IMG/VR virus record: IMGVR_UViG_3300025770_000870
Location: 124,001 to 188,000 of that record
Length of the DNA stretch: 64,000 bases
Reading direction: 5' to 3' (one strand)
The translations under genes and the position numbers were made by a program. Shown here one piece after another: positions 1-64,000 of this stretch; position 1 is the first letter of the stretch, and each line of letters begins with the position of its first letter. The notes beneath the pieces were generated by a model that was given only the letters and a program-made list of their open reading frames with translations, was not told where the DNA came from and did not search any database.

Positions 1-167
1 ACAGACAATGATGGTTGTATCAAAACTGGTGGTAAGAATCCAGAAGTTTTTGAAAAATCGGGATTTACTAATGTTTGTGGCCAAGGATTACTCACAAAAG
101 CAATAATACTTGATGCTGAGTTAGATATTTTCTCTTTTAAATCTGTGATTTTGTCGAATACTCCCAT
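1..167 (-). CDS. Partial hypothetical protein running off the window start (MGVFDKITDLKEKISNSASS...)
   Basis: ATG at 167 on the minus strand, open to position 1, with a TTAATATATA motif at 175-184; not in the ORF track. Confidence 0.6.
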   Translation of the reverse strand, partial: MGVFDKITDLKEKISNSASSIIAFVSNPWPQTLVNPDFSKTSGFLPPVLIQPSLS

Positions 168-174
168 AATGATT

Positions 175-184
175 TATATATTAA
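175..184 (-). promoter_or_regulatory. TTAATATATA putative late promoter
   Basis: Exact copy of the recurrent motif, 8 nt upstream of the ATG at 167. Confidence 0.55.
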
Positions 185-226
185 AAATATCCTACTCTAA
201 TAGAAGTTTGTTGAAAATTAAGGTGA

Positions 227-2587
227 TTAAGCAGGGGCGTATTTACCAGTACCATTTTTTTCGGCTCTAACATCATTATAAGTAGCTAAAGCAGCTTCAC
301 ACTTCTTTATTCTTTCACCAGCGTGATGTTTGTAATAGTCCCTATTGGATACTCCGTTTTTATAGATTGCATCAGGCTTCTTTAGTGGTCGGCCGACTGA
401 ACCAGGAACCTCAAAGTCACATAAAATTGCTTCACAATAAGCACCTATTGTTTGTGTTGGCTTACCACCCTTTTGGTTGATAAAAGTACCATTCTTTATC
501 AACTTAGCTGAATTACCAGATGGAATACCAGCGAACATTTTTTGAATTCTACCTCCTTTACCGGAGCTCTGAGTCAATTCAGATATTAAAAAGGCACATT
601 GTGCCTCAAATAAATAAGGCACTGATTTCAAATATACTTCGAGTTTATTTAAAGTATCTCTTCCAATCTTAACAGTTCCGCCTCCATGTGGTCTTGGATC
701 TGTATCAAGGAATCCATTCTTCAAAGCTGAAGTCTTAACTCCTTTGTTAGTTAGATACTCACCACAAAATTTCTCCATGTTATATCTCCTTGAATATGTC
801 CATTGAGCTAAGCCGAGACCAGAGAATACTTGACATTTACCTTTCTTACACGTATAATGTTTTACTGATCCTTGTTTTGCGTTCTCTTTTGACCACCGTT
901 TTGCACCCATCCCACCGGGTACTATGTAATTTGCTTGATTTTCAATATTCCAAAATTTAAAACTTGATTCTGCATCGATATTACCACAGATACCAGCTGC
1001 TTGGTCTTTTGTAAACCCGCCCTCCTTGATTAACAATTCCATCAAAATATAAATCGCCTGTCGTTTCGTTTGGTTGTTACTAGGTGATGCTGGTGTAGGA
1101 GGTTCACCAGTAGCTGGATCAGCGTCTGGATCATTGGATCCATTCTGTTCCCGCGCCTCATCCCGCTCCTCAGCTGCTTCTGCTTCTGCCTCCTCTTGAC
1201 CTAAGAATGCAGTTTCTCGGTACTCATCGTCCAATTCACCAAGTTGTTCAAAATCATCCTGGAAAACAAACCCACCGGGTTCGATTAGTGTTAATTTACC
1301 AATTTTTGAATCTACTATTATTGATAAAGAATCTTCATATGATTTGAGAGAATCGTTACTAGTTGTTCCGCCGCTTGCACTTCCACTTGATAAAGGAAGA
1401 AACACTCCCTCAATTTCAACATTGAATGTTATTATATTTTTTTTTGATTCTACATCACCGCTTTGTGAACCCGTAATTACAGGCGCGGGCTCTTCTACTT
1501 CTTCTTCTGGTAGTAATTTTATGGGGCTTTTATACTCTACTAATTCTCCTGAATAATATAAACCTTTTTCACTTTTAGCAGGTGTTGAATTAGCCGCCCC
1601 CAATCTACCACCACCTTCGGGGTTATATATGTTACAAGCCACACCATTACCAAATATTTTATTAGTGTTCCCATCCTTCGCTGGCCACCTACCGAGTGAT
1701 GTTTCCTGTGGATCTATCAACTCACATTGACCAACATTATAATTAGGTACTTTTTTATTCCAAGCAGATAGTATATCATTTATGATATCAACATCATCAA
1801 CATTACCAGTATATTTCTTTTCTTGCTTCTCTAATTTTGTTGTGGTAGATTTCCCAGTATCGTCATAAGTCGTTTCATATCCAACCTTAGTAGATAATTC
1901 TAATAAATTATCCTCTGTTATATAAAGAACAGATTCTTCGGTCTTCCATTGTGGATCAAAAGAAGGGTCACTAGGAGTCCGTATGGTTACCGACTTAATT
2001 ATTCTAGATTTGATACTTTGATAAATTATCAAACCATTACCATCTCCAATACTACCATCACTATAATAGGATTGTGTGGGTGATACACCATCAGGTAATG
2101 CTAATTCATTACCTTCATCATCACTCCATTGTTCACCACCCAACATAGTATATGGACCAACAGTGCGCCCAAAGTATGTAGTATCTCCATTTTCATCGAC
2201 CTGACTAGAAGATGCGCCGAAGTCTGGTGATGTCCATCTAATATCTACCCTTGTTCCATTATTTAAATGATAATAATCGGATCCGAAGTTTCTTTTTCTA
2301 GCTATATTTACTGACCAGGGGTCCTGTATTATTTCAGAGCCTTTGGGTATTTTACCCGAGGCCGAATTCACATGCAACCAATCAGCTATGATTTCATCGG
2401 AACTCATATCTTTATACCTATTACCTTTATAATCCCCTTCACCTAGAATAGGACCGGTATCATAATCATTAACGTATCGAGTTAATCCATAAACGATTCT
2501 GCTTTTAAGTTTACCGTTATTTTTAAAATTCTCAACCACACGGACCATTATATCACCTGTAATTCTAACCTCTTTAACTATTCCCAT
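227..2587 (-). CDS. Large virion or baseplate protein with a C-terminal phage tail-lysozyme-like domain
   Basis: C-terminal QAAGICGNIDAESSF and GLGLAQWTYSRR match phage tail lysozyme motifs; acidic Pro-rich linker; TATAAATA upstream. Confidence 0.7.
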   Translation of the reverse strand: MGIVKEVRITGDIMVRVVENFKNNGKLKSRIVYGLTRYVNDYDTGPILGEGDYKGNRYKDMSSDEIIADWLHVNSASGKIPKGSEIIQDPWSVNIARKRNFGSDYYHLNNGTRVDIRWTSPDFGASSSQVDENGDTTYFGRTVGPYTMLGGEQWSDDEGNELALPDGVSPTQSYYSDGSIGDGNGLIIYQSIKSRIIKSVTIRTPSDPSFDPQWKTEESVLYITEDNLLELSTKVGYETTYDDTGKSTTTKLEKQEKKYTGNVDDVDIINDILSAWNKKVPNYNVGQCELIDPQETSLGRWPAKDGNTNKIFGNGVACNIYNPEGGGRLGAANSTPAKSEKGLYYSGELVEYKSPIKLLPEEEVEEPAPVITGSQSGDVESKKNIITFNVEIEGVFLPLSSGSASGGTTSNDSLKSYEDSLSIIVDSKIGKLTLIEPGGFVFQDDFEQLGELDDEYRETAFLGQEEAEAEAAEERDEAREQNGSNDPDADPATGEPPTPASPSNNQTKRQAIYILMELLIKEGGFTKDQAAGICGNIDAESSFKFWNIENQANYIVPGGMGAKRWSKENAKQGSVKHYTCKKGKCQVFSGLGLAQWTYSRRYNMEKFCGEYLTNKGVKTSALKNGFLDTDPRPHGGGTVKIGRDTLNKLEVYLKSVPYLFEAQCAFLISELTQSSGKGGRIQKMFAGIPSGNSAKLIKNGTFINQKGGKPTQTIGAYCEAILCDFEVPGSVGRPLKKPDAIYKNGVSNRDYYKHHAGERIKKCEAALATYNDVRAEKNGTGKYAPA

Positions 2588-2593
2588 ATTGTA

Positions 2594-2601
2594 TATTTAT
2601 A
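2594..2601 (-). promoter_or_regulatory. TATAAATA, identical to the T4 late promoter consensus
   Basis: Exact octamer just upstream of the tail lysozyme ATG. Confidence 0.45.
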
Positions 2602-2625
2602 ATTATCTTAACCCCCGCTATAAAA

Positions 2626-4869
2626 TTAATCAGAAACGTCAATTAATTCACCTACTACTTCTTTACCATCATCTGATAATGATGAAACTATAAGTTCGTA
2701 TATTTTACCATTACCATCACTAAGTCTATATGATTCACCAATATTATAGACCTCATTTGGTTTAGGTTCCTCAACAGGATTATCATTTGTTTCTGCATTA
2801 TCAACACCCTCTTTTGCTTTTGTTGGTATGTCTAATTCCTTGTTTAATTTACCTAATTCTTTTCTAGCTATTTTAACTTTTTGTGTTAATTTACCAGATC
2901 TCCAAGAATATCTAATGTCTATTATTAACCACTCACCGCTCATCCGCTCATCAAGATATGATTCTGTTGTTTCTGTTTGTGGTGTTCTTTTAGTATTTGT
3001 AAAGTTGACTTGTATTTTTTGATATTTATATATGTTAAAATTAGGTTGTGGTAATTGTAACTCGGCTGTTATTTTAACCATGTTATCTAAGTTAATTCTA
3101 TTTTGTGTTTCTGAATAGAGATAATTTTCATGAACATTATCCATATCAACTCTGCCTAAAAAATTAGTTCTATAATTTTCTTTAAATGATTTTTCATCAC
3201 CAGGTGCTCCCTTTAATGAGACAACATCATCCTTTTTTGTAGTTAAAGAGTCAATTTTGAATATCTGCATAATTTTTTTATTACTATCATAGTATTTGGT
3301 AATAGTAAATTGTCCCTTTTTAAGTGATTGGCTTGTTGAATTATTACTTATTTTGTATGATGAAAAATATAAGTTGTTACTTTGATTACTCTGCTCGTTA
3401 GATAAAGCGAGGGGTATTATTTTACTCTCATCACTTTTACCCACTGTTTGTGTAGATAAACCTGATGAATCAACACCAACATCTGATGATATATCTCTAT
3501 TCCATTCTTTTTCTATATCAACATAGTTAAAACACCAATAATGATCAATATAACCTAATACAAAAGAGTCATCTGATATATATGAGTGTTTTATAATATT
3601 GGAAACAAAATCTTTAAACAACATACCTGTATTTGTCCATTTCATCGAATCTTTTGTGTTATTTATATTTGAATTAAATCCTAGTTTTAATTCTTTTGAT
3701 ATCATATCAAATGTATCAAATGATGTTCCGGTATATGATTTATAAGCTATTTCATAAAATTTGGGTAAGTCAATAGATCCAGATATTGTATAATTTTTCC
3801 TCTTTCTTTGAAAGGTTTTAATCTTAAATTTTAGGTGTATTGATTTTAAATTTTCAGATCCAGAATTAAGAAATATTTCAAACTTAGTATCATCAAGTGG
3901 AGCACCTTCAGCTTTCATAATACCGAGCGTATCTTTGAATGTTACAATCACCGTTGGTGATATTCCTTCGTGATAAAGTTCAAGTGACTTAATATCCTTT
4001 TCAGGTATTTGTAGTGCATTATACCATAAAAACGGCATATAACCTTGTCCCTGTGAGTCCGTATTCTGTTGTGCGTCCTCGGTGACCTTATATTGAATTG
4101 GTGGTAATATTACTTCTGGTTTACGTATCTGTGCAATTATTGGTCTATCTCCTTCTACTTTTACTTCATCTGGGCCACTATCATCCTGTTCTATAAGTTC
4201 ATCCTCCGGTAATACTGTTATTGAAAATTCTGTGCTATCAAGATCTGGTGATGTTGGTGTTACTGCTATAATATAATCACCTGGTTTATCGAATTGTAAC
4301 CCAGAAAAGTCTATTTCTCCATTGACAACTTCTTTTTCGGTAATACCAATTATAACACCTGGTCCACTTTTAACACTTAATGTTATTTTTGTATTTATAG
4401 ACTTTGGATCTACTATCGCTGATGTTTGTTTATTTGATGGTTCTGGATCGCTCTGTGGTGTGCTCTGTGTACCAGTTTGTGGTTCTTCTTCTTCTTGTTT
4501 TGGTTCCTCTGGTGCTGGCTCCCAAACCAATCTTGGTCCAATAGTAGTGCCATAGATATCATCTATGATTCCAGCCATTTCACTTAATAGTATATCAATT
4601 GCGTATTTAAGGGATCCTGGACCATCACCCGTGAAAGGAGTAATTGCTTCTTGGGTTCCCTCTATGGTAAATTCACCAATATCAACTATTTCTTGTGCTG
4701 ATTTACCATCAATCGTAACACTACTATTTGTTGTGAATGGTTTGGGAAATCCATTTACGGTACCAAATACTGTTAATTTATTGAATTGGTTTTTATTATC
4801 TATTGTTCCGGTTATAGATTTCTCTGCATCTGATACAGGGTTTTTTACGAAGAGTGACCAATTTGACAT
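2626..4869 (-). CDS. Large structural protein, possibly baseplate hub-like
   Basis: 747 aa ORF co-oriented with the tail lysozyme gene, with acidic linkers and an Ig-like-looking segment; hub call is inference. Confidence 0.45.
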   Translation of the reverse strand: MSNWSLFVKNPVSDAEKSITGTIDNKNQFNKLTVFGTVNGFPKPFTTNSSVTIDGKSAQEIVDIGEFTIEGTQEAITPFTGDGPGSLKYAIDILLSEMAGIIDDIYGTTIGPRLVWEPAPEEPKQEEEEPQTGTQSTPQSDPEPSNKQTSAIVDPKSINTKITLSVKSGPGVIIGITEKEVVNGEIDFSGLQFDKPGDYIIAVTPTSPDLDSTEFSITVLPEDELIEQDDSGPDEVKVEGDRPIIAQIRKPEVILPPIQYKVTEDAQQNTDSQGQGYMPFLWYNALQIPEKDIKSLELYHEGISPTVIVTFKDTLGIMKAEGAPLDDTKFEIFLNSGSENLKSIHLKFKIKTFQRKRKNYTISGSIDLPKFYEIAYKSYTGTSFDTFDMISKELKLGFNSNINNTKDSMKWTNTGMLFKDFVSNIIKHSYISDDSFVLGYIDHYWCFNYVDIEKEWNRDISSDVGVDSSGLSTQTVGKSDESKIIPLALSNEQSNQSNNLYFSSYKISNNSTSQSLKKGQFTITKYYDSNKKIMQIFKIDSLTTKKDDVVSLKGAPGDEKSFKENYRTNFLGRVDMDNVHENYLYSETQNRINLDNMVKITAELQLPQPNFNIYKYQKIQVNFTNTKRTPQTETTESYLDERMSGEWLIIDIRYSWRSGKLTQKVKIARKELGKLNKELDIPTKAKEGVDNAETNDNPVEEPKPNEVYNIGESYRLSDGNGKIYELIVSSLSDDGKEVVGELIDVSD

Positions 4870-4900
4870 GAACTATATATTTGCCATCACATCTTCTGTC

Positions 4901-6505
4901 CTATAAGTTTATTTTAATTGTTTTATATGGGTATTTTCGTTTATCATACATACGTGCTCTCTCTTTGAAATGTCTATATAATATATTATTCATATTCTTC
5001 GGATCAAAAACATCTACTAAGTCAAATATCATAGCCTTTGTCTTATCCGTGTGTAAACGTAAGGCTCTACCAATTGATTGTATTATAATTTGCTCTGATT
5101 TGAAAGAATCTACAAATATCACATTAAATATAGCATTAATAGATACACCAGTTGATAGTGTACCATAAGAAGCAACTAATACTCTAACTTTACCATCAGT
5201 TTCCTCCATTTGTTTCTTAATAACTTCCCTCTTTTTACCCGATACACCACCATCAATATAATAAAATTCTTTATCTGGTAATTCCTCTGATAATTTATTC
5301 ATTATCTTTTGACCATATTCAATCGTGTGAAATAATAAAAGTGTATTTGATTCACATTTATCAACTATCTTCTTGATAAAGTCTAATCTTTTATCCGAAA
5401 CATGAATATATTCCTTTTCTATTTGAAAAGCTTCTTTACCATAACCACCTTTCCTTATTTGTTCCATTCTATCTGCGAATTCTAAGTCATTATGATTCAT
5501 AATGACAGCCTTTATTTCCATAGCTGATATTATACCCTTCTTCTTTAATTCATCAGCAGAAACTTCTGTTATCTTAGGACCTAAAACTGATTGTATTGTT
5601 AGTATTTCACAAGTATCATCCTCAGGGAATGTACCAGATACACCAAACCTTGAATATGCTTTACCAAACGTTCTCTTTAATATACTTAACATCGTTTTTG
5701 CTTTAGCTCCATGTGCCTCATCAGTAACAACTGTGTGAAATTGGTCAAAGAATTCTTTCGGCCATTTTTCTAATGATTGATAAGTTCCGATATAAATATT
5801 AGCATCTTGTGTACCTGTGTGTTTTCTTGGTCTTTCTGACATAACTTCCTCAACCCTTAAATCAAAGGGTACATGAGTTCCTTCTATATGGTCTATCTTT
5901 TTATCATCCATTTCTATTAAATTATTAACACCATGGTTATATTCTACAATATTATCATAAAATTGAGTAACTAATGTTATCGATGGTACTATTATTAGAA
6001 ATTTAGCTTTAGGAGTATGTTTAAGTGTATAAAACATAACAATTGATATGATTAATGATTTACCACCTGATGTAGCAACCTCAGCCATACAATATCTATT
6101 CTTTAATATTTTGTAAGCTGATTCAACTTGGTGGTCATAAGGTATAAATGGTATCCAAGTACCATCTTTTTTCTTAACTTTATGTTCTTTAAAAAATTCT
6201 TTACAAAAATCATGAACTTTTTCTAAGGTAACATCTCTATTTAATGGGAAATCTTCTTTATTTTCTAATATAAAAGGTGCTCCGATTTCTTTACAACCTT
6301 TCAAAGCTTCTTTCCAAAGACCGATGTTTATTCTACCGTCCTTAAAATATGATTGTTGTCCATTCCAAACACCCATCTTGAATGCTGGCATATATCGATA
6401 ACCTTTAACGTGTCTAGATAACCACAAATCCATTTGGTGGTATTCGATTCTCGTAGCTTCACTTACGACAATTTCTTCTGTTTCTTTATCATATCTAAAC
6501 TTCAT
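4901..6505 (-). CDS. uvsW: UvsW-like SF2 DNA helicase
   Basis: Walker A-like ATSGGKS, DEAH box, SGT motif III, QSIGRALR motif VI; T4 UvsW-like N-terminus (YRYMPAFKMGVWNG). Confidence 0.9.
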   Translation of the reverse strand: MKFRYDKETEEIVVSEATRIEYHQMDLWLSRHVKGYRYMPAFKMGVWNGQQSYFKDGRINIGLWKEALKGCKEIGAPFILENKEDFPLNRDVTLEKVHDFCKEFFKEHKVKKKDGTWIPFIPYDHQVESAYKILKNRYCMAEVATSGGKSLIISIVMFYTLKHTPKAKFLIIVPSITLVTQFYDNIVEYNHGVNNLIEMDDKKIDHIEGTHVPFDLRVEEVMSERPRKHTGTQDANIYIGTYQSLEKWPKEFFDQFHTVVTDEAHGAKAKTMLSILKRTFGKAYSRFGVSGTFPEDDTCEILTIQSVLGPKITEVSADELKKKGIISAMEIKAVIMNHNDLEFADRMEQIRKGGYGKEAFQIEKEYIHVSDKRLDFIKKIVDKCESNTLLLFHTIEYGQKIMNKLSEELPDKEFYYIDGGVSGKKREVIKKQMEETDGKVRVLVASYGTLSTGVSINAIFNVIFVDSFKSEQIIIQSIGRALRLHTDKTKAMIFDLVDVFDPKNMNNILYRHFKERARMYDKRKYPYKTIKINL

Positions 6506-6614
6506 CTCATGTTTATATATAAAAAAGTAATCTTTGTTTATTTTGGGTTTTTTCGAGGTTTTTTACAGAGGGAGGGAAAAAATATGAATATATAATAAAA
6601 AATAATTTAAAATC

Positions 6615-6989
6615 ATGAAAAGTATAATATCTTTTTTTAAGAGATTGTTTGGTAAAAAAACTACACAAGTTGTTGTTAAGGCTGAAGTTAAAATAGAAGC
6701 TGTTAAAGAAGTTACTAAACCAATCGTAAAGGCTAAACCAATCGTAAAGGCTAAATCAACAAAGGACAAGTCTAAAGTTGAAAAGCCTGTAACAGCTAAG
6801 GATATCAAAGCTAAGGTTAAAAAACCAGTGAGTAAAAAGTCAACGGTTAAAAAGTCAGATACTAAGAAATCGACTAATAAAAAGTCAACTCCTAAAGTTA
6901 AAAAGGAATCGACTAATAAAAAGTCAACGGTTAAAAAGGAATCTACTAAGAAGAGAGCTCCTAGAAAGTCAACTGCTAAAAAGGATTAA
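6615..6989 (+). CDS. Lys-rich histone H1-like putative DNA-binding protein
   Basis: About 30% Lys with repeats KPIVKA and STNKKSTVKKES; ATATATA motif upstream; terminator downstream. Confidence 0.65.
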   Translation: MKSIISFFKRLFGKKTTQVVVKAEVKIEAVKEVTKPIVKAKPIVKAKSTKDKSKVEKPVTAKDIKAKVKKPVSKKSTVKKSDTKKSTNKKSTPKVKKESTNKKSTVKKESTKKRAPRKSTAKKD

Positions 6990-7006
6990 ATTAATTGATT
7001 TTTAAC

Positions 7007-7039
7007 AAAAAACCCACTCAAATATGAGTGGGTTTTTTT
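7007..7039. terminator. Bidirectional intrinsic terminator
   Basis: AAAAAACCCACTCA-aata-TGAGTGGGTTTTTT between convergent genes. Confidence 0.85.
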
Positions 7040-7051
7040 ATTCTTAATATT

Positions 7052-7723
7052 TTATTTCCTTTTTGTTAAAATTTCATCTATCATACCATATTTCTTAGAA
7101 TCAGCGGCCGACATCCAATAGTCTCTATCACCATCTTTATAAACTCTATCATATGTTTGACCAGTTCTATCTGATATTATCTCATATAATTCTTTTTTAA
7201 GTGAGTTAATTTGTTTTGCTTCAATTTCTATATCAGATGCTTGTTGTGCCCACCCACCACCAAGTGGTTGGTGTATCATAGTTCTACTTCTTTTTAGTGA
7301 TTTTCTTTTACCTTTTGTCCCAGAACATAATATAATAGCTCCCATGGAAGCAGCTAACCCGGTATTAACCGTAATTATATCAGGTTTAACAAACTCCATA
7401 ACATCCAATAATCCTAATCCGGAATAAACTGAACCTCCTGCCGTATCTATGTATATAGATATATCTTCATCACTTTGGGATTCTAAGTATAGAAGTTGAG
7501 CTTTTATTATGTTACATACATAATCATCTATTTGTGTTGAAAGAAATATTATTCTATCATCTAATAATTTAGAGAATACATCTACTGGTATTTCATTATT
7601 ACTTAATATGTTTGGTGTGTTATTATTTTTCTGTATCTGCTTGAAGTAGTCATCACTATAATTAGATCCTATTTTATTACTACGTAGATATTTTTGTAAA
7701 TCTTTGTCGTTATTCATTATCAA
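7052..7723 (-). CDS. clpP: ATP-dependent Clp protease proteolytic subunit
   Basis: DVFSKLLDDRIIFL, GLAASMGA (catalytic Ser), MIHQPLGG (His), DRDYWMSA; true start probably the ATG at 7717. Confidence 0.95.
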   Translation of the reverse strand: MIMNNDKDLQKYLRSNKIGSNYSDDYFKQIQKNNNTPNILSNNEIPVDVFSKLLDDRIIFLSTQIDDYVCNIIKAQLLYLESQSDEDISIYIDTAGGSVYSGLGLLDVMEFVKPDIITVNTGLAASMGAIILCSGTKGKRKSLKRSRTMIHQPLGGGWAQQASDIEIEAKQINSLKKELYEIISDRTGQTYDRVYKDGDRDYWMSAADSKKYGMIDEILTKRK

Positions 7724-7825
7724 AGTTATTTTTTTGTTTTATGTTATAATGTTGTGAATGTTTAGTAAAATTGTATGTAAAGTGGCTTTATATTTTTAAT
7801 ATATAATAAAAAATAATAATATAAT

Positions 7826-8143
7826 ATGAAAACTAAAGTTGAGATTGCTGGATACGAAATTGAGGTCGAAGAAAAAGACGGCCTTATTATGGTGAAAGCT
7901 GAAAAAGATGATGAGGTTGTAGAAGAATTTACGATTGAAACAGAAGAATTTGAAGGTGAAGAAGGACAAGAAGAAGTTCAAGGACAAGAAGAAGTTCAAG
8001 GATTTGGAGACTTCGAAGGAGGAGCTCAAGAAGAAGGTGACTTTGAAGAAGGTGACTTTGAAGAAGGTGAACTTGAAGAAAAAGATGATGAGGTTCAATT
8101 AGAGTCTTTTCAATCATTTGTTAATAAGAACGCTAAAAAATAA
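7826..8143 (+). CDS. Highly acidic small protein with tandem repeats
   Basis: 105 aa Glu-rich with GQEEVQ x2 and EEGDF x3; TTAATATATA at 7796-7805. Confidence 0.75.
   Translation: MKTKVEIAGYEIEVEEKDGLIMVKAEKDDEVVEEFTIETEEFEGEEGQEEVQGQEEVQGFGDFEGGAQEEGDFEEGDFEEGELEEKDDEVQLESFQSFVNKNAKK
7964..8080 (+). repeat. Coding tandem repeats of 18 nt and 15 nt
   Basis: ggacaagaagaagttcaa x2 and gaagaaggtgacttt x2 plus a degenerate copy. Confidence 0.8.
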
Positions 8144-8151
8144 AAATAAAA

Positions 8152-9219
8152 ATGATTAAGAAGTTTAATCAATTTCTAGAAAATAAAAATTCTAGTTACC
8201 TTCTTTACTATGCGTTTGATTGGGATGATAATATATTAAATATGCCAACCGTAATACACCTAGATAAAAAAGATGGTGACTCTTGGGTACCTATTAATGT
8301 TTCAACATCTGATTTCGCTGATGTCAGAAATGATGAGAATTATAGAATGTTGAATAATGATCCTGATGAGGCTTTCTCTGAGTTTAGAGATGGCGGTCCT
8401 CGAGGGGTTGAAGCCTTTTTGATTGATACTAAAGCAGCTATTGCTAGTAACAGTTATGGTCCGGCTTGGGATGATTTTATTGAATGTTTGACAAATGGGT
8501 CAATATTTGCTATAATCACCGCTAGGGGTCACGAACCAGAGGCTATAAGATTAGGTATTGATTGGATACTTGATAATGTTCTAACCGAAGACGAAGTATA
8601 TGATATGTATAATAACTTATTAAAGTTTGAGTATATGTTTGATAGAGTTGAAGGTGAGAAAATATTAAAAGGTGATCCATCTAAGAATGAATTGGTTAAG
8701 AAGTATTTAGATCAATGTGATTTAGTTGGTGTTTCGGCTCCTTCTAGAGGTGGTTCTCCTGAGAATCCGGAAAAGGAAAAGGAAAACGCTCTTATGGATT
8801 ACAAGACTAAGATTAATGACTTTGCTAAAAACCTAGGTATGGAAGCAAAAGTTGGTTTTTCTGATGATGATTTAGGTAATGTTAAACATATTGAAGATTT
8901 AGTTGATAGTTTACATCACGAAAAATTCCCTAATATTGTTGAGTTTGTAGTTAAAAATACAAAAAACCCAGAAGATGTTACCAAAAAAGTTAGAACAATG
9001 AATCTAATAGAGGGTAATGATACCCCAGGTATGGAATCATCTGTTTTAGCATTCACTCAATTTAATAATATGACAAATAAACTGTATCCAACGGATGATA
9101 AAACAAGACAAGATGACTTTGCTAACCAATTCAGAAGACAATCTGAATATCTAGCTAAAACTTCTAAAGACATCTTAGGGAAAAAGAAAGTAAAGAAGAA
9201 ATTTCCTAAAAAGAAATAA
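8152..9219 (+). CDS. HAD-superfamily hydrolase-like protein with CTS-like N-terminus
   Basis: Motif I FDWDDN, motif II ITARGH, motif IV FSDDD; N-terminus MIKKFNQFLE. Confidence 0.7.
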   Translation: MIKKFNQFLENKNSSYLLYYAFDWDDNILNMPTVIHLDKKDGDSWVPINVSTSDFADVRNDENYRMLNNDPDEAFSEFRDGGPRGVEAFLIDTKAAIASNSYGPAWDDFIECLTNGSIFAIITARGHEPEAIRLGIDWILDNVLTEDEVYDMYNNLLKFEYMFDRVEGEKILKGDPSKNELVKKYLDQCDLVGVSAPSRGGSPENPEKEKENALMDYKTKINDFAKNLGMEAKVGFSDDDLGNVKHIEDLVDSLHHEKFPNIVEFVVKNTKNPEDVTKKVRTMNLIEGNDTPGMESSVLAFTQFNNMTNKLYPTDDKTRQDDFANQFRRQSEYLAKTSKDILGKKKVKKKFPKKK

Positions 9220-9225
9220 AAAATT

Positions 9226-9253
9226 AAAAGTCCTCTTAATGAGGATTTTTTTT
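9226..9253. terminator. Intrinsic terminator
   Basis: AAAAGTCCTC-ttaat-GAGGATTTTTTT between convergent genes. Confidence 0.7.
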
Positions 9254-9472
9254 ATGCTTTATAATTTCATCTATTTTAATATCTCTTAATATAGCTTTTT
9301 GATTTTCATTAAACCAACGTTTATAATCGTGATTATAAGCCATATGAACACCATCAATAATTGGACCAGCCTGTCCAAACATAAACTCAGTAAAGCTTTT
9401 ACGCCAATCATCAGGTATATCATCGAATGATACGGGCTCTGTATTTAAATACATCTCCATTAATTTAATCAT
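9236..9472 (-). CDS. Small hypothetical protein with C-terminal RDxKIDxI motif
   Basis: 78 aa ending ILRDIKIDEIIK; TATATTTG element upstream at 9477-9484. Confidence 0.7.
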   Translation of the reverse strand: MIKLMEMYLNTEPVSFDDIPDDWRKSFTEFMFGQAGPIIDGVHMAYNHDYKRWFNENQKAILRDIKIDEIIKHKKNPH

Positions 9473-9519
9473 GTAACAAATATAATAAACTTAACTCTAT
9501 TTTCCTAATATATCATGTA

Positions 9520-10716
9520 ATGGATAAGGGATATATAAAAAATATGATACAGAAGATTCTTGATAAAGAGTTTTCTCATAAACAGAAGCGTCGTCTTAAT
9601 GATTATCACGATAGACTTAACATGGCTTGTCCTTATTGTGGTGATAGTCACCGTCACAAACATTCTAAGAGAGGCAATCTCTATTTCAATAGATTATTCT
9701 ATATTTGCTTCAACTGTGATAAGAAGACTACCTTAGACAAGATGTGTAGGGATTTCAATGAGCAAATTGATCCAGGTAAGAAATTAGAAATGATTGAGCA
9801 CTTAGATAGTGTCATGACTTATAATGATTACGAAAATGAGTTTGTAGATGCTCAATTTGATAATCTAATTGATATGGAAGATCTTGAAGCAGCTTTCGCT
9901 TCTGATATAACTCCCATAAATGACTTCCAACCTATTAAGGTTAATGGTGGTATTTATAAGTACCTTATTGGTAGAGGAATAGGTCCCGAATTACATAAAA
10001 ATATTTATCAAGCAAAGTATCACAAAAACGAAAACGAAAGTGAGTGGATAATAGCTATGTTAAATAGAAGAGGTGATAAGATAATTGGAATGCAAGTCAG
10101 AAACCTTAAAGGTGGTAGACGAAGAATGTTCAAGATATACAATTATGAGAATCTATTAGAGTGGGTTAATCATGGTAAAGAAGAGCCTCTTAATATAGAT
10201 ATGGGTGAGATGGTTATTTATAATAAATTATCATACTATTTTAATATATTGAATGTTAACTTCGAAAAAAGAATAACCGTATTTGAGGGTTATTTAGATT
10301 CTTTATTCTATCCAAATTCAATAGGTTTGGTTGGTGTAAATACTGATTATAGATTTTTGGAGAATAATGGATTTGATATACAATATTTCTTTGATAATGA
10401 TGAAGCTGGTTTTAATAAGTCAGAAGAAAAAATGAATGATGGGTTTTCTGTCTTCTTGTGGAGAAAATTATTAAACGATATAGTTGATAAAAAGAATTCG
10501 ACAGATCCATATAAGCTATTCCATAGAATAGTTAAGGTCAAAGATATAAATAAATTGGCTGAGTTAGTACCAAATCCCTATAAGGCTCTTAAATTACCTG
10601 ATTATTTTAGCACAGATGTTCTTGATGTTAAATGGATACCTAAAATGAATAAAGGTAAGTGGGTAGAAAGAGAAACTGATTATAACAAGAAATTTGATAA
10701 TTTTAATAGATTATGA
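9520..10716 (+). CDS. DNA primase (T4 gp61-like)
   Basis: Zn-binding CPYCGDS...CFNC; TOPRIM VFEGYLDSL and FFDNDEAG. Confidence 0.88.
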   Translation: MDKGYIKNMIQKILDKEFSHKQKRRLNDYHDRLNMACPYCGDSHRHKHSKRGNLYFNRLFYICFNCDKKTTLDKMCRDFNEQIDPGKKLEMIEHLDSVMTYNDYENEFVDAQFDNLIDMEDLEAAFASDITPINDFQPIKVNGGIYKYLIGRGIGPELHKNIYQAKYHKNENESEWIIAMLNRRGDKIIGMQVRNLKGGRRRMFKIYNYENLLEWVNHGKEEPLNIDMGEMVIYNKLSYYFNILNVNFEKRITVFEGYLDSLFYPNSIGLVGVNTDYRFLENNGFDIQYFFDNDEAGFNKSEEKMNDGFSVFLWRKLLNDIVDKKNSTDPYKLFHRIVKVKDINKLAELVPNPYKALKLPDYFSTDVLDVKWIPKMNKGKWVERETDYNKKFDNFNRL

Positions 10717-10760
10717 ATTGGCATGGTGTGTGTTAATACAGGTAGTTGAGTTATTTATAT

Positions 10761-11069
10761 ATGATAAAAGATGAATTGATACAAATAAAAATATCCAATA
10801 AAACACTCTCATATTATTTGAATATTAAAGAGAGGTATCATCAACATTAATACAAGATGGATCTGGTATTTTAATAACAGGAATATGTGATTTTTGTGGG
10901 AATGAAAAGTTAATAAGTAAGAAAAAATATAACACACAAACCAAGTTTTCTAAGTTGGGATTCTCCTGTTCCAAACCAAACAGAACATTCTATAATGAAC
11001 GAAAGGGGTTATTATCGGATATTTGATTGTGGGTCTAAAAAGTGGATTAGGAAATTTAAATATCTTTAG
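10761..11069 (+). pseudogene. Fragmented homing-endonuclease-like gene
   Basis: Three out-of-frame pieces: MIKDELIQIKISNKTLSYYL, ITGICDFCGNEK...FSCSK and RGYYRIFDCGSKKW, resembling N- and C-terminal motifs of phage free-standing endonucleases. Confidence 0.6.
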
Positions 11070-11539
11070 ATAATTATATTACCTTTATTTATATACTTTT
11101 TATTTTTAGTAAAAAGAAATGACTTAAATTCTTTATTTCCTCTTTCTGCATTACAATCTTTACAACAAACAACTAGATTTACTTGACAATTATTACCACC
11201 TTCTGATATGGGTACTATATGATCCGCCGTAGCGTTTTCATAACTTAACTTTTCTTCACAATATAAACAAAGGCTACCTTTGTTTTTATTTATGAAATCT
11301 TTAGCGAATCCGCTAGTTCTTCTTTTAACATTTTTACCGCTATATTTTAGTCCGACCACAACAAAGTCTTTCATATATTTGAATTTTTTCCTATATATCT
11401 CACAAGATTTATAGTTCTTATTTACAATGACTACCAACTTTATTAAAAATTTCCATCTGTTGTATGTTTTCTTTTCTACTGAGAGAAAATGTGGGTGTTC
11501 CGATTTTACTAGGAATTTTATTACTTTTATTACTTTCAT
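11066..11539 (-). CDS. HNH endonuclease
   Basis: CLYC...TADHIVPISEGG.N...NLVVCCKDCN. Confidence 0.88.
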   Translation of the reverse strand: MKVIKVIKFLVKSEHPHFLSVEKKTYNRWKFLIKLVVIVNKNYKSCEIYRKKFKYMKDFVVVGLKYSGKNVKRRTSGFAKDFINKNKGSLCLYCEEKLSYENATADHIVPISEGGNNCQVNLVVCCKDCNAERGNKEFKSFLFTKNKKYINKGNIII

Positions 11540-11610
11540 ATTTTATCAATTTATATATTGAATTTTCTCATTTTCCTCGTTTAATATATACCTAAAATAA
11601 AATAACCACT

Positions 11611-11922
11611 ATGCGTAAATTTAAATTACCAAAAACTTTCTTTGGATGGTCTAACATTAAATGGGCTATTAAAGAGCTTACAAATGTTTATTCAACAAAC
11701 AAATCTTTCTTTTCTAAGAAAAGACTAGAATCTGGAATGGCTTTTTTAGTTGGTCAATTCGGGATGGTGTATTTCATGATACAAAATCATTCTACAATGA
11801 CTGCATCTGACTTAGCTATCTGGGCTGGGATAGAGTTTGCTATATCTGGGTATATGGTTACTCAAATACAGAAAGAAAAGAAAAAGGGTGATCCGGAAGG
11901 AAGTCACGAAGAACAAGTTTAA
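11611..11922 (+). CDS. Small membrane protein, holin-like
   Basis: Two hydrophobic segments and a charged C-terminal tail; TTAATATATA at 11581-11590. Confidence 0.5.
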   Translation: MRKFKLPKTFFGWSNIKWAIKELTNVYSTNKSFFSKKRLESGMAFLVGQFGMVYFMIQNHSTMTASDLAIWAGIEFAISGYMVTQIQKEKKKGDPEGSHEEQV

Positions 11923-11926
11923 AAAC

Positions 11927-11958
11927 AAAAAAGACCATCAATTTGATGGTCTTTTTTT
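11927..11958. terminator. Bidirectional intrinsic terminator
   Basis: AAAAAAGACCATCA-att-TGATGGTCTTTTTTT. Confidence 0.85.
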
Positions 11959-11974
11959 GTATCTATTATTTTAA

Positions 11975-12472
11975 TTACTTAAATTTTCTAGTATTCTTAT
12001 AACTTTTAGATTCACCTACTTTCATAGCATATCTTTCATCCTCATCCATTTCATCAAATTCTTTATCAGCTAATTTGTTTGATTCACCTTCTATAAAAGT
12101 AACAACTTCATCCGCCGTTTTGAATTTTTTATTACCAACGTGAAACATCTCTGTTTCTGATGGGAAAATTATCTTTTGTCCATTATATTCTACTTTACCA
12201 TTAGTAACCTCTGATCCTAATTTATCAGCAACTTCTTGTAGTTTATTTGCATAAACATCTCCACCTTCTTCTTCCATTTCTTCTTCCATTTCTTCAGATT
12301 CTAAATCTTCAATGGGAGCTTCTTTAACGTCAGATTCTAAATCTTTGAATTCATGTTCTAAGTCACGAATAGCTAATTCATGTTCTTGTTGGTTTGTATC
12401 AAACTCTTCTTCTGATTCAAACTCTTCGTTTACTCTTTCGTTAACAAATTGATTATATTTTTTAATCATCAC
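11975..12472 (-). CDS. Acidic protein with CTS-like N-terminus
   Basis: MMIKKYNQFVNE; Glu-rich; TTAATATATA at 12498-12507 on the minus strand. Confidence 0.75.
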   Translation of the reverse strand: MMIKKYNQFVNERVNEEFESEEEFDTNQQEHELAIRDLEHEFKDLESDVKEAPIEDLESEEMEEEMEEEGGDVYANKLQEVADKLGSEVTNGKVEYNGQKIIFPSETEMFHVGNKKFKTADEVVTFIEGESNKLADKEFDEMDEDERYAMKVGESKSYKNTRKFK

Positions 12473-12509
12473 TATTACTTATTTTTTGTTGTGTTTATAT
12501 ATATTAAAA

Positions 12510-13019
12510 TTAATTATCAGAATTTTTCAATTCACTTATAACATAATCAACAAAACTATCTAACTCATATTCTAATCCATTACAAAATTCGAATATGTCA
12601 TAATTATCTTGATTCTTTCTCTTTTTTATTGAGAAAAAATCAGGTGATGTTGTTCCATTACTAAATAAAACTATTTTTCCCTCTAACCTACCTTCTATTT
12701 TCTTCTTACTAGGAAATTCTAAATCAGGAACATACATTGTCCCAATATAGTGTATTTCATCACCATAATCTTCTATTTCTTCTAATTCAAATTTGAAATA
12801 TCCATAATCATCTTCGAAAACTCTTTCACTTTCTTCTTTCACTATCTCCTTATGAACTTCTTCTTCACCACCAGAAGCGTGAGCGTCCAAAAAATCTTTC
12901 TCCAGCTTGGTTATAGAAGGCATACCATATTTAGATATTTTATCTAAAATATCATCTACCCTTTCTTTGGTAGTATAACCTTCATATCTCATTAAGTGTT
13001 TCATATTGTTATTAAACAT
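12510..13019 (-). CDS. Hypothetical protein with CTS-like start and DUF6576-like motif
   Basis: MKHLMRYE (likely start 13004) followed by VDDILDKISKYGMPSITKLEKDFL. Confidence 0.7.
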   Translation of the reverse strand: MFNNNMKHLMRYEGYTTKERVDDILDKISKYGMPSITKLEKDFLDAHASGGEEEVHKEIVKEESERVFEDDYGYFKFELEEIEDYGDEIHYIGTMYVPDLEFPSKKKIEGRLEGKIVLFSNGTTSPDFFSIKKRKNQDNYDIFEFCNGLEYELDSFVDYVISELKNSDN

Positions 13020-13054
13020 TAAGGTATATATTTCATATTGAATTCCCTTTTTTA

Positions 13055-13447
13055 TCAGTAAAACTTATGTGTTGGTGTTTTACCTAACCCACTATCAACA
13101 AGGTTTCTGTTGTGGTTACCAACTAACCAAGGTTTTCCTATCTTTTTATGTATATTTTCCTTTATTGCTTTATATACTATTTCTAAATCCCCGTCTGTCT
13201 GATATATACAAATATAATTGTTGTTTACAATATCGATATCAAAATCAATAACTTCTTCATCTGATAGTATATTATCTATCTTAGACCCTCTATCGTACTT
13301 TTTAACCTCACTTACCCAATTCTCAACGAAGTAGAATATAAATCCACCAGATCCGTCCTTAGGATGCTCTTGAGCCATTTTTAGGTCTATACCATCATAG
13401 TATTTAACATTAATATCGTCTATTTTTTCCTCAGAAATTAATATCAT
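13055..13447 (-). CDS. Hypothetical protein with internal RxxKIDxIL motif
   Basis: 130 aa containing KYDRGSKIDNIL; start overlaps the end of the upstream gene. Confidence 0.7.
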   Translation of the reverse strand: MILISEEKIDDINVKYYDGIDLKMAQEHPKDGSGGFIFYFVENWVSEVKKYDRGSKIDNILSDEEVIDFDIDIVNNNYICIYQTDGDLEIVYKAIKENIHKKIGKPWLVGNHNRNLVDSGLGKTPTHKFY

Positions 13448-13664
13448 CGAATATATCGTCTATTTTTTTATCCCTTGTTTCGGATTTATGTAATCCTATT
13501 ATATTTTTATGGAAAAGTTCATCGGTTTCAAATTTTAGTTTGAAACTATCAAATGATGATCGTGACATTCTCAATAAAGAATACTCACCTCTTGATATTT
13601 TAGACTCTAAAATCCTGGTATCCAAGTAAGTTATATATTCTAGGTATAATTCCTCGTTTTTCAT
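13431..13664 (-). CDS. Small hypothetical protein with C-terminal RDKKIDDI motif
   Basis: 77 aa ending SETRDKKIDDIFDDINF. Confidence 0.7.
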   Translation of the reverse strand: MKNEELYLEYITYLDTRILESKISRGEYSLLRMSRSSFDSFKLKFETDELFHKNIIGLHKSETRDKKIDDIFDDINF

Positions 13665-13696
13665 AAATTATATATCTATATTTAATATATACCCAT

Positions 13697-14455
13697 ATGC
13701 TAAATTATAAAGAGTATTTAAAGGAGGCCCAAGATAATCAAGTCGTTGTGTTGGATGATGGACAAGGTGGTAATATGTTTAAGACTGTTAAAAATGGTAG
13801 TAAGAACTCAATTACTTATCTTAATGCTGTTATAAAAAGGTTTATCGAAAGTGTTTATGGATCATCTGGGTTTGTTTATGGTAAACATACTGATATATTT
13901 ATCGATAATAAGATAATTAATGGTGAGTATATATCAAAGATGGTTAATAATTACACCATTTTTAAAAATGTGATAAGAATTAATAATATTAAAGAGGAAG
14001 AATCTTTTTATAATTTTATGTTATCTAATCTGAATAATATTTATTCACCAAATGGTAAATTCTTTTTAGAACAATCATTACCTATTTTAATAAACACAAC
14101 TAGAAGGGGAAATGTACTTGAAAAAATGGCTAAGGAATCCTTTTTAAAGTATTCTAAAGAAAAAGATATCGAGATTACTATACAAAACCCTTCTGTTGAT
14201 GAAGATATAAACGGTGTTGATTTCAAATTCTTATCCAATGGTAGAAGTTTTACTGTTCAAGTAAAGCCATTTACTGATTATAAGTATATTGGTGATAAAA
14301 TTTTCATAAAGACAGAAGGATCTTTATCATTGAATACAAACTACTTGATACTATGTGATGGTAAGAATTGTATTAAATTAAGAAATACACCCTCTAATCC
14401 AGTTAAAATAAAAGGTAATACTTTTATTTCAAGTAAATCTAATCTACTTATTTAA
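13697..14455 (+). CDS. PD-(D/E)xK-like nuclease-fold protein with CTS-like N-terminus
   Basis: EDINGVDFKF...FTVQVKP pattern; N-terminus MLNYKEYLKE; TTAATATATA at 13682-13691. Confidence 0.55.
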   Translation: MLNYKEYLKEAQDNQVVVLDDGQGGNMFKTVKNGSKNSITYLNAVIKRFIESVYGSSGFVYGKHTDIFIDNKIINGEYISKMVNNYTIFKNVIRINNIKEEESFYNFMLSNLNNIYSPNGKFFLEQSLPILINTTRRGNVLEKMAKESFLKYSKEKDIEITIQNPSVDEDINGVDFKFLSNGRSFTVQVKPFTDYKYIGDKIFIKTEGSLSLNTNYLILCDGKNCIKLRNTPSNPVKIKGNTFISSKSNLLI

Positions 14456-15770
14456 ATCCACCGAATATATCCATTACCACACTCAATCTTCTTGTTATTT
14501 CTGGCATACCTAATGGTTCAATAATAGAATTAATTGGTGATAGTATTGATTTCTCAAATTGTATATCATAATCTATCTCAGGAGCAAATTCAATCGGGTA
14601 AGACCCTCTAGCATAAGCAAATGTGGAATTAACTGATTTATCTTTACAGATATAATATTTAATCTTTGTACCAGATTTCATAAATTCATACTTATCTTGT
14701 AATTTCTTATCATTGTTCAATAAGTAATTATGATAAGCGGCCGCTTTAACAGCAAAGTGAGCTCCACTTATAAATTGTAATGGTAATGTTTTATCATTTA
14801 AAACTTTCTCATCATATTTATTACAAGATGATTGCATTGCGATATCATCAACATCAGCCAATTCAAATTCCTTTCTAAGACCTTTTACCAATTTAAGTAA
14901 ATCCTTTATATTGAATGTATCGGGATTCTCAAATAAATACTCTACTATCCCAACAATCTTATCACGAGCAAAGGCTGGTGTGGATGACCTAACAAGTTCA
15001 ACTCCTTTAGGATAAATATATTTCAATCTATCATATGGAATACCATCCTCATATAAAATATGTTGTATGTATTTTTTCTTAGCAATATTTATAATTGATT
15101 CTGATATTCTTTCAAGTTCAAAATCTTCTTTGTTTTCAACACCATATGATTCTGCGTGTTTATCTAAACAATCTTTGAAGTAACCCTCATATTTTATTTG
15201 GTCAACTCCTAATATAAAATCAACCTCAGTAGACCAGTTCCAGATAATATCATTTGTTAAAACTCCATCATCTATCATCTTATTTAACTTCCTATCTTTC
15301 ACGAAGTTACCATCTATTAAAACTAACCCATAATCTTCTTTCAGAAGTTCTGTAAATTCCGTGATATCTTTTGACATACCCAAATAATTTGGATTATCTG
15401 TTTCTATCAAATCTCTTGATAGTATAATAAATTTCTTATCAATTGAAGATAGATATTCATCGTTAAATACTTGATCTCTCCAAGTACAATGGTCCATACA
15501 AGGTTTGAATGAAACAAAAATTGAATCGGTATCACCATAGATACTAACATCCTCTTTCGTATCAATTGGTGTGATATCTTTTATATTTAATTGTTTGTGT
15601 AGCTCAGTATCAAGATGCCATTGATTATACCAATAATCTTGGTTATCATCATCCATCTTTCTAGTCAATTCTCTACCCTCTGCTGTTATAGTACCTGCAA
15701 CGTGGTTGTTATAAAGTATGAAGTATGGTGTTGCGAAGGCTCCATAAGAACCATTCAATACAAGTTTTAG
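14448..15770 (-). CDS. Family B DNA polymerase, C-terminal portion (second half of motif B, motif C and thumb); no usable start codon upstream of the invariant Lys
   Basis: LKLVLNGSYG (frame open up to an in-frame TGA at 15773-15771), GTITAEGR, YGDTDS, AKKKY, KGVELVRSS, YDIQFEK. Confidence 0.93.
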   Translation of the reverse strand, partial: LKLVLNGSYGAFATPYFILYNNHVAGTITAEGRELTRKMDDDNQDYWYNQWHLDTELHKQLNIKDITPIDTKEDVSIYGDTDSIFVSFKPCMDHCTWRDQVFNDEYLSSIDKKFIILSRDLIETDNPNYLGMSKDITEFTELLKEDYGLVLIDGNFVKDRKLNKMIDDGVLTNDIIWNWSTEVDFILGVDQIKYEGYFKDCLDKHAESYGVENKEDFELERISESIINIAKKKYIQHILYEDGIPYDRLKYIYPKGVELVRSSTPAFARDKIVGIVEYLFENPDTFNIKDLLKLVKGLRKEFELADVDDIAMQSSCNKYDEKVLNDKTLPLQFISGAHFAVKAAAYHNYLLNNDKKLQDKYEFMKSGTKIKYYICKDKSVNSTFAYARGSYPIEFAPEIDYDIQFEKSILSPINSIIEPLGMPEITRRLSVVMDIFGGFK

Positions 15771-15807
15771 TCATTTACCCCCACTTAAAATAAAGCGGGG
15801 GTGATTA
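15768..15807 (-). other. 40-nt coding gap in polymerase motif B, a candidate ribosomal bypass element
   Basis: mRNA reads CUU|UAA UC ACCCCCGCUU UAUUUU AAGUGGGGGU AAA UGA CUA|AAA; 10-bp hairpin at 15777-15802; removing 40 nt restores QLALKLVLNGSYG. Confidence 0.8.
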
Positions 15808-15866
15808 AAGAGCGAGTTGAAGGGCATTGTAGTAATCTACTTCCTTTTTCAACTCGCTCGCTTTAA
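15805..15866 (-). other. Long RNA hairpin overlapping the putative take-off and stop codons
   Basis: UUAAAG-CG-AGCGAGUUGAA pairs with UUCAACUCGCU-CUUUAA (6 bp + 11 bp), plus an inner GUAG/CUAC stem. Confidence 0.8.
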
Positions 15867-15909
15867 TTTTTAATGACTCGATTTTTTTTATTTTTTCGGT
15901 TTTTGTCAT
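15805..15909 (-). CDS. 34-aa polymerase leader ORF (fingers helix and first half of motif B)
   Basis: MTKTEKIKKIESLKIKASELKKEVDYYNALQLAL*; the end DYYNALQLAL matches the D-x2-Q-x-A-x-(K) part of PolB motif B; missed by the ORF track. Confidence 0.88.
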   Translation of the reverse strand: MTKTEKIKKIESLKIKASELKKEVDYYNALQLAL

Positions 15910-15974
15910 ATTTAATAAATTTGTTATAAAGGGTACTTATACATTTTGATATATAAATAAACCTCTTAAAGTAT

Positions 15975-16061
15975 ATGATAAAGGAAGAAAAAGTTTCAGT
16001 AAAAATCGGACCACGTAACATAAAATATTTTAATATGTGTGGATATGATGTTACACTTTAG
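15975..16061 (+). pseudogene. N-terminal stub of a homing-endonuclease-like gene
   Basis: MIKEEKVSVKIGPRNIKYFNMCGYDVTL* resembles the stub at 10761 and typical phage free-standing endonuclease N-termini. Confidence 0.5.
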
Positions 16062-16433
16062 TCAGGCGCAATTTGGTCAGATAACAGAACTATACGCCTA
16101 TATGGTATTTGTTATGCTGATTGATAACCACTTATATTCTCACCATCATAATAGTCGATACCTATCCAATTTTCATAATCTTCTACATTCACGTTTATAT
16201 AATTCCCATTGTGGTAATAATTCACCAGGTATAATAATAAACAATATAGGATCTGCCATTAGCTCTGTACCTCTTTTAACCTTTGTTTGTTTTGATTTTA
16301 ATTTTACAATATCAACCTTTGATACATTATCAACTCCATATCTCTCTAAACAGGTTTCTTTTATTTTAGATATGATTGATTTTTTATTTATCTTATATTG
16401 ATTATAGTAATGGAAATAGTAGTAACCTATCAC
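16060..16433 (-). pseudogene. Degenerate HNH-type homing endonuclease fragment
   Basis: KIKETCLERYGVDNVSK repeat motif, WELYKRECRRL, then frameshifted ENWIGIDYYDGENI; multiple stops. Confidence 0.6.
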
Positions 16434-16495
16434 TATTTGATTAATCAGATATATTATATTTTAAATTTAATATATAATAAAAATAACAGTATCAA

Positions 16496-16879
16496 ATGAG
16501 GTTAAAGAAGTTTAATAGTTTCAAAATTAATGAATCAGAAGAGTTGATGGAAACTCCTGTTGAGACTGGTAGCAAAGCATCTACATTAACTGGTGAGGTT
16601 ACTCTTTATAGACTCACTTCTCATCCGGTTGTTGATCTTTCTTCACCTGGTGAGTATTATGTATGTGATAAAGGTGATATCGACCCTTCTATATTAGATA
16701 AGAAAGAAAGTTCTGAGTTATATTTAATTACGGTTACTTGTGATTCTTCTAATATTGACTTAGATAAATCTGAAATGGAGATTGCTAACTTAGGAAACGA
16801 TTCTATCGTAGCAGTTAAAGATGATAATGTTTGTAAGGTTATTAGTGTTACTCCTTATGGAAACAATCCAGTAGATTAA
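16496..16879 (+). CDS. Hypothetical protein with CTS-like N-terminus
   Basis: MRLKKFNSFKINE; TTAATATATA at 16467-16476. Confidence 0.75.
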   Translation: MRLKKFNSFKINESEELMETPVETGSKASTLTGEVTLYRLTSHPVVDLSSPGEYYVCDKGDIDPSILDKKESSELYLITVTCDSSNIDLDKSEMEIANLGNDSIVAVKDDNVCKVISVTPYGNNPVD

Positions 16880-16904
16880 TATGAATCGAATTTAGTTGGA
16901 TTCA

Positions 16905-17807
16905 TTAATAGATAATTGGTCCATCAAACCCCAAACGAACATTTTGACCATCAAACACAATTGTTTCCGTTATCTCAGAAGGCTTAAATGTATTTTTGTG
17001 ATAAACTTTCATTGGTCTTCTAAAGTCTTCTTCTGGTGGAGTATAGACATAATTAAAACACTCACATCCACCACCCGTTCTTTTCCAAGACTTGGTTAAA
17101 AAAAAGTTATCACCTATTAATTCCTTTATGTGAAAATAAATATAATTCTCTTTTGAGTATTCATTGATAGGCATTAAAGATACTAAACCAATATCATTTA
17201 TCTCAACAGAGTTTGCCCATTCTAAATATTTAAATACTTCTTCTGGTGTATCTATATAATTCTTTATTAAGTTACATCTGAATTGTACTTGGTGTGGATG
17301 TGTTTGTAAATGGCTTATAGCCTTTATCTCTTCTGATGTAGGAGTTTTGCATTTGAATATCTCATCATTAATCTTATCATCATAGTGGTGACGACTAAGT
17401 TGTATATAATCATATCTTTTAGCAATAGGGTCGTTAAATAACTTCTCCCATCTAAATCCGTCTGTATTCAGTGATAATTCACAATCAGGTGCATATTCCA
17501 CACCAACATTGGACATTTCCAGAAAATTATCCCAATATAAAGTTGGTTCTCCACCAGAAATGGCTATTTTTCTAATCTTAATTCTATCTGATATATGTTG
17601 TAAGACTTCTTTATATTTTTTACCGTTCCATTTGGATGCGTCTGAGTGATATGTACAGAATGAGCACTTAGCGTTACAGAATTTAGTTCTAACATAAAGA
17701 TTTATATAAGGTTCTTCAATGGCGTTTCCCTCCTCCTCTCCAAATAAGGCACAATTATGAGTTATTAGCTTAATTTCTTTCCCGAATAATTCGATTGATT
17801 CTAACAT
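16905..17807 (-). CDS. Radical SAM enzyme of unknown specificity
   Basis: CNAKCSFC (CxxxCxxC), SGGEPT, LNTDG, QLSRHHY. Confidence 0.88.
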   Translation of the reverse strand: MLESIELFGKEIKLITHNCALFGEEEGNAIEEPYINLYVRTKFCNAKCSFCTYHSDASKWNGKKYKEVLQHISDRIKIRKIAISGGEPTLYWDNFLEMSNVGVEYAPDCELSLNTDGFRWEKLFNDPIAKRYDYIQLSRHHYDDKINDEIFKCKTPTSEEIKAISHLQTHPHQVQFRCNLIKNYIDTPEEVFKYLEWANSVEINDIGLVSLMPINEYSKENYIYFHIKELIGDNFFLTKSWKRTGGGCECFNYVYTPPEEDFRRPMKVYHKNTFKPSEITETIVFDGQNVRLGFDGPIIY

Positions 17808-17817
17808 TATTTATTTA

Positions 17818-18078
17818 TTAACAAGATGATCTTGAATATGATGAATCATCGTTTCGAAATCTCGAAATTGATGATTTTGGTGTTGGTGTTACTTTTTTAT
17901 TAATTCGTGGCTCGATATCATTTTCGATACAAAACTTTATATAAACAGATCTTTTCAAATCGCCTGTGTTTATTAAATCTTCACAAGCATCATTAAATTT
18001 TGATTCAAGGTTAGTACCTTCATATCTACCTTTGTAGAATTGTAAAAGTTTTGCTAAAAGTTCTAATTGTTGGTCCAT
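17818..18078 (-). CDS. Hypothetical protein
   Basis: 86 aa ORF tightly packed between nadR and the radical SAM gene. Confidence 0.7.
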   Translation of the reverse strand: MDQQLELLAKLLQFYKGRYEGTNLESKFNDACEDLINTGDLKRSVYIKFCIENDIEPRINKKVTPTPKSSISRFRNDDSSYSRSSC

Positions 18079-18096
18079 TGTGAATTCTTATTTTAG

Positions 18097-19116
18097 TTAT
18101 ATATTAAATTGTGAATTTACAATTTCAATAGATTTGCTTAATCTATCTCTCCAATTACCACCCACTTCTATATAATTACAATTGTACTTTTCCAATTCTG
18201 ATTTAATAACATTATAATGTTCCATCCTTTCTTCTAAAAACTGTCGTGTTCCGTCTTGAACACCATCACAATCAGGTTTCAATAGTAAGTATAAATCATA
18301 ATTACTATTTTTATATACTTTATCTAGTAATATGTTTTCAATACTTTTATAACCATTTGGAAAATACATTTTTGAGAAGAGGTATGTTGTTATATCCTCT
18401 GTATCACAGAATAATAATTTATTGGATGTCTTTATTTTTTGATTTTCCAATTCTTGTCGACCAACAGATATTGGGATAAAGTCTTCTATTCCTATTTTAT
18501 TACCATTTCTTTCAAATACAGTTCTGCCATATTCCTCAACAAAATTTGTGTTATAGTATTTAGCTAAATTTTCACTCATTGTTGATTTCCCAACAGATTC
18601 CGGCCCCATAATAACAATTCTCTTAACGAAGTAGGGTTTTATTTCATCCGGTATAAATTCCCAACTATCAAAGGGGTTAGTTCTTACTTTAGTTCCTGAT
18701 ATAGGAAATTTCTTTCTTTCTTTATCAACTAGATAGTGTTTTATACCCAAATATTTAGCAAAATCATCACCGTAATTCTCAGAAGTGAATACACAATCTA
18801 ATTTACCAACAAATTTATAAACAAATGGAACCCAATAAGAATAAAATTCATCAAGTGATTTACATTCGTGTTCATATTGTGGCATCTCACTATCATCAAC
18901 AGAGTGTATTATGACATTTGGGTTACTTTCATATATTTCTCGTAAAGATTTTACTCTTAATTTACCAGGGATTGTTTGTGTAGGATTATGACAAGCTAAA
19001 ACATGAACAACTTCCGAATTTTCCAAAGCGGTGTCTATTAAATAAAGGTGCCCGGTGTGTAATCCGTAGAATTTACCCAATACTAAACTACTTTTGTACT
19101 TTTTATCCATTTCCAT
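18097..19116 (-). CDS. nadR: Bifunctional NadR-type NMN adenylyltransferase and ribosylnicotinamide kinase
   Basis: GKFYGLHTGH (HxGH), FTSENYG, Walker A GPESVGKST, EEYGR, CDT, YDLYLLLKPD...DGTR; no HTH domain. Confidence 0.92.
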   Translation of the reverse strand: MEMDKKYKSSLVLGKFYGLHTGHLYLIDTALENSEVVHVLACHNPTQTIPGKLRVKSLREIYESNPNVIIHSVDDSEMPQYEHECKSLDEFYSYWVPFVYKFVGKLDCVFTSENYGDDFAKYLGIKHYLVDKERKKFPISGTKVRTNPFDSWEFIPDEIKPYFVKRIVIMGPESVGKSTMSENLAKYYNTNFVEEYGRTVFERNGNKIGIEDFIPISVGRQELENQKIKTSNKLLFCDTEDITTYLFSKMYFPNGYKSIENILLDKVYKNSNYDLYLLLKPDCDGVQDGTRQFLEERMEHYNVIKSELEKYNCNYIEVGGNWRDRLSKSIEIVNSQFNI

Positions 19117-19631
19117 AATCCAATTGATGCTAATATTAAGAATAAACCATATACATATGATGATACGTCTAAGCCATTTGATGAGAATAATACTATTAAT
19201 AGAATGTCATTTATAATCCAAAGAATCCAAGCTTCTATTTTCTTCTTCACTAATAGGAATGTAGCCATAACACCCAATGTCATTACAGCAGAGTCTAGAA
19301 ATGGCATATTACCACCATATTCACTTGTTATACAAAACGTGGTCATGTATAGAATAATGGTGCTGGTTGTTAGATATCCTAATTGCTTTTTATTTAACCA
19401 ACTAATAGCCAATTCTTCTTTTGGTTTGCTCCAGTTTATCCAACCTAGTATAGATTGGACTAGAAATACACCTTGTAAAACTAAATCACCAAGTAAGTTA
19501 TGGTTGTAAAAGATAACAGAGTAAAAGATAACTCCTACGATACCAAATGGCCAACATAATATGTTATCTTTTACTGTTAGAATAACAGCTAGTAACGTGA
19601 ATAAAACAGCTACTGCCTCAATAATATCCAT
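19083..19631 (-). CDS. pnuC: PnuC-family nicotinamide riboside or thiamine transporter
   Basis: Multiple TM helices; CWPFGIVG, GWINW, FLDSAVM, KKKIEAWILWIIND. Confidence 0.92.
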   Translation of the reverse strand: MDIIEAVAVLFTLLAVILTVKDNILCWPFGIVGVIFYSVIFYNHNLLGDLVLQGVFLVQSILGWINWSKPKEELAISWLNKKQLGYLTTSTIILYMTTFCITSEYGGNMPFLDSAVMTLGVMATFLLVKKKIEAWILWIINDILLIVLFSSNGLDVSSYVYGLFLILASIGLWKWIKSTKVV

Positions 19632-21613
19632 TAAATCTTAAATTTAATTGTAGCGAAGAAGTTGAATGGTGGATTAACAAAGAAGTGTCTATCTGTACCA
19701 ACTGCGTATCCATTAGTGTAATAACTTTCATTAGTTATGTTATTTACTCTAATACTTAAACTGTGTTGTTTATAGAATTTATAATCAACTTGAGCATTTA
19801 ATACCACAAAATCTGGTGTTGTGAGTGTGTTCTCCATATCAATATAAGACTCTGAGTGGTACTTCACATCAAATCCAACTCTTATTCTATCTTTTGAATC
19901 TTTAATCACCACACCTTGGTTAATTATCAAATTAGGTGTGTATAATGGACTAAATTCTTTCCCATCATCATTAATTCTGTTATAAGAGTATGATGATGTA
20001 TTAACTAATAATAAGTTAATTTTCTTTTTACTAAATAAACTTAAAGTCATATCTAATTCAATACCACTTCTAAAAGAGTTTTCAACATTAGTCATTAACG
20101 GTAAACCATTTGAACCAATTGCTCCTAATAATGTTATTTCATTTTTGAAATCCATATAGTATAGATTACCTTGTAACTTAAAGTTATCTAATGTTATATT
20201 AGTACCTAATTCATAATCAACAACCGATTCTGGTTTAACATCTATGTAACTAATAGGATCATCTTCTCCCATAAAAATATCATTTCTTGTTGGTTCTCTT
20301 TGTGATTGACCAACAGAAGCATAGAAGTTATAGTGTTTACATTTCGTGAACATTATACCACCTTTTGGGTTGAAGAATGTCCATTCAAATGGTGCCATAT
20401 CCATAGTACCTTGATACTTGAAATCAACGTATCTAACTTGAGCATCTCCGAAAAGAGTAAACTTCTTTATATCATATCCGAATTTAACAAATGATGATAC
20501 TTCGTTTTTAAGTCCTTTATTAGAATATAGTTCATCTGTGTTTGCTAATACAGTCATAGCATGTCGTCTATCATACATATTACCACTAACACCAATATTC
20601 AATCTATATTTATTACCAGTTAAGTTATAGTTAGAGGTTAATCCATAGAAGTTAGAACCTAAATTGAAGTTAAGAACATCATCCCCTCCACCAAGTGGTA
20701 GTAAATCTAATCCCCAATCTCCATCTAATCTATTATAGAAAGCGGTAGTCGTTAAATTTGACTTGTTAAAAAAGTGTTTGTGTTTTAAGATAACCATACT
20801 TTGTGTAAAGTCGTCATTTTCTCTAGTAGTATTATAGTTAGTTCTTGGTTCTGATTTTATATCATCTTCTGAAACTGCGAACCAAGCCATTTCATTAGTT
20901 GTGTGTCCATTGAATGCTGTTATTTTAACAAAATCCTTTTCTCCATAATAACCACCACTTAAAAAGAATGATTGTCCTTCACCACCTGAGTTATATTTGT
21001 ATCCATCACTCGCGTAATTTGAATATCTAGTATAAAAGGCTGTTTTATTTTTTAGTAATCCTGTTGAGTTTTCAATACTAACTCTATAAGTATTAAATGA
21101 TCCATATCCAATTTGTCCTTCTGTTCCTTTCTTTAATCCCGTTGGTGATTCAAAATTAATAGAACCAGCATATGAGGAAACACCGTTTGTTGATGTACCA
21201 ACACCACGTTGTATCTGCATTGACCTAATTGAGTTTGTAAAATCTGGGTAATTTGAGAAATATACACCTTGGTCCTCTGGTTCATTAAGAGGAACCCCAT
21301 CGAGTGTCATATTAATTCTAGTTTGGTCAATACCTCTCAATCTAAAGTAAGTATATCCCATATTGTGACCGCCATCTGTTGATGATGTTACACTTGGTGT
21401 TGTGTTTAATAACAACGGTAATTCTTGTGTATGATACATAACATCTATATCATCTTTACTGATTGTTTTCTGAGTGACTGGTGTTTTAGATCCAGCTCTA
21501 ATTCCTTGTATAGTAACTTCTTCAATTTGCACCATTGATGTGTCAACCTTTAGAGTATCCTGTGAATACGATGTTGATGTTGCTAATAAAAATAAAAATA
21601 GTAATTTCTTCAT
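19631..21613 (-). CDS. TonB-dependent outer-membrane receptor (Bacteroidota vitamin-uptake type)
   Basis: Signal peptide; plug with GYTYFRLRGIDQTRIN...QIQRGVGTSTNG; beta-barrel ending in alternating aromatic residues; 1-nt overlap with pnuC. Confidence 0.92.
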   Translation of the reverse strand: MKKLLFLFLLATSTSYSQDTLKVDTSMVQIEEVTIQGIRAGSKTPVTQKTISKDDIDVMYHTQELPLLLNTTPSVTSSTDGGHNMGYTYFRLRGIDQTRINMTLDGVPLNEPEDQGVYFSNYPDFTNSIRSMQIQRGVGTSTNGVSSYAGSINFESPTGLKKGTEGQIGYGSFNTYRVSIENSTGLLKNKTAFYTRYSNYASDGYKYNSGGEGQSFFLSGGYYGEKDFVKITAFNGHTTNEMAWFAVSEDDIKSEPRTNYNTTRENDDFTQSMVILKHKHFFNKSNLTTTAFYNRLDGDWGLDLLPLGGGDDVLNFNLGSNFYGLTSNYNLTGNKYRLNIGVSGNMYDRRHAMTVLANTDELYSNKGLKNEVSSFVKFGYDIKKFTLFGDAQVRYVDFKYQGTMDMAPFEWTFFNPKGGIMFTKCKHYNFYASVGQSQREPTRNDIFMGEDDPISYIDVKPESVVDYELGTNITLDNFKLQGNLYYMDFKNEITLLGAIGSNGLPLMTNVENSFRSGIELDMTLSLFSKKKINLLLVNTSSYSYNRINDDGKEFSPLYTPNLIINQGVVIKDSKDRIRVGFDVKYHSESYIDMENTLTTPDFVVLNAQVDYKFYKQHSLSIRVNNITNESYYTNGYAVGTDRHFFVNPPFNFFATIKFKI

Positions 21614-21629
21614 ATTTTTTGTTATTGAT

Positions 21630-21989
21630 TTATATTGATTGATTTATTATTGATTCTCTGTTTTCTGATTTAAGATATTCGAAAAAGTCTTTTAGTAAAA
21701 TATTTTCTGTTCCATCATACTCATATTCACTACCACTTCCTATATTCCCATAATTTATATTTGAGTTTTTAAACTCATTAAATTTTTCTTCTAATTTCTT
21801 ACTCATTTCAGTGGATGTATGGATATCAATTGTATTGTCTCTTTCATCTAAGTAAAAAGTGAACAATTTGTTATCTAATCCAGTTCTTTTGTGGTGTACC
21901 GAGACGAATCTTTTACCAAGTACCTCAATATGGTCTGAGTTATCACATTTAAGTTCAATTCCGTAAAATGGTAAGTATAAATTTATCAT
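21630..21989 (-). CDS. Hypothetical protein
   Basis: 119 aa ending SENRESIINQSI, a variant of the RDxKI tag. Confidence 0.7.
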   Translation of the reverse strand: MINLYLPFYGIELKCDNSDHIEVLGKRFVSVHHKRTGLDNKLFTFYLDERDNTIDIHTSTEMSKKLEEKFNEFKNSNINYGNIGSGSEYEYDGTENILLKDFFEYLKSENRESIINQSI

Positions 21990-22009
21990 ATTAGATTAAA
22001 ATTATTTGA

Positions 22010-22798
22010 TTAAATATCATCCTCTTCAAAATCTTGTTCGAAGCTAAGCATCAAATTAGATTCTTCATCTTTAACTAACATAAAGGTTTCGAATATACTG
22101 AATGTGATTTTTTCTCTCTCAGCGTTTATGCAATTTAAAAACCTTTTATTAAAAATAAGGTTAGAACTTCTATCATCTTCTAAGTTATCGACTTCTAAAT
22201 CCCAAGCTGATTTTTCAGAGAAGTTAACAATACCTTTATCGATACCAATATTTATAATTCTCTCTGAGTTAATACTTGAAAGTTTTTTAATATCAGTGAA
22301 ATCATCTTTCGTAAGAGCGAATGACCATTTACTATTTTTTAGATTTAAGTTCTTAGCTAACATTTCTTTATTGATTTCTCTAGTTTCATTATTGTGTTCT
22401 CCACCAACCCAATTAATCTTAAATCGACCACAAGATACTTGGAAATATCTTACTTGATAAATGTCTCTATCATCGGCTGATGGTTTATAATTAAATTCTA
22501 TTGTTACTTTATCCGGATCCTTGATCATACCAAGGTTCTTAACAAATTTCTTGATATTAGGTATGACTAAATCTAATTGATAATCTAGGTCATCGTTTTT
22601 TATGAGAAATTCATCTGTTGGTATTAAATAGTTTTTGAAGGCGAGTAATATATTCTTACCTAAGATAGAATACATTAATACATCATCATTATCTATTTTC
22701 AACCTAACACTATCATCAATAGTTGATAAATCACTTAATTTAGAAACAAATGTATTAAATGTGTCTCCGTTTATTTTAAATTTTACTTTATTCGCCAT
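22010..22798 (-). CDS. Sliding clamp-like protein (T4 gp45-like)
   Basis: 262 aa; two-domain pattern with FALTKDDFTDIKKLSSI; context of clamp loader and PolB. Confidence 0.6.
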   Translation of the reverse strand: MANKVKFKINGDTFNTFVSKLSDLSTIDDSVRLKIDNDDVLMYSILGKNILLAFKNYLIPTDEFLIKNDDLDYQLDLVIPNIKKFVKNLGMIKDPDKVTIEFNYKPSADDRDIYQVRYFQVSCGRFKINWVGGEHNNETREINKEMLAKNLNLKNSKWSFALTKDDFTDIKKLSSINSERIINIGIDKGIVNFSEKSAWDLEVDNLEDDRSSNLIFNKRFLNCINAEREKITFSIFETFMLVKDEESNLMLSFEQDFEEDDI

Positions 22799-22868
22799 TT
22801 CGTAGAAATATTATTACTAAGTATATCATGTAAATCTTTTTTTGTTTAGTTATTTTAATATATATGTT

Positions 22869-23195
22869 ATGGTAAAAAAATGGAATCAATTTATTAGAGA
22901 ATTCATAGAGAACTCGGATAATGTTATCGATATTAAAATGCAAGAGATAAGAACACTTATAAATGGTGTTTCTGATGGCCAGAACATAGTATATGAATGG
23001 GAGAATAAAAATGATCATCAATTAATAGTTAATTTCACTAAAGATGATTTATCTATTAGATATGAATTTGACATCGATAATTTGATAGTTAAAAAAATAG
23101 TTGGTGATACTGTTGATTTCACCAATCAGGCAAAATCCATAAGTGGTGGGTTAATTAATATTGAAAAGGATATACATATGGTTTTAAGTATTTAA
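22869..23195 (+). CDS. Hypothetical protein with CTS-like N-terminus
   Basis: ATG at 22869 gives MVKKWNQFIREFIE, right after a TTTAATATAT motif; the ORF track starts at 22842. Confidence 0.7.
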   Translation: MVKKWNQFIREFIENSDNVIDIKMQEIRTLINGVSDGQNIVYEWENKNDHQLIVNFTKDDLSIRYEFDIDNLIVKKIVGDTVDFTNQAKSISGGLINIEKDIHMVLSI

Positions 23196-23576
23196 GATAG
23201 GTTTAACGTGTTCGTTAATTATTCTTTCAACTTCCTTTAACTTCTTTCTCGTAGTTTTAACATCTAATTGAATTCTCCAATTTCTAACAAGTACATCATC
23301 ATCATCTGGAATTTCTTCGATTATTATATCGAAGTCTTCATCTTCCTTTAAAATTTCAAAGAAATTCTCATCACTTTCAAAAGAAGTCTTAAATTCTTTC
23401 ATTGTCTTTTCATCAATCTGTTGATAAGCACCATAAGGATCTAGAACCTCATATGTACCATTTTCGTTTGGTTCAAATATATGACCTTTTTCATAAATGA
23501 CCTTTTCCTTTGAAAGGCCCATAAAATCAGTCTTTATACACCAATCTTCTTTTGATATAAATCTAGGATACTTCAT
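23184..23576 (-). CDS. Hypothetical protein
   Basis: 130 aa ORF with phage-typical codon usage. Confidence 0.7.
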   Translation of the reverse strand: MKYPRFISKEDWCIKTDFMGLSKEKVIYEKGHIFEPNENGTYEVLDPYGAYQQIDEKTMKEFKTSFESDENFFEILKEDEDFDIIIEEIPDDDDVLVRNWRIQLDVKTTRKKLKEVERIINEHVKPILNT

Positions 23577-23600
23577 TTTTAATTTGTTTTTTATAAAATA

Positions 23601-24098
23601 TTAACTACGACCTAAATAGTTCATTAATTCAATCATATTCTTTATTGAATATGAAAAGCTTTCAAGATTTCTTACGGTGTCTCTTAAAAATTCTATATAT
23701 GATTCTATTAATTCCATACATCTATCATTCTCGGCTAGGTGACCGTCTATTAAAATACCCTTTTCTCCTAAATTGGTTTTCATACCAAAACCCGTTGCAT
23801 AAAAAACAAATTTATCTTGTCTAAGTTTCTTTATCTTAGTCGTTTCTCTACTACGTTTATTTAAAAAGAAGTTAATTTGTTCGTTAATTTGTTGTCTGTG
23901 TGTGAGAGCGTTAGCTTGAGCATCAAGTAATGGTTTAGCATTTGAGGGAATACTTAAATCCAAAGAAAGTACTTGAAATAATGGTTCCACATTTTTATTC
24001 CAATCTGTTCTTTTGTCATTAAAGAAGTCTTCTAATTTATCATTAGTCTCCTTTGCTTTTTTGATTCTCTCTAATTCTTCTTGGTTATATGGGTTCAT
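23601..24098 (-). CDS. UvsY-like recombination mediator
   Basis: Helical 165 aa with a C-terminus IESYIEFLRDTVRNL..FSYSIKNMIELMNYLG resembling UvsY. Confidence 0.55.
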   Translation of the reverse strand: MNPYNQEELERIKKAKETNDKLEDFFNDKRTDWNKNVEPLFQVLSLDLSIPSNAKPLLDAQANALTHRQQINEQINFFLNKRSRETTKIKKLRQDKFVFYATGFGMKTNLGEKGILIDGHLAENDRCMELIESYIEFLRDTVRNLESFSYSIKNMIELMNYLGRS

Positions 24099-24175
24099 AC
24101 TTAAATATTTTTTTCATTTGTTAATCATACCTTTTATGTCTTTATCTATGTTTTGATTTAAATATTTTTCAAAAT

Positions 24176-24454
24176 TTATTTATTTATTTCATCCATAATC
24201 TTTGAGATTTTGAAATCTCTTATGATTTTAATTGTTGAATTATCGATACCCTCATATATATCATTTGATGAGTGACCATTATTATTGATAATATTTAATA
24301 CTGATATTAATGATTCTCCCATCTCATCTAGATGTTGATTGATAATATTCTTCTTATTAATATTATTATTTTTTATATAATCAGAAATTATAATTATATG
24401 TGATGTTAGGTAATCAAGGTATTCATTAATTTCTAACTCTGTTGGTTCTTGCAT
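24176..24454 (-). CDS. Small hypothetical protein with C-terminal RDFKI motif
   Basis: 92 aa ending KIIRDFKISKIMDE. Confidence 0.65.
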   Translation of the reverse strand: MQEPTELEINEYLDYLTSHIIIISDYIKNNNINKKNIINQHLDEMGESLISVLNIINNNGHSSNDIYEGIDNSTIKIIRDFKISKIMDEINK

Positions 24455-24520
24455 ATGTATCGAATTTTATCTAAAAATGGGTATTTTGTTTATTATATAT
24501 ACTAAAAATAAAAGTATCTT

Positions 24521-25252
24521 ATGAGTATAACAATAGGAAACCTTAAAAGGGTTATGAAAAACAAAGGATATAAATGGTATACAGATAGACCTAATATGAT
24601 AGGAGTGAGAACCACATTAGATATACCAGATTCGTTTAATGATTTCTTCTGTATGGTTTATTCTATCCCAGAAATGCCTTCTACTTTATCATTAAAACAA
24701 AAACAATCTTTTTTAAATAATTGGGGATTTATAGGAGCCAATGGTAGAAAATTATCGGAGGATGGTGTTAGTGGTAAAAATACTGATTATGCTATTTCTC
24801 AATATGAATCTAAGAAGGGAAAAGAAGATTTAAAAATATTTCCGAATACAACTAACCCTGGGGTTTATTGGTTAAACCACCCTATGAATAAAATGGGATC
24901 AGCTGTTCTTAAACCTGGTCAATGGGAAGATTGTTGGTCTCGTGGACAACACATAAAGCCTAGTCATAGAGCATTAAGACAAACTGGTAAGATAACAGTT
25001 TATAGAGATAATGATAAAGATAATAATTATGACTTGAATGAGTCTAATACACAAAATGGTTTATTTGGTATAAATATTCATGGTTCTGGTAGAAAGTACC
25101 CTTCTAAACAAATTGGTAAATGGTCTGCTGGTTGTCAAGTTTTCTCTAATTGGGAACATAAAGAGTTTGTGATGGATGTTTGTGATAATTTCAAAGCACA
25201 CACTGGTAATAAATTTACTTATACATTAATAGATGAAGTTGATTTAGTTTAA
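24521..25252 (+). CDS. Putative peptidoglycan hydrolase (YkuD/Tlde1-like fold) with an inserted PG-binding-like module
   Basis: GLFGINIH...WSAGCQV catalytic His/Cys pattern; insert LKQKQSFLNNWGF...DGVSGKNTDYAI. Confidence 0.65.
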   Translation: MSITIGNLKRVMKNKGYKWYTDRPNMIGVRTTLDIPDSFNDFFCMVYSIPEMPSTLSLKQKQSFLNNWGFIGANGRKLSEDGVSGKNTDYAISQYESKKGKEDLKIFPNTTNPGVYWLNHPMNKMGSAVLKPGQWEDCWSRGQHIKPSHRALRQTGKITVYRDNDKDNNYDLNESNTQNGLFGINIHGSGRKYPSKQIGKWSAGCQVFSNWEHKEFVMDVCDNFKAHTGNKFTYTLIDEVDLV

Positions 25253-25266
25253 AACTAAAATAAAGT

Positions 25267-25297
25267 AAAAACCCACTCAGATTTTGAGTGGTTTTTT
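25267..25297. terminator. Bidirectional intrinsic terminator
   Basis: AAAAACCCACTCA-gattt-TGAGTGGTTTTTT. Confidence 0.8.
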
Positions 25298-25619
25298 ATG
25301 CTTTTTTATTTATTTTGTCATATAACTTTTTGAAATGATCTCTTATCATTCTTTTAGTAACTTCTTCTAAAGATAAAATGTTATTAACTTCGTTAAGAAA
25401 ATCTTCTAATCCTAAATCATCCATGAATTCTTTGGTGAATTCTTTGTTTAATTCTCTTAGTATTGTTCTTGAATCTATTTTCTTATCCATGTTCAAAAGT
25501 ATAGAAGTTCTATATTCTTTTAATCTAAATAATAAATTATCATTTATCTGTGATAATGTATTTTCATCCAAATCAGACATTTTTAATTCTTCGTTAAACT
25601 TTTTGAAATTATAAATCAT
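25296..25619 (-). CDS. Hypothetical protein with CTS-like N-terminus
   Basis: Likely start 25619, giving MIYNFKKFNEE; the ORF track starts at 25655. Confidence 0.7.
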   Translation of the reverse strand: MIYNFKKFNEELKMSDLDENTLSQINDNLLFRLKEYRTSILLNMDKKIDSRTILRELNKEFTKEFMDDLGLEDFLNEVNNILSLEEVTKRMIRDHFKKLYDKINKKA

Positions 25620-25623
25620 ATTA

Positions 25624-26526
25624 TTATACTTTTTCGTCAAATAGATAAAGGTCATATAGTGAATTGCCTTTAACTCTTTTAATATTTTTTAATACATCTC
25701 CTGTTATAGAGTCTAATACTTTATAAACTCCTAATTGTGTACCTTTGTCTGTTAAAACTTTAACTGTATTTCCTGGTTGACCAAGTGCTCCTAAAATAGC
25801 AATATATTTATTACCATAAATACTTTTAAGAAAAGACATTCTTAACCCAACCATATCCTTAATATTATTGATATAAGCATTTTCCATTGGGTTTGTTAAA
25901 TCTACTTGACTGTCAGCATCTTTAACTTTAATTATAGCGAATTTTCTATTTTCATCTCCAATAGTAACCTCTTCTCTACTTTGAATCTTATCTTGTTTAA
26001 CAAGGTTTTGTTGGTTTCTTCTTATTTCATTGAAATCAGCACGTGCTATCATACCACCTCTCATTCCTTTATCATTCATATTGTATCCGTTTGGTGGAAG
26101 TCTATAAAATGAACCAGTAAATGTCATTGACAATACTCTATCAGTTCTAAAAAGTCTCCATATCTTATTAATGTGTCTTTTTTGTGATACTGACCAACCA
26201 TTTAAGTGCCATCCTCTAAGTAAAGTCTTACCTTTTGATGACCTACCTAATACCATTGGATATATAACTCTTTCATGGCCAGCAAAATGAGAATCCTTTT
26301 CTCCTTTGTAGTTAAGTAAGAATATCATACCATATTTAATAGCTTTAATCATTAATTCATCCGAATATTTAACTGGTTCGTTAATAGGAATATTTGCTAT
26401 ATCTCTAACATTCTTTAATGAAAATCTAGGAACAAACTCTTGATTTTCAATCAAGTCATATTTTTCTTTAATAATAAACTCAACTGGTTTTGTGTTGTAA
26501 TATGCTCTTACTTGTCTTAAATTCAT
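25624..26526 (-). CDS. WYL-domain-like protein lacking an obvious HTH
   Basis: LNYKG...ERVIYPMVLG...LLRGWHL...IWRLFRTDRVLSM resembles the WYL domain; TTAATATATA at 26531-26540. Confidence 0.6.
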   Translation of the reverse strand: MNLRQVRAYYNTKPVEFIIKEKYDLIENQEFVPRFSLKNVRDIANIPINEPVKYSDELMIKAIKYGMIFLLNYKGEKDSHFAGHERVIYPMVLGRSSKGKTLLRGWHLNGWSVSQKRHINKIWRLFRTDRVLSMTFTGSFYRLPPNGYNMNDKGMRGGMIARADFNEIRRNQQNLVKQDKIQSREEVTIGDENRKFAIIKVKDADSQVDLTNPMENAYINNIKDMVGLRMSFLKSIYGNKYIAILGALGQPGNTVKVLTDKGTQLGVYKVLDSITGDVLKNIKRVKGNSLYDLYLFDEKV

Positions 26527-26542
26527 GTCTTATATATTAAAA

Positions 26543-26684
26543 TTAACCTTTAGCTAAAAAGGATGAGTTGATGAAATAAATATCTTCCCACTCAGGATCA
26601 CGACCACTTGTATTTTTTTAGTAGTATATCATAAACATCTGATTTTATATCATTACTTTCGTTAAATTTTCTTAGATATTTCAT
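26543..26684 (-). pseudogene. Decayed CTS-tagged mini-gene
   Basis: ATG overlapping the upstream TGA gives MKYLRKFNESNDIKSDVYDILLKKYKWS* (26598-26684); another frame past an A7 run continues GRDPEWEDIYFINSSFLAKG*. Confidence 0.5.
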
Positions 26685-27253
26685 GTCTTAGCAACTATTT
26701 CTAACCATTTTGATTGATTATCATAAAGAATTCCTTCCTTTATCTCAGATGAAACTATCTCAAATTCATTTGATACTAAATCTTCCCAAGTTTCTTTATT
26801 AAATATTGTTTTACCTGTTTGTATATCATTTACTAACTTAACAGTAAATACTAAATACTCTTTTGTGATTCTACTAATGTCTTTGAATATACTTTGTAAT
26901 TCTGACTCACTGAAATAGTGAAGTCCTAATCTAGAATAAACTAAATCAAATGAATTATCAGGAAATGGGAATTTGTTTTTGGTGTCGTGTTTAACACAGT
27001 TAATCTTCTGATTAACGTGGTCTACATATTGTTGATTGTTTTCTGTTCCGAATACTACATATCCTCTTTTTAAGAGTTCTAAAGCATCAGCCCCGTTACC
27101 ACAAGAAATTTCTAAGATAGAACCACTTGAAATAAGTGATTGTATTTTCTCTACTAACTCAATATCAGCATTGTCATCTAACTTTAGTAGAGTGTCTTGA
27201 TTATTTAATTCTTCTTGATTCTCGAATATTTTTCTAGTGAGTAAGTGTTTCAT
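26681..27253 (-). CDS. Class I SAM-dependent methyltransferase with CTS-like N-terminus
   Basis: ILEISCGNG motif I, FPFPDNSFDLVYSRLGLHYF; N-terminus MKHLLTRKIFE. Confidence 0.85.
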   Translation of the reverse strand: MKHLLTRKIFENQEELNNQDTLLKLDDNADIELVEKIQSLISSGSILEISCGNGADALELLKRGYVVFGTENNQQYVDHVNQKINCVKHDTKNKFPFPDNSFDLVYSRLGLHYFSESELQSIFKDISRITKEYLVFTVKLVNDIQTGKTIFNKETWEDLVSNEFEIVSSEIKEGILYDNQSKWLEIVAKT

Positions 27254-27269
27254 TAGAGTATATATAAAA

Positions 27270-27992
27270 CTACTCTAATCTTTTTTTAGTTAAGTCAATA
27301 GCTTTCTGATTTATATCACATCCAATGAAATCCCTCTTTAGCTCCTTACAAACAACAGCACATGTACCGCTTCCTAGGTAAAAATCAGCTACCAAATCAC
27401 CTTCATCTGACGAAGCTCTTATTATTCTATCAATAAGTTCTTTCGGTTTCTGTGTATCATATCCAACTCGCTCCTTCTTATCGTTTTGTCCTAGAATATT
27501 CATTTTCCATACATCACCAATTACTTTACCGTCTTTGTGATAGTACTTTTCTTTAGCATAACCTCTTGGTGCACTTTTAGCATAAGGTTCTCTGATTGGG
27601 TTGAACTTATAATTGTTACTTTTAGTGAATCGGTATATTATATCATGTCTTTTTCCAAAATCTAATTTCTTTCTGGGAGCTGTATTGTAATTCCATATGA
27701 TTTCGTTTCTCATATTATCATACCCGAATATGTCTTCCATTATACAACGTATCCAGTGATTGATTTTAGTATCCATTTGTAGGTATATGGTTCCTGTATC
27801 CTTTAATACGCGGTGCATCTCCTTTAATCTAGGTATATAGTGTTCTTCTATATCAGATTTTATGGGTTTTAAGTCTTGGTAGTCTTTGAATTTCCTACCA
27901 GTCCCATATAAGATATCTACGTATATCAAATCTATTGAGTTGTCATCTAATGTTTTTAGTAAATCAAGATTATCTTGGCATGATATGTTCAT
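27270..27992 (-). CDS. Beta-class DNA amino-methyltransferase with atypical motif IV (DILY)
   Basis: SIDLIYVDILYG, MHRVLKDTGTIY, YDTQKPKELIDRII, ADFYLGSGT, FIGCDIN. Confidence 0.85.
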   Translation of the reverse strand: MNISCQDNLDLLKTLDDNSIDLIYVDILYGTGRKFKDYQDLKPIKSDIEEHYIPRLKEMHRVLKDTGTIYLQMDTKINHWIRCIMEDIFGYDNMRNEIIWNYNTAPRKKLDFGKRHDIIYRFTKSNNYKFNPIREPYAKSAPRGYAKEKYYHKDGKVIGDVWKMNILGQNDKKERVGYDTQKPKELIDRIIRASSDEGDLVADFYLGSGTCAVVCKELKRDFIGCDINQKAIDLTKKRLE

Positions 27993-28040
27993 ATTATGTT
28001 TATAGTTAAATTATAATTTTTGTTTTTTATATATAGTGTT

Positions 28041-28361
28041 ATGAATCATATTAAAAAATACGAATCTTTCGATTTTAGTAATACTTTACCAATATCATCT
28101 AAATCAGACTTAACAATGTATTATAATTGCAATGTTTGTAATGCTCTTTGGGAATCATTTAATGATCCTTGTGTTAAGTGTAGATTTTGTGATACGGGTA
28201 ACATTAAAGAATTGGATGAAGATGGTTACTATGATATGGTTGAGTCAAGGTTAGAGGATGATGAAGTAGAAGATTTGAGAAGTGAGAGGGAAGATAGTAA
28301 AGATAAATTTGTTAATTTATTATCATTAAAAGCAAAAGAGAAGAAAAAGTATGTCAATTAA
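28041..28361 (+). CDS. Zn-ribbon protein with CTS-like N-terminus
   Basis: ATG at 28041 gives MNHIKKYESF; CNVC...CRFC. Confidence 0.7.
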   Translation: MNHIKKYESFDFSNTLPISSKSDLTMYYNCNVCNALWESFNDPCVKCRFCDTGNIKELDEDGYYDMVESRLEDDEVEDLRSEREDSKDKFVNLLSLKAKEKKKYVN

Positions 28362-29061
28362 TAACAGAGAAGATGCTAATAAGTATTATCAAATAATGAA
28401 TGAGCTTGTTGATGAGTATATCGATAAGTGGAAAATACGTCCTGCTAAATTGAAAAAGTATCTTTCTCCTGGTTCTAGTAGGTTTAATAGATTTCTAGAA
28501 AGAAATAAATTAGGTGATATTAAAGGTGCTGGTACTATACTAACTGATATAATTGATGATAGGTTCAGTATGGAGTCTGATGGTGTTCTTACATTTGAGA
28601 ATCACAAGTTCTTAGAATCTGCTGAATTTAAAATACAATCATTAAAACAATGTCTTTATAAAGGTATTGAGAAGGCTGATATTAAAATGGAAAAAATAAT
28701 AGCTGATTATCACGATACTAATTTAGGTGAAATAGATGTTGTTGATTCTGATAAACATTTATTTAAAATTTCTTCTTGGGGAAATGATGGTTCCAATATT
28801 GTCATTTATTCAAAAGAGGATATTGATTTAATAGTAAGTAATATGATAGACCATTTATTTGATGAATTGTCTAAAAATAAAGTTGAATTAACTGATTCAA
28901 TTTCTATTGATCTTTCTGATTTGATTAAAAAAGAAAATTTTGAAGATAAAATGAATTCAATTTTTAATAAAGAATTTTCAACAAAGGTTATTACTGATTG
29001 TTTAGGTGAAGAATGTCAGTTTGATGGTGAATTAAATGGATTTTTACTATGGTCTATGTAA
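28351..29061 (+). CDS. Hypothetical protein
   Basis: 236 aa ORF overlapping the upstream gene; internal VLTFENHKFLE. Confidence 0.75.
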   Translation: MSINNREDANKYYQIMNELVDEYIDKWKIRPAKLKKYLSPGSSRFNRFLERNKLGDIKGAGTILTDIIDDRFSMESDGVLTFENHKFLESAEFKIQSLKQCLYKGIEKADIKMEKIIADYHDTNLGEIDVVDSDKHLFKISSWGNDGSNIVIYSKEDIDLIVSNMIDHLFDELSKNKVELTDSISIDLSDLIKKENFEDKMNSIFNKEFSTKVITDCLGEECQFDGELNGFLLWSM

Positions 29062-29172
29062 AACATGTAACATCATGATACCACTTTAACTATAATTTCG
29101 TATTTATATTTATCTTAATATACCATTAATAGATTTAAAATTTAATATATAAAAGAAAGAAATTAGTATTTT

Positions 29173-30204
29173 ATGTCTGTCACTGGTACATATAGTCCTC
29201 CTGGTGGAGGTCCTCCTTATGGAGGTAGCGCTTCGGCTGAGAGTTGGTCTGATTTGGATGATTTACTTATTCGTATGCCTGATAATACGGCTAACTTAAT
29301 AGTAGCTAAGAATATTAGAGATTCTGTTTACACTTTATGGGATAGAATTGATACTGTTGAGGTAATAGCAGCTTCTGCGGGTTCGGCATCTTCTTTTTTC
29401 CAAAATACAGAATCTACACCAATTACAGTTGGTGGTATACCATCAGGAACTTCGTTTCCGACACCAACTAATATGCAAGATATGTGGGATCAATTACTTT
29501 ATCCATATGTTGGACCAAGTTCTGGATTTTCACCATCATCTTTATCAAGAGAATTTGGTACACCTTTAGCGGTAACATTGAATTGGTCTGTTGTGAAAAA
29601 TAGTGATCCAATTACAGTTATAACTGTTGATGGTGTTGCTCAAATACCCACCGGTAATTCACAAGTTGGTACAAAAACAGATTCAACTGGTACACATAGC
29701 TTAACACCCGGAGTTACTGAAACTAATGTATTTGCTATGTCTGCTTATGATGGTACATCTACTACAAATTCAAATTATACATTAACATGGAAAAATAGAA
29801 TATTTTGGGGATATATTGACCTTGCTTCTATTGATAATCCAAATCTAACTACAAATCCAGGATCACAGTCAATAGTAGCATCACTTTGTACCGATACTGC
29901 TATAAAGTCATTGACTGGAGCAAATGCAAATGGGTCTATGTTAGGTAGTGAATTAGCAATTAGTAAAAATAAAACATATACGGGAATAGATGGTGATGGT
30001 AAATATTTAATATTTGCTTGGCCTAGTAATGTGAGTGGTGCGTTGATACCATCATTTAGTGTTAATGGATTGCCTAATACGGCATTTACGAGAGTTAGGA
30101 CCGCGTCAGCTTTTGTAAACTCAAATGGATTTAGTGGCACAAATTATGAAGTGTGGGTTAGTAATACATTACAAAACTCACCATTAAATATAATAATAAG
30201 TTAA
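29173..30204 (+). CDS. Ser/Thr/Gly-rich structural protein (fibre or appendage cluster)
   Basis: 343 aa, beta-rich composition; TTAATATATA at 29142-29151. Confidence 0.65.
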   Translation: MSVTGTYSPPGGGPPYGGSASAESWSDLDDLLIRMPDNTANLIVAKNIRDSVYTLWDRIDTVEVIAASAGSASSFFQNTESTPITVGGIPSGTSFPTPTNMQDMWDQLLYPYVGPSSGFSPSSLSREFGTPLAVTLNWSVVKNSDPITVITVDGVAQIPTGNSQVGTKTDSTGTHSLTPGVTETNVFAMSAYDGTSTTNSNYTLTWKNRIFWGYIDLASIDNPNLTTNPGSQSIVASLCTDTAIKSLTGANANGSMLGSELAISKNKTYTGIDGDGKYLIFAWPSNVSGALIPSFSVNGLPNTAFTRVRTASAFVNSNGFSGTNYEVWVSNTLQNSPLNIIIS

Positions 30205-30215
30205 ATATATAGAAT

Positions 30216-31838
30216 ATGGCACAAAACATAGGTACATTAGTTTCATCAGCAATCAGACCCAATGATTCATTAGATCCAATTGCGTCAGCTTTTTCTAGTG
30301 AGATAAAAGGTGGATTACATACAGTGGTATCAAGTGGTGATAGAGATGATACTATATTTGAGAGAAGAGAATGGGGTATGATGTGTTACATTATCAATGA
30401 TAAAAAAACATATCAATTAGAGTATAATTATGCGGATACTGATATAATGAACAACTCTAATTGGATTGAATTTAGTGGATCTGGTGGAGGTGGTGGAAGC
30501 GAATGGGTTGATTCTGTGTTTTCAGTTTTGTTAACTGAGCCAACGATAGGGCCCGGGTCACCAACAAGTGGTGATAGATATTTAGTAGGTACTAAACCCA
30601 CCGATGTCGTTTCTGGTACTAATTGGTCAGTTATATCTCCTGGATTTGTAGCTGAGTGGAATTCAGCTTTAATGTCTTGGGATATCACATATCCAACTGA
30701 GGGTATGTCTGTTAGGGTAGATGATGAAGATAATTCCATTTATAAATATGAAACGGATGGTGGATTAAATAATTATCCGAATGGAACTTGGGAAAAGGAA
30801 AAATTAGGACAAGTTAGATCAATAGATGCTAATTTCACCGGAGGGTTTAGTTATTCAACAACATCTGATCCTGAATTTTCAGGATATATAAAAGATATGT
30901 TATTCCTTACCAAATTTGATACAGTTAATTCCGGAGTAACAGCTTCATTGGATGTAAATGGATTGGGTAATGTTTTAATAAAAAAATCAACATCGGGTGG
31001 TGTTATAAACTTAAACCCATTTGATATAAAAACAGACATTGTTTATAGTTTAGTTTATGATGGTACATATTTTCAATTAAACAAACCTTCAAATGATGAT
31101 TTATTTAATGTTAAATATTATATAGAACCTACTGATTATATAGTTGTTCCTCAATATTATCAATATTGGGTTTATGGAGATTTAACCATTGATGGTTGGA
31201 TGGAAAATTACGGACAAGTTGTTATCGCTAATGGTTCACTTATTAACACTGGAACTTTTTCCAATTTTGGATCCTTATCATTTATTAGTTTTGACTCTGG
31301 AACTGGATCAACCCCATCAGTAACATCATATTCTGATACAGACACGATAGATTTTGATATTTTTGTAGCACCACTTGGTCCCTCGGTATCAGCTTTCATT
31401 AAAAATGATTCACTAACGGCTTCACACTTAAACACTGGATCTTCCGGTGGAGCAACTGCTGGATATGTATTATCTGTTGATGAATCAGGATTATTTAACT
31501 GGAAAGGCGGAGGAGGAGGAGCTTTATCGTATTCTGATAAAAGTTATGTAATGAGTACTAATACTAGTGGTGACGGTTCACCTACTGGATTGGTTATATC
31601 AAATACACCTCTTGTAAATTCTTATGTTGGTGTTTTTATAAATGGTCAAGAATTTCAAGTTGGTTTTGGTACAACTTCTAGCGTTCCATGTTATTTTAGT
31701 GATGATGGTGGAACAACTGCTAAAACATCAACTTCACCTAATAATGTACAGATAGGTGACGAATTATATTGGAATGGAGTTGTAGTTGGAATGGATTTAT
31801 TCACTACTTGGAGGATTTCATTATTTTATCAAGAATAA
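30216..31838 (+). CDS. Structural fibre or appendage protein
   Basis: 540 aa; C-terminal domain paralogous to that of 31917-35105. Confidence 0.65.
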   Translation: MAQNIGTLVSSAIRPNDSLDPIASAFSSEIKGGLHTVVSSGDRDDTIFERREWGMMCYIINDKKTYQLEYNYADTDIMNNSNWIEFSGSGGGGGSEWVDSVFSVLLTEPTIGPGSPTSGDRYLVGTKPTDVVSGTNWSVISPGFVAEWNSALMSWDITYPTEGMSVRVDDEDNSIYKYETDGGLNNYPNGTWEKEKLGQVRSIDANFTGGFSYSTTSDPEFSGYIKDMLFLTKFDTVNSGVTASLDVNGLGNVLIKKSTSGGVINLNPFDIKTDIVYSLVYDGTYFQLNKPSNDDLFNVKYYIEPTDYIVVPQYYQYWVYGDLTIDGWMENYGQVVIANGSLINTGTFSNFGSLSFISFDSGTGSTPSVTSYSDTDTIDFDIFVAPLGPSVSAFIKNDSLTASHLNTGSSGGATAGYVLSVDESGLFNWKGGGGGALSYSDKSYVMSTNTSGDGSPTGLVISNTPLVNSYVGVFINGQEFQVGFGTTSSVPCYFSDDGGTTAKTSTSPNNVQIGDELYWNGVVVGMDLFTTWRISLFYQE

Positions 31839-31916
31839 ATTGAGAATAAACAAAACATAGATATATAATTAAGTTTCATATTTAATATATAATCTAAGAA
31901 AAATTAAAAATGAAGA

Positions 31917-34900
31917 ATGGCATTATTAGATGGTAAGCAAATGAGAGATAACTCACTCTCATTAGATAAATTAAATGGATCCAGTGGTTTAGTTACTTTC
32001 ACTTCTGCAACAATGAGTTTTTCTACGGGTGCTTTTTTAAGAACATCCGATGATAATATTTTAGATGGATTAGATGTTGTTAATAAAAATTATGTTGATT
32101 CTGTTTCATCTGGATTAAATCCAAAAGAATCTTCTACTGCTATTTATGAGGATGACGTTGCATCAGAGACAGGATATGTATATAATAATGGTGCTTCTGG
32201 AGTTGGAGCTACATTAACATTTACAAACGTTAATAGTCTTGATTTTGATGGTGTTACACTATCTGTAACCTCACCACTAACAAGAGTTATTATAAATTCT
32301 AACACAGACACATTTGTGAATGGTATTTATGATGTTACTAGTTTGACAGTACTTACAAGATCTACTGACTTTGATGGTTCTCCATCTCAAGAGGTTGATG
32401 GTGGTGAATATTCATTCGTTACGGAAGGTAGTTTATATGCTGATACAGGATGGGTTGTTTCCTCTCCTAATAGCACAGCTACAATAGGAACAACTCCAAT
32501 TATTTGGACTCAATTCTCATCTGCTGGTGTTGTACAAGCTGGATCTGGATTAACAAAAACCGGTAACACATTAAATGTTGGATCTGGAACAGGATTATCA
32601 GCATCATCAACAGAAGTTTTTCTTGAAGATACATCCGTTACTCCTACTACTTATGGTGCTGATGATACAATACCAACATTTACAGTAGATCAACAAGGTA
32701 GATTAACATCAGCGAGTGATGTTACGATTGATATAACGGCATCTCAAGTAAATGATTTTACATCCGCTTCAGAAACAGCTATCTTTACAGATGCGAATTT
32801 TGTGGATGGTATAACAGTCACATTCTCAGTAACACCTGGGTCCGATATTACTGCTGAAGTAGTTGATGGTTCGTTAGGAACTGTTAAACTTGATGCTAGT
32901 GGTGGAGCAACTGCTGGTTATTCTTTACTATCAAACGGAACAGGATTTGATTGGGTTCTTAACGCAGGAGACATATCAGCAGTTACTGCTGGAGCCGGAT
33001 TAACTGGTGGTGGTTCGTCAGGAGCGGTTTCATTATCTGTTAATGTTTCTAATGGTTTAAATTTAGATGGCGATGATGTTGAATTAGGTGGTACATTAGA
33101 TAAGACAACAACAATAGATACTGATGGTAATGTTTTAGATATAACAAATGTGGCTGATTCATACACTTTGATGAAAAATCAGAACCTAGCGGATAAATCT
33201 GGTACATTTAGTACACTTTCTATTGGTTCTGATATTGATAATGGTATTTCGGAACCTTCGACTAATAGAGTTGATGATTTACAAGTGGAAGCAGACTCAG
33301 TTTATATCATCGGCGCGAGTGATAGTAGTAATTTAGGATTTTTAAATATAAATAAAGAACAAGGTACTTTAGGCGTAGATGCACCTGGAGGACAATCATC
33401 AATTAACATATTGGCAACTCAGATGTTAGTAGGTGATACTTTAAATCTAACAGGTTTAAAGTATCAAGCTGATTACTCATCTAACTATACTGATCGTTCT
33501 TTAGTTGATAAAGAATATGTTGATGATGCTATTTCAATAGTTACTGGATCAGATATCGATGAAGTTACTGCTGGTGCTGGTTTAAGTGGAGGTGGTACTC
33601 AAGGAGTTGTTACTTTAGATGTTAATGTTAATGCTGACTCTATGGAGATAGTAACTGATGTTATTAGATTAAAAAATACTATTACAGGAGATAGAACATT
33701 TGCTGATTCGGTTATCGTATCAGGAAACTTAACAATTGCTGGAACAGCAACTTATGTAAATACAGAAAATCTTTATGTAGTTGATAATACTATTACATTG
33801 AACGCTACTTATAGTGGTTCTCCATCAGCAGTACCTTATTCAGGTATCGAAATTAACTTAGGTGATGGTACATATTCTACATTTTTACACGAAGAATCAA
33901 CTGGGTATTTTGTTGGTGGTGTTTCTGGATCAGAATCAGCATTTATACAAGAAGCTGGTACAGGATTAACAAAAACTGGTAATGCACTATCTGCTGATTT
34001 AACAGAAATTGCTGAATCAACACAAGGTGCTGGATTAACAGCAAGTGCCGGTGTTATTAATGTTGGTCAAGGAACTGGTATTACAGTAAATGTTGATGAT
34101 GTGGCAATTGATTTTGTTTCAATCACTGGTAATGGTTTAACACAATCGGGTGGAGTTATTAATGTTGATGTTGATAATACAACAATTCAAATTGTAAATG
34201 GTGAATTAGTCGCTACTACATTGGGTGATATACAAGGAGTTACTGCTGGTGCTGGTTTAAGTGGAGGAGGTGATTCTGGATTTGTTACTTTAGATGTTAA
34301 TCTTGGAGTTGATGGTGGTTTAACATTCTCTAGTGATGATATAGTAGTTGATGAGGCTAACTTTAATTATACGATAATAAATACTAACTTACAAGGAAAT
34401 GGTTTAACTGCAAATGGTGTAGTTCTTGACGTAAATACTGGAAATGGTTTAACAATCAATTCTGATGTTGTTGAAGCTGACTTATTATCTAATGGAGGTT
34501 TAACATTCTCTAGTGGCCAAATTGAAGTATCTGTTGATAATAGTACAATAACAATTATAGATGGTGAATTAGTTGCTTCTGCACAAGGAGATATTACGGG
34601 AGTTACAGCCGGATCTGGTTTAAGTGGAGGTGGTAATTCTGGATTCTTACAGATGGATGCTGATATTACCGCACAAGGTGGTTTAACATTCTCAGGAGTT
34701 ATTGTTGATAACAACAGCACTTTACAAGTTGAAACTGATGGTACAACTATAACAGTTAATGCAAGTGGTCAATTAGAAGCAATTGGTACAACAGCTCAAC
34801 CAGTTTATAATCAAATGAATGAAACTTCTGTATTAACTACACCAAACACTGATAATGTTAGTACACAAATTGCTATCGCGAACCCACCATCTAAATATTC

Positions 34901-35105
34901 AAGAGTACAAGTATTTGTTAATGGACAATTACAAAACTTGGGTGATAATAACACAACCAAAGATTGTTACTTTAGAGATTCTGGTAATACAACAACTAGA
35001 GCAATAAGTCTTATAGTTGCTACTGATGTTCTTTATTGGAATGGGGCAATTGCTGGATTTAACTTAACAACTACTGATACAATTTCTCTTTCTTACGAAA
35101 CATAA
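31917..35105 (+). CDS. Long repeat-rich fibre protein
   Basis: Four DIxxVTAGxGLxGGGxxGxVxLxV repeats and many GL(T)xxxxxxxV shaft-like repeats; TTAATATATA at 31882-31891. Confidence 0.7.
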   Translation: MALLDGKQMRDNSLSLDKLNGSSGLVTFTSATMSFSTGAFLRTSDDNILDGLDVVNKNYVDSVSSGLNPKESSTAIYEDDVASETGYVYNNGASGVGATLTFTNVNSLDFDGVTLSVTSPLTRVIINSNTDTFVNGIYDVTSLTVLTRSTDFDGSPSQEVDGGEYSFVTEGSLYADTGWVVSSPNSTATIGTTPIIWTQFSSAGVVQAGSGLTKTGNTLNVGSGTGLSASSTEVFLEDTSVTPTTYGADDTIPTFTVDQQGRLTSASDVTIDITASQVNDFTSASETAIFTDANFVDGITVTFSVTPGSDITAEVVDGSLGTVKLDASGGATAGYSLLSNGTGFDWVLNAGDISAVTAGAGLTGGGSSGAVSLSVNVSNGLNLDGDDVELGGTLDKTTTIDTDGNVLDITNVADSYTLMKNQNLADKSGTFSTLSIGSDIDNGISEPSTNRVDDLQVEADSVYIIGASDSSNLGFLNINKEQGTLGVDAPGGQSSINILATQMLVGDTLNLTGLKYQADYSSNYTDRSLVDKEYVDDAISIVTGSDIDEVTAGAGLSGGGTQGVVTLDVNVNADSMEIVTDVIRLKNTITGDRTFADSVIVSGNLTIAGTATYVNTENLYVVDNTITLNATYSGSPSAVPYSGIEINLGDGTYSTFLHEESTGYFVGGVSGSESAFIQEAGTGLTKTGNALSADLTEIAESTQGAGLTASAGVINVGQGTGITVNVDDVAIDFVSITGNGLTQSGGVINVDVDNTTIQIVNGELVATTLGDIQGVTAGAGLSGGGDSGFVTLDVNLGVDGGLTFSSDDIVVDEANFNYTIINTNLQGNGLTANGVVLDVNTGNGLTINSDVVEADLLSNGGLTFSSGQIEVSVDNSTITIIDGELVASAQGDITGVTAGSGLSGGGNSGFLQMDADITAQGGLTFSGVIVDNNSTLQVETDGTTITVNASGQLEAIGTTAQPVYNQMNETSVLTTPNTDNVSTQIAIANPPSKYSRVQVFVNGQLQNLGDNNTTKDCYFRDSGNTTTRAISLIVATDVLYWNGAIAGFNLTTTDTISLSYET

Positions 35106-35125
35106 TAATTAATAATTAATTAATC

Positions 35126-35157
35126 AAAAAGGAGTGAAGAAATTCACTCCTTTTTTT
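35126..35157 (+). terminator. Intrinsic terminator
   Basis: AAAAAGGAGTGAA-gaaa-TTCACTCCTTTTTTT. Confidence 0.85.
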
Positions 35158-35226
35158 ATGTACATTTTTAAAATAGAGTATCCTGTTTTAATATATAAGA
35201 CTAGATAAAAATATTAAATCCATTAA

Positions 35227-36018
35227 ATGGCTCAACAGAATATTAAACAAATAAAAGGTGCTTCACAAGGTTCAGTACTTTTCTTAGGTACTAATAGTGT
35301 AGTTAGTGAAGATTATAATAATTTAAATTGGGATCAAGGTACCTTTTCGATAAATGGTAATTTAGTAACATCTGGTATAATAAATGGTATAGATATAGCT
35401 ACTGATGTAGCAGCGAACACAGCTAAAGTAACTAATGCTACTCATACTGGTGATGTTACAGGAGATACCGCATTGACTATTGCAGCAGGATCCGTAGATA
35501 TACCAATGCTTTCAGCTAGTGGTACATCTGACACTACTACTTTTTTAGGAGGAGATAATGTTTGGAATGTTGCTCTTAAAAGCTTAACGGTAGGAAGTAG
35601 CACATTTGTAAGCTTACAAAATGTAGGTACAGTAAATGTTCCTGATATCACTTCTACATTATCTGCTACTGGTACACCGGATTCTACTACATTCTTACGA
35701 GGTGATAATACTTGGTCTGTTCCAGCAGGAGGAGGCGGAGCAACAGTATCTTTTACATTAAGAAATGTGAGTTCAGGTGATACTTTTTCAACAGCACAAG
35801 AAACTATTAACGCTACTGCTGGTACATTTATAGTAAACTTACCAACATCAGTAGGTATTCAAGGCGTAACCTATACACTCGTAAACAGTGGTACAGGGAT
35901 AATAACATTAAAAGGTAATAGTGGTGAGACAATAAACGGTTCCACAACTATTACTTTGTCAACTCAATATACAAGTAGAACAGTACAATCAGATGGTGCA
36001 AATTGGATCATCATATAA
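35227..36018 (+). CDS. Short fibre-like structural protein
   Basis: Duplicated LSAxGTxDxTTFLxGDNxW motif; N-terminus MAQQNIKQIKG; TTAATATATA at 35188-35197. Confidence 0.65.
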   Translation: MAQQNIKQIKGASQGSVLFLGTNSVVSEDYNNLNWDQGTFSINGNLVTSGIINGIDIATDVAANTAKVTNATHTGDVTGDTALTIAAGSVDIPMLSASGTSDTTTFLGGDNVWNVALKSLTVGSSTFVSLQNVGTVNVPDITSTLSATGTPDSTTFLRGDNTWSVPAGGGGATVSFTLRNVSSGDTFSTAQETINATAGTFIVNLPTSVGIQGVTYTLVNSGTGIITLKGNSGETINGSTTITLSTQYTSRTVQSDGANWIII

Positions 36019-36048
36019 ACAAGAAGAATAAAAATAAATATATAAGAC

Positions 36049-38193
36049 ATGAGTTATACACCACCATTAGAAGCAGAAGTAACTGCATTTAAAACTACCG
36101 CACTTTTAGCAAATGGAGCGACTTACACTTCATCTGATGTAGATTGGGATGGAGATGTAAATGGTTGTTCACAAGTTCAAACAGAGATATTAGCCTCTCA
36201 CGATGGTAATATTGATATTTCATTTTGTGAAGATTCAGCTTTTACAGATGTTGTTAGAACTATATCAATTCCTTATACTGCAAGTGGGGGTTATCAATTC
36301 TTTGCCGCACCTGCTTTTGCGAACTTTATAAAATATGAGTTTACAAATAACGGTGGAGTAACACAAACAGATTTTTATTATACTACTAAGCTTTTAACAA
36401 CTGCAATATCTCCTCAGTTATTAACAACGGGCGCTTTTATTGCCCCCGCGATGGTTACTACCCTAAATAGAAGTATAACAGTAGGACAAGACCCAAATGC
36501 TGTTTTTACAAATACTCCAAGCGGAGGAATAAGTGATGTAAATTCATCAGTTGCACCTCTTGGTGCAGGAGCAACATTTAGCGGAACATTCACCGACACT
36601 AGTGGTTATGCTTCAACTTCTATTTTTATGAAATCGGATCAAGATTCAGCCGCAGATGGACTTAAAATTATACATTCGAGTGATGGTGTTACTGATGAAA
36701 GAGTAATAAGTTTTACATATTTAACAGCATCAAATCCACAAGGACTTGTGTATATGATACCAGCTTCAACTAAATATTTTAGAGTTCAGTATATCAACGG
36801 ATCCACCCCTCAAAGTTCATTTGTCATGAGTATTAAGAATGAAACATCACCACAACAAACAATAGCATTACCTGTTAATTTACCAATTAAAGATGGCACT
36901 CTTTCTAATGTAACTAAGTCAGTTATAGTTGGTCAGAATGATGCAGGTAATTTTGAAAATGTCCCAATAGATACTAAAGGTCATTTAGAAGTAAACGTTA
37001 CAAATCCTAATACCTCTTATGATGAAGTTCAAGTAGCACAACTTACTCCAGTATCTCAATTAAGTTTTCCATATAATATTAATGCAGATATAGTAACTAC
37101 TATTTTAGGAGGAAGTGGAACAGTTACACAAGGTGATAATATGGCTGTTCTTTCTACAAGCGTAGATCAAACCGCAGTAGAATCAGCAGCATTAGAAAGT
37201 AAAGAAACTATTACATTTAGAGCAGGACAAGGATCGTTAGCAAGATTTTCAGTCTTGTTTACAAACTCATCAAATGGACCAACAAGCATTCAAGGAATGG
37301 GAGTAGGAGATGCAAATGATGGATATGGTTTTGCTCTAATAGGTTCAGTTATGAATATATCGTATAGAACAAACGGAGCAGTTGATACACCTCCTGCTAA
37401 CCAGACTAACGTAGTACAGACCTTATGGAATAATGATGTGATGGACGGCACAGGAAGTGTGGATAATCCATCAGGAATGTTATTAGACCCAACACTAGGT
37501 AATGTTTACCAAATTAGTTATGGAAGCGGGTTTGGTTGTATTAACTTTTCTATTGAAAGCGATGTAACAGGAAGAATGATATTAGTTCACGTATTGCATC
37601 TTGCAAATATATTGGATGCTCCATCCGCCTACAATCCAACTTTTGCATTAAGAGCAGAAGTTTTCAAAGTAGGAACATCAGATGCCAACAATTATGTAAT
37701 GAAAGTTGCTGATATGTCAAGTTTCGTGGAAGGAAATAACTTACCAACTGGTCCTGTTAATGGATTCACAAACATAGAAGATACTAATAATACAACTGAC
37801 GTACTAATGTTTACACTATATAACAATGCTACCTTCGCAAGTAAAACGAATAAAGTATCTTGTTTATTACAAAGTATTAGTATTGCAAGTGGTTCAGGTG
37901 AGCCTGGTGTAGTTAAAATAATAGAGGATGGTTCTTTGACTGGAGCGGGAACACCTAATGATATATCAACTGGAACATCTGTTGTATCTACTGATATTAC
38001 CGCAACTGCAATAAGTGGAGGTAGAGTACTATGGGTAGGTTCTGTCGCAAAAGATGGTGGGACCTCTGTTGATATAAGTAATTTAGGTATAAGAATGCGA
38101 CCTGGTAGCCATTACACTGTTACTACTGCTTTGGTTACTACCGCTCAAAACAAAAAGATTTCAGCAGGAGTTGTTTGGAAAGAAGATTTTTAA
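36049..38193 (+). CDS. Beta-rich structural or receptor-binding-like protein
   Basis: 714 aa at the end of the fibre cluster; composition typical of virion appendage proteins. Confidence 0.55.
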   Translation: MSYTPPLEAEVTAFKTTALLANGATYTSSDVDWDGDVNGCSQVQTEILASHDGNIDISFCEDSAFTDVVRTISIPYTASGGYQFFAAPAFANFIKYEFTNNGGVTQTDFYYTTKLLTTAISPQLLTTGAFIAPAMVTTLNRSITVGQDPNAVFTNTPSGGISDVNSSVAPLGAGATFSGTFTDTSGYASTSIFMKSDQDSAADGLKIIHSSDGVTDERVISFTYLTASNPQGLVYMIPASTKYFRVQYINGSTPQSSFVMSIKNETSPQQTIALPVNLPIKDGTLSNVTKSVIVGQNDAGNFENVPIDTKGHLEVNVTNPNTSYDEVQVAQLTPVSQLSFPYNINADIVTTILGGSGTVTQGDNMAVLSTSVDQTAVESAALESKETITFRAGQGSLARFSVLFTNSSNGPTSIQGMGVGDANDGYGFALIGSVMNISYRTNGAVDTPPANQTNVVQTLWNNDVMDGTGSVDNPSGMLLDPTLGNVYQISYGSGFGCINFSIESDVTGRMILVHVLHLANILDAPSAYNPTFALRAEVFKVGTSDANNYVMKVADMSSFVEGNNLPTGPVNGFTNIEDTNNTTDVLMFTLYNNATFASKTNKVSCLLQSISIASGSGEPGVVKIIEDGSLTGAGTPNDISTGTSVVSTDITATAISGGRVLWVGSVAKDGGTSVDISNLGIRMRPGSHYTVTTALVTTAQNKKISAGVVWKEDF

Positions 38194-38265
38194 AATACAC
38201 AACCATCCATATAATTTATAAACAGAAAAGTCTAGCGTTCTGTTTTTATATTTAATATATACTTT

Positions 38266-39012
38266 ATGAAACTTACTAAATATTTAGAATTTGTCCAGTC
38301 TGATTTAGAACCTGTTAAATCTTTCTATATTAAAGATGAATTAAACCCAAAAGTTTGGGAAAATGAAGAGATGATACCTGAGGTAAGAGAACAATTACTT
38401 CAAATTGCTCAAGATTTTTACGATGGTACAGATTTAAAGGCTGATGTTCAAGACATTATACTAACTGGATCTTTGGCTAATTATAATTGGTCGGAAAAAT
38501 ACTCTGATTATGATATACATATATTAATTGATTTCAAGGATGTTAATGATGATGAAGAATTGGTTAAGAAATATGCGGATAGTGTTAAGAACATATGGAA
38601 CGGATTACATGATATTGAGATTGGAGGATATGAGGTTGAAGTTTATATACAAGGTATAAAAGAAATACATAAAGCATCTGGGATTTATTCAGTTATGAAT
38701 GATGAATGGAATGTAAAGCCGAGTAAAAAAGATTTCGAACCAAATGAAGAATTAATCAAAGAAAAGGCTAAATCAGCTATGATGATGGTTGATGATTTAG
38801 AGGGAGATATCGATGAAGATAAATATGAAGAATTTCAAAAGAAGGTAAAGAAAGTTTGGGATAAGATTAAGAATTATCGTAAGAGTGGATTAGCTACACA
38901 AGGTGGTGAATTCTCTACTGGTAATTTAGTATTTAAGTTACTTAGAAGAAATGGATATATTGGAAAAGTTCTTGTTCTAAAGAGAAAATCTTATGATAAT
39001 CAATTTAATTAA
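38266..39012 (+). CDS. Pol-beta-superfamily nucleotidyltransferase with CTS-like N-terminus
   Basis: DIILTGSLANYNWS...SDYDIHILID (GS and DxD), EVEVYIQ; N-terminus MKLTKYLE; TTAATATATA at 38252-38261. Confidence 0.8.
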   Translation: MKLTKYLEFVQSDLEPVKSFYIKDELNPKVWENEEMIPEVREQLLQIAQDFYDGTDLKADVQDIILTGSLANYNWSEKYSDYDIHILIDFKDVNDDEELVKKYADSVKNIWNGLHDIEIGGYEVEVYIQGIKEIHKASGIYSVMNDEWNVKPSKKDFEPNEELIKEKAKSAMMMVDDLEGDIDEDKYEEFQKKVKKVWDKIKNYRKSGLATQGGEFSTGNLVFKLLRRNGYIGKVLVLKRKSYDNQFN

Positions 39013-39015
39013 ATT

Positions 39016-39711
39016 ATGGCTAGAATTTCAGAAATAGAAGAATTGCTTAAAGAAGTATTTGATGAGGAAAAGGGTGTTGTTAACTCTGTTGAATCTATTT
39101 ATGAGTCACCCGAAGAAGGTGATTTTCTTAAATTGGTTATATCTATACATGGTTTAGTAACGGAAGATACTACTATCATACACACAAAGTTTATATTTAA
39201 AGTTGATTTAGAAAAAAGAAAAACCGTAGAGGATTCTTTTATTTATTTATATGATGTTAATTGTGTTTATCATAAATTAGATTTCAAAAATATTATTGAC
39301 TTGAAAGATAAGATAACTAATATTATAGAATCTAAAGATTTTGGAGAGGACTTACAAATACTTTCTGACTTCATTGAGGCACCTGCTATGTTCTTAAATT
39401 ACTACATGAGAAGACACAAGATAACAGATTATTCTATTTTTGATGTGGTGTATCAACCAAAATTTAAGACTACTCCGTGTGATAAAACAACGTTTGATTT
39501 CAAAGTCAATATTAATAATAACTATGATATGGGATTATCTATTAGTAAGGTAGATCGAGATGAAGAAGAGAATGAAATTGACTCCTATAAATTCCAATTT
39601 AGGTTTATGGATGATATAGAAACACTTGAAACAGATTCTTTGTCAAATGTTCACTTTTTTATCGGGTCTAATATCGCTAAGATGTTGGATAAAAAGTTAA
39701 AGAATAAATGA
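39016..39711 (+). CDS. Hypothetical protein
   Basis: 231 aa ORF 3 nt after the nucleotidyltransferase gene. Confidence 0.75.
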   Translation: MARISEIEELLKEVFDEEKGVVNSVESIYESPEEGDFLKLVISIHGLVTEDTTIIHTKFIFKVDLEKRKTVEDSFIYLYDVNCVYHKLDFKNIIDLKDKITNIIESKDFGEDLQILSDFIEAPAMFLNYYMRRHKITDYSIFDVVYQPKFKTTPCDKTTFDFKVNINNNYDMGLSISKVDRDEEENEIDSYKFQFRFMDDIETLETDSLSNVHFFIGSNIAKMLDKKLKNK

Positions 39712-40358
39712 AACATCTAGAGAAATTTTATAACTATATTACGGAGTCTGATTCATATTCTAAAGATGAATTGAATGAATTGTTAGTACCTATTAGGGAT
39801 TTGGGTGTGTCTTGTGATATTGGTGATAAAAGAACAATAACAGAGGGTAAATTTTATGGTAGTGAATACATTAGTGTTGGATTTTCATTTAATGACTATG
39901 AAAAAACACCTGGTTTTGGATACCGAACCGATATTATGTCTGATAATAGAATATGGGATTTTTTCGATGAGTTAATTTCTTTGAGAAATAGGTTAGAGAA
40001 TGATAAAATATTAATACATTTTTATAACACTAAGTATGGTAGTTATGGTGTTAGTATAATGTTTGTTACTGGTGAGGTAACTGATAATAAATTATTTGAA
40101 CTAGAAAAGGTTTATAATGTATTAAGAACTAGATCTAATTCTGGTACAACAGATTTTTATTATAGTATGTTACTGAAATTAAATAAAGAGGAACCCTCTA
40201 TAAATATTGAGGTTTCTCAATATACTAGTAGGAAATTCAAATACTTTACTAGACAAATTGATATGTCTGGTTTTGATATTAGAATTGTAATTATTGGAGC
40301 TGGTAGTTATGGTTATGGCGGTACAAAAGCAGATATTAAGATAACACCTAAAGGTTAA
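39708..40358 (+). CDS. Hypothetical protein with CTS-like N-terminus
   Basis: MKHLEKFYNYITE; 4-nt overlap with the upstream stop codon. Confidence 0.7.
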   Translation: MKHLEKFYNYITESDSYSKDELNELLVPIRDLGVSCDIGDKRTITEGKFYGSEYISVGFSFNDYEKTPGFGYRTDIMSDNRIWDFFDELISLRNRLENDKILIHFYNTKYGSYGVSIMFVTGEVTDNKLFELEKVYNVLRTRSNSGTTDFYYSMLLKLNKEEPSINIEVSQYTSRKFKYFTRQIDMSGFDIRIVIIGAGSYGYGGTKADIKITPKG

Positions 40359-40548
40359 AACCCTCATCATGTAACCTACTATCTGATAGATTTTTCACAA
40401 CAATACACTTTTCATATTCTTCATCATTCTCAAATGAAATTAGAACTCTTTCTAATAAAACTTCTGAATAAGGCTTTAAGTCCTTATCATAAGGTTTACC
40501 TGATATAATTCTATTATAAATTTTGTTATTATCTATTATCTTAAACAT
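40348..40548 (-). CDS. Small protein with a UVR-like motif
   Basis: FENDEEYEKCIVVKN; coupled downstream of the gp47-like gene. Confidence 0.6.
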   Translation of the reverse strand: MFKIIDNNKIYNRIISGKPYDKDLKPYSEVLLERVLISFENDEEYEKCIVVKNLSDSRLHDEGFNL

Positions 40549-41662
40549 CGTCTTTTTTATTAGTGTAGTTTTCTTTATAAATTTTAATTACTTCATCATA
40601 CTCGTTTAATATACCATCCTTGAACTTACCATTATCATAGGTTTGTTTAAGTATGTACTCTTTTACATAGTCTTCGTAGTCTAGTTGTATAGATATATCT
40701 AAAGTCTCTTCATCCAATTCTATGATATCATCCTCACTTTTTTCTGTTATTAATGAAACATCATCTATATACTCAACAGATGCGAAATTACTACTTTCTA
40801 ATATAACTTCCAATTTTCTTCTCAATTTTCTATTACTCATAAGTAATGAATTTGATATAGCTATATCAACATAATCTTTGGTGTTTTTTATCTCATCAAG
40901 ACTCTCAACATCATCCTCATTTTCTACACGAACTTTCTTAAAACTAGGTGAATAAGTGTTGTGTATAAATGAAATTTCATCAGTATCTAAATCCAACATT
41001 GTTATGCCTTTTTGGTCACCATAGTCATTTCTATCCATTTGATATAAACTACCAATAAACATAAAGTTTTTATTTTCTTGTCTTATATGTATGTGTCCAG
41101 AGAAAACATTCTTATATCCTTTGAATTCTTCAACATCAATCTTATCACCATTTCTATGAGCTATTGAATTTAGGTGCATCTGACACCCATTTAAGTCTGA
41201 GTGACACAATAAGTAGTCTCCAGGACTTATACTTATTTGATCAATCATATCTCTTCGTCTTTCAATCCAAGGCATTAGAACGAGTTTTTGACCTCCCAAT
41301 TCTAATGTTGTTGTTTCTTCATACACTTGAATATCTTTATTCATATATCCGAATAATCTAACTGAATTAACTTCATTACTACCTTTATTCCATAAATCGT
41401 GGTTACCCACCATTATATGTAATGGTAATATATCAGACATTTCTTTAAGAATTTTCTCTACTTTGTTAATAACAATAATAGGTAAACTATTTCTATTATC
41501 AAATAGATCACCTAAATGTATTAGTACATCACCTTCTTTAGCATTTTCTTTTAGATAAGGTATAACAAAATCATAAAACGTTGATTCCATCATATTTAAC
41601 CACTTATCTAAATTATTAAGATAGATACCAAAGTGTGTATCTGTTATCATGAATACTCTCAT
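40541..41662 (-). CDS. Mre11/SbcD-like recombination nuclease (T4 gp47-like)
   Basis: ITDTHFG, HLGDLFDNR, VGNHD, FSGHIH metallophosphoesterase motifs. Confidence 0.92.
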   Translation of the reverse strand: MRVFMITDTHFGIYLNNLDKWLNMMESTFYDFVIPYLKENAKEGDVLIHLGDLFDNRNSLPIIVINKVEKILKEMSDILPLHIMVGNHDLWNKGSNEVNSVRLFGYMNKDIQVYEETTTLELGGQKLVLMPWIERRRDMIDQISISPGDYLLCHSDLNGCQMHLNSIAHRNGDKIDVEEFKGYKNVFSGHIHIRQENKNFMFIGSLYQMDRNDYGDQKGITMLDLDTDEISFIHNTYSPSFKKVRVENEDDVESLDEIKNTKDYVDIAISNSLLMSNRKLRRKLEVILESSNFASVEYIDDVSLITEKSEDDIIELDEETLDISIQLDYEDYVKEYILKQTYDNGKFKDGILNEYDEVIKIYKENYTNKKDDV

Positions 41663-41709
41663 ATAAAAACATTTCTTTTTTAATTATATGAATATTTAAT
41701 ATATAGTTT

Positions 41710-41868
41710 ATGAAATATATTAAGACTTTTGAATCTTTCTATATTGGATGTTGGATGATATTGGACGGTCACCATAGGTTATTGAAAGATATTAATAATG
41801 GTATTGTTAATATAAAGGATAGAATTTTGGACTTAAAAAGTTTTTTATCAAAAAATGATTTTTGGTAA
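41710..41868 (+). pseudogene. 52-aa CTS-tagged stub containing a ParB/Srx-like motif
   Basis: MKYIKTFESFYIGCWMILDGHHRLLK...; TTAATATATA at 41696-41705; too short for a full ParB domain; not in the ORF track. Confidence 0.55.
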
Positions 41869-41957
41869 TTTATATATACTAATAGAGAAAGGAGAGATTA
41901 TAATATATAAATTATAATTTAACCAAAACAAATTAATTAAAAAATAATAAAAAGATA

Positions 41958-42578
41958 ATGGGATTACCACACTTTACACAAGTAATAAATTCAGGATCAC
42001 CAGGTGGACCAGGAACCTTACCGGATGAGGTTGTATATTTAAACCTTTTTGAAATAACTTTTATTTTACCAGTTATTTTACAAGCACAGGGAAGAGACCC
42101 AATTTTATTGCTACAAAACGCAACTAAGGTTGATTTAAACTTAACAGAGTTTGATTCTAGTACTGTACAACAAAGATTTAAATACTCAACTAGAGAGTTT
42201 ATAACTACACCAACTAAAACTAGTGGTACTATAGCTATACCGATTCAAGTTAACGTAAATCAACAAGGTTCTATGGAGACTTGGAACACTATGAAATCTT
42301 GGTACGATTTAATGTTTAATTCACAAAATGGTGCATTACACTATAAAAGTGATATGATTGGTACTATTATAGTTAATCAGCATGATAAGAAAGGTGTTGT
42401 TTTAAGAAGAGTAACATTTCAGAATTGTCAGATAACAAAATTAGGTGGATATTCACTCGATTGGTCATCTAATAATATATTAACTGAAGCATCAGCAGAT
42501 TTTGTTTATGATTACTTTATTGATGAGTATATAGATCAAAACTTTACAATTAATCCTCCTTTAGTAACAGGATATTAA
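41958..42578 (+). CDS. Tail tube protein (T4 gp19-like)
   Basis: NLFEITFILP, ETWNTMKSWYDL, GTIIVNQHDKKG...RRVTFQNC, LDWSSN. Confidence 0.8.
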   Translation: MGLPHFTQVINSGSPGGPGTLPDEVVYLNLFEITFILPVILQAQGRDPILLLQNATKVDLNLTEFDSSTVQQRFKYSTREFITTPTKTSGTIAIPIQVNVNQQGSMETWNTMKSWYDLMFNSQNGALHYKSDMIGTIIVNQHDKKGVVLRRVTFQNCQITKLGGYSLDWSSNNILTEASADFVYDYFIDEYIDQNFTINPPLVTGY

Positions 42579-42600
42579 AATTAAGATTAATAAGAATAAT

Positions 42601-42635
42601 AAAAAAACCCACTCAAAATTTGAGTGGGTTTTTTT
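42601..42635. terminator. Bidirectional intrinsic terminator
   Basis: AAAAAAACCCACTCAAA-a-TTTGAGTGGGTTTTTTT. Confidence 0.85.
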
Positions 42636-42668
42636 ATTATTGTCTATCCCCAATAGGTCGCCTAGTAT

Positions 42669-42920
42669 TTATAATTTCGGCATTTTCATGTTTTTTGTCA
42701 TATCAGAAGCACTTTTCATCATAGAATTTGCATCGAAGTTTCCTTGTTGTCCATCTTCTTGTTTCTTCTGATTAGAATCTTCTTCTTCAAGAATTTCATT
42801 TACTAACTTAACATTTTCTTCAAATAACCAATAAGGCCAATTGTCCATAGCTAATTCTTGTGTATGGAAATGTTTCTGTAATAATAACTTATTCTTTAAG
42901 ATATGCTTCAAAGGCATCAT
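42669..42920 (-). CDS. gp51-like baseplate hub assembly protein
   Basis: MPLKHILKNKLLLQKHFH.QE..MDNWPYW pattern of the small gp51-like genes that follow gp26 in T4-like phages. Confidence 0.55.
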   Translation of the reverse strand: MMPLKHILKNKLLLQKHFHTQELAMDNWPYWLFEENVKLVNEILEEEDSNQKKQEDGQQGNFDANSMMKSASDMTKNMKMPKL

Positions 42921-43839
42921 GAATAACGAAAATACCTGAGGCTCCGTTGGGAAACGTCATATCTGTGAGGACCTCCATTCCACACTCACCACATGATTTT
43001 TTAAGTTCCTTTATTCCAAATGTCATTTTACCAATTGCTGCGTTTAAGAATTGAAATGAAATATCATCCATATCTTCAAAATCTACAAGTTTAGATTTTA
43101 TACCATCATATGATATGCTAGTTCTACCAGCTAACATAAATGGTATTATCTTCAAGAAAGCTAGATTAGGAGTTTTCTTTTCATTATTTTCTTTTATGAT
43201 ATAATCAGTAAAAGCTTTTTGTAAACCAATATTAGGTGGTGAAATTTCATAGTCTTTACCATTAACTGTTTTGAACTGGTATGTTTTTGTTGATAGATTT
43301 AAGAACTTAGATAAGTTCTCATCAACTTCGTGATAATTAAAACTATCTCTTTTCAATTCAACCTGAAATTCACTACCACATCCACATCTTGCTGGTATAG
43401 CTAAGCTATTTCCTTGTTGAAATGTTAATTCTCTTATTAAGAATACAAGATATAATCTATCTTGGTCTTTAATTTCTAAATAAGATCCTACCTTACCATC
43501 TGTGTATTTAATCCTAACACATGATTGTAACATATCATTCATCTTCTCAACAATATCATAGAAGTTATTATCATCAACCATTGAGTATGCTTGTATTTCT
43601 CTAACTTGAGCTGGTCTTACCATAAAAAGAGTACCTGTTGGGTAAAACTCACCACAAGGTAATTCTTTAACATCAAAATTAAAGTATTGTAAATCATCAA
43701 CTCTTGATCCTGATTTATTTTCTGAAATAAATGGTGTGTCAGTACTAGCTGACGCTGCCTCTTTACCAACTTCCAAGTCTGTTAAGTGTCTTTTTAAGTA
43801 GTCCTCTTCGGACATCTTATCTTGTTTTTTATCTGACAT
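42889..43839 (-). CDS. gp26-like baseplate hub assembly protein
   Basis: MVRPAQVREI, QDRLYLVFLIRELTF, CGCG and CGEC Zn motifs. Confidence 0.65.
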   Translation of the reverse strand: MSDKKQDKMSEEDYLKRHLTDLEVGKEAASASTDTPFISENKSGSRVDDLQYFNFDVKELPCGEFYPTGTLFMVRPAQVREIQAYSMVDDNNFYDIVEKMNDMLQSCVRIKYTDGKVGSYLEIKDQDRLYLVFLIRELTFQQGNSLAIPARCGCGSEFQVELKRDSFNYHEVDENLSKFLNLSTKTYQFKTVNGKDYEISPPNIGLQKAFTDYIIKENNEKKTPNLAFLKIIPFMLAGRTSISYDGIKSKLVDFEDMDDISFQFLNAAIGKMTFGIKELKKSCGECGMEVLTDMTFPNGASGIFVIHDAFEAYLKE

Positions 43840-43926
43840 AAAATTATCTTTATTTTTTAATTATATATTCTATATAACTCTTCCTCTATTATAAATAATA
43901 ATATACACTTTGTTTAGTTTAAAATG

Positions 43927-43955
43927 AAAAAACCCTCGAAATTCGAGGGTTTTTT
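43927..43955 (-). terminator. Intrinsic terminator after the tail sheath gene
   Basis: AAAAAACCCTCGAA-a-TTCGAGGGTTTTTT. Confidence 0.85.
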
Positions 43956-43972
43956 AATTTATTTTGATATTT

Positions 43973-46900
43973 TTATGAGTTTTGAAACCCACCCGCGTTA
44001 ATAGCTCCTGTTCTAAGTATAGTAATGTTGTTAACAATTATACCCATACCTTTGATTGGTTCTACATAAGTATCAATAACACCAATTTGGTTATCAATAA
44101 TTTCAGATGTGTTATTCTCTTCATCCATTTTGTTAAAGAAGTTGTATAAACCATTCTTACTTACATAAGTTTCACAAATAACATCTGCTCTAAGTTTAAT
44201 TTCTGCTCTTACATCAGGAGTGTTAAACTTCCATTGGTAGTCTAATAACATTCTTGATAATTCTCTTTCAAGTTCAATAAGTACTTCTCTTACGTGTATG
44301 TAAGAAAGAGCTGATTTATAAAGAGTTTGAGCTGTATTCTCAGTTTCAATTTGGTAACCTCTATTTCTCTTGAATACAATTGGATTCATTTGAGCTTGAT
44401 TCAAGTATTCGATGTCTTCTTGTGTGAAGTCCATTTCTATACCAGAAGTGTTAGTAATCTTACCATTTGTTACACCAGCTGCTATTGTCCAAGGAGTAAC
44501 AGATGTTATATTAGAAATATGCTTTCTCATATAAGTTGTTGCTACAAAGGATGCAGGTGGGAATTCTAATGGTCTACCATTATCATTCACCGTAACATAA
44601 GGTGTGAAATAACCAACAGTAGTTGTACCTGCTCCATCACCGAATGAGTAAAGGAATGCTGGGTTACTTTCTGGGTCACCTCCACTTGCTACATATTTAA
44701 CTTGTAATGTACCTTCTGAATTAACAAATGATGGAGAAGATGAATTTTTGAACGATCTAAGTGATGGCATATTTAAGAAACCAAAGGCATCTAATCTATC
44801 ACCACATATATCAACTAATTGTTGTTTTGATCTTTCGGTTAATCCTAATCCAAATGAGTCAATTAAATATCTAAAGTCTAATGCTTCTTTGTTAATTAAA
44901 GCTTTGAACATTGGAGTTCCTTTAGCTACTAAGTTAAGTACTTGATTTTGTTTATCTTCTGTTCCATCAGGTAAAGAAGCTTGTCTAACCTTGAATCCTT
45001 TCATAGTGATAGCTTTGTATGTTGTCGCATATTGGTCAACTGATACATATCTCATTGTTTGTACATCACCATTAAAAACATAAGTAGCTATTCTAGAATC
45101 ACAAGATATTTCAGTTAAACTAGCATCACCTACATATTGTCTCTTACTAAGAATTCTTGTTAATCTTCTTGGTACTTCACCAACTGCAAGAGTTGTAGGG
45201 TCATAATAAGCTTCTAAGAAATCACCAACTTTTATTTCGGTGTATCTAGAACCATCTATTAATATCTTATTTGGTATTTGAATATATCCAGTAGGTAATT
45301 CTACTTCAACTGTTTGTTTGAAGTTTGTTTTACCTGATTGTATATAAAATGTGTTATTAGCTTGTATATCAACTGCTTCAGTTGCTAGTAATAACTCATC
45401 CATAAATTGAACATTCAATACGCCATCGTTATCAAGATATAATTTAAGGTAGTGTCTTCTAGAAGAATAGTTATAAACTATACTCTGTGAGAATAAAGTT
45501 TCAGTCTCTACTTCCTCAGTTACTTGATAAGCGTAGAATGTACCGCCTAGAATACCATATCCTAATTTTACAGCCAATTCATTTGGAGTATCTCCTGGCT
45601 CTACTGAGTTTCCTACTATTGTAAATGTTCCTTTATTTACTTTCGAAGTAGGGAACAATAATTGCTCAAATGTTTGTAAATCAATTTCATCAGAGAAGGA
45701 CGCGACACTTGAATCAAATACGATATAATCATATCCAGCGTATGATGAAGTAGCTGATGTAGCATTTTCACCATCGATAAATGATATATCAACTGTTGTT
45801 CCAAGAACATTAGTAGCACTCGCACTATTATCAACATAAAGTCTATTATCATAAAAGAAATCTTTTGTGTTAATAACACCATCATAGTATTTACCATAAA
45901 GGTTAGAGTATTTAGCTACTACCCCAGAAGCTGGTGTCGAGACTAAATCAGTTGTTGTTACTTCGTCAGTACCTAATATAAACTCATTATCTTCTGTATA
46001 GAATACTAATAAACCATCAGTTATTACATTTACTAATTCAACTGTTGTTAATCCAGTATTTAATGTGAATGATTTATTTTCTAATGTAGAAGTAACAATA
46101 TCAGTTATAGTCATTAATCCCAAACTAACTTTAGTCATTGAATTATCCAATAACATAGTCATTTTATTTTTATTAGGACTATCAATCAGATTAACCAATC
46201 TGTTATACATTTTGAATCTTCTATATTGTTCGTAGTTTTTAACATCTGATTTTGTATTAGTTCCTAAAAATTCAATTTTTAATGAACCACTTCCTAAATC
46301 AGTTATTGAATAATCGGTACCTAATCTAAAATCAAGGTAATCGAATGTCCCGCTATCACCAACTGTTACATCAGTTACTCCACTCGATATGGCTGTTACG
46401 CTATCAATTGAACCTTGATAGACAGTAAAATCTATATACCCAAGTATAATATCACTTGTGTTAACCGATGGGTTAACATTAGGAGTTAAGCTATTTACTA
46501 ATACAACCTCACCAGTAGCGTCTAATACAAATGTTGATGTATAAGATGCTGTTGAGCTTGTATATGTATAATCACTAGCACTTATAGTAAGTGATGTAGT
46601 TCCTGATACCGGAATATGAGTATCACCTATTACTGCGAATGCGTTTGTTCCAGTAACATACTCTATTACTAAAGATGCTGATGATCCTGTTATTGGTGTA
46701 GATCTAGTAACATTATAAACAGACCCTTCACCGAAAAATCCAGTTCTATTATTACCATTCTCCAATATTCCACTTGATAATGGTCCAATAGAACCATTTA
46801 TCGGACCATCAAATGCATGTGATGCTTGACTTCCGTATGCTGAATATGTTCCTAACATAGCAGTTACGTTACCTGGTAAATCAAGAGGTGTATTTGTCAT

Positions 46901-47905
46901 CACCACTGATTCTGCGATTGTTTCCTTATATGATAAGAATTCAATATCAGTTTCGTTAACACCAACTAATGTATTACCTAATAAATCAAGTAATCCTGTA
47001 TAATAATCTTGTTCAACTAAATCATTGTTAAATGAACAAAATAGCCCAGTTGAATCTGTATCTCTGTTTATTGATGTTTCAATAAATATATTTCTTCCGT
47101 TTAAGTCTCTGAAATAAGGTATTAAAGATAAACCTTCGTAATAAGAAAGTAAAGTGACATTTCTATCATTAGCAAAATTACTAACTTGGTCTTTTACTAA
47201 ACCAGAAGCGTTGAAATATTCACTCCATCTTGGATCAACTGCTAATTCTTGATAGTTTGACCAGTCTCCAGCAATAACAACAACATCAATTAAGTAATCT
47301 GATGCAAAATCATTAGCATTTACATAAGTTGGCATTTTCTCAACAGAACCATACCATTCTAGTAATGTTCTATCAAAACCATTTAGTTGAGATTTGAACA
47401 CAAAAGTAGTTATAGGCTTATCCGATAAATTAGTAAGATTAAATGCTCTTTCAGTATATCCTGTGTTATTTTTTGTTAAGTTGATAAATGATTCGGTATC
47501 TCTTTTCCAGAAACCTGTTGTATCAAACATTCTTCTATAAGGTCCTTCTCTCTTTATATCATTCTTGTATTCAGCAGAAGCAGATAGTGATTTATATTCA
47601 ATCACATCTAAGTTATCATCTGTTAATAACAAGTTCATAGCATATATAGGAGCAGTCTCTAACATTTTAGCAATCGTTCTGTGGAAGAAAGAACCTTTTC
47701 TTTCTAAATTACGATCTAATTGTCCAAAGATAGCTTCTAAATCTGTTATATTAGTTAGTCTAATCGGTGTGTTAACAGGTCCTTTTCTGGATACACCCAT
47801 CACAAGATTGGTAATCCCTTCAACAGTTGGACTGCTGATTACAGACGCGTCAAATTCTTCGATGAAGATTCCTGGTCTTTTGTATTTTCCAATTTGAATT
47901 GCCAT
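43973..47905 (-). CDS. Contractile tail sheath protein (T4 gp18-like), 1310 aa
   Basis: N-terminal KRPGIFIEEFD...GVSRKGPVNTP; C-terminal YLNQAQMNPIV, LSYIHVREVLI, IDTYVEP. Confidence 0.92.
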   Translation of the reverse strand: MAIQIGKYKRPGIFIEEFDASVISSPTVEGITNLVMGVSRKGPVNTPIRLTNITDLEAIFGQLDRNLERKGSFFHRTIAKMLETAPIYAMNLLLTDDNLDVIEYKSLSASAEYKNDIKREGPYRRMFDTTGFWKRDTESFINLTKNNTGYTERAFNLTNLSDKPITTFVFKSQLNGFDRTLLEWYGSVEKMPTYVNANDFASDYLIDVVVIAGDWSNYQELAVDPRWSEYFNASGLVKDQVSNFANDRNVTLLSYYEGLSLIPYFRDLNGRNIFIETSINRDTDSTGLFCSFNNDLVEQDYYTGLLDLLGNTLVGVNETDIEFLSYKETIAESVVMTNTPLDLPGNVTAMLGTYSAYGSQASHAFDGPINGSIGPLSSGILENGNNRTGFFGEGSVYNVTRSTPITGSSASLVIEYVTGTNAFAVIGDTHIPVSGTTSLTISASDYTYTSSTASYTSTFVLDATGEVVLVNSLTPNVNPSVNTSDIILGYIDFTVYQGSIDSVTAISSGVTDVTVGDSGTFDYLDFRLGTDYSITDLGSGSLKIEFLGTNTKSDVKNYEQYRRFKMYNRLVNLIDSPNKNKMTMLLDNSMTKVSLGLMTITDIVTSTLENKSFTLNTGLTTVELVNVITDGLLVFYTEDNEFILGTDEVTTTDLVSTPASGVVAKYSNLYGKYYDGVINTKDFFYDNRLYVDNSASATNVLGTTVDISFIDGENATSATSSYAGYDYIVFDSSVASFSDEIDLQTFEQLLFPTSKVNKGTFTIVGNSVEPGDTPNELAVKLGYGILGGTFYAYQVTEEVETETLFSQSIVYNYSSRRHYLKLYLDNDGVLNVQFMDELLLATEAVDIQANNTFYIQSGKTNFKQTVEVELPTGYIQIPNKILIDGSRYTEIKVGDFLEAYYDPTTLAVGEVPRRLTRILSKRQYVGDASLTEISCDSRIATYVFNGDVQTMRYVSVDQYATTYKAITMKGFKVRQASLPDGTEDKQNQVLNLVAKGTPMFKALINKEALDFRYLIDSFGLGLTERSKQQLVDICGDRLDAFGFLNMPSLRSFKNSSSPSFVNSEGTLQVKYVASGGDPESNPAFLYSFGDGAGTTTVGYFTPYVTVNDNGRPLEFPPASFVATTYMRKHISNITSVTPWTIAAGVTNGKITNTSGIEMDFTQEDIEYLNQAQMNPIVFKRNRGYQIETENTAQTLYKSALSYIHVREVLIELERELSRMLLDYQWKFNTPDVRAEIKLRADVICETYVSKNGLYNFFNKMDEENNTSEIIDNQIGVIDTYVEPIKGMGIIVNNITILRTGAINAGGFQNS

Positions 47906-47965
47906 AGTATTATCTTTAATTTTTTGATTTAGTATATATATAAAAAGTAAAAAATGGTATTTTTT

Positions 47966-48526
47966 CTATTTTTGCTCTTGAGATGAGAGATTTTTTACAT
48001 GATCCCTCATATCTTGCTCCATTTTAACCATTTTTTCTTTGTGGTCTTTTTCTTTTCCTACTAAATCTTGTTGTATTTCACTTATTTTGCTGGATCTTTC
48101 GGACATTCTATTTTTAATATCACTTATTTTGAATTCAACAGCTTTTTTTGTTTCACTATCCTCTGATAAACCAAGAGATTGTTGTAAATCATCTAATTTT
48201 ATTTTATCATTTGAATTATCATCTTGTGATTTATTTATATCCTTTTCTAACTTAGCTAAGTGTGCATATTCTACTAGAAAGGGATTTCTATCCTTTCCGC
48301 TCTGAACATCTGTCTCACCTAGTATCTTTTCTAGCTCTGGTTTGATATCAGCGCCTTCTTTAGAATATAATGCATCGATTTGTGATTTCTTAGTCTTATA
48401 GTCTTTCATATTAGACATAATAGTATTCATCTTCTCTTTAGACATAACAACGTCTGGAGTATCAGTATCTCCTATCTCAAATTCATCAGCTTCTAGAAAT
48501 AATTTATACTTTTTTAGATATTTCAT
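47966..48526 (-). CDS. Coiled-coil protein with CTS-like N-terminus
   Basis: MKYLKKYKLFLE; heptad-rich; 4-nt overlap with the upstream gene. Confidence 0.75.
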   Translation of the reverse strand: MKYLKKYKLFLEADEFEIGDTDTPDVVMSKEKMNTIMSNMKDYKTKKSQIDALYSKEGADIKPELEKILGETDVQSGKDRNPFLVEYAHLAKLEKDINKSQDDNSNDKIKLDDLQQSLGLSEDSETKKAVEFKISDIKNRMSERSSKISEIQQDLVGKEKDHKEKMVKMEQDMRDHVKNLSSQEQK

Positions 48527-51369
48527 TTTTCTAAATAACCTTTTGCTTTATCAACTGATATATCACCATAAGCATTTTGTGTTGCTGATGTTGGTAGTAA
48601 GTATTGTTCACCGGAACCTTCACCTTCTTTTACATAAAATGTGTATAAATCTTCTATCTTGCCTAAGTCAACTTCTTCTGTTTTCAGTTCTGAGGAACGT
48701 TCTTTAAGAGTAGTTAAATTAATAGATTTCAATTTTAAATTGATACCTTCTTTTAAGAGACCACCTTTAGCATCGAATAATTTATTAGATATTCTAGCAT
48801 AATGTATAGTAGAGTCATTATCATTTAATGATGATGATAAGTCACCTTTCATACCCTTAACATTTTCACCTTTAATATATTTACTGATGTATCCAAATGT
48901 TTTTGAATATTTCAAATAAGTAAAATCACTATCACCTGCTATTACTATCATAAAATATGAATTATTTAGGTTAAAAATACAACCAGGTTTATCATTTACC
49001 TCTTTAGACTTTTTGAACTCAGCTATTATATTACCTTTTGTTTCATCAGCAACTTCAGCATTTCCTTCAACCTCTTTTCCACCCGTATAATCTAATTTAT
49101 TTGAATCAACATCAACTTTGAAGTATTTGCTGATAAATTTATGTTGTGCGCCACCACCTTTTCCACCCGAGGACCTGTATAAAGTATCTCCGTCTAACAT
49201 ATCGTTCATAAATTTGAGTAGTACTTTACCACCACCTTCTACTCTACCACTTTTCTTACCTTTATCACTAATTGATGTTGGTGAAACATTTACCCTATCA
49301 TCTGCTTTACCAACTTGTATAATAGTCGATTCATCGAATAAAACTGTATATTTTGAATCCTTTATTATATCAAGAACAGCATCTTCCCATTTGGTGAATA
49401 TTCTTATGTTTCTATAAGGGCCCATTCCAACTTTAAATCCACTTGATTCAGTATTAACCTCAGGAGATCCACTACCTATATACTCATACTCTCTGAATTT
49501 TTTATTAGATACTTTACCACCACTTCTACCCGTTGGTATTGTCTGTGATGTGTGTAATTTATAAGCTCTGTTAAATATCTTAACAATTTCTAGTATAGGA
49601 TCAATACCGTTTATTTTATATGTAGTACCCTCTTTCTCCATTTTTACCAACCTCTGTTCCAGATTTTTAGCATCTTGTTCGGTAACAGACCATTTTCTCA
49701 AATATTCTTCACTGAAAAATTTATTCCATGGTATGGATAAATCATATCTATTCTCTTTTTCGATAGATTGATCCTCTTTTGAAACATCTCCAGATGGTTT
49801 ATCTTTTGTTGTATCATCAACCACATCTTCACCTTCCGCTTCAAATATTTTTCTGAAACTTTTATATCTTAATAACTTACCTTCGTTTTTCTCTACCTTA
49901 TCCTCTGGTTTTTCATTTTCTGTAACCTCTGGCTCCTGTTCTAAAATAGCACTCATTGTTTCATTAAATGATTTTATTGAATTTTTCAATGCACCATCTA
50001 TATCTTTCCCCCATTCATCAATTTCGGTTAAATCTCCTGATTTTGAAACACTATATAAATTTTTAATATGATTACCAAGTGCCTCACTACCGGATAATAA
50101 ACTATCTAAATTTTCTGATACTGATGTTTTCTTAATATGATCATATAGGTTTTTAACAGAAGCATATTTTTGCATCATTTCCGCGTTACCAGCTGATAAT
50201 TTATTTTTATTGTCATCAGACATTTTATCATAACTTGATATCAATCCTTGTAATTCTACTAGATTATTAGGATCTTCATTCATAAAATTAAATAATGCCT
50301 TTGTAGCATTTAGAATAGGTATATTATCTTGCTTTTTATCATCAGTTCCCTCATTTAGTGAGAATTTTCTAAAACTATCGTTCATAGACTCGGCATATAA
50401 TTCGGTATCTGGTACTTTATTCCATGTTTCAGCTTTAGCAACAGATTTTAGAAAACTTTCTCCTTCTTTGGATTTTTTGAAATCCTCCATAGTACCAGAA
50501 TTTCCTTTTTCTGACCAAATTTTGTAAGCAACTTCCTGTTTAAATTTCTTTCTAGTATGTTCTCCTGGTTTAAGATTAGCTCCCTTACCAAGAGCTTTTT
50601 GACTTTTTAGCAACTCAGCTAGTTTTTTCTGATAAAGATCTTCACCTTTAACTCCCCATTCAAAATGAACCTGTTCGGGTTCTTCAACTTCTTTTGGAGC
50701 TGGTAATGACCTTACTGATTTAATCTTCTTAAAAGACTCTAATATACTAGATATGGATTTTATATTTGCCATATAAAGTTGATAAGGTATTTTTTCACCA
50801 TCAGTTTCCTCACCATCAGTTTCCTCATCATCAGTTTCCTCATCATCAGTTTCCTCATCATCAGTTTCCTCCATTTCTTTAAGTTCTGCTAAAAATTCAG
50901 TTAACTTTTCTAAAACTTCTTGTCTATCACCTTCACTTTCATCAGAGTATAATACCACTTCTGTTATTGCATAAATAGTTTCAGTTGTAACTCTTATTAT
51001 TTCATCTAAATGATTTTTACCTTCCGCTTCAGGTTCTTTTATTGCTTTTATTAATTTCCCTATTAAAATAGAAATAGACAACATATCAATTTCTTTATTT
51101 GTTGCTTCATCAATCTCAGCTCCGTTTAATTTAGCAGTATCTACTAAATAATCAAATTGTGTTTTTAGTCTTTTAATAACAGAGTCTATTCTAACTAAAT
51201 CTATTCCTATTTGAGCCTTTCTAGCAAATGAGTGTAACATTCTTCCTAATAATGAGTCTCCCCATGCTATATCATTGGCGAATGGTCCTGCTCCTGAAAC
51301 AACAGCTTCGTTAACGACTTTATATTTTGCTGACTTTAAGTATTCAGTTCTACTTGATAGATACTTCAT
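48523..51369 (-). CDS. Large putative internal virion protein
   Basis: 948 aa; MKYLSSRTEYL start; internal SFRKFSLNE and LLRYKSFRKIFE segments; acidic repeats. Confidence 0.7.
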   Translation of the reverse strand: MKYLSSRTEYLKSAKYKVVNEAVVSGAGPFANDIAWGDSLLGRMLHSFARKAQIGIDLVRIDSVIKRLKTQFDYLVDTAKLNGAEIDEATNKEIDMLSISILIGKLIKAIKEPEAEGKNHLDEIIRVTTETIYAITEVVLYSDESEGDRQEVLEKLTEFLAELKEMEETDDEETDDEETDDEETDGEETDGEKIPYQLYMANIKSISSILESFKKIKSVRSLPAPKEVEEPEQVHFEWGVKGEDLYQKKLAELLKSQKALGKGANLKPGEHTRKKFKQEVAYKIWSEKGNSGTMEDFKKSKEGESFLKSVAKAETWNKVPDTELYAESMNDSFRKFSLNEGTDDKKQDNIPILNATKALFNFMNEDPNNLVELQGLISSYDKMSDDNKNKLSAGNAEMMQKYASVKNLYDHIKKTSVSENLDSLLSGSEALGNHIKNLYSVSKSGDLTEIDEWGKDIDGALKNSIKSFNETMSAILEQEPEVTENEKPEDKVEKNEGKLLRYKSFRKIFEAEGEDVVDDTTKDKPSGDVSKEDQSIEKENRYDLSIPWNKFFSEEYLRKWSVTEQDAKNLEQRLVKMEKEGTTYKINGIDPILEIVKIFNRAYKLHTSQTIPTGRSGGKVSNKKFREYEYIGSGSPEVNTESSGFKVGMGPYRNIRIFTKWEDAVLDIIKDSKYTVLFDESTIIQVGKADDRVNVSPTSISDKGKKSGRVEGGGKVLLKFMNDMLDGDTLYRSSGGKGGGAQHKFISKYFKVDVDSNKLDYTGGKEVEGNAEVADETKGNIIAEFKKSKEVNDKPGCIFNLNNSYFMIVIAGDSDFTYLKYSKTFGYISKYIKGENVKGMKGDLSSSLNDNDSTIHYARISNKLFDAKGGLLKEGINLKLKSINLTTLKERSSELKTEEVDLGKIEDLYTFYVKEGEGSGEQYLLPTSATQNAYGDISVDKAKGYLEK
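50795..50872 (-). repeat. 15-nt coding tandem repeat x5 (ETDDE/ETDGE)
   Basis: catcagtttcctca(t/c) units. Confidence 0.85.
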
Positions 51370-51587
51370 AAAAGAGTATTATTTTTTATTATATATTATT
51401 TCTACATACTCTATTTTTATTTTTATTGATATTTATCTATAAAAATTAGGTTTATCAATATATAATTACTATATTGTGTATAGAAACAATAATAATGAAT
51501 TAATAATAAAGAAAAGTAATAAAAAATTAGGTTACTTGGTATATTATCCTTATATTGTATTATAATCATTAAATAAAACAAACCACT

Positions 51588-51941
51588 ATGAAAAACAACA
51601 TAATTTGCATCGACCTTACTAAATTCAACAACGAGAAACTTAAAGAAGTTTCTAATGAATTAAACTTATCTTATGATATTGTTTTAAACAATAAGAAAAA
51701 GGGATTCGCTAAAATTTACTTAAAAGGTATTGAAGTTATAGCATTCACAACTAAGAAAGATAAAGGAAACATAATCTTTATGGAATCTTTCAAACTTGGA
51801 TTATTATTTATGGATTCTTTCGAATTAACTGATGAGCCAATTCAGTTCGAATTAGATTCAGTTTTAGAAAAAATCACAAAGTATGGAATTGATTCTTTGA
51901 GTAAAAAAGAGAAATATTACCTTGATAACCTTTCAAAATAA
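51588..51941 (+). CDS. Hypothetical protein with C-terminal DUF6576-like motif
   Basis: LDSVLEKITKYGIDSLSKKEKYYL. Confidence 0.7.
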   Translation: MKNNIICIDLTKFNNEKLKEVSNELNLSYDIVLNNKKKGFAKIYLKGIEVIAFTTKKDKGNIIFMESFKLGLLFMDSFELTDEPIQFELDSVLEKITKYGIDSLSKKEKYYLDNLSK

Positions 51942-51970
51942 GGAAAAAAACAGGAAATAGTTAATATATT

Positions 51971-51998
51971 AAAAAACCGGGATATTTCCCGGTTTTTT
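51971..51998 (+). terminator. Intrinsic terminator
   Basis: AAAAAACCGGGA-tatt-TCCCGGTTTTTT. Confidence 0.85.
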
Positions 51999-52110
51999 AA
52001 TTTTAAATAATTTTTTTTATTTACATAGTCGATTTTATTAAAAAAAAGAGGGCGGTATAATTTTCTATAAAAAATGTCGAATATATAAAGATGTAAATAA
52101 TTATTAAATT

Positions 52111-52410
52111 ATGAATTTTCAAGAACTAAAGTATAACGGTAAGACTTATACAGAATACAATCAAATCATTAAAATTATTAAAGAAGAAGGATTCTATTGG
52201 TTAATAGACTCCGAGACTGATGGTGCTATTTTAGAAATAGAGAATAACACTCTTATATGGCACGAAGGTATTTATATGGTTGGTGATTGGGAATATGGTA
52301 TATTCAAAAATGGAGGTTTCTACGGCAATTGGAAAAATGGTATCTGGGAGGATGGATATTTTAAGGGCAATTGGGAAAGTGGAATAAATTTATCAAAAAA
52401 TAATGTTTAG
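52111..52410 (+). CDS. Small protein with W/F-x-x-G beta-repeats
   Basis: WHEG, WEYG, FKNG, WKNG, WEDG, WESG. Confidence 0.7.
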   Translation: MNFQELKYNGKTYTEYNQIIKIIKEEGFYWLIDSETDGAILEIENNTLIWHEGIYMVGDWEYGIFKNGGFYGNWKNGIWEDGYFKGNWESGINLSKNNV

Positions 52411-52867
52411 TATTATGAGAAGAAAAAAAGATTTACTTAAAGAATTATCAGAAATGACTTATGTTAATGATAAAGTTGTGATTAATAAAGATAGTGGTGG
52501 GTGGTTTTTTGAAATTGGTAAAGAAGTAACAACTGATGTCGCTGAAGCGGCGGTTATTCTTATGAGAGATTTTGGTTATAATCACCCAGTTTGGGAAACC
52601 GATATTATTGATGTTGAAATTGAGGAGCTAACACCTGAGAAAAGTTTGTTTTGGTTAACAGGTGGTTATAAGGAGTGGAGAAGTTTAGAACATTATAATA
52701 GACCTTGGTGTGATTGTTATTTAGACTTTCAGGAAGAATTTGGATTTTTGATTATAAATATTGTTAAAAAGGCTAATACGATGGGAGATATTAGAGATGG
52801 TTTTATTAGATATTTGAATTTGCCTGTCTTGTATGACTTTGCTATTGGTAAAGATTTTGTGAAATAA
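52403..52867 (+). CDS. Hypothetical protein
   Basis: 154 aa ORF overlapping the upstream gene. Confidence 0.7.
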   Translation: MFSIMRRKKDLLKELSEMTYVNDKVVINKDSGGWFFEIGKEVTTDVAEAAVILMRDFGYNHPVWETDIIDVEIEELTPEKSLFWLTGGYKEWRSLEHYNRPWCDCYLDFQEEFGFLIINIVKKANTMGDIRDGFIRYLNLPVLYDFAIGKDFVK

Positions 52868-52870
52868 TAT

Positions 52871-52900
52871 AAAAACCCATCAATTTGATGGGTTTTCTTT
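52871..52900 (+). terminator. Intrinsic terminator
   Basis: AAAAACCCATCA-att-TGATGGGTTTTCTTT. Confidence 0.8.
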
Positions 52901-52915
52901 TTTTATATATACAAT

Positions 52916-53152
52916 ATGGAATATAAAAGTGTATGTAGAAACCCTTGGTGTAAAGCACATTTTATCTATAACGATATTGATATACAAGATATTGATGGTA
53001 AGAAATTATCACCAAGTCAGTGTAAAAAGTGTGAAAGTTTTGATAGTGAATTGAGTGGTGGTGTTACTTGGACGGATAAAGAATATGAAGGGCCTCGGGA
53101 TGATGGAAAACCTCATGAGATGAGCTATAAAGTAACAAATTTTAAATTATAA
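52916..53152 (+). CDS. Small Zn-binding protein
   Basis: CRNPWC...CKKC. Confidence 0.7.
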   Translation: MEYKSVCRNPWCKAHFIYNDIDIQDIDGKKLSPSQCKKCESFDSELSGGVTWTDKEYEGPRDDGKPHEMSYKVTNFKL

Positions 53153-53153
53153 T

Positions 53154-54005
53154 ATGGGTGCTCATTTTTTCGATATAGATGTATTAGTTGATGTTAATAG
53201 TAAGGTTTGGGTTATATCTAAGATAAAACCAGATATTCCTGTTATTAAAATTTCAAAACATGAATTTAAACTCATAAAAAGGGGCATTTATAAGAAATAT
53301 AAACAAAACCTTAATATAGGAGGAAAATCATATTGGTTACCAGAAGATTTAATGAATAACCTAAAGGTTAGGTGTAAAAATTTAAAATGTGATATAACAG
53401 ATTTATCATTTTCGATGCAAGAATTTATGAACCCGTTAGTTATAGATCACTTAGAATTTAAGGTACTGGTTGAACACTTTCAACAATTGAAAAATACTAA
53501 GGATGATATTTATATTATTTGTTCAAAGAACACAGAAAAGAATTATAAAAAAGTAGTTGATACGTTAATAGAAAAAATGGCTGATTTTGGTTTGGTTATT
53601 AAGGATTTCTATTATTTATCAGAAACATTCTATAATAGAGATAAAGATAATATATCACATACTAAAGTTAAGTTACTATTACAACACTTGATTGGTTATA
53701 GAAGCGAGAGTGATAAATTTATCGATGAGGAAATAACACAATATGATAGAGTTTATTTTTATGATGATGACTCTAGTGTGATTTCATTGGCTAATGATTG
53801 TAACAAAACATTCGATTTCATTGTTTCAAACACAGAAGATTCAATAAAATCTAACATAAAAGATGTTGTTAAAGAGGATGATAAAATAATTATTGTTAAT
53901 AAAGTAACAAATAATAAAGTAAATCCTTTTATAACCAAGGAGGTTTTAATAGAATGGAGTAATATAAAGAAAACTTTCGAGAGTTTTATCTACAAAAGAG
54001 ATTAA
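53154..54005 (+). CDS. HAD-fold-like hypothetical protein
   Basis: N-terminal FFDID, ICSKN and VYFYDDD resemble HAD motifs I, II and IV. Confidence 0.5.
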   Translation: MGAHFFDIDVLVDVNSKVWVISKIKPDIPVIKISKHEFKLIKRGIYKKYKQNLNIGGKSYWLPEDLMNNLKVRCKNLKCDITDLSFSMQEFMNPLVIDHLEFKVLVEHFQQLKNTKDDIYIICSKNTEKNYKKVVDTLIEKMADFGLVIKDFYYLSETFYNRDKDNISHTKVKLLLQHLIGYRSESDKFIDEEITQYDRVYFYDDDSSVISLANDCNKTFDFIVSNTEDSIKSNIKDVVKEDDKIIIVNKVTNNKVNPFITKEVLIEWSNIKKTFESFIYKRD

Positions 54006-54656
54006 TTATTTCTTTTTCTTATCTTCTTCTTTACCGGTCATCGCCCTTTTAATTAAATCATTCAATTTTCTATTATCCATTACTTCACCACCTTCATCCT
54101 TTACTCCTTCATCGGCAGCGTGAGCGACTTGTGATTTAAGAACATCTGGACTTTCAATATCATTCAAGCCTAAATCGCTTCTTAGTGTTTTGTAGAATTT
54201 TTCAAGATCTGTTCTTTGTGTTGATAGAAATTTAGAATTTTCTCTTATCTGACCAATTGTTTGATTGACAACTTCGTGCATTCTAGCTGAGTTATCACCG
54301 TTATCTACCTGCCTTAGTTGATTTAAGAAGTTTTTACGAGTCATTTTAGAAAGAAATATAGCCTCGGCATAAACTAAAGCATCTTCCCTCATTTTTGTTT
54401 TTATGTATGAGTGTTCTTTTAATTGTGGTACATCACTTAGATATAAATCTACAAGTGACTCTAAGACTTCCATTGATTGTTGTGATGAAACACTTAAATC
54501 TGAATCGTAATCATATATCTCTATTTCTCCTAGATCTGGTAAGTCCTCGGGTTTAGCTAAGTGGTCAGATATATCAAAATTGAAATCATTACTTTCTGAC
54601 TGAATTTGGTCAAATTCATCTTGTAATCTATTTCTTTCATTCTCACTTTTAGACAT
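54006..54656 (-). CDS. Helical hypothetical protein divergent from terL
   Basis: 216 aa, coiled-coil-rich; a small-terminase role is speculation from position only. Confidence 0.6.
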   Translation of the reverse strand: MSKSENERNRLQDEFDQIQSESNDFNFDISDHLAKPEDLPDLGEIEIYDYDSDLSVSSQQSMEVLESLVDLYLSDVPQLKEHSYIKTKMREDALVYAEAIFLSKMTRKNFLNQLRQVDNGDNSARMHEVVNQTIGQIRENSKFLSTQRTDLEKFYKTLRSDLGLNDIESPDVLKSQVAHAADEGVKDEGGEVMDNRKLNDLIKRAMTGKEEDKKKK

Positions 54657-54701
54657 AGAGGTGGTTTTTTACAATATATATAAAAAAAATATGCTTTCTT
54701 T

Positions 54702-56834
54702 ATGGCTAAGGAACAAGTACAGAGACAAATGATATTCACAACCATTCTGGTTGATGATGCTACTGATAAAATAAATGATGGTGTTGTTGTTAAGAGATAC
54801 CAGAACCCTTGGCTAAAAAGTGAAGTTGGTTTAAGAAGAGCTGGTGTTACTTTTAAGATGACTACTACTGAACAACAAGAGTATATTAGATGTGCTTTGG
54901 ATGTTCACTATTTCACTGAAAAATATTGTAAGGTTAAAACAGAGGACGGTAGTGTAGGTAATATAAAACTTCGAGATTATCAAAAAGATATGATGGATAA
55001 TTTTGTTAATAATAGATTTAATATATTAATGGCATCCAGGCAGGTCGGTAAGACTATATCATCCTCTATTTTTATGTTACATACAATTTTATTTAATAAT
55101 GATAAGAATGTGATGATAGTTGCGAATAAAGGTGATACTGCGGTTGAGATTGTTGATAAGATGAAATCTATTTATACTTTATTACCTTTCTTTCTAAAGC
55201 CTGGTATAAAAACCTGGAACCAGAAATCATTAACATTTGAGAATGGGTGTAGGATAAAGACATCTGCTAGAACAAAGACACCTGCGATTGGTTTTACTAT
55301 TGATGTTTTATATCTTGATGAGTTTGCTCATATACCATCCAATATTATAGAACCATACTACACGGCTGTATTTCCAACTGTATCAGCAATTAAGAATTCT
55401 AAGATTATAATAACATCAACACCCAATGGTATGAACTTATTCCATAAATTACTTACTGATGGTGAGAGACCAGATGGTGATCCTAGAAGGAATAACTTTA
55501 AAGCTCATAGGGTTTATTGGTATCAAGTACCGGGTAGGTTTGTTACTTATGTTAGATTGAATGATCATAAATTATATGAACAGGGTATTGATAAGGAATA
55601 TATTTTAAAATTTCTTCAAGAAAACCTTGGTGATATTACTAAAGTTGATATGTCTTATAATATTGATTTACAAAAAAATATTATAAGTGTACTTAATAAT
55701 GATAAATGCTCTGATGATGATATTAGATCATTGATGATAGTAAATTCAAAGGACGAGGAGATTCCTTTATTTTCTGTTGCTGAGTTAACAACTTGGAAAG
55801 AAGAAGCTATTAAGGATATTGGTGGAGAAGATGCTTTTAACCAAGAGTACGGTTTGAGATTTATCAATGCTAGTAAATCTCTATTAAATGAGTCTATTAT
55901 AGATGATTTATTAAAGTCTAAGAAAAATTATATTCATGAGGAAATTTCAGAATTTGAAAAACTTAGATTTAGTTATAATGAATTAAGATGGGTTGATGAT
56001 GATGTTTACCTACCATTAATGAGAAAGGATTATAAAATTGTATTATCTGTGGATATCGCCGAGGGTTTAGGACAAGATTATTCAATAATAAATATATTCA
56101 GAGTTAATAATAAGACAAAGGAAGTCATAGATAACCAAAAGGCAGCATATACATCAATTGTTGATTTCTTTAAATTAGAACAAATAGGTATATATAGGAG
56201 TAATTTAGTATCTGTTAAGCAATTGGCTGAGATTTTATATCTTATTGCCTTTGAGTATTTTAATCCAGATAATGTTAAAGTTGTTTTAGAATTAAATAAT
56301 TATGGCAATACATTATTAGCTGAGCTACCACATGTTTTTGAGGGTAATAATGATTATGGTTCTTCTATTTTTGTTAGATATAAACATAGAGCTGATGCTA
56401 ACGAAGAGAAGGTTGGGTTAAAAGTTGGAGAAAATAAAAATTTATTGGTTAAGGATTATCAAGACTTAATGATATCTAAGGGATTCTCAATTAATAATGA
56501 GGAAACAATTAGAGAGATAACAACCTTTGTTAAACACACAACAACTGCTGGTAATACCAGATATGCTGCTGATGTAGGTCATGATGATTGCGTTATGACT
56601 ATTGTTAACTCAACATCTATATTTAAAAAGAGTGAATTTCGTGAAATGGTTGAGGAATGGTCGAGTAAATTTACAGATAGAGATCTTATGTCTTATATAA
56701 ATGGGTGCTTGAAAAACTTTGATTATGTTGAGGGTGTGGATTATGGACAAGTACTAAAGGTTAGAAGAAATTTCCAAAATCGTAATAAGAATACTGGATT
56801 AGATAATAACATTGGTACTTGGTTTGGTCAATAA
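54702..56834 (+). CDS. terL: Terminase large subunit (T4 gp17-like)
   Basis: IKLRDYQ, ASRQVGKT Walker A, LYLDEFAH Walker B, ITSTPNG, VDIAEGLGQDYS, HDDCVM. Confidence 0.95.
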   Translation: MAKEQVQRQMIFTTILVDDATDKINDGVVVKRYQNPWLKSEVGLRRAGVTFKMTTTEQQEYIRCALDVHYFTEKYCKVKTEDGSVGNIKLRDYQKDMMDNFVNNRFNILMASRQVGKTISSSIFMLHTILFNNDKNVMIVANKGDTAVEIVDKMKSIYTLLPFFLKPGIKTWNQKSLTFENGCRIKTSARTKTPAIGFTIDVLYLDEFAHIPSNIIEPYYTAVFPTVSAIKNSKIIITSTPNGMNLFHKLLTDGERPDGDPRRNNFKAHRVYWYQVPGRFVTYVRLNDHKLYEQGIDKEYILKFLQENLGDITKVDMSYNIDLQKNIISVLNNDKCSDDDIRSLMIVNSKDEEIPLFSVAELTTWKEEAIKDIGGEDAFNQEYGLRFINASKSLLNESIIDDLLKSKKNYIHEEISEFEKLRFSYNELRWVDDDVYLPLMRKDYKIVLSVDIAEGLGQDYSIINIFRVNNKTKEVIDNQKAAYTSIVDFFKLEQIGIYRSNLVSVKQLAEILYLIAFEYFNPDNVKVVLELNNYGNTLLAELPHVFEGNNDYGSSIFVRYKHRADANEEKVGLKVGENKNLLVKDYQDLMISKGFSINNEETIREITTFVKHTTTAGNTRYAADVGHDDCVMTIVNSTSIFKKSEFREMVEEWSSKFTDRDLMSYINGCLKNFDYVEGVDYGQVLKVRRNFQNRNKNTGLDNNIGTWFGQ

Positions 56835-56839
56835 AAATA

Positions 56840-57121
56840 CTAATTTACTTCCATAGTTACTGATAACCCAGCACTTTCCAATTTATCTTTCATTGTTGAA
56901 ATAGTTTCTAAGTCTCCGTACTTTACATCACAGATTCCTTTGAAGTGTACAAGATGAGCACATTGATTAGCTTGTTCTTGTTCATGGTCACAAACCTTCA
57001 TTAAACAAGTGATTACCCAATCAAATGAATTGTGATCATCGTTATGTAAATCAAGTCTAAATGGTTTAGAAAGTATTTCATCTACCTTAGTCTCACTTTT
57101 TTTCTTTGTAATAGTTGCCAT
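56840..57121 (-). CDS. clpS: ClpS N-degron adaptor
   Basis: LHNDDHNSFDWVITCLMKVC...AHLVHFKG.C.VKYG. Confidence 0.9.
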   Translation of the reverse strand: MATITKKKSETKVDEILSKPFRLDLHNDDHNSFDWVITCLMKVCDHEQEQANQCAHLVHFKGICDVKYGDLETISTMKDKLESAGLSVTMEVN

Positions 57122-57146
57122 TTTTATTATTTCCTTTTTGTATATA

Positions 57147-57662
57147 TTAATATGTATTTGTTATCTTATTTACTATATCAACAACTGTTACCTCACAATC
57201 TTGTTCACTAGCCCATTCTCTGAACTTTACAAGGTGTTCGTGTCTATCATCATACATGATGAAATTATCACAGTTTGTTTTTTCAATTAATTTTTCGAAA
57301 AGTTTGGTTTTGAATTTGAATGTATCTCCACCATCATTTAAGTGAATTTCATCAAATGATAAATTGTGTTTATTTAGAATTTTTTCAACATTTCCTCTCA
57401 TTCCTGGTGATTTTTCTAATCTACCAGTTGCCATTATTATGTAGTTATCCTCATCTGATACTGCTTCAAGATATCTTTGATATACCCATTCATTTTTATC
57501 AACTTCGAAAACATCATTATCCAAAGATTCCGATTTACCCCACCATCCAACATATGGCCATGTCATCTCGGTCTTTTTCAACCAAATATCTTTACCTTCA
57601 GTCGGCATTGGTGAGTGTACTAATGTACCATCAAAATCGAAACAGTATAATGTTTTTGTCAT
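57147..57662 (-). CDS. HAD phosphatase, Swiss-Army-knife RNA-repair-like
   Basis: FDFDGTLVHSP, WWGKSESL, MATGR, MYDDRHEH. Confidence 0.8.
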   Translation of the reverse strand: MTKTLYCFDFDGTLVHSPMPTEGKDIWLKKTEMTWPYVGWWGKSESLDNDVFEVDKNEWVYQRYLEAVSDEDNYIIMATGRLEKSPGMRGNVEKILNKHNLSFDEIHLNDGGDTFKFKTKLFEKLIEKTNCDNFIMYDDRHEHLVKFREWASEQDCEVTVVDIVNKITNTY

Positions 57663-57701
57663 GTTGTTATATATTTATTTTGTCATGTTGTTATATATTT
57701 A
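57654..57701. repeat. Perfect 24-nt tandem duplication covering the start codon and upstream motif
   Basis: ttttgtcatgttgttatatattta x2 (57654-57677 and 57678-57701). Confidence 0.9.
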
Positions 57702-57704
57702 ATA

Positions 57705-57736
57705 CAAATATAAGTAAAATCCTTGAATTTTTCAAA
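57705..57736 (-). promoter_or_regulatory. Bacteroidota-type housekeeping promoter
   Basis: TTTG-N20-TATATTTG matches the -33/-7 consensus TTTG-N19-21-TAnnTTTG. Confidence 0.65.
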
Positions 57737-57790
57737 TAATACAAGGAGATAATTTGTTAATTTATATATACACCAAAATAAAAAAGTTTT

Positions 57791-58204
57791 ATGAAGTTAG
57801 ATATTAAGTCAATTCTCATATTAATACTTCTAGGGTTTACACTTATATTTGGGTATAAGTGGTACTTTAGTACTGATGGTGAGATTGGTGAAAAATTAGA
57901 CCAATTACAGGAAAGGTATGATGAGATTGAATTAAAGAAACAAGAATCTAATAAAAGGTTAGAAGATAATTCCTTTATTATAGATTCTTTGATGTTAGTT
58001 GATAGTCTAAATGGTGAAAAAATTGCATTACTAGAATTTAATATTAGAGAAGCTGAGGATAAAGCTACCGAAAGCGCTGATAACCTTAGTAGGATAAAAA
58101 GAGAATTAGCGGATACTAGAAAGAAGATAGAAGAATTAAAGAAAAATCCACCAAATAGAACAGGAGACGATTTACTTAATTCTATAAAAAATAAAACGAA
58201 ATAA
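57791..58204 (+). CDS. N-terminal TM plus coiled-coil protein (i-spanin-like)
   Basis: Hydrophobic ILILILLGFTLIFGY followed by a long heptad-rich region. Confidence 0.5.
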   Translation: MKLDIKSILILILLGFTLIFGYKWYFSTDGEIGEKLDQLQERYDEIELKKQESNKRLEDNSFIIDSLMLVDSLNGEKIALLEFNIREAEDKATESADNLSRIKRELADTRKKIEELKKNPPNRTGDDLLNSIKNKTK

Positions 58205-58704
58205 TGAAAAGTTTATTAACATTGTTGGTTGGGTTATTAATTTCTATTAATGTACTTTCACAAGAAATAGAATATCCTAGATATGAATTAGATTCTTTGG
58301 GTCAAAGTGTTGTTGTTATGACAATAGAACAAGCTCAAAAGCTTGATAATAATTCTGATTTATTACAACTATTTGAGCAGTTAAATGTCCAGATTGGTAG
58401 TTATGATTCGGTTTGTGTTAAGGCGGTTAATGATAAGAATATTTTGATATCAGAACAAAAAGTTTTAATAGAACAATTAAACACTAGTATTGATACTAAG
58501 GACACCACAATCGAAACTTTACAAAAACAAGTAACTGAGTATCAGTTAAGGGAGGTTATGTTTAATGATCAATTGATAAATCTAAAGGATCAGATAGATT
58601 TGAAAGATAAACAGATACGTGAGATGAAAACTAAGATGATAATAGGAGGAGGTCTCGGAGGTCTCGCTATTGTTGGTTTAATAATATCTATATTATTACC
58701 ATAA
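58204..58704 (+). CDS. Signal peptide, coiled-coil and C-terminal TM protein (spanin partner candidate)
   Basis: 1-nt overlap with the upstream gene; C-terminal MIIGGGLGGLAIVGLIISILL; no lipobox Cys. Confidence 0.45.
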   Translation: MKSLLTLLVGLLISINVLSQEIEYPRYELDSLGQSVVVMTIEQAQKLDNNSDLLQLFEQLNVQIGSYDSVCVKAVNDKNILISEQKVLIEQLNTSIDTKDTTIETLQKQVTEYQLREVMFNDQLINLKDQIDLKDKQIREMKTKMIIGGGLGGLAIVGLIISILLP

Positions 58705-58766
58705 TTAAGTTGTAAAAAACGGCTTTTAATACTTAATATATAACTTATAAAAAAATTCTATTAAAT

Positions 58767-59360
58767 ATGAAGCATATTAGAACGTATGAAAAATATCGTA
58801 TTGTAAAGAACAGATCTGAAATTATCAAAGAAGCTGTTCTACAAGTTAATGATATTTATAAAGTAAAGACAATGATTGATATTCCTCAATCTTTGATTAA
58901 CTCTTATGTTAAGAAAGTTAAAGAAACTACTGGTAAGAACCTAAGACAATTTTTTGGTGATGTTGACATCGCTGAGGAAATTGTTAAATATATTAATATG
59001 AACAATCTTGATATAGAGAAGATTCCAGGTGGAGCTTTGATGGGTGGTCAAGAAGAAACACAAGTTCAGCAAGCTCAACCAGAAGCACAACCACAAGCTC
59101 AAATGCAACCTCAGGTTCAACCAGAAGCACAACAAACACAACCACAAGGTGAGTTTGAAGAGCCACAAGCAGATGCTCAAGTACAGGCTCAAGATGGTCA
59201 AGTACAAGTTCAAGCAGATGGTCAAACACAAGTACAAGATGGTCAAGTACAGGCTCAAGATGGTCAAGTACAGGCTCAAGATGGTCAAACACAAGGTCAA
59301 GTACAAGGTCAAGCACAAGACGAAGATGAAGAAGAGGACGAAGAAGAACTTCCACTTTAA
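58767..59360 (+). CDS. Protein with CTS-like N-terminus and Gln-rich repeat tail
   Basis: MKHIRTYE; QAQDGQV repeats; TTAATATATA at 58733-58742. Confidence 0.75.
   Translation: MKHIRTYEKYRIVKNRSEIIKEAVLQVNDIYKVKTMIDIPQSLINSYVKKVKETTGKNLRQFFGDVDIAEEIVKYINMNNLDIEKIPGGALMGGQEETQVQQAQPEAQPQAQMQPQVQPEAQQTQPQGEFEEPQADAQVQAQDGQVQVQADGQTQVQDGQVQAQDGQVQAQDGQTQGQVQGQAQDEDEEEDEEELPL
59175..59320 (+). repeat. 21-nt coding repeats (QVQAQDG)
   Basis: caagtacaggctcaagatggt and degenerate copies. Confidence 0.8.
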
Positions 59361-59383
59361 TTTATAGAAAATATTAAAAAATG

Positions 59384-59415
59384 AAACCCATCAAATAAAC
59401 TTTGATGGGTTTTTT
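59384..59415 (+). terminator. Intrinsic terminator
   Basis: AAACCCATCAAA-taaac-TTTGATGGGTTTTTT. Confidence 0.85.
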
Positions 59416-59433
59416 ATTTAATATATACTTACA

Positions 59434-60048
59434 ATGAGATACCTAAAGGCATATGAGAATTATAATACTGATACAACACTTATAATTGTTGATGTTCAAA
59501 AATCATTTAAGAAATTCTTTTCTGAGATGTACATAAATAAATTAAAAAAGTATTGTAATGAATTTGTCAATGTTTATCAAATCTGGGATAACCATACAGA
59601 TGGTAAAATTGTTGATAAAGACTACTTATATGATAAAAATCCTGAAATTCCAATACATGATGATTTATACCATTTTCCTAACCAAAGTGAGTTAATCGAA
59701 AAGAGATATAATTATGATGTAGATGCTGATTTTTATAAAAAAATTCTAGATAAGGAAGTTTATAAAGAGATTAGTGATAAAGAGGATAATAAACAATTAA
59801 AAAAAGGTGACTTTTTCCGAACAAAAGAGGGAACTATTATAGTTTATATTGGTAATAATCATAAATGGTTCCAAGTTCCTATTAAATTATATAAACATCT
59901 TGTTGAATTAAGGGGTAAGAGTGTTATTATTGTTGGTGGTTCTGATTCTGAATGTTTGGAGGATATTATTACATCTGCTGAAAGTCTTGGTGTTAATATT
60001 AAAAGAGATTATAAGTATATCTACTCAGCAAATCATTGTCCTATCTAA
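59434..60048 (+). CDS. Isochorismatase/nicotinamidase-fold cysteine hydrolase with CTS-like N-terminus
   Basis: LIIVDVQKSF, IWDNH, IEKRY, VGGSDSECL (Asp/Lys/Cys-like triad); N-terminus MRYLKAYE; TTAATATATA at 59418-59427. Confidence 0.6.
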   Translation: MRYLKAYENYNTDTTLIIVDVQKSFKKFFSEMYINKLKKYCNEFVNVYQIWDNHTDGKIVDKDYLYDKNPEIPIHDDLYHFPNQSELIEKRYNYDVDADFYKKILDKEVYKEISDKEDNKQLKKGDFFRTKEGTIIVYIGNNHKWFQVPIKLYKHLVELRGKSVIIVGGSDSECLEDIITSAESLGVNIKRDYKYIYSANHCPI

Positions 60049-60422
60049 ATTACTGAAGCATAAACCTCATAGTCTTTGAGATTGAATGTTATAACCATAT
60101 ACTCTTGGTGTCTATCTGGATCTTCGAAAAACTCAACTGTTAGCCCATAGTCTATACCATCTATTTCCTCTATATAATCTGATATTTGTGCTCTAATATC
60201 TCCTTCGATAGCTTCTGCTGATAATCTTGTTTCATATAATAGAGCTGGTAAATCTGCTCCGAAGTTTGGATCACCTAATAAATCACCTTTATTAGTGAAA
60301 ATGACCATTTCGTATTTTTGTACGATCACCCTAATCACATCATCCTCAATCATTTCTTTATCGGTGAATCTTGGGTGACCAGGGTAACCTATGTAGAAGT
60401 CTATAAAATTAATATCTGCCAT
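60045..60422 (-). CDS. Baseplate wedge protein (gp25-like)
   Basis: IFTNKGDLLGDPNFGADLPALLYE. Confidence 0.8.
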   Translation of the reverse strand: MADINFIDFYIGYPGHPRFTDKEMIEDDVIRVIVQKYEMVIFTNKGDLLGDPNFGADLPALLYETRLSAEAIEGDIRAQISDYIEEIDGIDYGLTVEFFEDPDRHQEYMVITFNLKDYEVYASVI

Positions 60423-60427
60423 GTGTT

Positions 60428-60449
60428 TATATATTAATTTTTATATATA
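60428..60449. promoter_or_regulatory. Back-to-back late-promoter-like motifs
   Basis: TTAATATATA on minus (60428-60437) and TTTATATATA on plus (60440-60449) serve divergent genes in a 32-nt gap. Confidence 0.55.
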
Positions 60450-60454
60450 CTCAT

Positions 60455-61024
60455 ATGAAATATCTGAAATTTTTTGAATCTTATAGAGGAACTGTATCTG
60501 TTAATAGAGATATTTTTATAAAGGTTTTATCTGATTATAGTAGTATATATGATGATGGTTTGGTTACACAATTAGAGGAATTGGGATTTGAGAGTAGTGA
60601 TGTAATTGCTGATATGATAGAAGATTCATTGAATAATGGTGATCGTATAAGTTTAGAGGCTATAACACTTTTAGTTGATGAGATATCAAGAGGTAATTCT
60701 GAGAGGAGCGCAAGTAAGTTACAGGATATTTATAATGAATGTGAATATCATTTAAATAATAGTACTGTTGATGTTATTGATAACTTGAAAGATATATTCT
60801 CTGAATATGTTGATGATAATAAAGCAATGATATATAAAACTGGTGATAAATCTGACAACCGATGTGTCGTTTTACTAAAACAGGTTGATGTTTTGTTAAA
60901 TATCGATTTCGATGAAGTATTAAATAGGGTTAAAGAATTTGTAAACTTAAAACATATGGAATATGTTGGTAGTAAAGACCGAATTAAATTTGAGTTTTAT
61001 GAAAGATATCCTGATGAAGATTAG
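60455..61024 (+). CDS. Hypothetical protein with CTS-like N-terminus
   Basis: MKYLKFFES. Confidence 0.72.
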   Translation: MKYLKFFESYRGTVSVNRDIFIKVLSDYSSIYDDGLVTQLEELGFESSDVIADMIEDSLNNGDRISLEAITLLVDEISRGNSERSASKLQDIYNECEYHLNNSTVDVIDNLKDIFSEYVDDNKAMIYKTGDKSDNRCVVLLKQVDVLLNIDFDEVLNRVKEFVNLKHMEYVGSKDRIKFEFYERYPDED

Positions 61025-61980
61025 TTCAATATATCTCTTAACTTACCAATTATAGTCATCCCTAAAACAATAGGATCTGTGTTAGTCTCTAATTTTGACG
61101 AATAATCTGATATTATATAATTACACTCGAATAACTTATCAACATTTTTACCTTGTTCCATAGACCATTTTATAAATGGTGTTCCTAATACTTTAATCAT
61201 ACCATCTATTTTCTCAGGACCGAACATATTCATTAAGAAATGATAGATTTTTTCGTAATCCATTGATGTGTCATATATAGTCTTGTATAAATCTAACCTA
61301 ACCTTATTAGAAACATTAGATGATGATGTCGATTCTCCAGTTTTTATGTGTGTTTCAAGATCAACCATTATTTCTCTGAAATCTGGGAACTTCTTATTGA
61401 TAATAGTAACTAAACTTTCCTTTGATATTTCTTCTTCTTCTGTTGGTAATACAGTATTATTAATTCTCTTGTATATTGCTTGTTTTAGAAACTTTTCTTC
61501 TTCTAAATTCTCACAATCGAAGTTTAATCTAGGTATTCTGGATTTAATACCACCATCTATCTTATTTAAGTGATTGGTTGTTATTATAAACCTAACATTT
61601 TTACTATACTTTTCTATAAATGCTTTAAACCCATCTTGAAACTGAGCGGATGTTCTTTCAAACTCATCAAAAAATATATATTTATAATCTGATTCTGTTT
61701 CCATCATAGGTGAAAACTTACAAAAATCATCAATTTCATTTCTAAGTAAATCAATTGATGTCTCGATAGAACTATTTATTTCTAGGAATGGTTTATCCTT
61801 GGTGTATTTACCAATGAGTATTCTAGCTAAGCTGGTTTTGCCAGTTCCATAATTTCCATGAAAAATATAATTTCCATCAATTCCGTTTTCAAAATGCTTT
61901 CTGATTCTAGGTAATAGAATCACATCATCCATAGTCTTTGGACGCCATCTTTCCCATAATAATAATTTTTTTACGCTCAT
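61021..61980 (-). CDS. Clamp loader small subunit (T4 gp44/RFC-like)
   Basis: WERWRPKTMDDVIL, Walker A GNYGTGKT, FFDEFE, FIITTN, IKSR. Confidence 0.92.
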   Translation of the reverse strand: MSVKKLLLWERWRPKTMDDVILLPRIRKHFENGIDGNYIFHGNYGTGKTSLARILIGKYTKDKPFLEINSSIETSIDLLRNEIDDFCKFSPMMETESDYKYIFFDEFERTSAQFQDGFKAFIEKYSKNVRFIITTNHLNKIDGGIKSRIPRLNFDCENLEEEKFLKQAIYKRINNTVLPTEEEEISKESLVTIINKKFPDFREIMVDLETHIKTGESTSSSNVSNKVRLDLYKTIYDTSMDYEKIYHFLMNMFGPEKIDGMIKVLGTPFIKWSMEQGKNVDKLFECNYIISDYSSKLETNTDPIVLGMTIIGKLRDILN

Positions 61981-62042
61981 AACATGTATATTGATATTTT
62001 GTGATAAGTTTTGGAGAAGATTTAGTTTTTATATATACATCT

Positions 62043-63086
62043 ATGATAGGTGAAAGATTTAATATGGAGGATGTTTTCTTCCGAGATTTAACAGTTTGTG
62101 TTCTTGATACCTTAGAAGGTCAAGTTAATTGGGTTAATAGATTTTCTTCTGGGGATGTTTATGTAAAAGTACCTTTTTATTACTCATTGACGGGTGATGA
62201 GAGGTTTTTATTGGATACATTTCAGGATGATGTGGTTTCTGAAAATAGATTTGTTGAATTAAACACCGATATTATACCAAGGGGTCACATAACAATGACT
62301 GGATTTAATATTAATTCTGATGAATTCTCCAATCCTAATGTTTGGTTGAGAATGGTTGTCGAGAATGAGGTTGAGATAAGAAAGATTTTAGCTAAAGTTA
62401 GAGCAGTTCCTATTACTGTTAGTTATGATTTGGAAATATTACTTTCTAGTGAAGTAGATACGTTCAAGTGTAGTCAGGCAATAATGGATACTTTATGGTT
62501 ATATAAATTTATGTATTTTGAGCATAACTTTATGAATATAGATGCTGTTATATTAATGCCAGATGGTAATTCAATAGAAATGGCACGTGAAAAAAATATG
62601 TCTTCTGATAATAATATTAAGATGAAGGTCTCATTTGAGGTACAAACATATTATCCAGCTTTTAGAAAAGATAGATATAATGGTGTGGGTTATCCTAGGA
62701 ATTATGGTGATGGTATGACTGATTTAAATGGTCATACAATAGTAGATGGGTTTTCGGAGGGATTTGGTACTGATAACCCATCGAATTCTCCTGGACCGTT
62801 CGCGCCCGGAGGTGGTACTAATAACGTACCGAATTCTCCTTATGATTATATTGGTGGTCTAGATCCTAATATTAATACTGGTACTACACCATATGGTGCT
62901 ACTGGTAATTATACATACATTCAAAATCCTAATGGTTCCGGTGATCCTGATTATTATATCACACCTAAAAGAACTAGATGGTTTAATAATATACTAAGAG
63001 CTAGACAAAAATCTAGTATACCAATAAATAACCCAAATTCACAAGATCCTAATAATGGATCATCAGGAAATCCTTACACTCCGTAA
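62043..63086 (+). CDS. Tail terminator or sheath stabiliser (T4 gp15-like) with a Gly/Pro/Asn-rich tail
   Basis: VKVPFYY...IIPRG...RAVPITVSYDLEIL; likely ATG at 62043 after TTTATATATA; the ORF track starts at 62001. Confidence 0.7.
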   Translation: MIGERFNMEDVFFRDLTVCVLDTLEGQVNWVNRFSSGDVYVKVPFYYSLTGDERFLLDTFQDDVVSENRFVELNTDIIPRGHITMTGFNINSDEFSNPNVWLRMVVENEVEIRKILAKVRAVPITVSYDLEILLSSEVDTFKCSQAIMDTLWLYKFMYFEHNFMNIDAVILMPDGNSIEMAREKNMSSDNNIKMKVSFEVQTYYPAFRKDRYNGVGYPRNYGDGMTDLNGHTIVDGFSEGFGTDNPSNSPGPFAPGGGTNNVPNSPYDYIGGLDPNINTGTTPYGATGNYTYIQNPNGSGDPDYYITPKRTRWFNNILRARQKSSIPINNPNSQDPNNGSSGNPYTP

Positions 63087-63187
63087 ATATTTTACGATCT
63101 GTTAAAGGAATATATAAAAATGGTAAAAAATGACTTTTTACTATTAATATATAATAATAAGTAGAAAAAAAAATAATATTTTAAAGT

Positions 63188-64000
63188 ATGAAGAATCTTA
63201 AACTCGAGTTGTTTAACTTCAAGAAAAATCTTTCACTTGATCAAGAAGACGTTGCACTTATTGTAGAGGGGCATATGAATGCTTGTAATGAGCATGCCGA
63301 GAAAGCAATAATTAATTCTCTTAATGAGAAATTAAGATCTTTCACGTATGATAGCGCTGTGAAGGGTCTATTGGAGAGTTTAAACGATGATATGTCAAAT
63401 CACGAACTAATATATGAATTAAAAAGTTTATATAATGTTCTTAATACCCAAAACCAAGGAGAGCTTTATAGACAACCAATTAATGTTCTTTTACAAACAA
63501 TCAATTTAGAATCTGATGAAGATAGAATGTCTAAGGTTTTGAATGAATTAGCTATTTATGACTGGGTTCCAGAAATTAAAGTATTTGTTCATAACTTAAC
63601 AAAGTCTCCGGAGAAAAGAAATAACCTATTGAGTGGTGGTTCTGGTGAGTCAGTATTCACTATTGTTGAATCTGTTGAAGATGGTCACATCGCTTTAATT
63701 AAAGATTCTTGGTTCTTACTTACAGAAAATGTTATTGAAAAAACACTTTTAGAAAACCATGTTAAAAATGAAGAAGACTTAAAAAGTCTTAGAATGATTG
63801 AATCAGCTATGAAATATGCTACTATCAGTGAAGATAGAGTTAATTTCAGAATATCTGAATATCTAACAATTGGTCTTTCTGTTAGTAAAAAAGGTGGTAT
63901 CTTTATTAATGAAGATGAATTAAATGAAGAAACTACATTAGAAAGTCTTTTCTCATCTCCAATTGTTCCTATTGTTAACAAAAACTTTTACCCTATTTTA
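63188..64000 (+). CDS. Partial large hypothetical protein running off the window end (MKNLKLELFNFKK...)
   Basis: ATG at 63188, open for 271 codons to the window end; TTAATATATA at 63144-63153; not in the ORF track. Confidence 0.8.
   Translation, partial: MKNLKLELFNFKKNLSLDQEDVALIVEGHMNACNEHAEKAIINSLNEKLRSFTYDSAVKGLLESLNDDMSNHELIYELKSLYNVLNTQNQGELYRQPINVLLQTINLESDEDRMSKVLNELAIYDWVPEIKVFVHNLTKSPEKRNNLLSGGSGESVFTIVESVEDGHIALIKDSWFLLTENVIEKTLLENHVKNEEDLKSLRMIESAMKYATISEDRVNFRISEYLTIGLSVSKKGGIFINEDELNEETTLESLFSSPIVPIVNKNFYPIL

Follow-up and report, generated by a model that had tools for sequence, protein, structure and literature searches.

A selected upstream stem-loop in a putative ribosome-hop cassette that interrupts the DNA polymerase gene of a marine phage

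The window analysed here, a stretch of 64,000 nucleotides of DNA (positions 124,001 to 188,000 of the IMG/VR virus record IMGVR_UViG_3300025770_000870), is part of a 242-kb viral record with a GC content of 30%. The family-B DNA polymerase of this virus is split into two genes. The N-terminal half (512 aa; exonuclease domain and motif A, ending in ...DILDQIAELEGEI) is a separate gene located 96 kb away and outside the window, at 234401-235939 (+) of the whole genome (G000:C1; equivalent to L003:394-1932, where L followed by a number denotes a locus in our collection), so that the enzyme is divided at the tip of the fingers. The C-terminal half lies on the minus strand of the window at 14448-15909 and is itself interrupted. 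An ATG at 15909 opens the first 34 codons (ORF1, 15808-15909, MTKTEK...DYYNALQLAL), which end in the codon CUU (Leu, 15808-15810) followed directly by a UAA stop (15805-15807). After a coding gap of 37 nt (15771-15807) and a CUA triplet (15768-15770), a different frame continues from AAA at 15767 with KLVLNGSYG, which is motif B, and then with YGDTDS and the thumb (ORF2, 14448-15767, ending in a stop at 14448-14450). Joined together, the two parts give ...QLAL-KLVLNGSYG.... Further upstream (16905-21613, minus strand), inspection of the translations by eye suggests a radical-SAM protein (CNAKCSFC), a NadR-like nicotinamide-nucleotide enzyme, a PnuC-like transporter and a TonB-dependent-receptor-like protein, which are unusual cargo for a phage.

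The 40 nt formed by the gap and the CUA triplet are closed by stops in all three reading frames. The gap contains a 10-bp hairpin with a C5/G5 clamp, ACCCCCGCUU-UAUUUU-AAGUGGGGGU (15777-15802, minus strand, -18.1 kcal/mol), which starts 5 nt after the CUU codon. This is the only C5/G5 hairpin in the 242-kb genome. It is not terminator-like, as no terminator-like sites were found in 15600-16500. A scan against Rfam over 12000-22000 at E <= 1 gave only a chance CRISPR-repeat match elsewhere.

A second and larger hairpin is built into the codons of ORF1. On the minus strand, UUAAAG-CG-AGCGAGUUGAA (15866-15848; codons I-K-A-S-E-L-K) pairs with UUCAACUCGCU-CUUUAA (15821-15805; codons L-Q-L-A-L plus the stop), forming 11 bp, a CG bulge and then 6 bp, as described in an earlier note on this sequence. 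The 3' arm covers both the CUU and the UAA codons. A small apical hairpin, GUAG-AUUA-CUAC (15829-15840, with the stem at 15840-15837 and 15832-15829), is predicted in the loop for the window. RNAfold recovers the 17-bp helix as the minimum-energy structure. The energy of the 62-nt element is -23.7 kcal/mol against -8.9 +/- 2.4 for dinucleotide shuffles (z = -6.25, 0/200), whereas that of 15750-15915 (166 nt) is -49.9 against -23.8 +/- 3.5 (z = -7.4, 0/200). The earlier note had also pointed to GC-rich codons in the leader as a sign of selection on RNA structure, and our analysis agrees. The stem is built from GCG, AGC, GAG, TTG, GCC, CTC and CTT, which account for 8, 3.5, 28, 13, 6, 2.3 and 16% of their synonymous families in the long ORFs of this genome. 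Resampling of synonymous codons from the codon usage of the genome for the same 34-residue peptide gave -10.2 +/- 2.9 kcal/mol against -25.1 observed, with 0 of 1000 recodings as low.

A scan of viral contigs with the C-terminal half gave 58 loci at 56-100% identity. The sequence described above is not an assembly artefact, since it occurs identically in three other assemblies and at full word share in eight marine runs from six studies. Many of the related loci read straight through the interrupted region in one frame (MTKEEK...DYYNALQLALKLVLNGSYG; MTKEEKIKKIE.LKKKAS.LKKEVDYYNALQLALKLVLNGSYG), and so do the two closest GenBank genomes, which are uncultured phages of 634 kb and 642 kb (a megablast search against GenBank phages found only the insert-free 634-kb relative). 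An uninterrupted relative aligns over exactly this stretch to motif B of Sulfolobus solfataricus PolB1 (1s5j), so ORF1 and ORF2 are two parts of one conserved helix. The other loci carry an insert, but not always at the same codon. Inserts are found after Ala (GCU to GCA/GCU), Leu (CUU/CUC to CUA, the class of the window), Val (GUU to GUA/GUU), Gly (GGU to GGU), Ser (UCU to UCA) and Tyr. The 29 non-redundant inserts share one plan, in which a 5-6-nt spacer usually holding a stop is followed by a hairpin of -17 to -31 kcal/mol with a C/G clamp, an A-rich spacer of 4-10 nt and a final triplet. The hairpin begins 5-6 nt after the last codon read in nearly all of them.

The lengths of these inserts are 36-48 nt and fall in all three phases (13/8/8). 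Twenty-six of them have a frame-0 stop within the gap, 23 of these within two codons of the take-off codon. It is therefore very unlikely that the gap is translated by a frameshift, by stop read-through or under a different genetic code (for example TGA = Trp). A few relatives do have an open frame across the gap. However, most gaps carry stops in the frames needed, with different stop codons, long genes are intact under table 11, and translating the gap would put 12-16 foreign residues inside the motif B helix.

Interestingly, the final triplet is synonymous with the last codon read in 20 of 29 inserts, namely in all 20 inserts at the five non-Tyr sites. At the nine Tyr-site inserts (L018, L021-L024, L028, L030, L033 and L056, inserted after the Tyr of NGSY|G), the triplet before the resumed GGA is UAA, AAC, AGC, CAA or GAC and never a Tyr codon. 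Strict re-pairing cannot therefore be the whole rule, and landing at the Tyr sites is unexplained.

The earlier note had proposed that presence of the same stem in insert-free relatives would refute its interpretation, and the stem passed this test. In 15 leaders with an insert at the Leu or Ala site, 88% of cells for the 14 pairs tested are paired, against 30-40% when the partner strand is slid. Five pairs have changed on both sides, and the covariation score was reached by 0 of 500 shuffles. RNAalifold independently finds the 7-bp core with 4 covarying pairs. Some of the compensatory changes alter both encoded peptides together (ASSLK with LQTAL; ANQLK; ELQ giving UUGCAA/UUGCAA). In 13 non-redundant insert-free leaders the same pairs are 53% paired, which equals the shuffled value, with no covariation. 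This holds even where the amino acids are the same, as in L035, which uses TCC GAA CTA for S-E-L. However, insert-free L010, a sister of insert-bearing L036 and of the clade of the window, keeps an 8-bp residue of the stem (AAGCAAGC/GCUUGCUU; -13.6 kcal/mol), which looks like recent loss of the insert with the stem decaying.

Loci with inserts further downstream lack this stem but have another one, whose 3' arm ends at their own take-off codon. A test based on the largest helix in the minimum-energy structure was too noisy to show whether the stem tracks the site. Therefore, the gap was removed in silico and the 20-nt window with the best duplex partner in the upstream leader was determined for each locus. 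The best window is the one ending at codons Ala/Leu in 16 of 16 Ala/Leu loci (median -22.2 kcal/mol; insert-free -6.0), the Val window in 2 of 2 Val loci (-20.3 against -6.3) and the downstream window in 9 of 11 Gly/Ser/Tyr loci (-15.4 against -7.4). Thus, in 27 of 29 loci the strongest pairing partner belongs to the 20 nt ending at the locus's own take-off zone. The two exceptions, the Tyr-site loci L024 and L028, lack a clear 5' stem and have an extended gap hairpin. A fixed-register covariation test of the Tyr-site stem was not significant (71.7% paired, shuffles equal), because the members use different registers. Overall, the 5' region folds at a median of -26.6 kcal/mol in 39 insert-bearing loci and -15.1 in 17 insert-free ones (Mann-Whitney p = 2e-8). 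In six phylogenetically independent pairs the difference goes the same way in five or six and never the other way. As leaders travel with inserts as cassettes, the number of truly independent origins of each stem is smaller than the number of loci.

On a tree of the downstream gene the insert states are scattered and need at least 11 gains or losses. L013 (Ala site) and L018 (Tyr site) are about 99-100% identical from about 90 nt after the anchor onward, 33-75% identical in the leader and insert, and unrelated further upstream, so the recombination boundary lies just 3' of the insert. Directly upstream and divergently oriented, 19 insert-bearing loci of all six site classes carry an ORF of 290-390 residues that matches DUF7487 and PHROG families annotated as homing endonuclease, and no insert-free locus has it. 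The window keeps only remnants of this gene: about 28 residues of the N-terminus at 15975-16058 (+), divergent from the polymerase gene as in relatives, and an inverted, frameshifted piece (residues about 190-320) at 16118-16433 (-), which includes the 86-aa ORF 16173-16433 (DUF7487, 6e-7; phrog_3339 'homing endonuclease', 7.7e-6). A different homing endonuclease (GIY-YIG plus NUMOD3; L049:2023-2784 (-), also L031/L032/L034) occupies the upstream position in one insert-bearing and one insert-free lineage, and L036 has a DNA methylase there. A phage-encoded translation initiation factor IF3 (L012:2119-2655 (+); Pfam IF3_N and IF3_C, 3.9e-26) lies next to the polymerase C-half in many relatives, both insert-bearing and insert-free, with homologues upstream of the C-half in 12 other loci. 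The C-half gene of relatives also holds further large interruptions, namely an intein-like insert ending ...VHNS at motif C (L060-L062) and gaps of about 1.6-2.0 kb after residue ~75 (L044, L048, L052) and of about 0.4-0.5 kb (L036, L038, L039, L050); the gene is a hot spot for mobile elements.

It is conceivable that no recoding occurs, and that the gene is broken or works in three pieces, with a 34-residue peptide and a downstream fragment started after the gap. The polymerase is already split into two genes, and synonymous recoding near homing sites is known to protect against cleavage (Manning & Atkins), in which case the complementarity would be a by-product of an endonuclease-resistant leader. 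However, this appears highly improbable. In the window there is no in-frame AUG, GUG or UUG between the gap and the motif B lysine, and the first possible start would delete that lysine. At the Tyr sites the break falls inside NGSY|G, and both ORFs are intact in 29 diverged insert-bearing lineages. Moreover, immunity recoding does not predict two arms 26 or more nt apart that co-vary and move with the insert.

The anatomy described above is that of programmed translational bypassing. We read the hairpin, with fair though not high confidence, as the 5' stem-loop of a small mobile bypass cassette in motif B of the C-terminal half of a split family-B DNA polymerase, in a marine jumbo phage that probably infects Bacteroidota. 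That the stem is a selected RNA structure specific to the insert rests on the evidence above, whereas bypassing itself and the role of the stem in it are inferred from comparative anatomy only. In this reading, ribosomes translate 34 codons and stall on CUU with UAA in the A site. Peptidyl-tRNA(Leu) then lets go, the ribosome slides over 37 nt, re-pairs at CUA and resumes at AAA, which would give the junction peptide EVDYYNALQLALK. No tRNA for Leu is encoded by the phage, the only tRNA gene being Arg-TCT. It is also inferred that the insert exists because it destroys the target site of the neighbouring homing endonuclease, so that endonuclease, leader and insert spread together.

The earlier note had suggested that the stem must be melted when a ribosome sits on CUU-UAA, and this follows from the mRNA footprint of the ribosome. 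At take-off the 3' arm lies inside the ribosome, while the 5' arm, 38-56 nt upstream, is free behind it. Once the codon-anticodon pairing breaks, zipping of the 17-bp helix at the mRNA exit would pull mRNA through and block backward sliding, which is the role proposed for the T4 gene 60 5' stem-loop (PMC5462505; PMC11194080). The 17 bp of the stem plus the ~26-nt gap hairpin refolding behind the ribosome roughly equal the 40 nt to be crossed, although this arithmetic is only suggestive. This forward push, and the further suggestion in the note that the stem regulates polymerase dosage, remain inferences.

It is possible, although less likely, that the stem belongs to the bypass cassette but works otherwise than by pushing. 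It might pause or space ribosomes before take-off, keep trailing ribosomes away, set the fraction of ribosomes that hop, or hold a three-way junction that presents the landing site. A possible closing helix, with moderate support, is predicted between AGUCAUU (15878-15872) and AAUGACU (15775-15769, including the first two bases of the landing codon), and it would make such a junction with the 5' stem and the gap hairpin, bringing the take-off and landing codons together. In the Leu class it is paired at 5.7 of 7 positions in register, against 1.6-3.8 when slid, with compensatory changes in L055 (AGUCUCUAA/UUAGAGACU) and L040. The same GUCAU can alternatively pair with the AUGAC of the start codon. 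Sequence data alone do not distinguish these roles from the forward pull, but the 3' arm ending at the take-off codon in every site class fits refolding at the mRNA exit best.

The predicted junction also raises the possibility that the 40 nt are removed from the RNA as a mini-intron, either self-cleaving or recognised by an RNA endonuclease and ligase, and the Tyr-site inserts lack the matched landing triplets that excision would not need. However, we consider this doubtful. No Rfam family matches, ribozymes and introns included, in the region scanned, and at 40 nt the insert is far below group I/II intron size. Excision gives no reason for landing triplets that stay synonymous in 20 of 20 inserts at five sites, and a stop within two codons of take-off, present in most inserts, has no role in splicing. 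Four metatranscriptome runs hold only sparse contigs from relatives 90-97% identical, none of which spans the insert or showed a joint, and these data are too sparse to exclude removal. One contig (run X17, record 4; matching 15718-15767) from a relative about 92% identical continues from ORF2 straight into an insert-free leader with different, non-stem codons. We read this as an insert-free strain and not as splicing, and insert-free strains therefore co-occur in the sea with the insert-bearing one.

Comparison with the T4 gene 60 bypass cassette (MobA element) reveals a similar arrangement. In both, an essential replication gene is split next to a homing endonuclease, here decayed as mobA is in T4, where the bypass insert protects the carrier's DNA from the endonuclease. 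A new short ORF1 (34 codons here, 46 in T4) ends in a take-off codon followed by a stop, the gap has a stable hairpin near its 5' end and an A/U-rich 3' part, the landing triplet matches the take-off codon, and an upstream stem-loop has its 3' arm inside the ribosome at take-off. However, there is no sequence homology. The host gene is PolB, hit in motif B, and not topoisomerase II (gene 39/60, at Gly46 or Asp45), and the endonuclease is of the DUF7487 type (PHROG 3339/12131) with no HNH domain found, in contrast to the HNH MobA. The gap is 36-48 nt and not 50, and there are six insertion sites rather than two. The gap hairpin starts after the take-off codon instead of containing it, so the A-site hairpin mechanism may not apply. 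The leader peptide is ordinary polymerase sequence and not a dedicated nascent-peptide signal. Genes in this genome have almost no Shine-Dalgarno motif upstream (GGAG 1%, AGGA 3%; the upstream region is A-rich), consistent with a Bacteroidota host as for the nearest cultured relatives (Flavobacterium, Tenacibaculum and Chryseobacterium phages). A gene-60-like anchor is therefore doubtful, and an SD-like role for the G-run 5-9 nt before the landing triplet was set aside. Interestingly, the 5' stem-loop here is conserved, co-varies and tracks the site, whereas among gene 60 homologues it is reported as not conserved.

The byp elements of Magnusiomyces capitatus mitochondria, as summarised in the literature, are likewise short (27-55 nt) GC-rich hairpin inserts in an AT-rich genome that interrupt conserved coding sequence at many sites, with mostly matched take-off and landing triplets, an AU-rich 3' part and no SD involved. 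However, those are mitochondrial, with 81 inserts in 12 genes and no endonuclease partner reported, while here there is one insert per genome, always in one 30-nt stretch of one gene, with a site-specific 5' stem. The present cassette is homologous neither to gene 60 nor to the byps.

Long-distance programmed bypassing in phages has rested on T4 gene 60 and its homologues in topoisomerase genes. A 2022 survey stated that no similar case was known in other phages, and in the literature searched we found no report of bypassing in a phage polymerase. It is more likely than not that these inserts represent a second family of programmed bypass cassettes in phages, non-homologous to gene 60 and driven essentially by mRNA structure. 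In this view, homing endonucleases drop a portable module (5' stem, 6-nt spacer with a stop, C5/G5 hairpin, A-rich spacer and landing triplet) at any of at least six codons of PolB motif B, and each time the upstream coding sequence is recoded, even at the amino-acid level, to build a new 5' stem ending at the new take-off codon. It would work in hosts that do not use Shine-Dalgarno pairing and without a dedicated nascent-peptide signal. If this reading is right, the loci form an independent natural series of about 29 variants at six sites, in which the 5' stem-loop is the feature that most clearly follows the take-off site, and the long-standing question of which mRNA elements are sufficient for a ribosome to slide 40 nt would become directly testable. 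It also matters for annotation, as these polymerase genes will be called as broken or truncated in jumbo-phage genomes.

What the first reader, a model, noticed from the sequence alone, without database searches (positions are those of the whole stretch)
18097..21613. Complete envelope-spanning vitamin import and NAD salvage operon: TonB-dependent receptor, PnuC and NadR
Seen: three translationally coupled genes (1-nt and 34-nt overlaps) encode an outer-membrane TBDR, an inner-membrane PnuC and a NadR with both kinase and adenylyltransferase motifs. Established: PnuC plus NadR convert external nicotinamide riboside to NMN and then NAD. Vibriophage KVP40 encodes pnuC and nadR. In Bacteroidota this TBDR type normally sits with a PnuC-like permease and thiamine pyrophosphokinase. 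Many antiphage systems (Thoeris, SIR2 and TIR effectors) deplete NAD. Inference: the phage has rewired a thiamine-type uptake cassette for NAD precursors and added its own outer-membrane importer. That could refill NAD from outside the cell, a different route from the intracellular NAD-reconstitution pathways. A phage-borne TBDR is itself unusual.
Basis: partly seen in the sequence, partly recalled or inferred. Interest (0 to 1): 0.75.

Follow-up and report, generated by a model that had tools for sequence, protein, structure and literature searches.

The report
Megaphage carries a two-membrane NAD-precursor import operon
A huge marine phage carries a complete three-gene unit, copied whole from Bacteroidota bacteria, that should pull a vitamin-B3 nucleoside through both host membranes and turn it into NAD; this adds an outer-membrane step to a phage NAD-restoring pathway described only in 2026.

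Summary
On the minus strand lie a 660-aa TonB-dependent receptor (19631-21613), a 182-aa PnuC (19083-19631) and a 339-aa HTH-less NadR (18097-19116), overlapping by 1 and 34 nt. The window is a phage: a marine megaphage whose near-identical copy is 483 kb, 81% identical across the triad to the 635-kb LR745206.

The closest cellular homologues are Bacteroidota. In 61 of the 80 best loci the receptor is followed directly by PnuC and NadR in the same order. In the sister clade it sits inside an NrtR-Prs-NAMPT-ADP-ribosylglycohydrolase NAD cluster. TPP-riboswitch-linked receptors and PnuT from the same bacterial genomes form separate clades (29-30% and 22-25% identity). The three gene trees are broadly congruent, so the phage captured an existing NAD-precursor operon whole.

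The triad recurs in complete 360-kb phage genomes and in the 642- and 735-kb phages. Lak phages hold all three genes within about 9 kb. dN/dS between two phages is 0.09-0.15. PnuC+NadR alone is the experimentally shown phage pathway NARP3; the receptor is the extra part. Substrate, TonB dependence and anti-defence role are inferred. I rate it a new variant of a known kind, of moderate interest.

The parts
19631..21613 (-). TonB-dependent receptor/transporter, 660 aa, of the NadR-linked (NAD-precursor) clade of Bacteroidota
   Evidence: Pfam Plug plus barrel. AF2 model pLDDT 86, pTM 0.84. Foldseek gives full-length TonB-dependent transporter matches, best PqqU at TM 0.82. The tree places it apart from TPP-linked receptors. 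dN/dS is 0.09 against LR745206.
21563..21613 (-). Sec signal peptide (residues 1-17, MKKLLFLFLLATSTSYS) followed by Gln18
   Evidence: Read from the translation. Gln18 is at least 90% conserved in alignments A1 and A2. Gln at +1 fits the Bacteroidetes 'Q-rule' for signal peptidase I substrates; that rule is from my own knowledge.
21503..21523 (-). TonB-box-like strand EEVTIQG just before the plug domain
   Evidence: Sequence. The consensus LxxVxVTGVRA is conserved in A1. The assignment rests on motif resemblance only.
19083..19631 (-). PnuC-family inner-membrane facilitator, 182 aa
   Evidence: PF04973 at 7.2e-45 covering profile positions 2-175 of 175. TIGR01528 is above its cut-off. Aligns to N. 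mucosa PnuC 4QTN including the WxxW segment. Separated from TPP-linked PnuT by a long 100* branch. dN/dS 0.15.
18097..19116 (-). NadR-type bifunctional NMN adenylyltransferase / ribosylnicotinamide kinase, 339 aa, no HTH domain
   Evidence: Best PDB matches are NadR 8x7f and 1lw7 (E about 1e-43) and 9x6f. PHROG 3462 at 3.8e-79. dN/dS 0.11.
19048..19077 (-). NMNAT nucleotide-binding motif GKFYGLHTGH (HxGH)
   Evidence: Aligned to GKFYPLHTGH / GKFYPVHTGH of solved NadR structures.
18682..18702 (-). NMNAT second motif ISGTKVR (ISxTxxR)
   Evidence: Aligned to ISGAQIR / VSATKIR of solved NadR structures.
18580..18606 (-). Kinase-domain Walker A GPESVGKST
   Evidence: Aligned to GGESSGKST of solved NadR structures. 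Walker B-like FCDTED lies at 18394-18411 and the lid DGTR at 18238-18255.

Best explanation
The three genes are a host-derived (Bacteroidota) operon for scavenging an NAD precursor, carried and maintained by a marine megaphage of the Mahaphage/Lak lineage. Proposed mechanism: the receptor is exported by Sec, inserted into the host outer membrane and energised by the host TonB-ExbBD. It captures nicotinamide riboside, or a closely related pyridine nucleoside or nucleotide, at low external concentration. PnuC lets the nucleoside diffuse across the inner membrane. The NadR kinase domain traps it as NMN, and the adenylyltransferase domain makes NAD+. The net effect is to raise or restore NAD in the infected cell from an external source, independently of whether the host has such a route. 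That would serve the phage against NAD-depleting defences, as shown for the two-gene phage pathway NARP3, or meet a general NAD demand during a long infection, or both. Shown here: gene identity, catalytic motifs, orthology to NadR-linked Bacteroidota operons, separation from thiamine systems, spread in complete phage genomes, and purifying selection. Inferred: substrate, TonB dependence, outer-membrane insertion during infection, and purpose.
For: Identity and motifs. Phage context. An identical triad with identical flanks occurs in 154-kb and 483-kb IMG/VR contigs. The triad is also present in two roughly 360-kb records with direct terminal repeats and CheckV 100%. Cellular orthologues: 73 of the 80 best loci are labelled Bacteroidota, and 61 of 80 show contiguous receptor-PnuC-NadR. 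In the sister clade the operon reads NrtR-Prs-?-deoxyribosyltransferase-like-NAMPT-ADP-ribosylglycohydrolase-receptor-PnuC-NadR. In the 735-kb phage LR756501 the triad is flanked by NAPRTase, NAD synthase and an isochorismatase. Several IMG/VR phages have PncB upstream. The trees are broadly congruent. The receptor (94) and NadR (100*) trees recover the same phage-plus-bacteria clade, and the PnuC tree recovers a similar but weakly supported group (80) that lacks L023. dN/dS between two phage genomes is 0.09, 0.15 and 0.11 at dS about 1. The PnuC+NadR function and its anti-Sir2-HerA role were shown experimentally for T5-like coliphages (PMC13464706). The window's NadR is 32% identical to that of phage TrudiRoth. 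Short pieces identical to the receptor gene occur in marine metatranscriptome libraries.
Against: No member of this receptor clade has a known substrate, and nothing was found in the searched literature. There is no close solved structure by sequence. NadR scores below the NCBIfam equivalog cut-off (228 against 341 bits). No TonB, ExbB, NAMPT/NAPRTase, NadE or NAD-dependent ligase was found in the 242-kb record; the 483-kb twin was searched only for NAPRTase and TonB_C and has neither. Function therefore depends on host parts, and no obvious phage NAD consumer was identified. The RNA-library evidence cannot exclude DNA carry-over. It is untested whether a new outer-membrane barrel can be assembled in useful amounts during an infection. 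The anti-defence purpose is by analogy only.
Confidence: 0.7

Rival explanations
1. One reading: the phage took a thiamine-type receptor/PnuT cassette, swapped thiamine pyrophosphokinase for NadR, and so retargeted it to NAD precursors.
For: TPP-riboswitch-linked receptor and PnuT pairs do exist in Bacteroidota. They are the nearest paralogues seen: the receptors are about 30% identical.
Against: Orthologues of the phage genes already occur as receptor-PnuC-NadR in bacteria. No TPP riboswitch was found at those loci or in the window. TPP-linked receptors and PnuT form separate 100* clades. The receptor and NadR trees are congruent, so the unit moved whole.
Confidence: 0.03
2. The receptor is not primarily a nutrient importer in the phage. 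It remodels the infected cell surface, for example by excluding superinfecting phages or masking receptors. The pnuC-nadR pair works independently with host porins or receptors.
For: The preprint on huge-phage outer-membrane proteins proposes receptor-level interference for phage OMPs in general. In Lak phages the receptor is separated from nadR-pnuC by about 5.5 kb of other genes.
Against: The tight 1-nt overlap with pnuC and the gene order are conserved across many phages and bacteria. The receptor co-evolves with NadR. In bacteria the same clade is embedded in NAD regulon-like clusters. The plug domain and TonB-box-like strand are intact and under strong purifying selection.
Confidence: 0.1
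3. The transport and enzyme assignment is right, but the receptor's ligand is not nicotinamide riboside. It could be NMN, NAD+ or another pyridine compound that is processed in the periplasm before PnuC, or nicotinamide feeding a different route.
For: No substrate is known for this clade. In Haemophilus, NAD and NMN cross the outer membrane and are trimmed to NR in the periplasm (own knowledge). The bacterial sister operons also contain NAMPT and ADP-ribosylglycohydrolase.
Against: No periplasmic nucleotidase is encoded beside the triad; the flanking ORFs lack signal peptides. The minimal conserved unit is receptor-PnuC-NadR, whose last two parts act on NR.
Confidence: 0.2
4. The triad is bacterial DNA wrongly joined to a phage contig (assembly chimera or mis-binning).
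For: The genes are typically cellular. Several homologous contigs are filed under bacterial MAG names.
Against: The same triad with the same flanking phage genes occurs in independent assemblies at 100%, 96% and 81% identity. GC matches the flanks. The stretch is present in at least 16 metagenome runs from several studies. The triad is present in terminal-repeat-bounded complete phage genomes.
Confidence: 0.01

Closest known systems
NARP3 (phage PnuC-like Bas30_87 plus NadR-like Bas30_86 of Escherichia phage TrudiRoth; Sci Adv 2026, PMC13464706)
   Same: Adjacent PnuC-type transporter and HTH-less bifunctional NadR in a phage. NadR is 32% identical over 84% of its length, and the likely NARP3 enzyme structure 9x6f is among the best PDB matches. 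The expected chemistry is the same: NR to NMN to NAD.
   Different: NARP3 has two genes and no outer-membrane component. Here a TonB-dependent receptor is fused into the operon upstream. The origin is Bacteroidota rather than the sources reported for NARP3, and the carrier is a megaphage rather than a T5-like phage. Anti-defence activity is untested here.
Bacteroidota receptor-PnuC-NadR operons, some inside NrtR/Prs/NAMPT clusters (e.g. Chitinophaga, Flammeovirga, Zobellia, Mucilaginibacter, Flavobacterium, Prevotella, Dysgonomonas loci L011-L088)
   Same: Same three genes in the same order, with 40-48% receptor identity and congruent receptor and NadR trees. This is the evident source of the phage genes.
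   Different: They are cellular and sometimes regulated with NrtR and NAMPT genes that the phage locus lacks. Among 300 other sampled Bacteroidota species only 3 had a close match, so the operon is sporadic. I found no experimental study of it.
Thiamine uptake cassette of Bacteroidota (TPP riboswitch, TonB-dependent receptor 'OMthi', PnuT)
   Same: Same architecture: a small TonB-dependent receptor followed by a PnuC-family facilitator for a vitamin.
   Different: It has a TPP riboswitch upstream. The receptors are 29-30% and PnuT 22-25% identical to the phage proteins and form separate clades. No NadR is present.
TonB-dependent receptors of Lak and other huge phages (bioRxiv 10.64898/2026.10.24.761521)
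   Same: 22-stranded receptors encoded by Bacteroidota-infecting megaphages. That survey noted NMN-transporter genes as neighbours of some phage OMPs, and the Lak receptor is transcribed. Lak receptors are 29-31% identical to this one.
   Different: In Lak the receptor is followed by DUF4407 and other genes, with NadR and PnuC about 5.5-6.5 kb further on and in reversed order. In the passages I read, the preprint does not interpret the triad as an NAD pathway.
PqqU/YncD and BtuB (solved cofactor-importing TonB-dependent transporters)
   Same: Best structural match of the AF2 model is PqqU at TM 0.82 over the full length. It shares the small receptor size typical of cofactor importers.
   Different: Only about 15% sequence identity, and no shared ligand-binding residues can be claimed.

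Membership tests
TonB-dependent transporter (TBDT) | N-terminal plug domain inside a 22-stranded beta-barrel | tested here: met
   Pfam Plug covers profile positions 4-106 of 107 and the barrel 17-436 of 436. AF2 pLDDT 86. Foldseek gives TM 0.7-0.82 to many solved TonB-dependent transporters over the full length.
TonB-dependent transporter (TBDT) | Cleavable signal peptide for export | tested here: met
   Residues 1-17 have a basic N-terminus, a hydrophobic core and Ser-rich end, followed by conserved Gln18. This is by inspection; no predictor was run.
TonB-dependent transporter (TBDT) | TonB box and energy coupling to TonB-ExbBD | tested here: inconclusive
   A conserved EEVTIQG strand precedes the plug. 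No TonB or ExbB is in the phage record. Coupling itself is not testable here.
PnuC family (PF04973 / TIGR01528) | Full-length match above the curated cut-off | tested here: met
   PF04973 scores 153.5 bits against a cut-off of 27.3; TIGR01528 scores 88 bits against 42.45.
PnuC family (PF04973 / TIGR01528) | Nicotinamide riboside (not thiamine or riboflavin) specificity | tested here: inconclusive
   It clusters with NadR-linked PnuC and is separated from TPP-linked PnuT by a 100* long branch. The WxxW segment aligns with 4QTN. No transport data exist.
NadR-type bifunctional NMNAT/RNK | HxGH and ISxTxxR motifs of the adenylyltransferase domain | tested here: met
   GKFYGLHTGH and ISGTKVR align to solved NadR structures.
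NadR-type bifunctional NMNAT/RNK | Walker A/B and lid of the ribosylnicotinamide kinase domain | tested here: met
   GPESVGKST, FCDTED and DGTR align to solved NadR structures. Pfam AAA_28 at 2.7e-29.
NadR-type bifunctional NMNAT/RNK | Score above the NCBIfam equivalog cut-off (TIGR01526 / NF005988) | tested here: not met
   228 bits against 341 and 186 bits against 201. It is a divergent member; PHROG 3462 scores 3.8e-79.
NadR-type bifunctional NMNAT/RNK | N-terminal HTH repressor domain (enterobacterial trifunctional NadR) | tested here: not met
   The protein starts at the NMNAT domain, matching NF005988 profile positions 61-405 of 411. The NARP3 enzyme likewise lacks the HTH domain; by my own knowledge H. 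influenzae NadR does too.
NARP3 phage NAD-reconstitution pathway | Adjacent phage-encoded PnuC-like transporter and NadR-like enzyme | tested here: met
   Overlapping genes in a phage genome. Homology to the TrudiRoth enzyme.
NARP3 phage NAD-reconstitution pathway | Restores NAD depleted by an NADase defence system | not testable with these tools
   This needs infection or co-expression experiments.
Thiamine receptor-PnuT cassette | TPP riboswitch upstream | tested here: not met
   No Rfam match in window 16-24 kb at E up to 1, and none at 10 orthologous bacterial loci. The same genomes do have TPP riboswitches elsewhere.
Thiamine receptor-PnuT cassette | Membership of the TPP-linked receptor and PnuT clades | tested here: not met
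   Separate 100* clades, with identities of 29-30% and 22-25%.

The most novel reading that the evidence does not exclude
The receptor clade is the so far unrecognised high-affinity outer-membrane importer for nicotinamide riboside (or NMN/NAD) of Bacteroidota. Megaphages carry it together with PnuC and NadR as a self-sufficient, two-membrane version of NARP3. An infected cell can then rebuild NAD from trace external precursor even when the host lacks this route, which most sampled Bacteroidota appear to. This would be the first virus-encoded TonB-dependent nutrient importer tied to a defined metabolic or counter-defence pathway.
Probability: 0.35. Interest if true: 0.75.

Novelty: new variant of a known kind. 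Interest (0 to 1): 0.55.

Why it matters
If the receptor imports an NAD precursor, it assigns a substrate to an uncharacterised clade of TonB-dependent transporters in Bacteroidota. It would also show that phages can equip the host outer membrane, not only the cytoplasm and inner membrane, for their own metabolic needs. It extends the newly described phage NAD-restoring route NARP3 to diderm hosts whose outer membrane relies on TonB-dependent uptake of vitamins. It offers a concrete, conserved function for one of the many 'cellular' genes that make megaphage genomes so large. The phage is widespread in seawater metagenomes, so the unit may also affect B3-vitamer cycling.

Tried and rejected
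- Rfam scans found no riboswitch (TPP, NAD+-I/II or other) upstream of the triad in the window or at 10 bacterial loci. The only window hit, CRISPR-DR44 at 19616-19643 (E 0.21), is below threshold and taken as chance.
- Sigma-70 promoter and terminator scans over 16.5-24.5 kb gave no more sites than shuffles. A Bacteroidota-type TTTG/TAnnTTTG promoter pattern gave 1 match against 3.6 expected. Transcription-unit borders are therefore undefined.
- Alternative genetic code: long-ORF coverage is 0.74 under code 11 against 0.76 with TAG or TGA read through, so there is no sign of recoding. TAG=Q was used only for Lak loci, where it is established.
- Searches of the 242-kb record found no NadE, NAPRTase/NAMPT, NAD-dependent ligase, TonB_C or ExbB. 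The 483-kb twin, searched only for NAPRTase and TonB_C, has neither.
- PDB sequence search for the receptor gave only distant hits.
- Four literature searches for a described receptor-PnuC-NadR system found nothing relevant.
- Flanking ORFs up262, up119 and dn86 have no Pfam, NCBIfam or PHROG match and no signal peptide. I do not count them as part of the system.
- Metatranscriptome contigs covering parts of the genes are only weak evidence of expression.
- No complex prediction was run: the host TonB is unknown, and jobs with a ligand as partner give no verdict.
Full report
**1. What is in the sequence**

On the minus strand lie three ORFs. The first, 19631-21613, encodes 660 aa; the second, 19083-19631, 182 aa; the third, 18097-19116, 339 aa.
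- The first stop and second start share one base (TAATG).
- The third ORF starts 34 nt inside the second, and a second in-frame ATG would give 28 nt.

ORF 1 has a Plug domain and a complete TonB-dependent-receptor barrel.
- It has a typical signal peptide (residues 1-17), then a Gln that is at least 90% conserved among homologues, then a conserved EEVTIQG strand before the plug.
- An AlphaFold2 model built on 56 homologues has pLDDT 86 and pTM 0.84.
- The model superposes over its full length on solved TonB-dependent transporters. The best match is the PQQ importer PqqU at TM 0.82, with about 15% identity.

ORF 2 matches the whole PnuC profile (7.2e-45) and passes the NCBIfam PnuC cut-off.

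ORF 3 is a NadR without the HTH domain.
- Its best solved relatives are NadR 8x7f and 1lw7 (E about 1e-43).
- The HxGH and ISxTxxR motifs of the adenylyltransferase domain are all in place, as are Walker A, Walker B and the lid of the kinase domain.
- It scores below the NCBIfam equivalog cut-offs, so it is a divergent member.

**2. The carrier is a phage**

- The window encodes a large terminase, a tail sheath, a virion protein, a helicase, SbcD and part of a family-B polymerase.
- GC is 0.30 across the triad and its flanks.
- The record is a 242-kb IMG/VR fragment. A 483-kb IMG/VR contig (CheckV 98%) and a 154-kb one carry the identical triad with identical flanks.
- The closest GenBank record is the 634,780-bp LR745206, at 81% nucleotide identity over the whole triad.
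- Next come the 642-kb and 735-kb genomes of the same study and the Prevotella Lak phages.
- That study predicts Bacteroidetes hosts for the phages above 634 kb and places them with Lak in the 'Mahaphage' clade (PMC7162821).
- The stretch is held by at least 16 marine, seawater or brine metagenome runs from several studies.
- There is no sign of stop-codon recoding.

**3. Where the genes come from**

A scan of one genome per prokaryotic species returned 421 relatives of the receptor. Of the best 80 loci:
- 73 are labelled Bacteroidota. They include isolates of Chitinophaga, Flammeovirga, Mucilaginibacter, Flavobacterium, Zobellia, Dysgonomonas, Hymenobacter and others, with receptor identity of 40-48%.
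- In 61 the receptor is followed directly by PnuC and then NadR.
- Nine more have NadR downstream without a detectable PnuC there, 7 have neither, and 3 loci are too short to tell.

The gene order in the phage is therefore the order already used by bacteria.

In the bacterial clade nearest the phage (L014, L016, L017, L059) the triad is the tail of a longer cluster. That cluster reads NrtR, PRPP synthetase, an unknown gene, a deoxyribosyltransferase-like gene, NAMPT and ADP-ribosylglycohydrolase. NrtR-prs-nadV is a known NAD regulon architecture (PMC2330246).

In the 735-kb phage the triad is flanked by NAPRTase, NAD synthase and an isochorismatase. Several IMG/VR phages have PncB upstream. 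This context links the receptor clade to NAD metabolism.

The operon is sporadic in the phylum. Only 3 of 300 other sampled Bacteroidota species gave a match at E of 1e-120 or better. Only four candidates per genome were scored, so this is a lower bound.

**4. Test of the thiamine idea**

- No TPP riboswitch or any other Rfam family was found at ten orthologous bacterial loci or in the window.
- The same bacterial genomes do contain TPP riboswitches. Four of these are followed by a TonB-dependent receptor, and two of those also by a PnuC-family gene.
- Those receptors are 29-30% and those PnuT proteins 22-25% identical to the phage proteins. The NadR-linked copies from the same genomes are 40-43% and 33-37% identical.
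- In maximum-likelihood trees the TPP-linked receptors and PnuT fall outside a 100*-supported group that holds all NadR-linked and phage sequences.
- The thiamine cassette is thus a paralogous system with the same architecture, not the ancestor of this locus.

**5. The unit moves as a whole and is kept by selection**

- The receptor tree and the NadR tree recover the same mixed clade. It holds the window's phage group, LR756502, and the L014-L017/L023/L025/L029/L032/L059 bacteria, with support of 94 and 100*.
- The PnuC tree gives a similar group without L023, with weak support (80).
- In the receptor and NadR trees the 735-kb phage copy groups elsewhere, with a Chitinophagaceae sequence; its PnuC is on a long, unresolved branch. 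This suggests at least two acquisitions, but long branches make it tentative.
- The window's receptor lies in a 17-member clade of phage and metagenome sequences (100*). Some members are filed under non-Bacteroidota MAG names and are probably mis-binned phage contigs.
- Two members of this clade are roughly 360-kb genomes with direct terminal repeats.
- Of 32 IMG/VR contigs with a receptor relative, at least 24 have NadR and at least 17 have PnuC within 4 kb.
- Lak phages at first looked like exceptions. They in fact carry NadR and PnuC about 5.5-6.5 kb downstream of the receptor.
- Between the window and LR745206, both phages, dN/dS is 0.09 for the receptor, 0.15 for PnuC and 0.11 for NadR at dS about 1. 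All three are under purifying selection while resident in phages.
- Short contigs identical to parts of the receptor gene occur in two marine metatranscriptome libraries, and slightly divergent ones cover all three genes in two others. DNA carry-over cannot be excluded.

**6. How it most likely works**

The steps below are inferred from family knowledge unless marked otherwise.
- The receptor is exported and assembled in the host outer membrane. It uses the host TonB system, because no TonB or ExbB is found in this phage.
- It binds an NAD precursor at low concentration.
- PnuC passes nicotinamide riboside through the inner membrane.
- NadR phosphorylates it to NMN and adenylates NMN to NAD.
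- The last two steps and their ability to undo NAD depletion by Sir2-HerA were shown for the phage pair Bas30_87/Bas30_86, named NARP3 (PMC13464706). The window's NadR is 32% identical to that enzyme's relative in phage TrudiRoth.

The purpose here could be counter-defence, general NAD supply in a long megaphage infection, or both. I cannot separate these. The receptor's actual ligand (NR, NMN or NAD) is unknown.

**7. What is new**

- NadR homologues occur in 799 and PnuC homologues in 395 of 50,697 phage records. The receptor occurs in 24, all megaphages or gut fragments.
- PnuC and NadR in jumbo phages are described (PMC11662467; PMC9503650).
- An October 2026 preprint catalogues beta-barrel outer-membrane proteins of huge phages. 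It includes a transcribed Lak TonB-dependent receptor and mentions NMN-transport genes among OMP neighbours.
- I found no text that treats receptor-PnuC-NadR as one pathway, assigns this receptor clade to NAD precursors, or traces it to the Bacteroidota operon.
- I therefore rate it a new variant of a known kind: NARP3-like salvage extended by an outer-membrane step, captured ready-made from the host phylum.

**8. Verdict**

The functional reading, external NAD-precursor salvage across both membranes, is well supported by homology, context, phylogeny and selection. The 'rewired thiamine cassette' story is not supported. Interest is moderate (0.55). The idea is testable and would give a substrate to an orphan transporter clade. 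But the core pathway is now known, and phage-encoded receptors have just been catalogued.

Noticed in passing
window 14448-15758 (-) and G000:C1:234929-235213 (+), outside the window: The family-B DNA polymerase seems split into two distant genes. The window ORF (436 aa, TTG start) matches only the C-terminal polymerase part (PHROG 262 profile positions 520-839 of 856). The exonuclease-domain match lies in a 515-aa ORF about 97 kb away on the other strand.
   Followed up: partly
G000:C1:27939-28943 (-) = L105:1396-2400; G000:C1:95908-96453 (-) = L104:1441-1986: Elsewhere in the same phage record there is a 334-aa ORF with weak NadM-like matches (NMN adenylyltransferase N-terminus plus Nudix). 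There is also a 181-aa ADP-ribose-pyrophosphatase-like Nudix protein. Both score far below the curated cut-offs. They may be further NAD/ADP-ribose metabolism genes.
   Followed up: partly
LR756501.1: L002 2001-10474; TonB_C at record 470226-470459 (-): The 735-kb phage has an NAD island: NAPRTase, NAD synthase, receptor, an extra 205-aa ORF, PnuC, NadR, and an isochorismatase (nicotinamidase-like). Elsewhere it encodes a 268-aa ORF with a TonB C-terminal domain (E 4.9e-23), so it may bring its own TonB.
   Followed up: partly
MK250016.1 (Lak-A1) 23575-25575, 31138-31773, 31925-32464; likewise MK250020.1 and IMG/VR L129 record: Lak phages carry the receptor, then DUF4407 and other genes, then NadR and PnuC about 5.5-6.5 kb downstream on the same strand in reversed order. 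All three functions are therefore present in one neighbourhood, but not as a tight operon.
   Followed up: partly
L014 1025-9517, also L016, L017, L059: The bacterial sister loci form a long putative NAD operon: NrtR, PRPP synthetase, unknown, nucleoside deoxyribosyltransferase-like, NAMPT, ADP-ribosylglycohydrolase, receptor, PnuC, NadR. L023 has the glycohydrolase between the receptor and NadR.
   Followed up: partly
window 16905-17807 (-): A radical-SAM protein lies two genes downstream of NadR, with weak HxsC-like and prokaryotic-viperin-like matches (53.8 and 46.8 bits, far below cut-offs). Homologues sit near the triad in LR756502 (opposite strand) and IMG/VR L118. Its function and any link to the triad are unknown.
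   Followed up: no
L008, L009, L010, L025, L034, L069: Several contigs with phage-clade or Bacteroidota-type triads are filed in MAGs labelled Deltaproteobacteria, CSSED10-310, Thalassovita, Hydrocarboniphaga, Staskawiczbacteria or Marinamargulisbacteria. They are probably mis-binned phage or Bacteroidota contigs.
   Followed up: no
window 23601-24098 (-), 24521-25252 (+), 22010-22798 (-): Neighbours include a weak UvsY-like match, an endolysin-like protein (PHROG 3000/33083), and a 262-aa acidic-tailed protein of unknown function. The last is strongly conserved with LR745206 (dN/dS 0.04).
   Followed up: no

Follow-up and report, generated by a model that had tools for sequence, protein, structure and literature searches.

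The 64,000 nt window examined here (positions 124,001 to 188,000 of the IMG/VR virus record IMGVR_UViG_3300025770_000870) belongs to a huge marine phage of Bacteroidetes type that has a T4-like head and falls in the Mahaphage clade. Translation table 11 yields long ORFs throughout, and an alternative genetic code was therefore dispensable. A first-pass annotation had proposed that five enzymes encoded in the window, namely a nucleotidyltransferase (NTase), a methyltransferase, a nuclease, a phosphatase and an isochorismatase-like hydrolase, share an N-terminal tag resembling the CTS of phage T4 and make up an injected enzyme toolkit. All five ORFs were found in place (Table 1), the methyltransferase ORF, cited as 27253, being 26681-27253 on the minus strand. 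The focal NTase gene is at the end of a virion gene block, after the gene for a virion structural protein.

Table 1. Tagged ORFs, their neighbours and the parts of the focal NTase gene, in window coordinates
Feature	Coordinates	Strand	Tag or sequence	Remark
HAD-fold phosphatase	8152..9219	+	type B (MIKKFNQFLEN)	nearest: polynucleotide 3'-phosphatase domains
Small acidic protein	11975..12469	-	type B (MIKKYNQFVNE)	tag pattern
252-aa protein	13697..14455	+	type B (MLNYKEYLKE)	candidate PD-(D/E)xK nuclease, lead only
Small protein	22869..23195	+	type B (MVKKWNQFIRE)	tag pattern
Class I SAM methyltransferase	26681..27253	-	moderate type A (MKHLLTRKIFEN)	tag score 16.6
DNA N6/N4 methylase adjoining the methyltransferase	27270-27992	-	untagged	N6_N4_Mtase E 8e-48
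Small protein	28041..28361	+	type A (MNHIKKYESF)	tag matrix
Late-type promoter-like motif	38253..38262	+	TTAATATATA	ends 4 nt before the NTase ATG
Focal ORF, 248 aa, Pol-beta-superfamily NTase	38266..39012	+		phrog_36119
N-terminal extension, aa 1-16	38266..38313	+	MKLTKYLEFVQSDLEP	degenerate tag outside the conserved domain
Predicted NTase catalytic core, aa ~22-150	38329..38715	+		G68-S69, D81-x-D83, H85, E125
Predicted C-terminal helical bundle, aa ~160-248	38743..39009	+		invariant R205, N220, K224, R227
231-aa ORF downstream of the NTase	39016..39711	+	untagged	conserved neighbour
216-aa ORF	39708..40358	+	tagged (MKHLEKFYNYITE)	tag matrix/pattern
52-aa ORF	41710..41868	+	type A (MKYIKTFESF)	promoter motif at -12
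186-aa protein	47966..48526	-	tagged (MKYLKKYKLFLE)	between a 948-aa ORF and the tail sheath gene
197-aa protein	58767..59360	+	type A (MKHIRTYEKY)	tag matrix
204-aa protein	59434..60048	+	canonical type A (MRYLKAYENY, score 23.9)	isochorismatase-like, weak lead
189-aa protein	60455..61024	+	type A (MKYLKFFESY)	tag matrix

Nothing usable was obtained for the focal protein from Pfam and NCBIfam models or PDB sequences, and because these direct scans were empty the fold was taken from homologues and a predicted model. On that basis the ORF is a true two-domain Pol-beta NTase, as the first-pass annotation had it. G68, S69, the D81-x-D83 pair, H85 and E125 occupy invariant columns in 77 sequences, the hG[GS] and Dh[DE]h motifs lie at the spacing of the Pol-beta superfamily (9-13 residues), and the third carboxylate, E125, falls on strand 122-130 of the confident model. 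Curated models were matched by a number of the 76 homologues (PF01909 in 19, MTPAP-like_central in 8 and SidM_N in 2). When the model was used in Foldseek, every top row was an NTase, though at E 8e-4 or worse and TM 0.2-0.3, with CdnE the best (E 7.8e-4, TM 0.21). The C-terminal bundle, for which only generic helical-bundle matches were found, is probably a substrate- or NTP-binding domain. The family is very large and mostly phage.

The signature GS...DxD...E, the alpha/beta core and the C-terminal helical domain are shared with several Pol-beta families that have a helical second domain, including AadA and ANT, CdnE and CdnD, the DrrA/SidM AMPylase, TENT5 and the MNT antitoxins. The matches to these families are weak, however, and none is preferred. 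Alignments of the core alone gave Z of ~7 for the minimal NTases 2rff and 1ylq and ~6 for MNT, TENT5, CdnD/E/G and AadA, and the profile match to DrrA had an E of 0.011. Filing the protein as an aminoglycoside NTase, RlaP or CD-NTase was dropped, as Foldseek and VIA-align gave no subfamily-specific match. An identity as a CD-NTase of the CBASS type was rejected on the TM of 0.21, a Z of ~6 over the core only, and a neighbourhood of virion genes and ORFs without assignment with no effector adjoining.

Among the fold claims made for the other four ORFs, two held. The SAM methyltransferase is recognised by Pfam (Methyltransf_25, E 6e-14; PF13649 at 52.9 bits with a cut-off of 27, PF08241 at 50.2 bits). 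The HAD phosphatase had no Pfam match and no sequence or profile match in the PDB, and was recovered at the level of the fold and its invariant motifs (D23, D26, T123, K210 and D238-D240). Its AF2 model (pLDDT 70, with residues 1-14 below 50) was aligned by VIA with the T4 Pnkp phosphatase, a 3'-phosphatase, at Z 9.9 (rmsd 3.1, 132 residues aligned) and with Pnkp1 at Z 9.3, and the other rows were mostly HAD. The nuclease and the isochorismatase stay as leads. ORF 13697 has a visible D...QVK string, and its neighbours in the language-model Atlas fall in the RE_MjaI, Mrr_cat and RE_TaqI clusters (0.92; 174-176 features in common), a lead only; Pfam and PHROG scans of this ORF gave no match. In ORF 59434 residues D20, K90 and C174 are invariant and the isochorismatase Atlas score of 0.87 is a weak lead only, with no Pfam match (none to PF00857 even at E 10) and no PDB profile match. 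Searches using tblastn with both ORFs returned unannotated relatives only.

The shared N-terminal tag is real, well above chance and far more widespread than first reported. It takes two forms, both at the protein start: type A, MK[YH][LI]Kx[FY]E, and type B, K[YFW]xx[FY][ILV]xE. Between ~60 and 85 of the 353 ORFs in the 242-kb contig, or 17-24% of genes, begin with one or the other. The first-pass annotation was right that one portable peptide is carried by unrelated enzymes. When a position matrix was applied, 59 of the 353 N-termini scored above a threshold that was exceeded at just 6 of 1177 internal Met positions. The type B pattern was observed at 21 N-termini, with ~1 expected. The cargoes differ in fold and many are enzymes, the set including NUDIX, HD and GNAT enzymes and a lysozyme besides the NTase, methyltransferase and Pnkp-like phosphatase. 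In both predicted structures (NTase and HAD) the tag is a low-confidence N-terminal appendage, the low AF2 confidence covering residues 1-10 of the NTase. Retention is high in two of the families, at 102 of 120 homologues of ORF 8152 and 112 of 120 homologues of ORF 59434. Upstream of ORFs 13697 and 59434, the late-type promoter motif is found at -13 and -14, respectively.

For the five ORFs originally named, the observation was partly confirmed. Type A was verified on ORFs 59434 and 26681-27253(-) and type B on ORFs 8152 and 13697, but the focal ORF is degenerate. Its N-terminus, MKLTKYLEF, scores -7 to -8 with the type A matrix, has Leu at positions 3 and 7 and is without the final Glu of type B, and its tag is the weakest of the five. 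It may be a decayed, nonfunctional tag on an NTase that acts inside the cell. Such an enzyme might, for instance, repair or tail RNA ends together with the phage's Pnkp-like and HAD_SAK_1 phosphatases, or modify a virion component during assembly. The low score, the two Leu residues and the lack of a terminal [ILV]-x-E would be expected of a decayed tag, and RNA-repair-type domains are present in the window. The homologue in the T4-like cyanophage DSL-LC03 lies in the replication module, between the clamp-loader and DNA polymerase genes, and most of the 150 50%-identity representatives listed are without a type A tag, both of which also favour decay. We nevertheless consider decay unlikely, as the length and outline of the extension (MKxxK[YF][FL]EF...D[LF]E) are conserved across hundreds of orthologues and a minority of the close orthologues are canonical (MKHLKYFEF, MKYIKYFEF; also MKYIKSFEF), with 16 of 120 scoring above 10. 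The promoter-to-ATG spacing of the NTase gene is also that of the tagged class. Further evidence against decay comes from other phages, where the NTase domain is fused to ART-PolyVal, Peptidase_M23 or GNAT; fusions to Amidase_2 were also found. No capsid-protein domain, MuF-like or other, was detected when long NTase fusions were scanned against PHROG. Distant NTase homologues align only from residue ~16-24.

The same residue pattern is found in the head genes. Prohead protease and scaffold are fused in one protein, encoded by genome ORF 198213-200354, of which the protease-like region takes up about the first 165 residues. This protease-scaffold protein contains 11 tandem copies of a 14-residue unit with the repeat YSEY[IL]AE, then N. 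The pattern [YFW]x[EDQ][YF][ILV]xE occurs 26 times in the proteome, made up of the 11 scaffold repeats, 11 occurrences among the opening 10 residues of other proteins, and only 4 others. YKEYLKE, at the start of ORF 13697, fits the scaffold repeat pattern. The capsid protein specified by the contig is gp23-like (PF07068, 81.5 bits), and its N-terminal region includes SEYAE and SINE, then N. The match to the prohead protease is weak (PF03420, E 6e-5, below cut-off) and lies at the N-terminus of the scaffold-like ORF just upstream of the capsid gene; the PTm1 homologue of this gene is annotated as scaffold plus protease. A complex prediction that paired the whole tagged HAD protein with the scaffold repeat region in two copies returned 'no answer' (score 0.00), an outcome that carries no weight for or against binding.

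In the 10-residue T4 CTS, positions 4 and 7 determine targeting and positions 8 and 10 determine processing, and the peptide carries foreign proteins into the head (PMC9026906). Cleavage by the T4 proteases follows a Glu, as at ITE-6 of Alt (PMC5694885), and the CTS peptide alone directs foreign proteins into the head and is removed after Glu (PMC9026906, PMC5694885). In both T4 and the phage described here, a short N-terminal peptide is found on unrelated proteins (in T4 on IPI-III, with Alt likewise packaged and trimmed), aromatic or hydrophobic residues three apart are followed by [ILV]-x-Glu, and the phage has a gp23-like capsid, a T4-type protease and a scaffold. The T4 spacing is fitted by type B, including ORFs 8152 and 13697, and is not fitted by the short type A. 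The focal ORF is a partial fit, with Y6, F9 and V10 present and position 12 occupied by Ser instead of Glu. There are also clear differences. The T4 signal is carried by a handful of proteins, not ~60-85, and the main variant here (MKYLKxFE) is in another register and often has no [LIV]-x-E. The tagged proteins are acidic (median pI 4.9) and include many enzymes, the motif occurs 11 times in the scaffold, and the present system is known from sequence alone. The internal proteins of T4 are basic.

A second comparison is provided by Sphingomonas phage PAU, a cultured relative by its capsid protein (25.7% identity). In PAU, 14 genes start with MKT[IL]xx[LF][YF]E and 11 of these are in the region of the head genes, where the portal, protease and capsid are also encoded. 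The PAU set includes the scaffold gp152, gp153 and gp154, the depositor annotation being internal capsid protein. The tag consensus is different, however, and the PAU genes are far fewer and clustered, not scattered as they are here, where tagged genes are dispersed and often in arrays distant from the head genes.

The tagged genes also share a late-type promoter motif. Of 85 tagged genes, 54 have the sequence [AT]ATATATA in the 40 nt upstream, compared with 62 of 268 untagged genes (OR 5.8, p 2e-11); the motif begins at a distance of precisely 11-14 nt from the ATG in 36 of the tagged and 18 of the untagged genes (OR 10, p 3e-13). About one third of the tagged genes are without it. It is also upstream of tail-fibre-like genes, a portal-sized ORF and the protease-scaffold gene. 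A terminator before the NTase promoter was considered after a hairpin was seen by eye, and was rejected when a terminator scan did not call one. In one marine metatranscriptome small contigs were found on neighbouring genes and none on the NTase ORF, such contigs being unable to reveal absence, strand or 5' ends. The fixed -12/-13 promoter spacing in 36 tagged genes fits a shared expression cassette too.

The tag could accordingly be read as part of a late-expression cassette, not a sorting signal. With the promoter 4 nt before the ATG, transcripts would be leaderless or near-leaderless. The demands of initiation would then limit variation in the first ~8 codons, or these codons would persist as a recombination handle by which cargo genes are shuffled, and the tagged enzymes, the NTase among them, would be cytoplasmic and late. 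The exact motif spacing agrees with this, as does the Lys codon at tag position 5, which favours AAG (20 AAG versus 13 AAA, compared with 28:72 genome-wide; p 1e-4), and the promoter-plus-tag regions of the NTase gene and 41710..41868 are alike enough for one DNA contig to align to both. However, every 24-mer among the 41 strict tags is distinct, with synonymous codons used freely and roughly as they are genome-wide. Substitutions conserve the residue type (Y/H/F, L/I, F/Y) and not the bases, and the fixed Glu is not specified by an A/U-rich codon. These patterns show that the tag is selected at the peptide level. The third of tagged genes that have no motif, the 11 recurrences of the residue pattern inside the scaffold, where initiation is irrelevant, and the use of other codons for the analogous peptides of PAU and T4 also count against a cassette, which we regard as an improbable explanation for the tag.

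Recognition of the tag by a process outside the head, such as timed activation or degradation, a chaperone, or delivery to the tail, baseplate or membrane, was judged less likely still. A ClpS homologue is encoded in the window (56840-57121(-), PF02617, E 4e-16), but ClpS binds a free N-terminal F, Y, W or L and a protein beginning M-K is therefore unfit for it. Several tagged genes are beside tail genes, those at 47966-48526 and 48523-51369 adjoining the sheath gene and the NTase gene following that of a virion structural protein, and short type A tags such as MKYLKTFES do not contain the [LIV]-x-E of a T4-type cleavage site. Against such a role, the tags are neither hydrophobic nor signal-peptide-like and, outside the tags, the motif is abundant only in the head scaffold. 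The tagged genes of PAU cluster with portal, protease, scaffold and capsid genes, not with tail genes.

Of the explanations weighed, the most likely is that the tag would serve as a capsid-targeting propeptide and that tagged proteins are packed and injected, to which we assign a probability of roughly 0.45. This reading is strengthened by the identity of pattern between tag and scaffold, the T4-like head, the shared promoter and the tag in PAU, and to that extent the proposed injected toolkit is partly supported. By imitating the 14-residue repeat in the protease-scaffold protein of the phage itself, the tag would let tagged proteins join the scaffold core as it assembles in the prohead. The T4-type prohead protease would trim them after Glu, and on degradation of the scaffold they would remain in the head and later be ejected with the DNA. 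Once in the host, the NTase may nucleotidylate a host protein, an RNA end or a small molecule before phage genes are expressed. Scaffold binding, cleavage, presence in the virion, ejection and the substrate of the NTase are all steps that we infer.

Delivery of enzymes with the DNA has parallels. The large heads of the phiKZ-like giant phages SPN3US and phiKZ contain ~50 different proteins that enter the host, and some of these carry propeptides that a T4-related protease cleaves after Glu (PMC5694885). Those propeptides, however, are long and dissimilar with the motif A/S-x-E, no common short tag has been described for them, and the clade and head gene set are different. The polyvalent proteins (Iyer et al. 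2017) also deliver enzymatic domains with the DNA, and fusion of the present NTase family to ART-PolyVal and GNAT in other phages recalls them, but they are single giant polypeptides and not separate small tagged enzymes. The Pol-beta NTases that Iyer et al. describe are minimal versions from firmicute conjugative elements, joined there to ArdC-N (PMC5512222).

A number of features count against packaging. The tagged share of 17-24% of genes is far larger than known internal-protein sets, the cargo is acidic, the genes are dispersed, the cyanophage homologue of the NTase is in a replication module, and the focal tag is the weakest.

Huge phages are known almost solely from sequence, with most genes lacking an assigned role. 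To our knowledge, a tag on a fifth of genes is beyond any internal-protein set. If the tag does direct proteins to the head, an N-terminal copy of the scaffold repeat would be a rule that groups a fifth of the proteome as candidate head cargo, and this rule could be applied to thousands of metagenomic contigs. It would also direct attention to enzymes with a possible action on the host ahead of any phage gene expression, likely counter-defence or takeover factors. It is conceivable, though doubtful, that the present marine lineage of Mahaphages loads ~100 different proteins by means of a scaffold-mimicking peptide and injects a ready-made early proteome. If true, this would be protein delivery on a scale for which we know of no precedent in a bacterial virus, and it could help to explain the large heads and genomes. 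Should the tag instead belong to an expression cassette, it would still mark a large set of co-regulated genes in Bacteroidetes phages whose late promoter is probably leaderless. A search of the literature found neither a head-cargo tag nor a tagged late-expression class of this kind described.

The untagged ORF immediately downstream of the NTase gene had no match in family searches, including Pfam and PHROG, but it has a counterpart in a 656-kb relative, where a 234-aa ORF is found in the same position after the NTase homologue.

Two patterns for the short N-terminal peptide, or tag, common to many proteins emerged from a survey of every one of the 353 contig ORFs, type A being MK[YH][LI]Kx[FY]E (e.g. 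MKYLKTFES and MKYIKKYKLFES) and type B K[YFW]xx[FY][ILV]xE (e.g. MIKKYNQFVNE and MKSYTEFLLE). A matrix built on the 41 strict type A starts was passed by 59 of the 353 N-termini versus 6 of 1177 internal Met positions, and type B was observed at 21 N-termini where about one was expected. Depending on stringency, 60–85 ORFs (17–24%) are tagged. As the 41 strict tags are all distinct 24-mers and their synonymous codon use is close to that of the whole genome, the tag is selected at the peptide level. The sole nucleotide-level bias was at Lys5 of type A, where AAG was used in 20 of 33 cases versus 28% genome-wide (p 1e-4), which probably keeps a long stretch of A from forming ahead of the following Lys codon. 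In both predicted models, those of the nucleotidyltransferase (NTase) at 38266 and of ORF 8152, the tags are flexible appendages. The strict type A DNA pattern was found 28 times in the contig and 53 times in its relative LR745206, and was absent from Lak-B5, PTm1 and PAU. Outside the window, small tagged paralogues form tandem arrays, one of which includes five consecutive genes starting MKYIKKYK[LIV]FE. These arrays resemble the hyperplastic internal-protein loci of T-even phages.

Other phages carry N-terminal tag variants of their own. In the Sphingomonas phage PAU (99500–121500), 14 genes start MKT[IL]xx[LF][YF]E and 11 of them lie in the head-gene region, near those for the portal, protease and capsid. 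Among these 11 are the scaffold gp152 and gp154, the latter an internal capsid protein in the depositor's annotation. In Maribacter phage Molly (7670–20347), protein starts include MNLKTLVET and MKTTELKSLIES; the pattern M.LK[ST]L[IV]E[ST] is carried by its NTase homologue as well as several small ORFs. The NTase homologue of cyanophage DSL-LC03 starts MNLESFLEQ.

Directly upstream of the contig's gene for a gp23-like capsid protein is a 713-aa ORF with weak N-terminal similarity to the T4 prohead protease family. The equivalent ORF in PTm1 is annotated 'prohead core scaffolding protein and protease'. The rest of the ORF includes 11 tandem 14-residue units (NIAYSEYIAENLDK type) with YSEY[IL]AE, usually followed by N, and this motif is that of the type B tags. 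A proteome-wide count of the pattern [YFW]x[EDQ][YF][ILV]xE gave 26 occurrences, comprising the 11 scaffold repeats, 11 within the first ten residues of non-scaffold proteins and four elsewhere. The N-terminal region of the capsid protein has SEYAE and SINE followed by N.

Loading of internal proteins by a capsid targeting sequence (CTS) is textbook T4 biology. The first ten residues of T4 IPIII are enough to bring foreign proteins into the head, positions 4 and 7 of the CTS being responsible for targeting and positions 8 and 10 for processing, and the T4 scaffold and propeptides are cleaved after Glu (PMC9026906, PMC5694885). The scaffold repeat of the contig resembles the T4 CTS, and the type B tag has exactly the residue spacing of the IPIII determinants. 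The best-supported reading, with a probability of roughly 0.45, is that the tag imitates the scaffold repeat and acts as a capsid-targeting propeptide. Proteins bearing it would become part of the scaffold core and be trimmed by the prohead protease, and the trimmed proteins would stay inside the head until they pass into the host along with the DNA. The probability is held at this level because five points oppose it: the size of the tagged class has no precedent, many tagged genes are small paralogues grouped in scattered arrays, about one-third of tagged genes lack the late-type promoter motif [AT]ATATATA, the tagged cargo is acidic (median pI 4.9 versus 5.6 for untagged proteins), and the short type A tags have no [LIV]-x-E site. 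In the literature searched, coverage of which was incomplete, we found no description of a scaffold-mimicking tag on about one-fifth of megaphage genes, enzymes included, and none of the papers listed by a full-text search combined 'capsid targeting' with a megaphage term.

The late-type motif, mostly TTAATATATA, precedes tail-fibre-like genes, a portal-sized ORF and the protease-scaffold and large terminase genes; when the ORF list was read by eye, it was not found upstream of clamp, clamp-loader, SbcD or helicase-type genes. Among the 85 tagged genes, 54 have it within 40 nt, compared with 62 of the 268 untagged ones (OR 5.8, p 2e-11; 1.6% in random windows). Its start lies exactly 11–14 nt ahead of the ATG in 36 tagged genes but in 18 of the 268 untagged (OR 10, p 3e-13). 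Contig-wide, TTAATATATA starts 12–13 nt before the ATG in about 50 genes, a set that largely coincides with the tagged genes (OR 10), and 25–37 nt before it in many virion genes. In T4 late-promoter geometry, a spacing of 11–14 nt would put the transcription start at or adjacent to the ATG, and such short spacing hints at late transcripts with little or no leader. This close coupling also favours the main rival, that promoter and tag might be a single expression or recombination cassette, but the peptide-level conservation and the scaffold repeats both speak against a purely RNA-level role. The cassette and capsid targeting are compatible rather than mutually exclusive.

The first-pass annotation had proposed that tagged enzymes may form an injected toolkit. 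The tag was indeed found on enzymes beyond the five ORFs it listed, as tagged proteins outside the window include a phage lysozyme, a NUDIX hydrolase, and GNAT, HD_4 and NFACT-R proteins. Among the five (see the table), four carry recognisable tags, while that of the NTase is degenerate and fails the matrix. The proposed folds were confirmed for the NTase, the SAM methyltransferase and the HAD phosphatase, leaving the nuclease and the isochorismatase as leads. ORF 8152 has a HAD fold that aligned best with the T4 Pnkp 3'-phosphatase (132 residues, Z 9.9, rmsd 3.1) and next with Pnkp1 (Z 9.3), and the motifs DxDD, T, K and DDD are invariant. The nuclease is a language-model lead (0.92) and the isochorismatase a weaker one (0.87) with invariant D20, K90 and C174; no family or PDB support was found for either.

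Features of the window and of the rest of the contig (window coordinates unless marked genome)
Feature	Coordinates	Strand	Details
NTase	38266-39012	+	248 aa; sole family match phrog_36119, unannotated; weakest tag of the five, MKLTKYLEF, score -7 to -8, ends Ser not Glu
SAM methyltransferase	26681-27253	-	moderate type A
HAD phosphatase	8152-9219	+	canonical type B
PD-(D/E)xK nuclease (lead)	13697-14455		canonical type B; YKEYLKE fits scaffold repeat pattern
Isochorismatase (weak lead)	59434-60048		canonical type A, kept in 112/120 homologues
TTAATATATA sites	38253-38262, 13683-13692, 22856-22865, 41697-41706, 59419-59428
Protease-like domain fused to scaffold-like region	genome 198213-200354 (outside window)		repeats, then long acidic tract
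Tagged-paralogue array	genome 19638-22107 (outside window)	-
Tagged-paralogue arrays	genome 8238-13359, 22142-25948 (outside window)
NAD salvage/uptake block	18097-21613	-	TonB-dependent receptor (Plug + barrel); PnuC NMN transporter, E 7e-45; NadR-like protein (cytidylyltransferase-like + AAA_28)
HAD_SAK_1 / HAD_PNKP phosphatase	57147-57662	-	untagged
ClpS adaptor homologue	56840-57121	-	PF02617, E 4e-16
Polymerase-like ORF, listed TTG start	14448-15758	-	with 16039-16401
Radical SAM enzyme	16905-17807	-	PF04055, E 3e-13

The NTase had no match in Pfam, NCBIfam or PDB sequences. Its family comprises 4043 proteins by word search, on contigs of up to 656 kb and in many cases with 70% identity and a length of exactly 248 aa, and 3795 clusters at 50% identity by exhaustive search. 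In an alignment of 77 diverse members, G68-S69, D81-x-D83, H85, E125, W148, P152, R205, N220, K224 and R227 are invariant, which is the hG[GS]...DxD...E signature of Pol-beta NTases. The AlphaFold2 model is confident (pLDDT 92.6, pTM 0.85), with an alpha/beta core (residues 22–150), a helical bundle (160–248) and residues 1–10 at low confidence. The leading Foldseek matches were all NTases (CdnE, CdnD, AadA/ANT, CCA-adding enzyme, TENT5, OAS1), though weak (best E-value 7.8e-4, TM 0.2–0.3). With the core only, VIA-align gave Z ~7 to the minimal NTases 2rff and 1ylq and ~6 to MNT, TENT5, Cdn and AadA. The best PDB match of the profile was the DrrA AMPylation domain (E 0.011, weak), and 76 longer homologues included PF01909 (19), MTPAP-like_central (8) and SidM_N (2). 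These structural matches, though all weak, agree on an NTase and single out no subfamily. In other phages the domain (residues ~17–245) is fused to ART-PolyVal, Peptidase_M23, GNAT or Amidase_2, and the fusion proteins showed no capsid domain of the MuF type.

The NTase gene follows a block of large genes, the last encoding a 'virion structural protein' (phrog_1645), with tail tube and sheath genes close by and the late-type motif 4 nt ahead of its ATG. Both the local gene order and the motif are kept in a 656-kb relative. The outline of its N-terminal extension is conserved, and a canonical MKHLKYFEF or MKYIKYFEF was present in 16 of 120 close orthologues. That the NTase is itself packaged is somewhat less likely than not, its odds being lowered because its tag is degenerate and the cyanophage homologue is located among replication genes. 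An RNA end-repair flavour was also seen in the untagged HAD_SAK_1/HAD_PNKP phosphatase and the tagged Pnkp-like HAD protein, to which the tagged NFACT-R RNA-binding protein (genome) adds; the NTase could be part of this theme.

The source is a single viral contig of 241,918 bp (29.9% G+C), the window being its bases 124001–188000, and long ORFs are obtained throughout with translation table 11. Near-identical DNA is present in seawater metagenomes of ~15 studies. The nearest public relative is LR745206, an uncultured phage of 634,780 bp (capsid protein 78% and NTase 80% identical), followed by LR756502, LR756504 and LR756501. Lak Prevotella megaphages, Tenacibaculum phages PTm1 and pT24, PAU and some flavobacterial phages are farther away. 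The Mahaphage clade includes genomes of 634, 636, 642 and 735 kb and has Bacteroidetes as predicted hosts (PMC7162821). Homologues have nearly equal coordinates in LR745206 and the contig (capsid 200752 versus 200440, NTase 161680 versus 162266, ORF 59434 182970 versus 183434), so the 242-kb contig, labelled 'linear' with a CheckV completeness of 89%, may be about the first 40% of a ~0.6 Mb genome.

The window also contains a three-gene NAD salvage/uptake block; an outer-membrane receptor gene is unusual in a phage. The ClpS homologue could redirect host ClpAP N-degron proteolysis. A radical SAM enzyme gene is also present. The polymerase-like ORF has an N-terminus resembling an internal part of a family B DNA polymerase, so the gene for that enzyme may be broken up or interrupted at this place.
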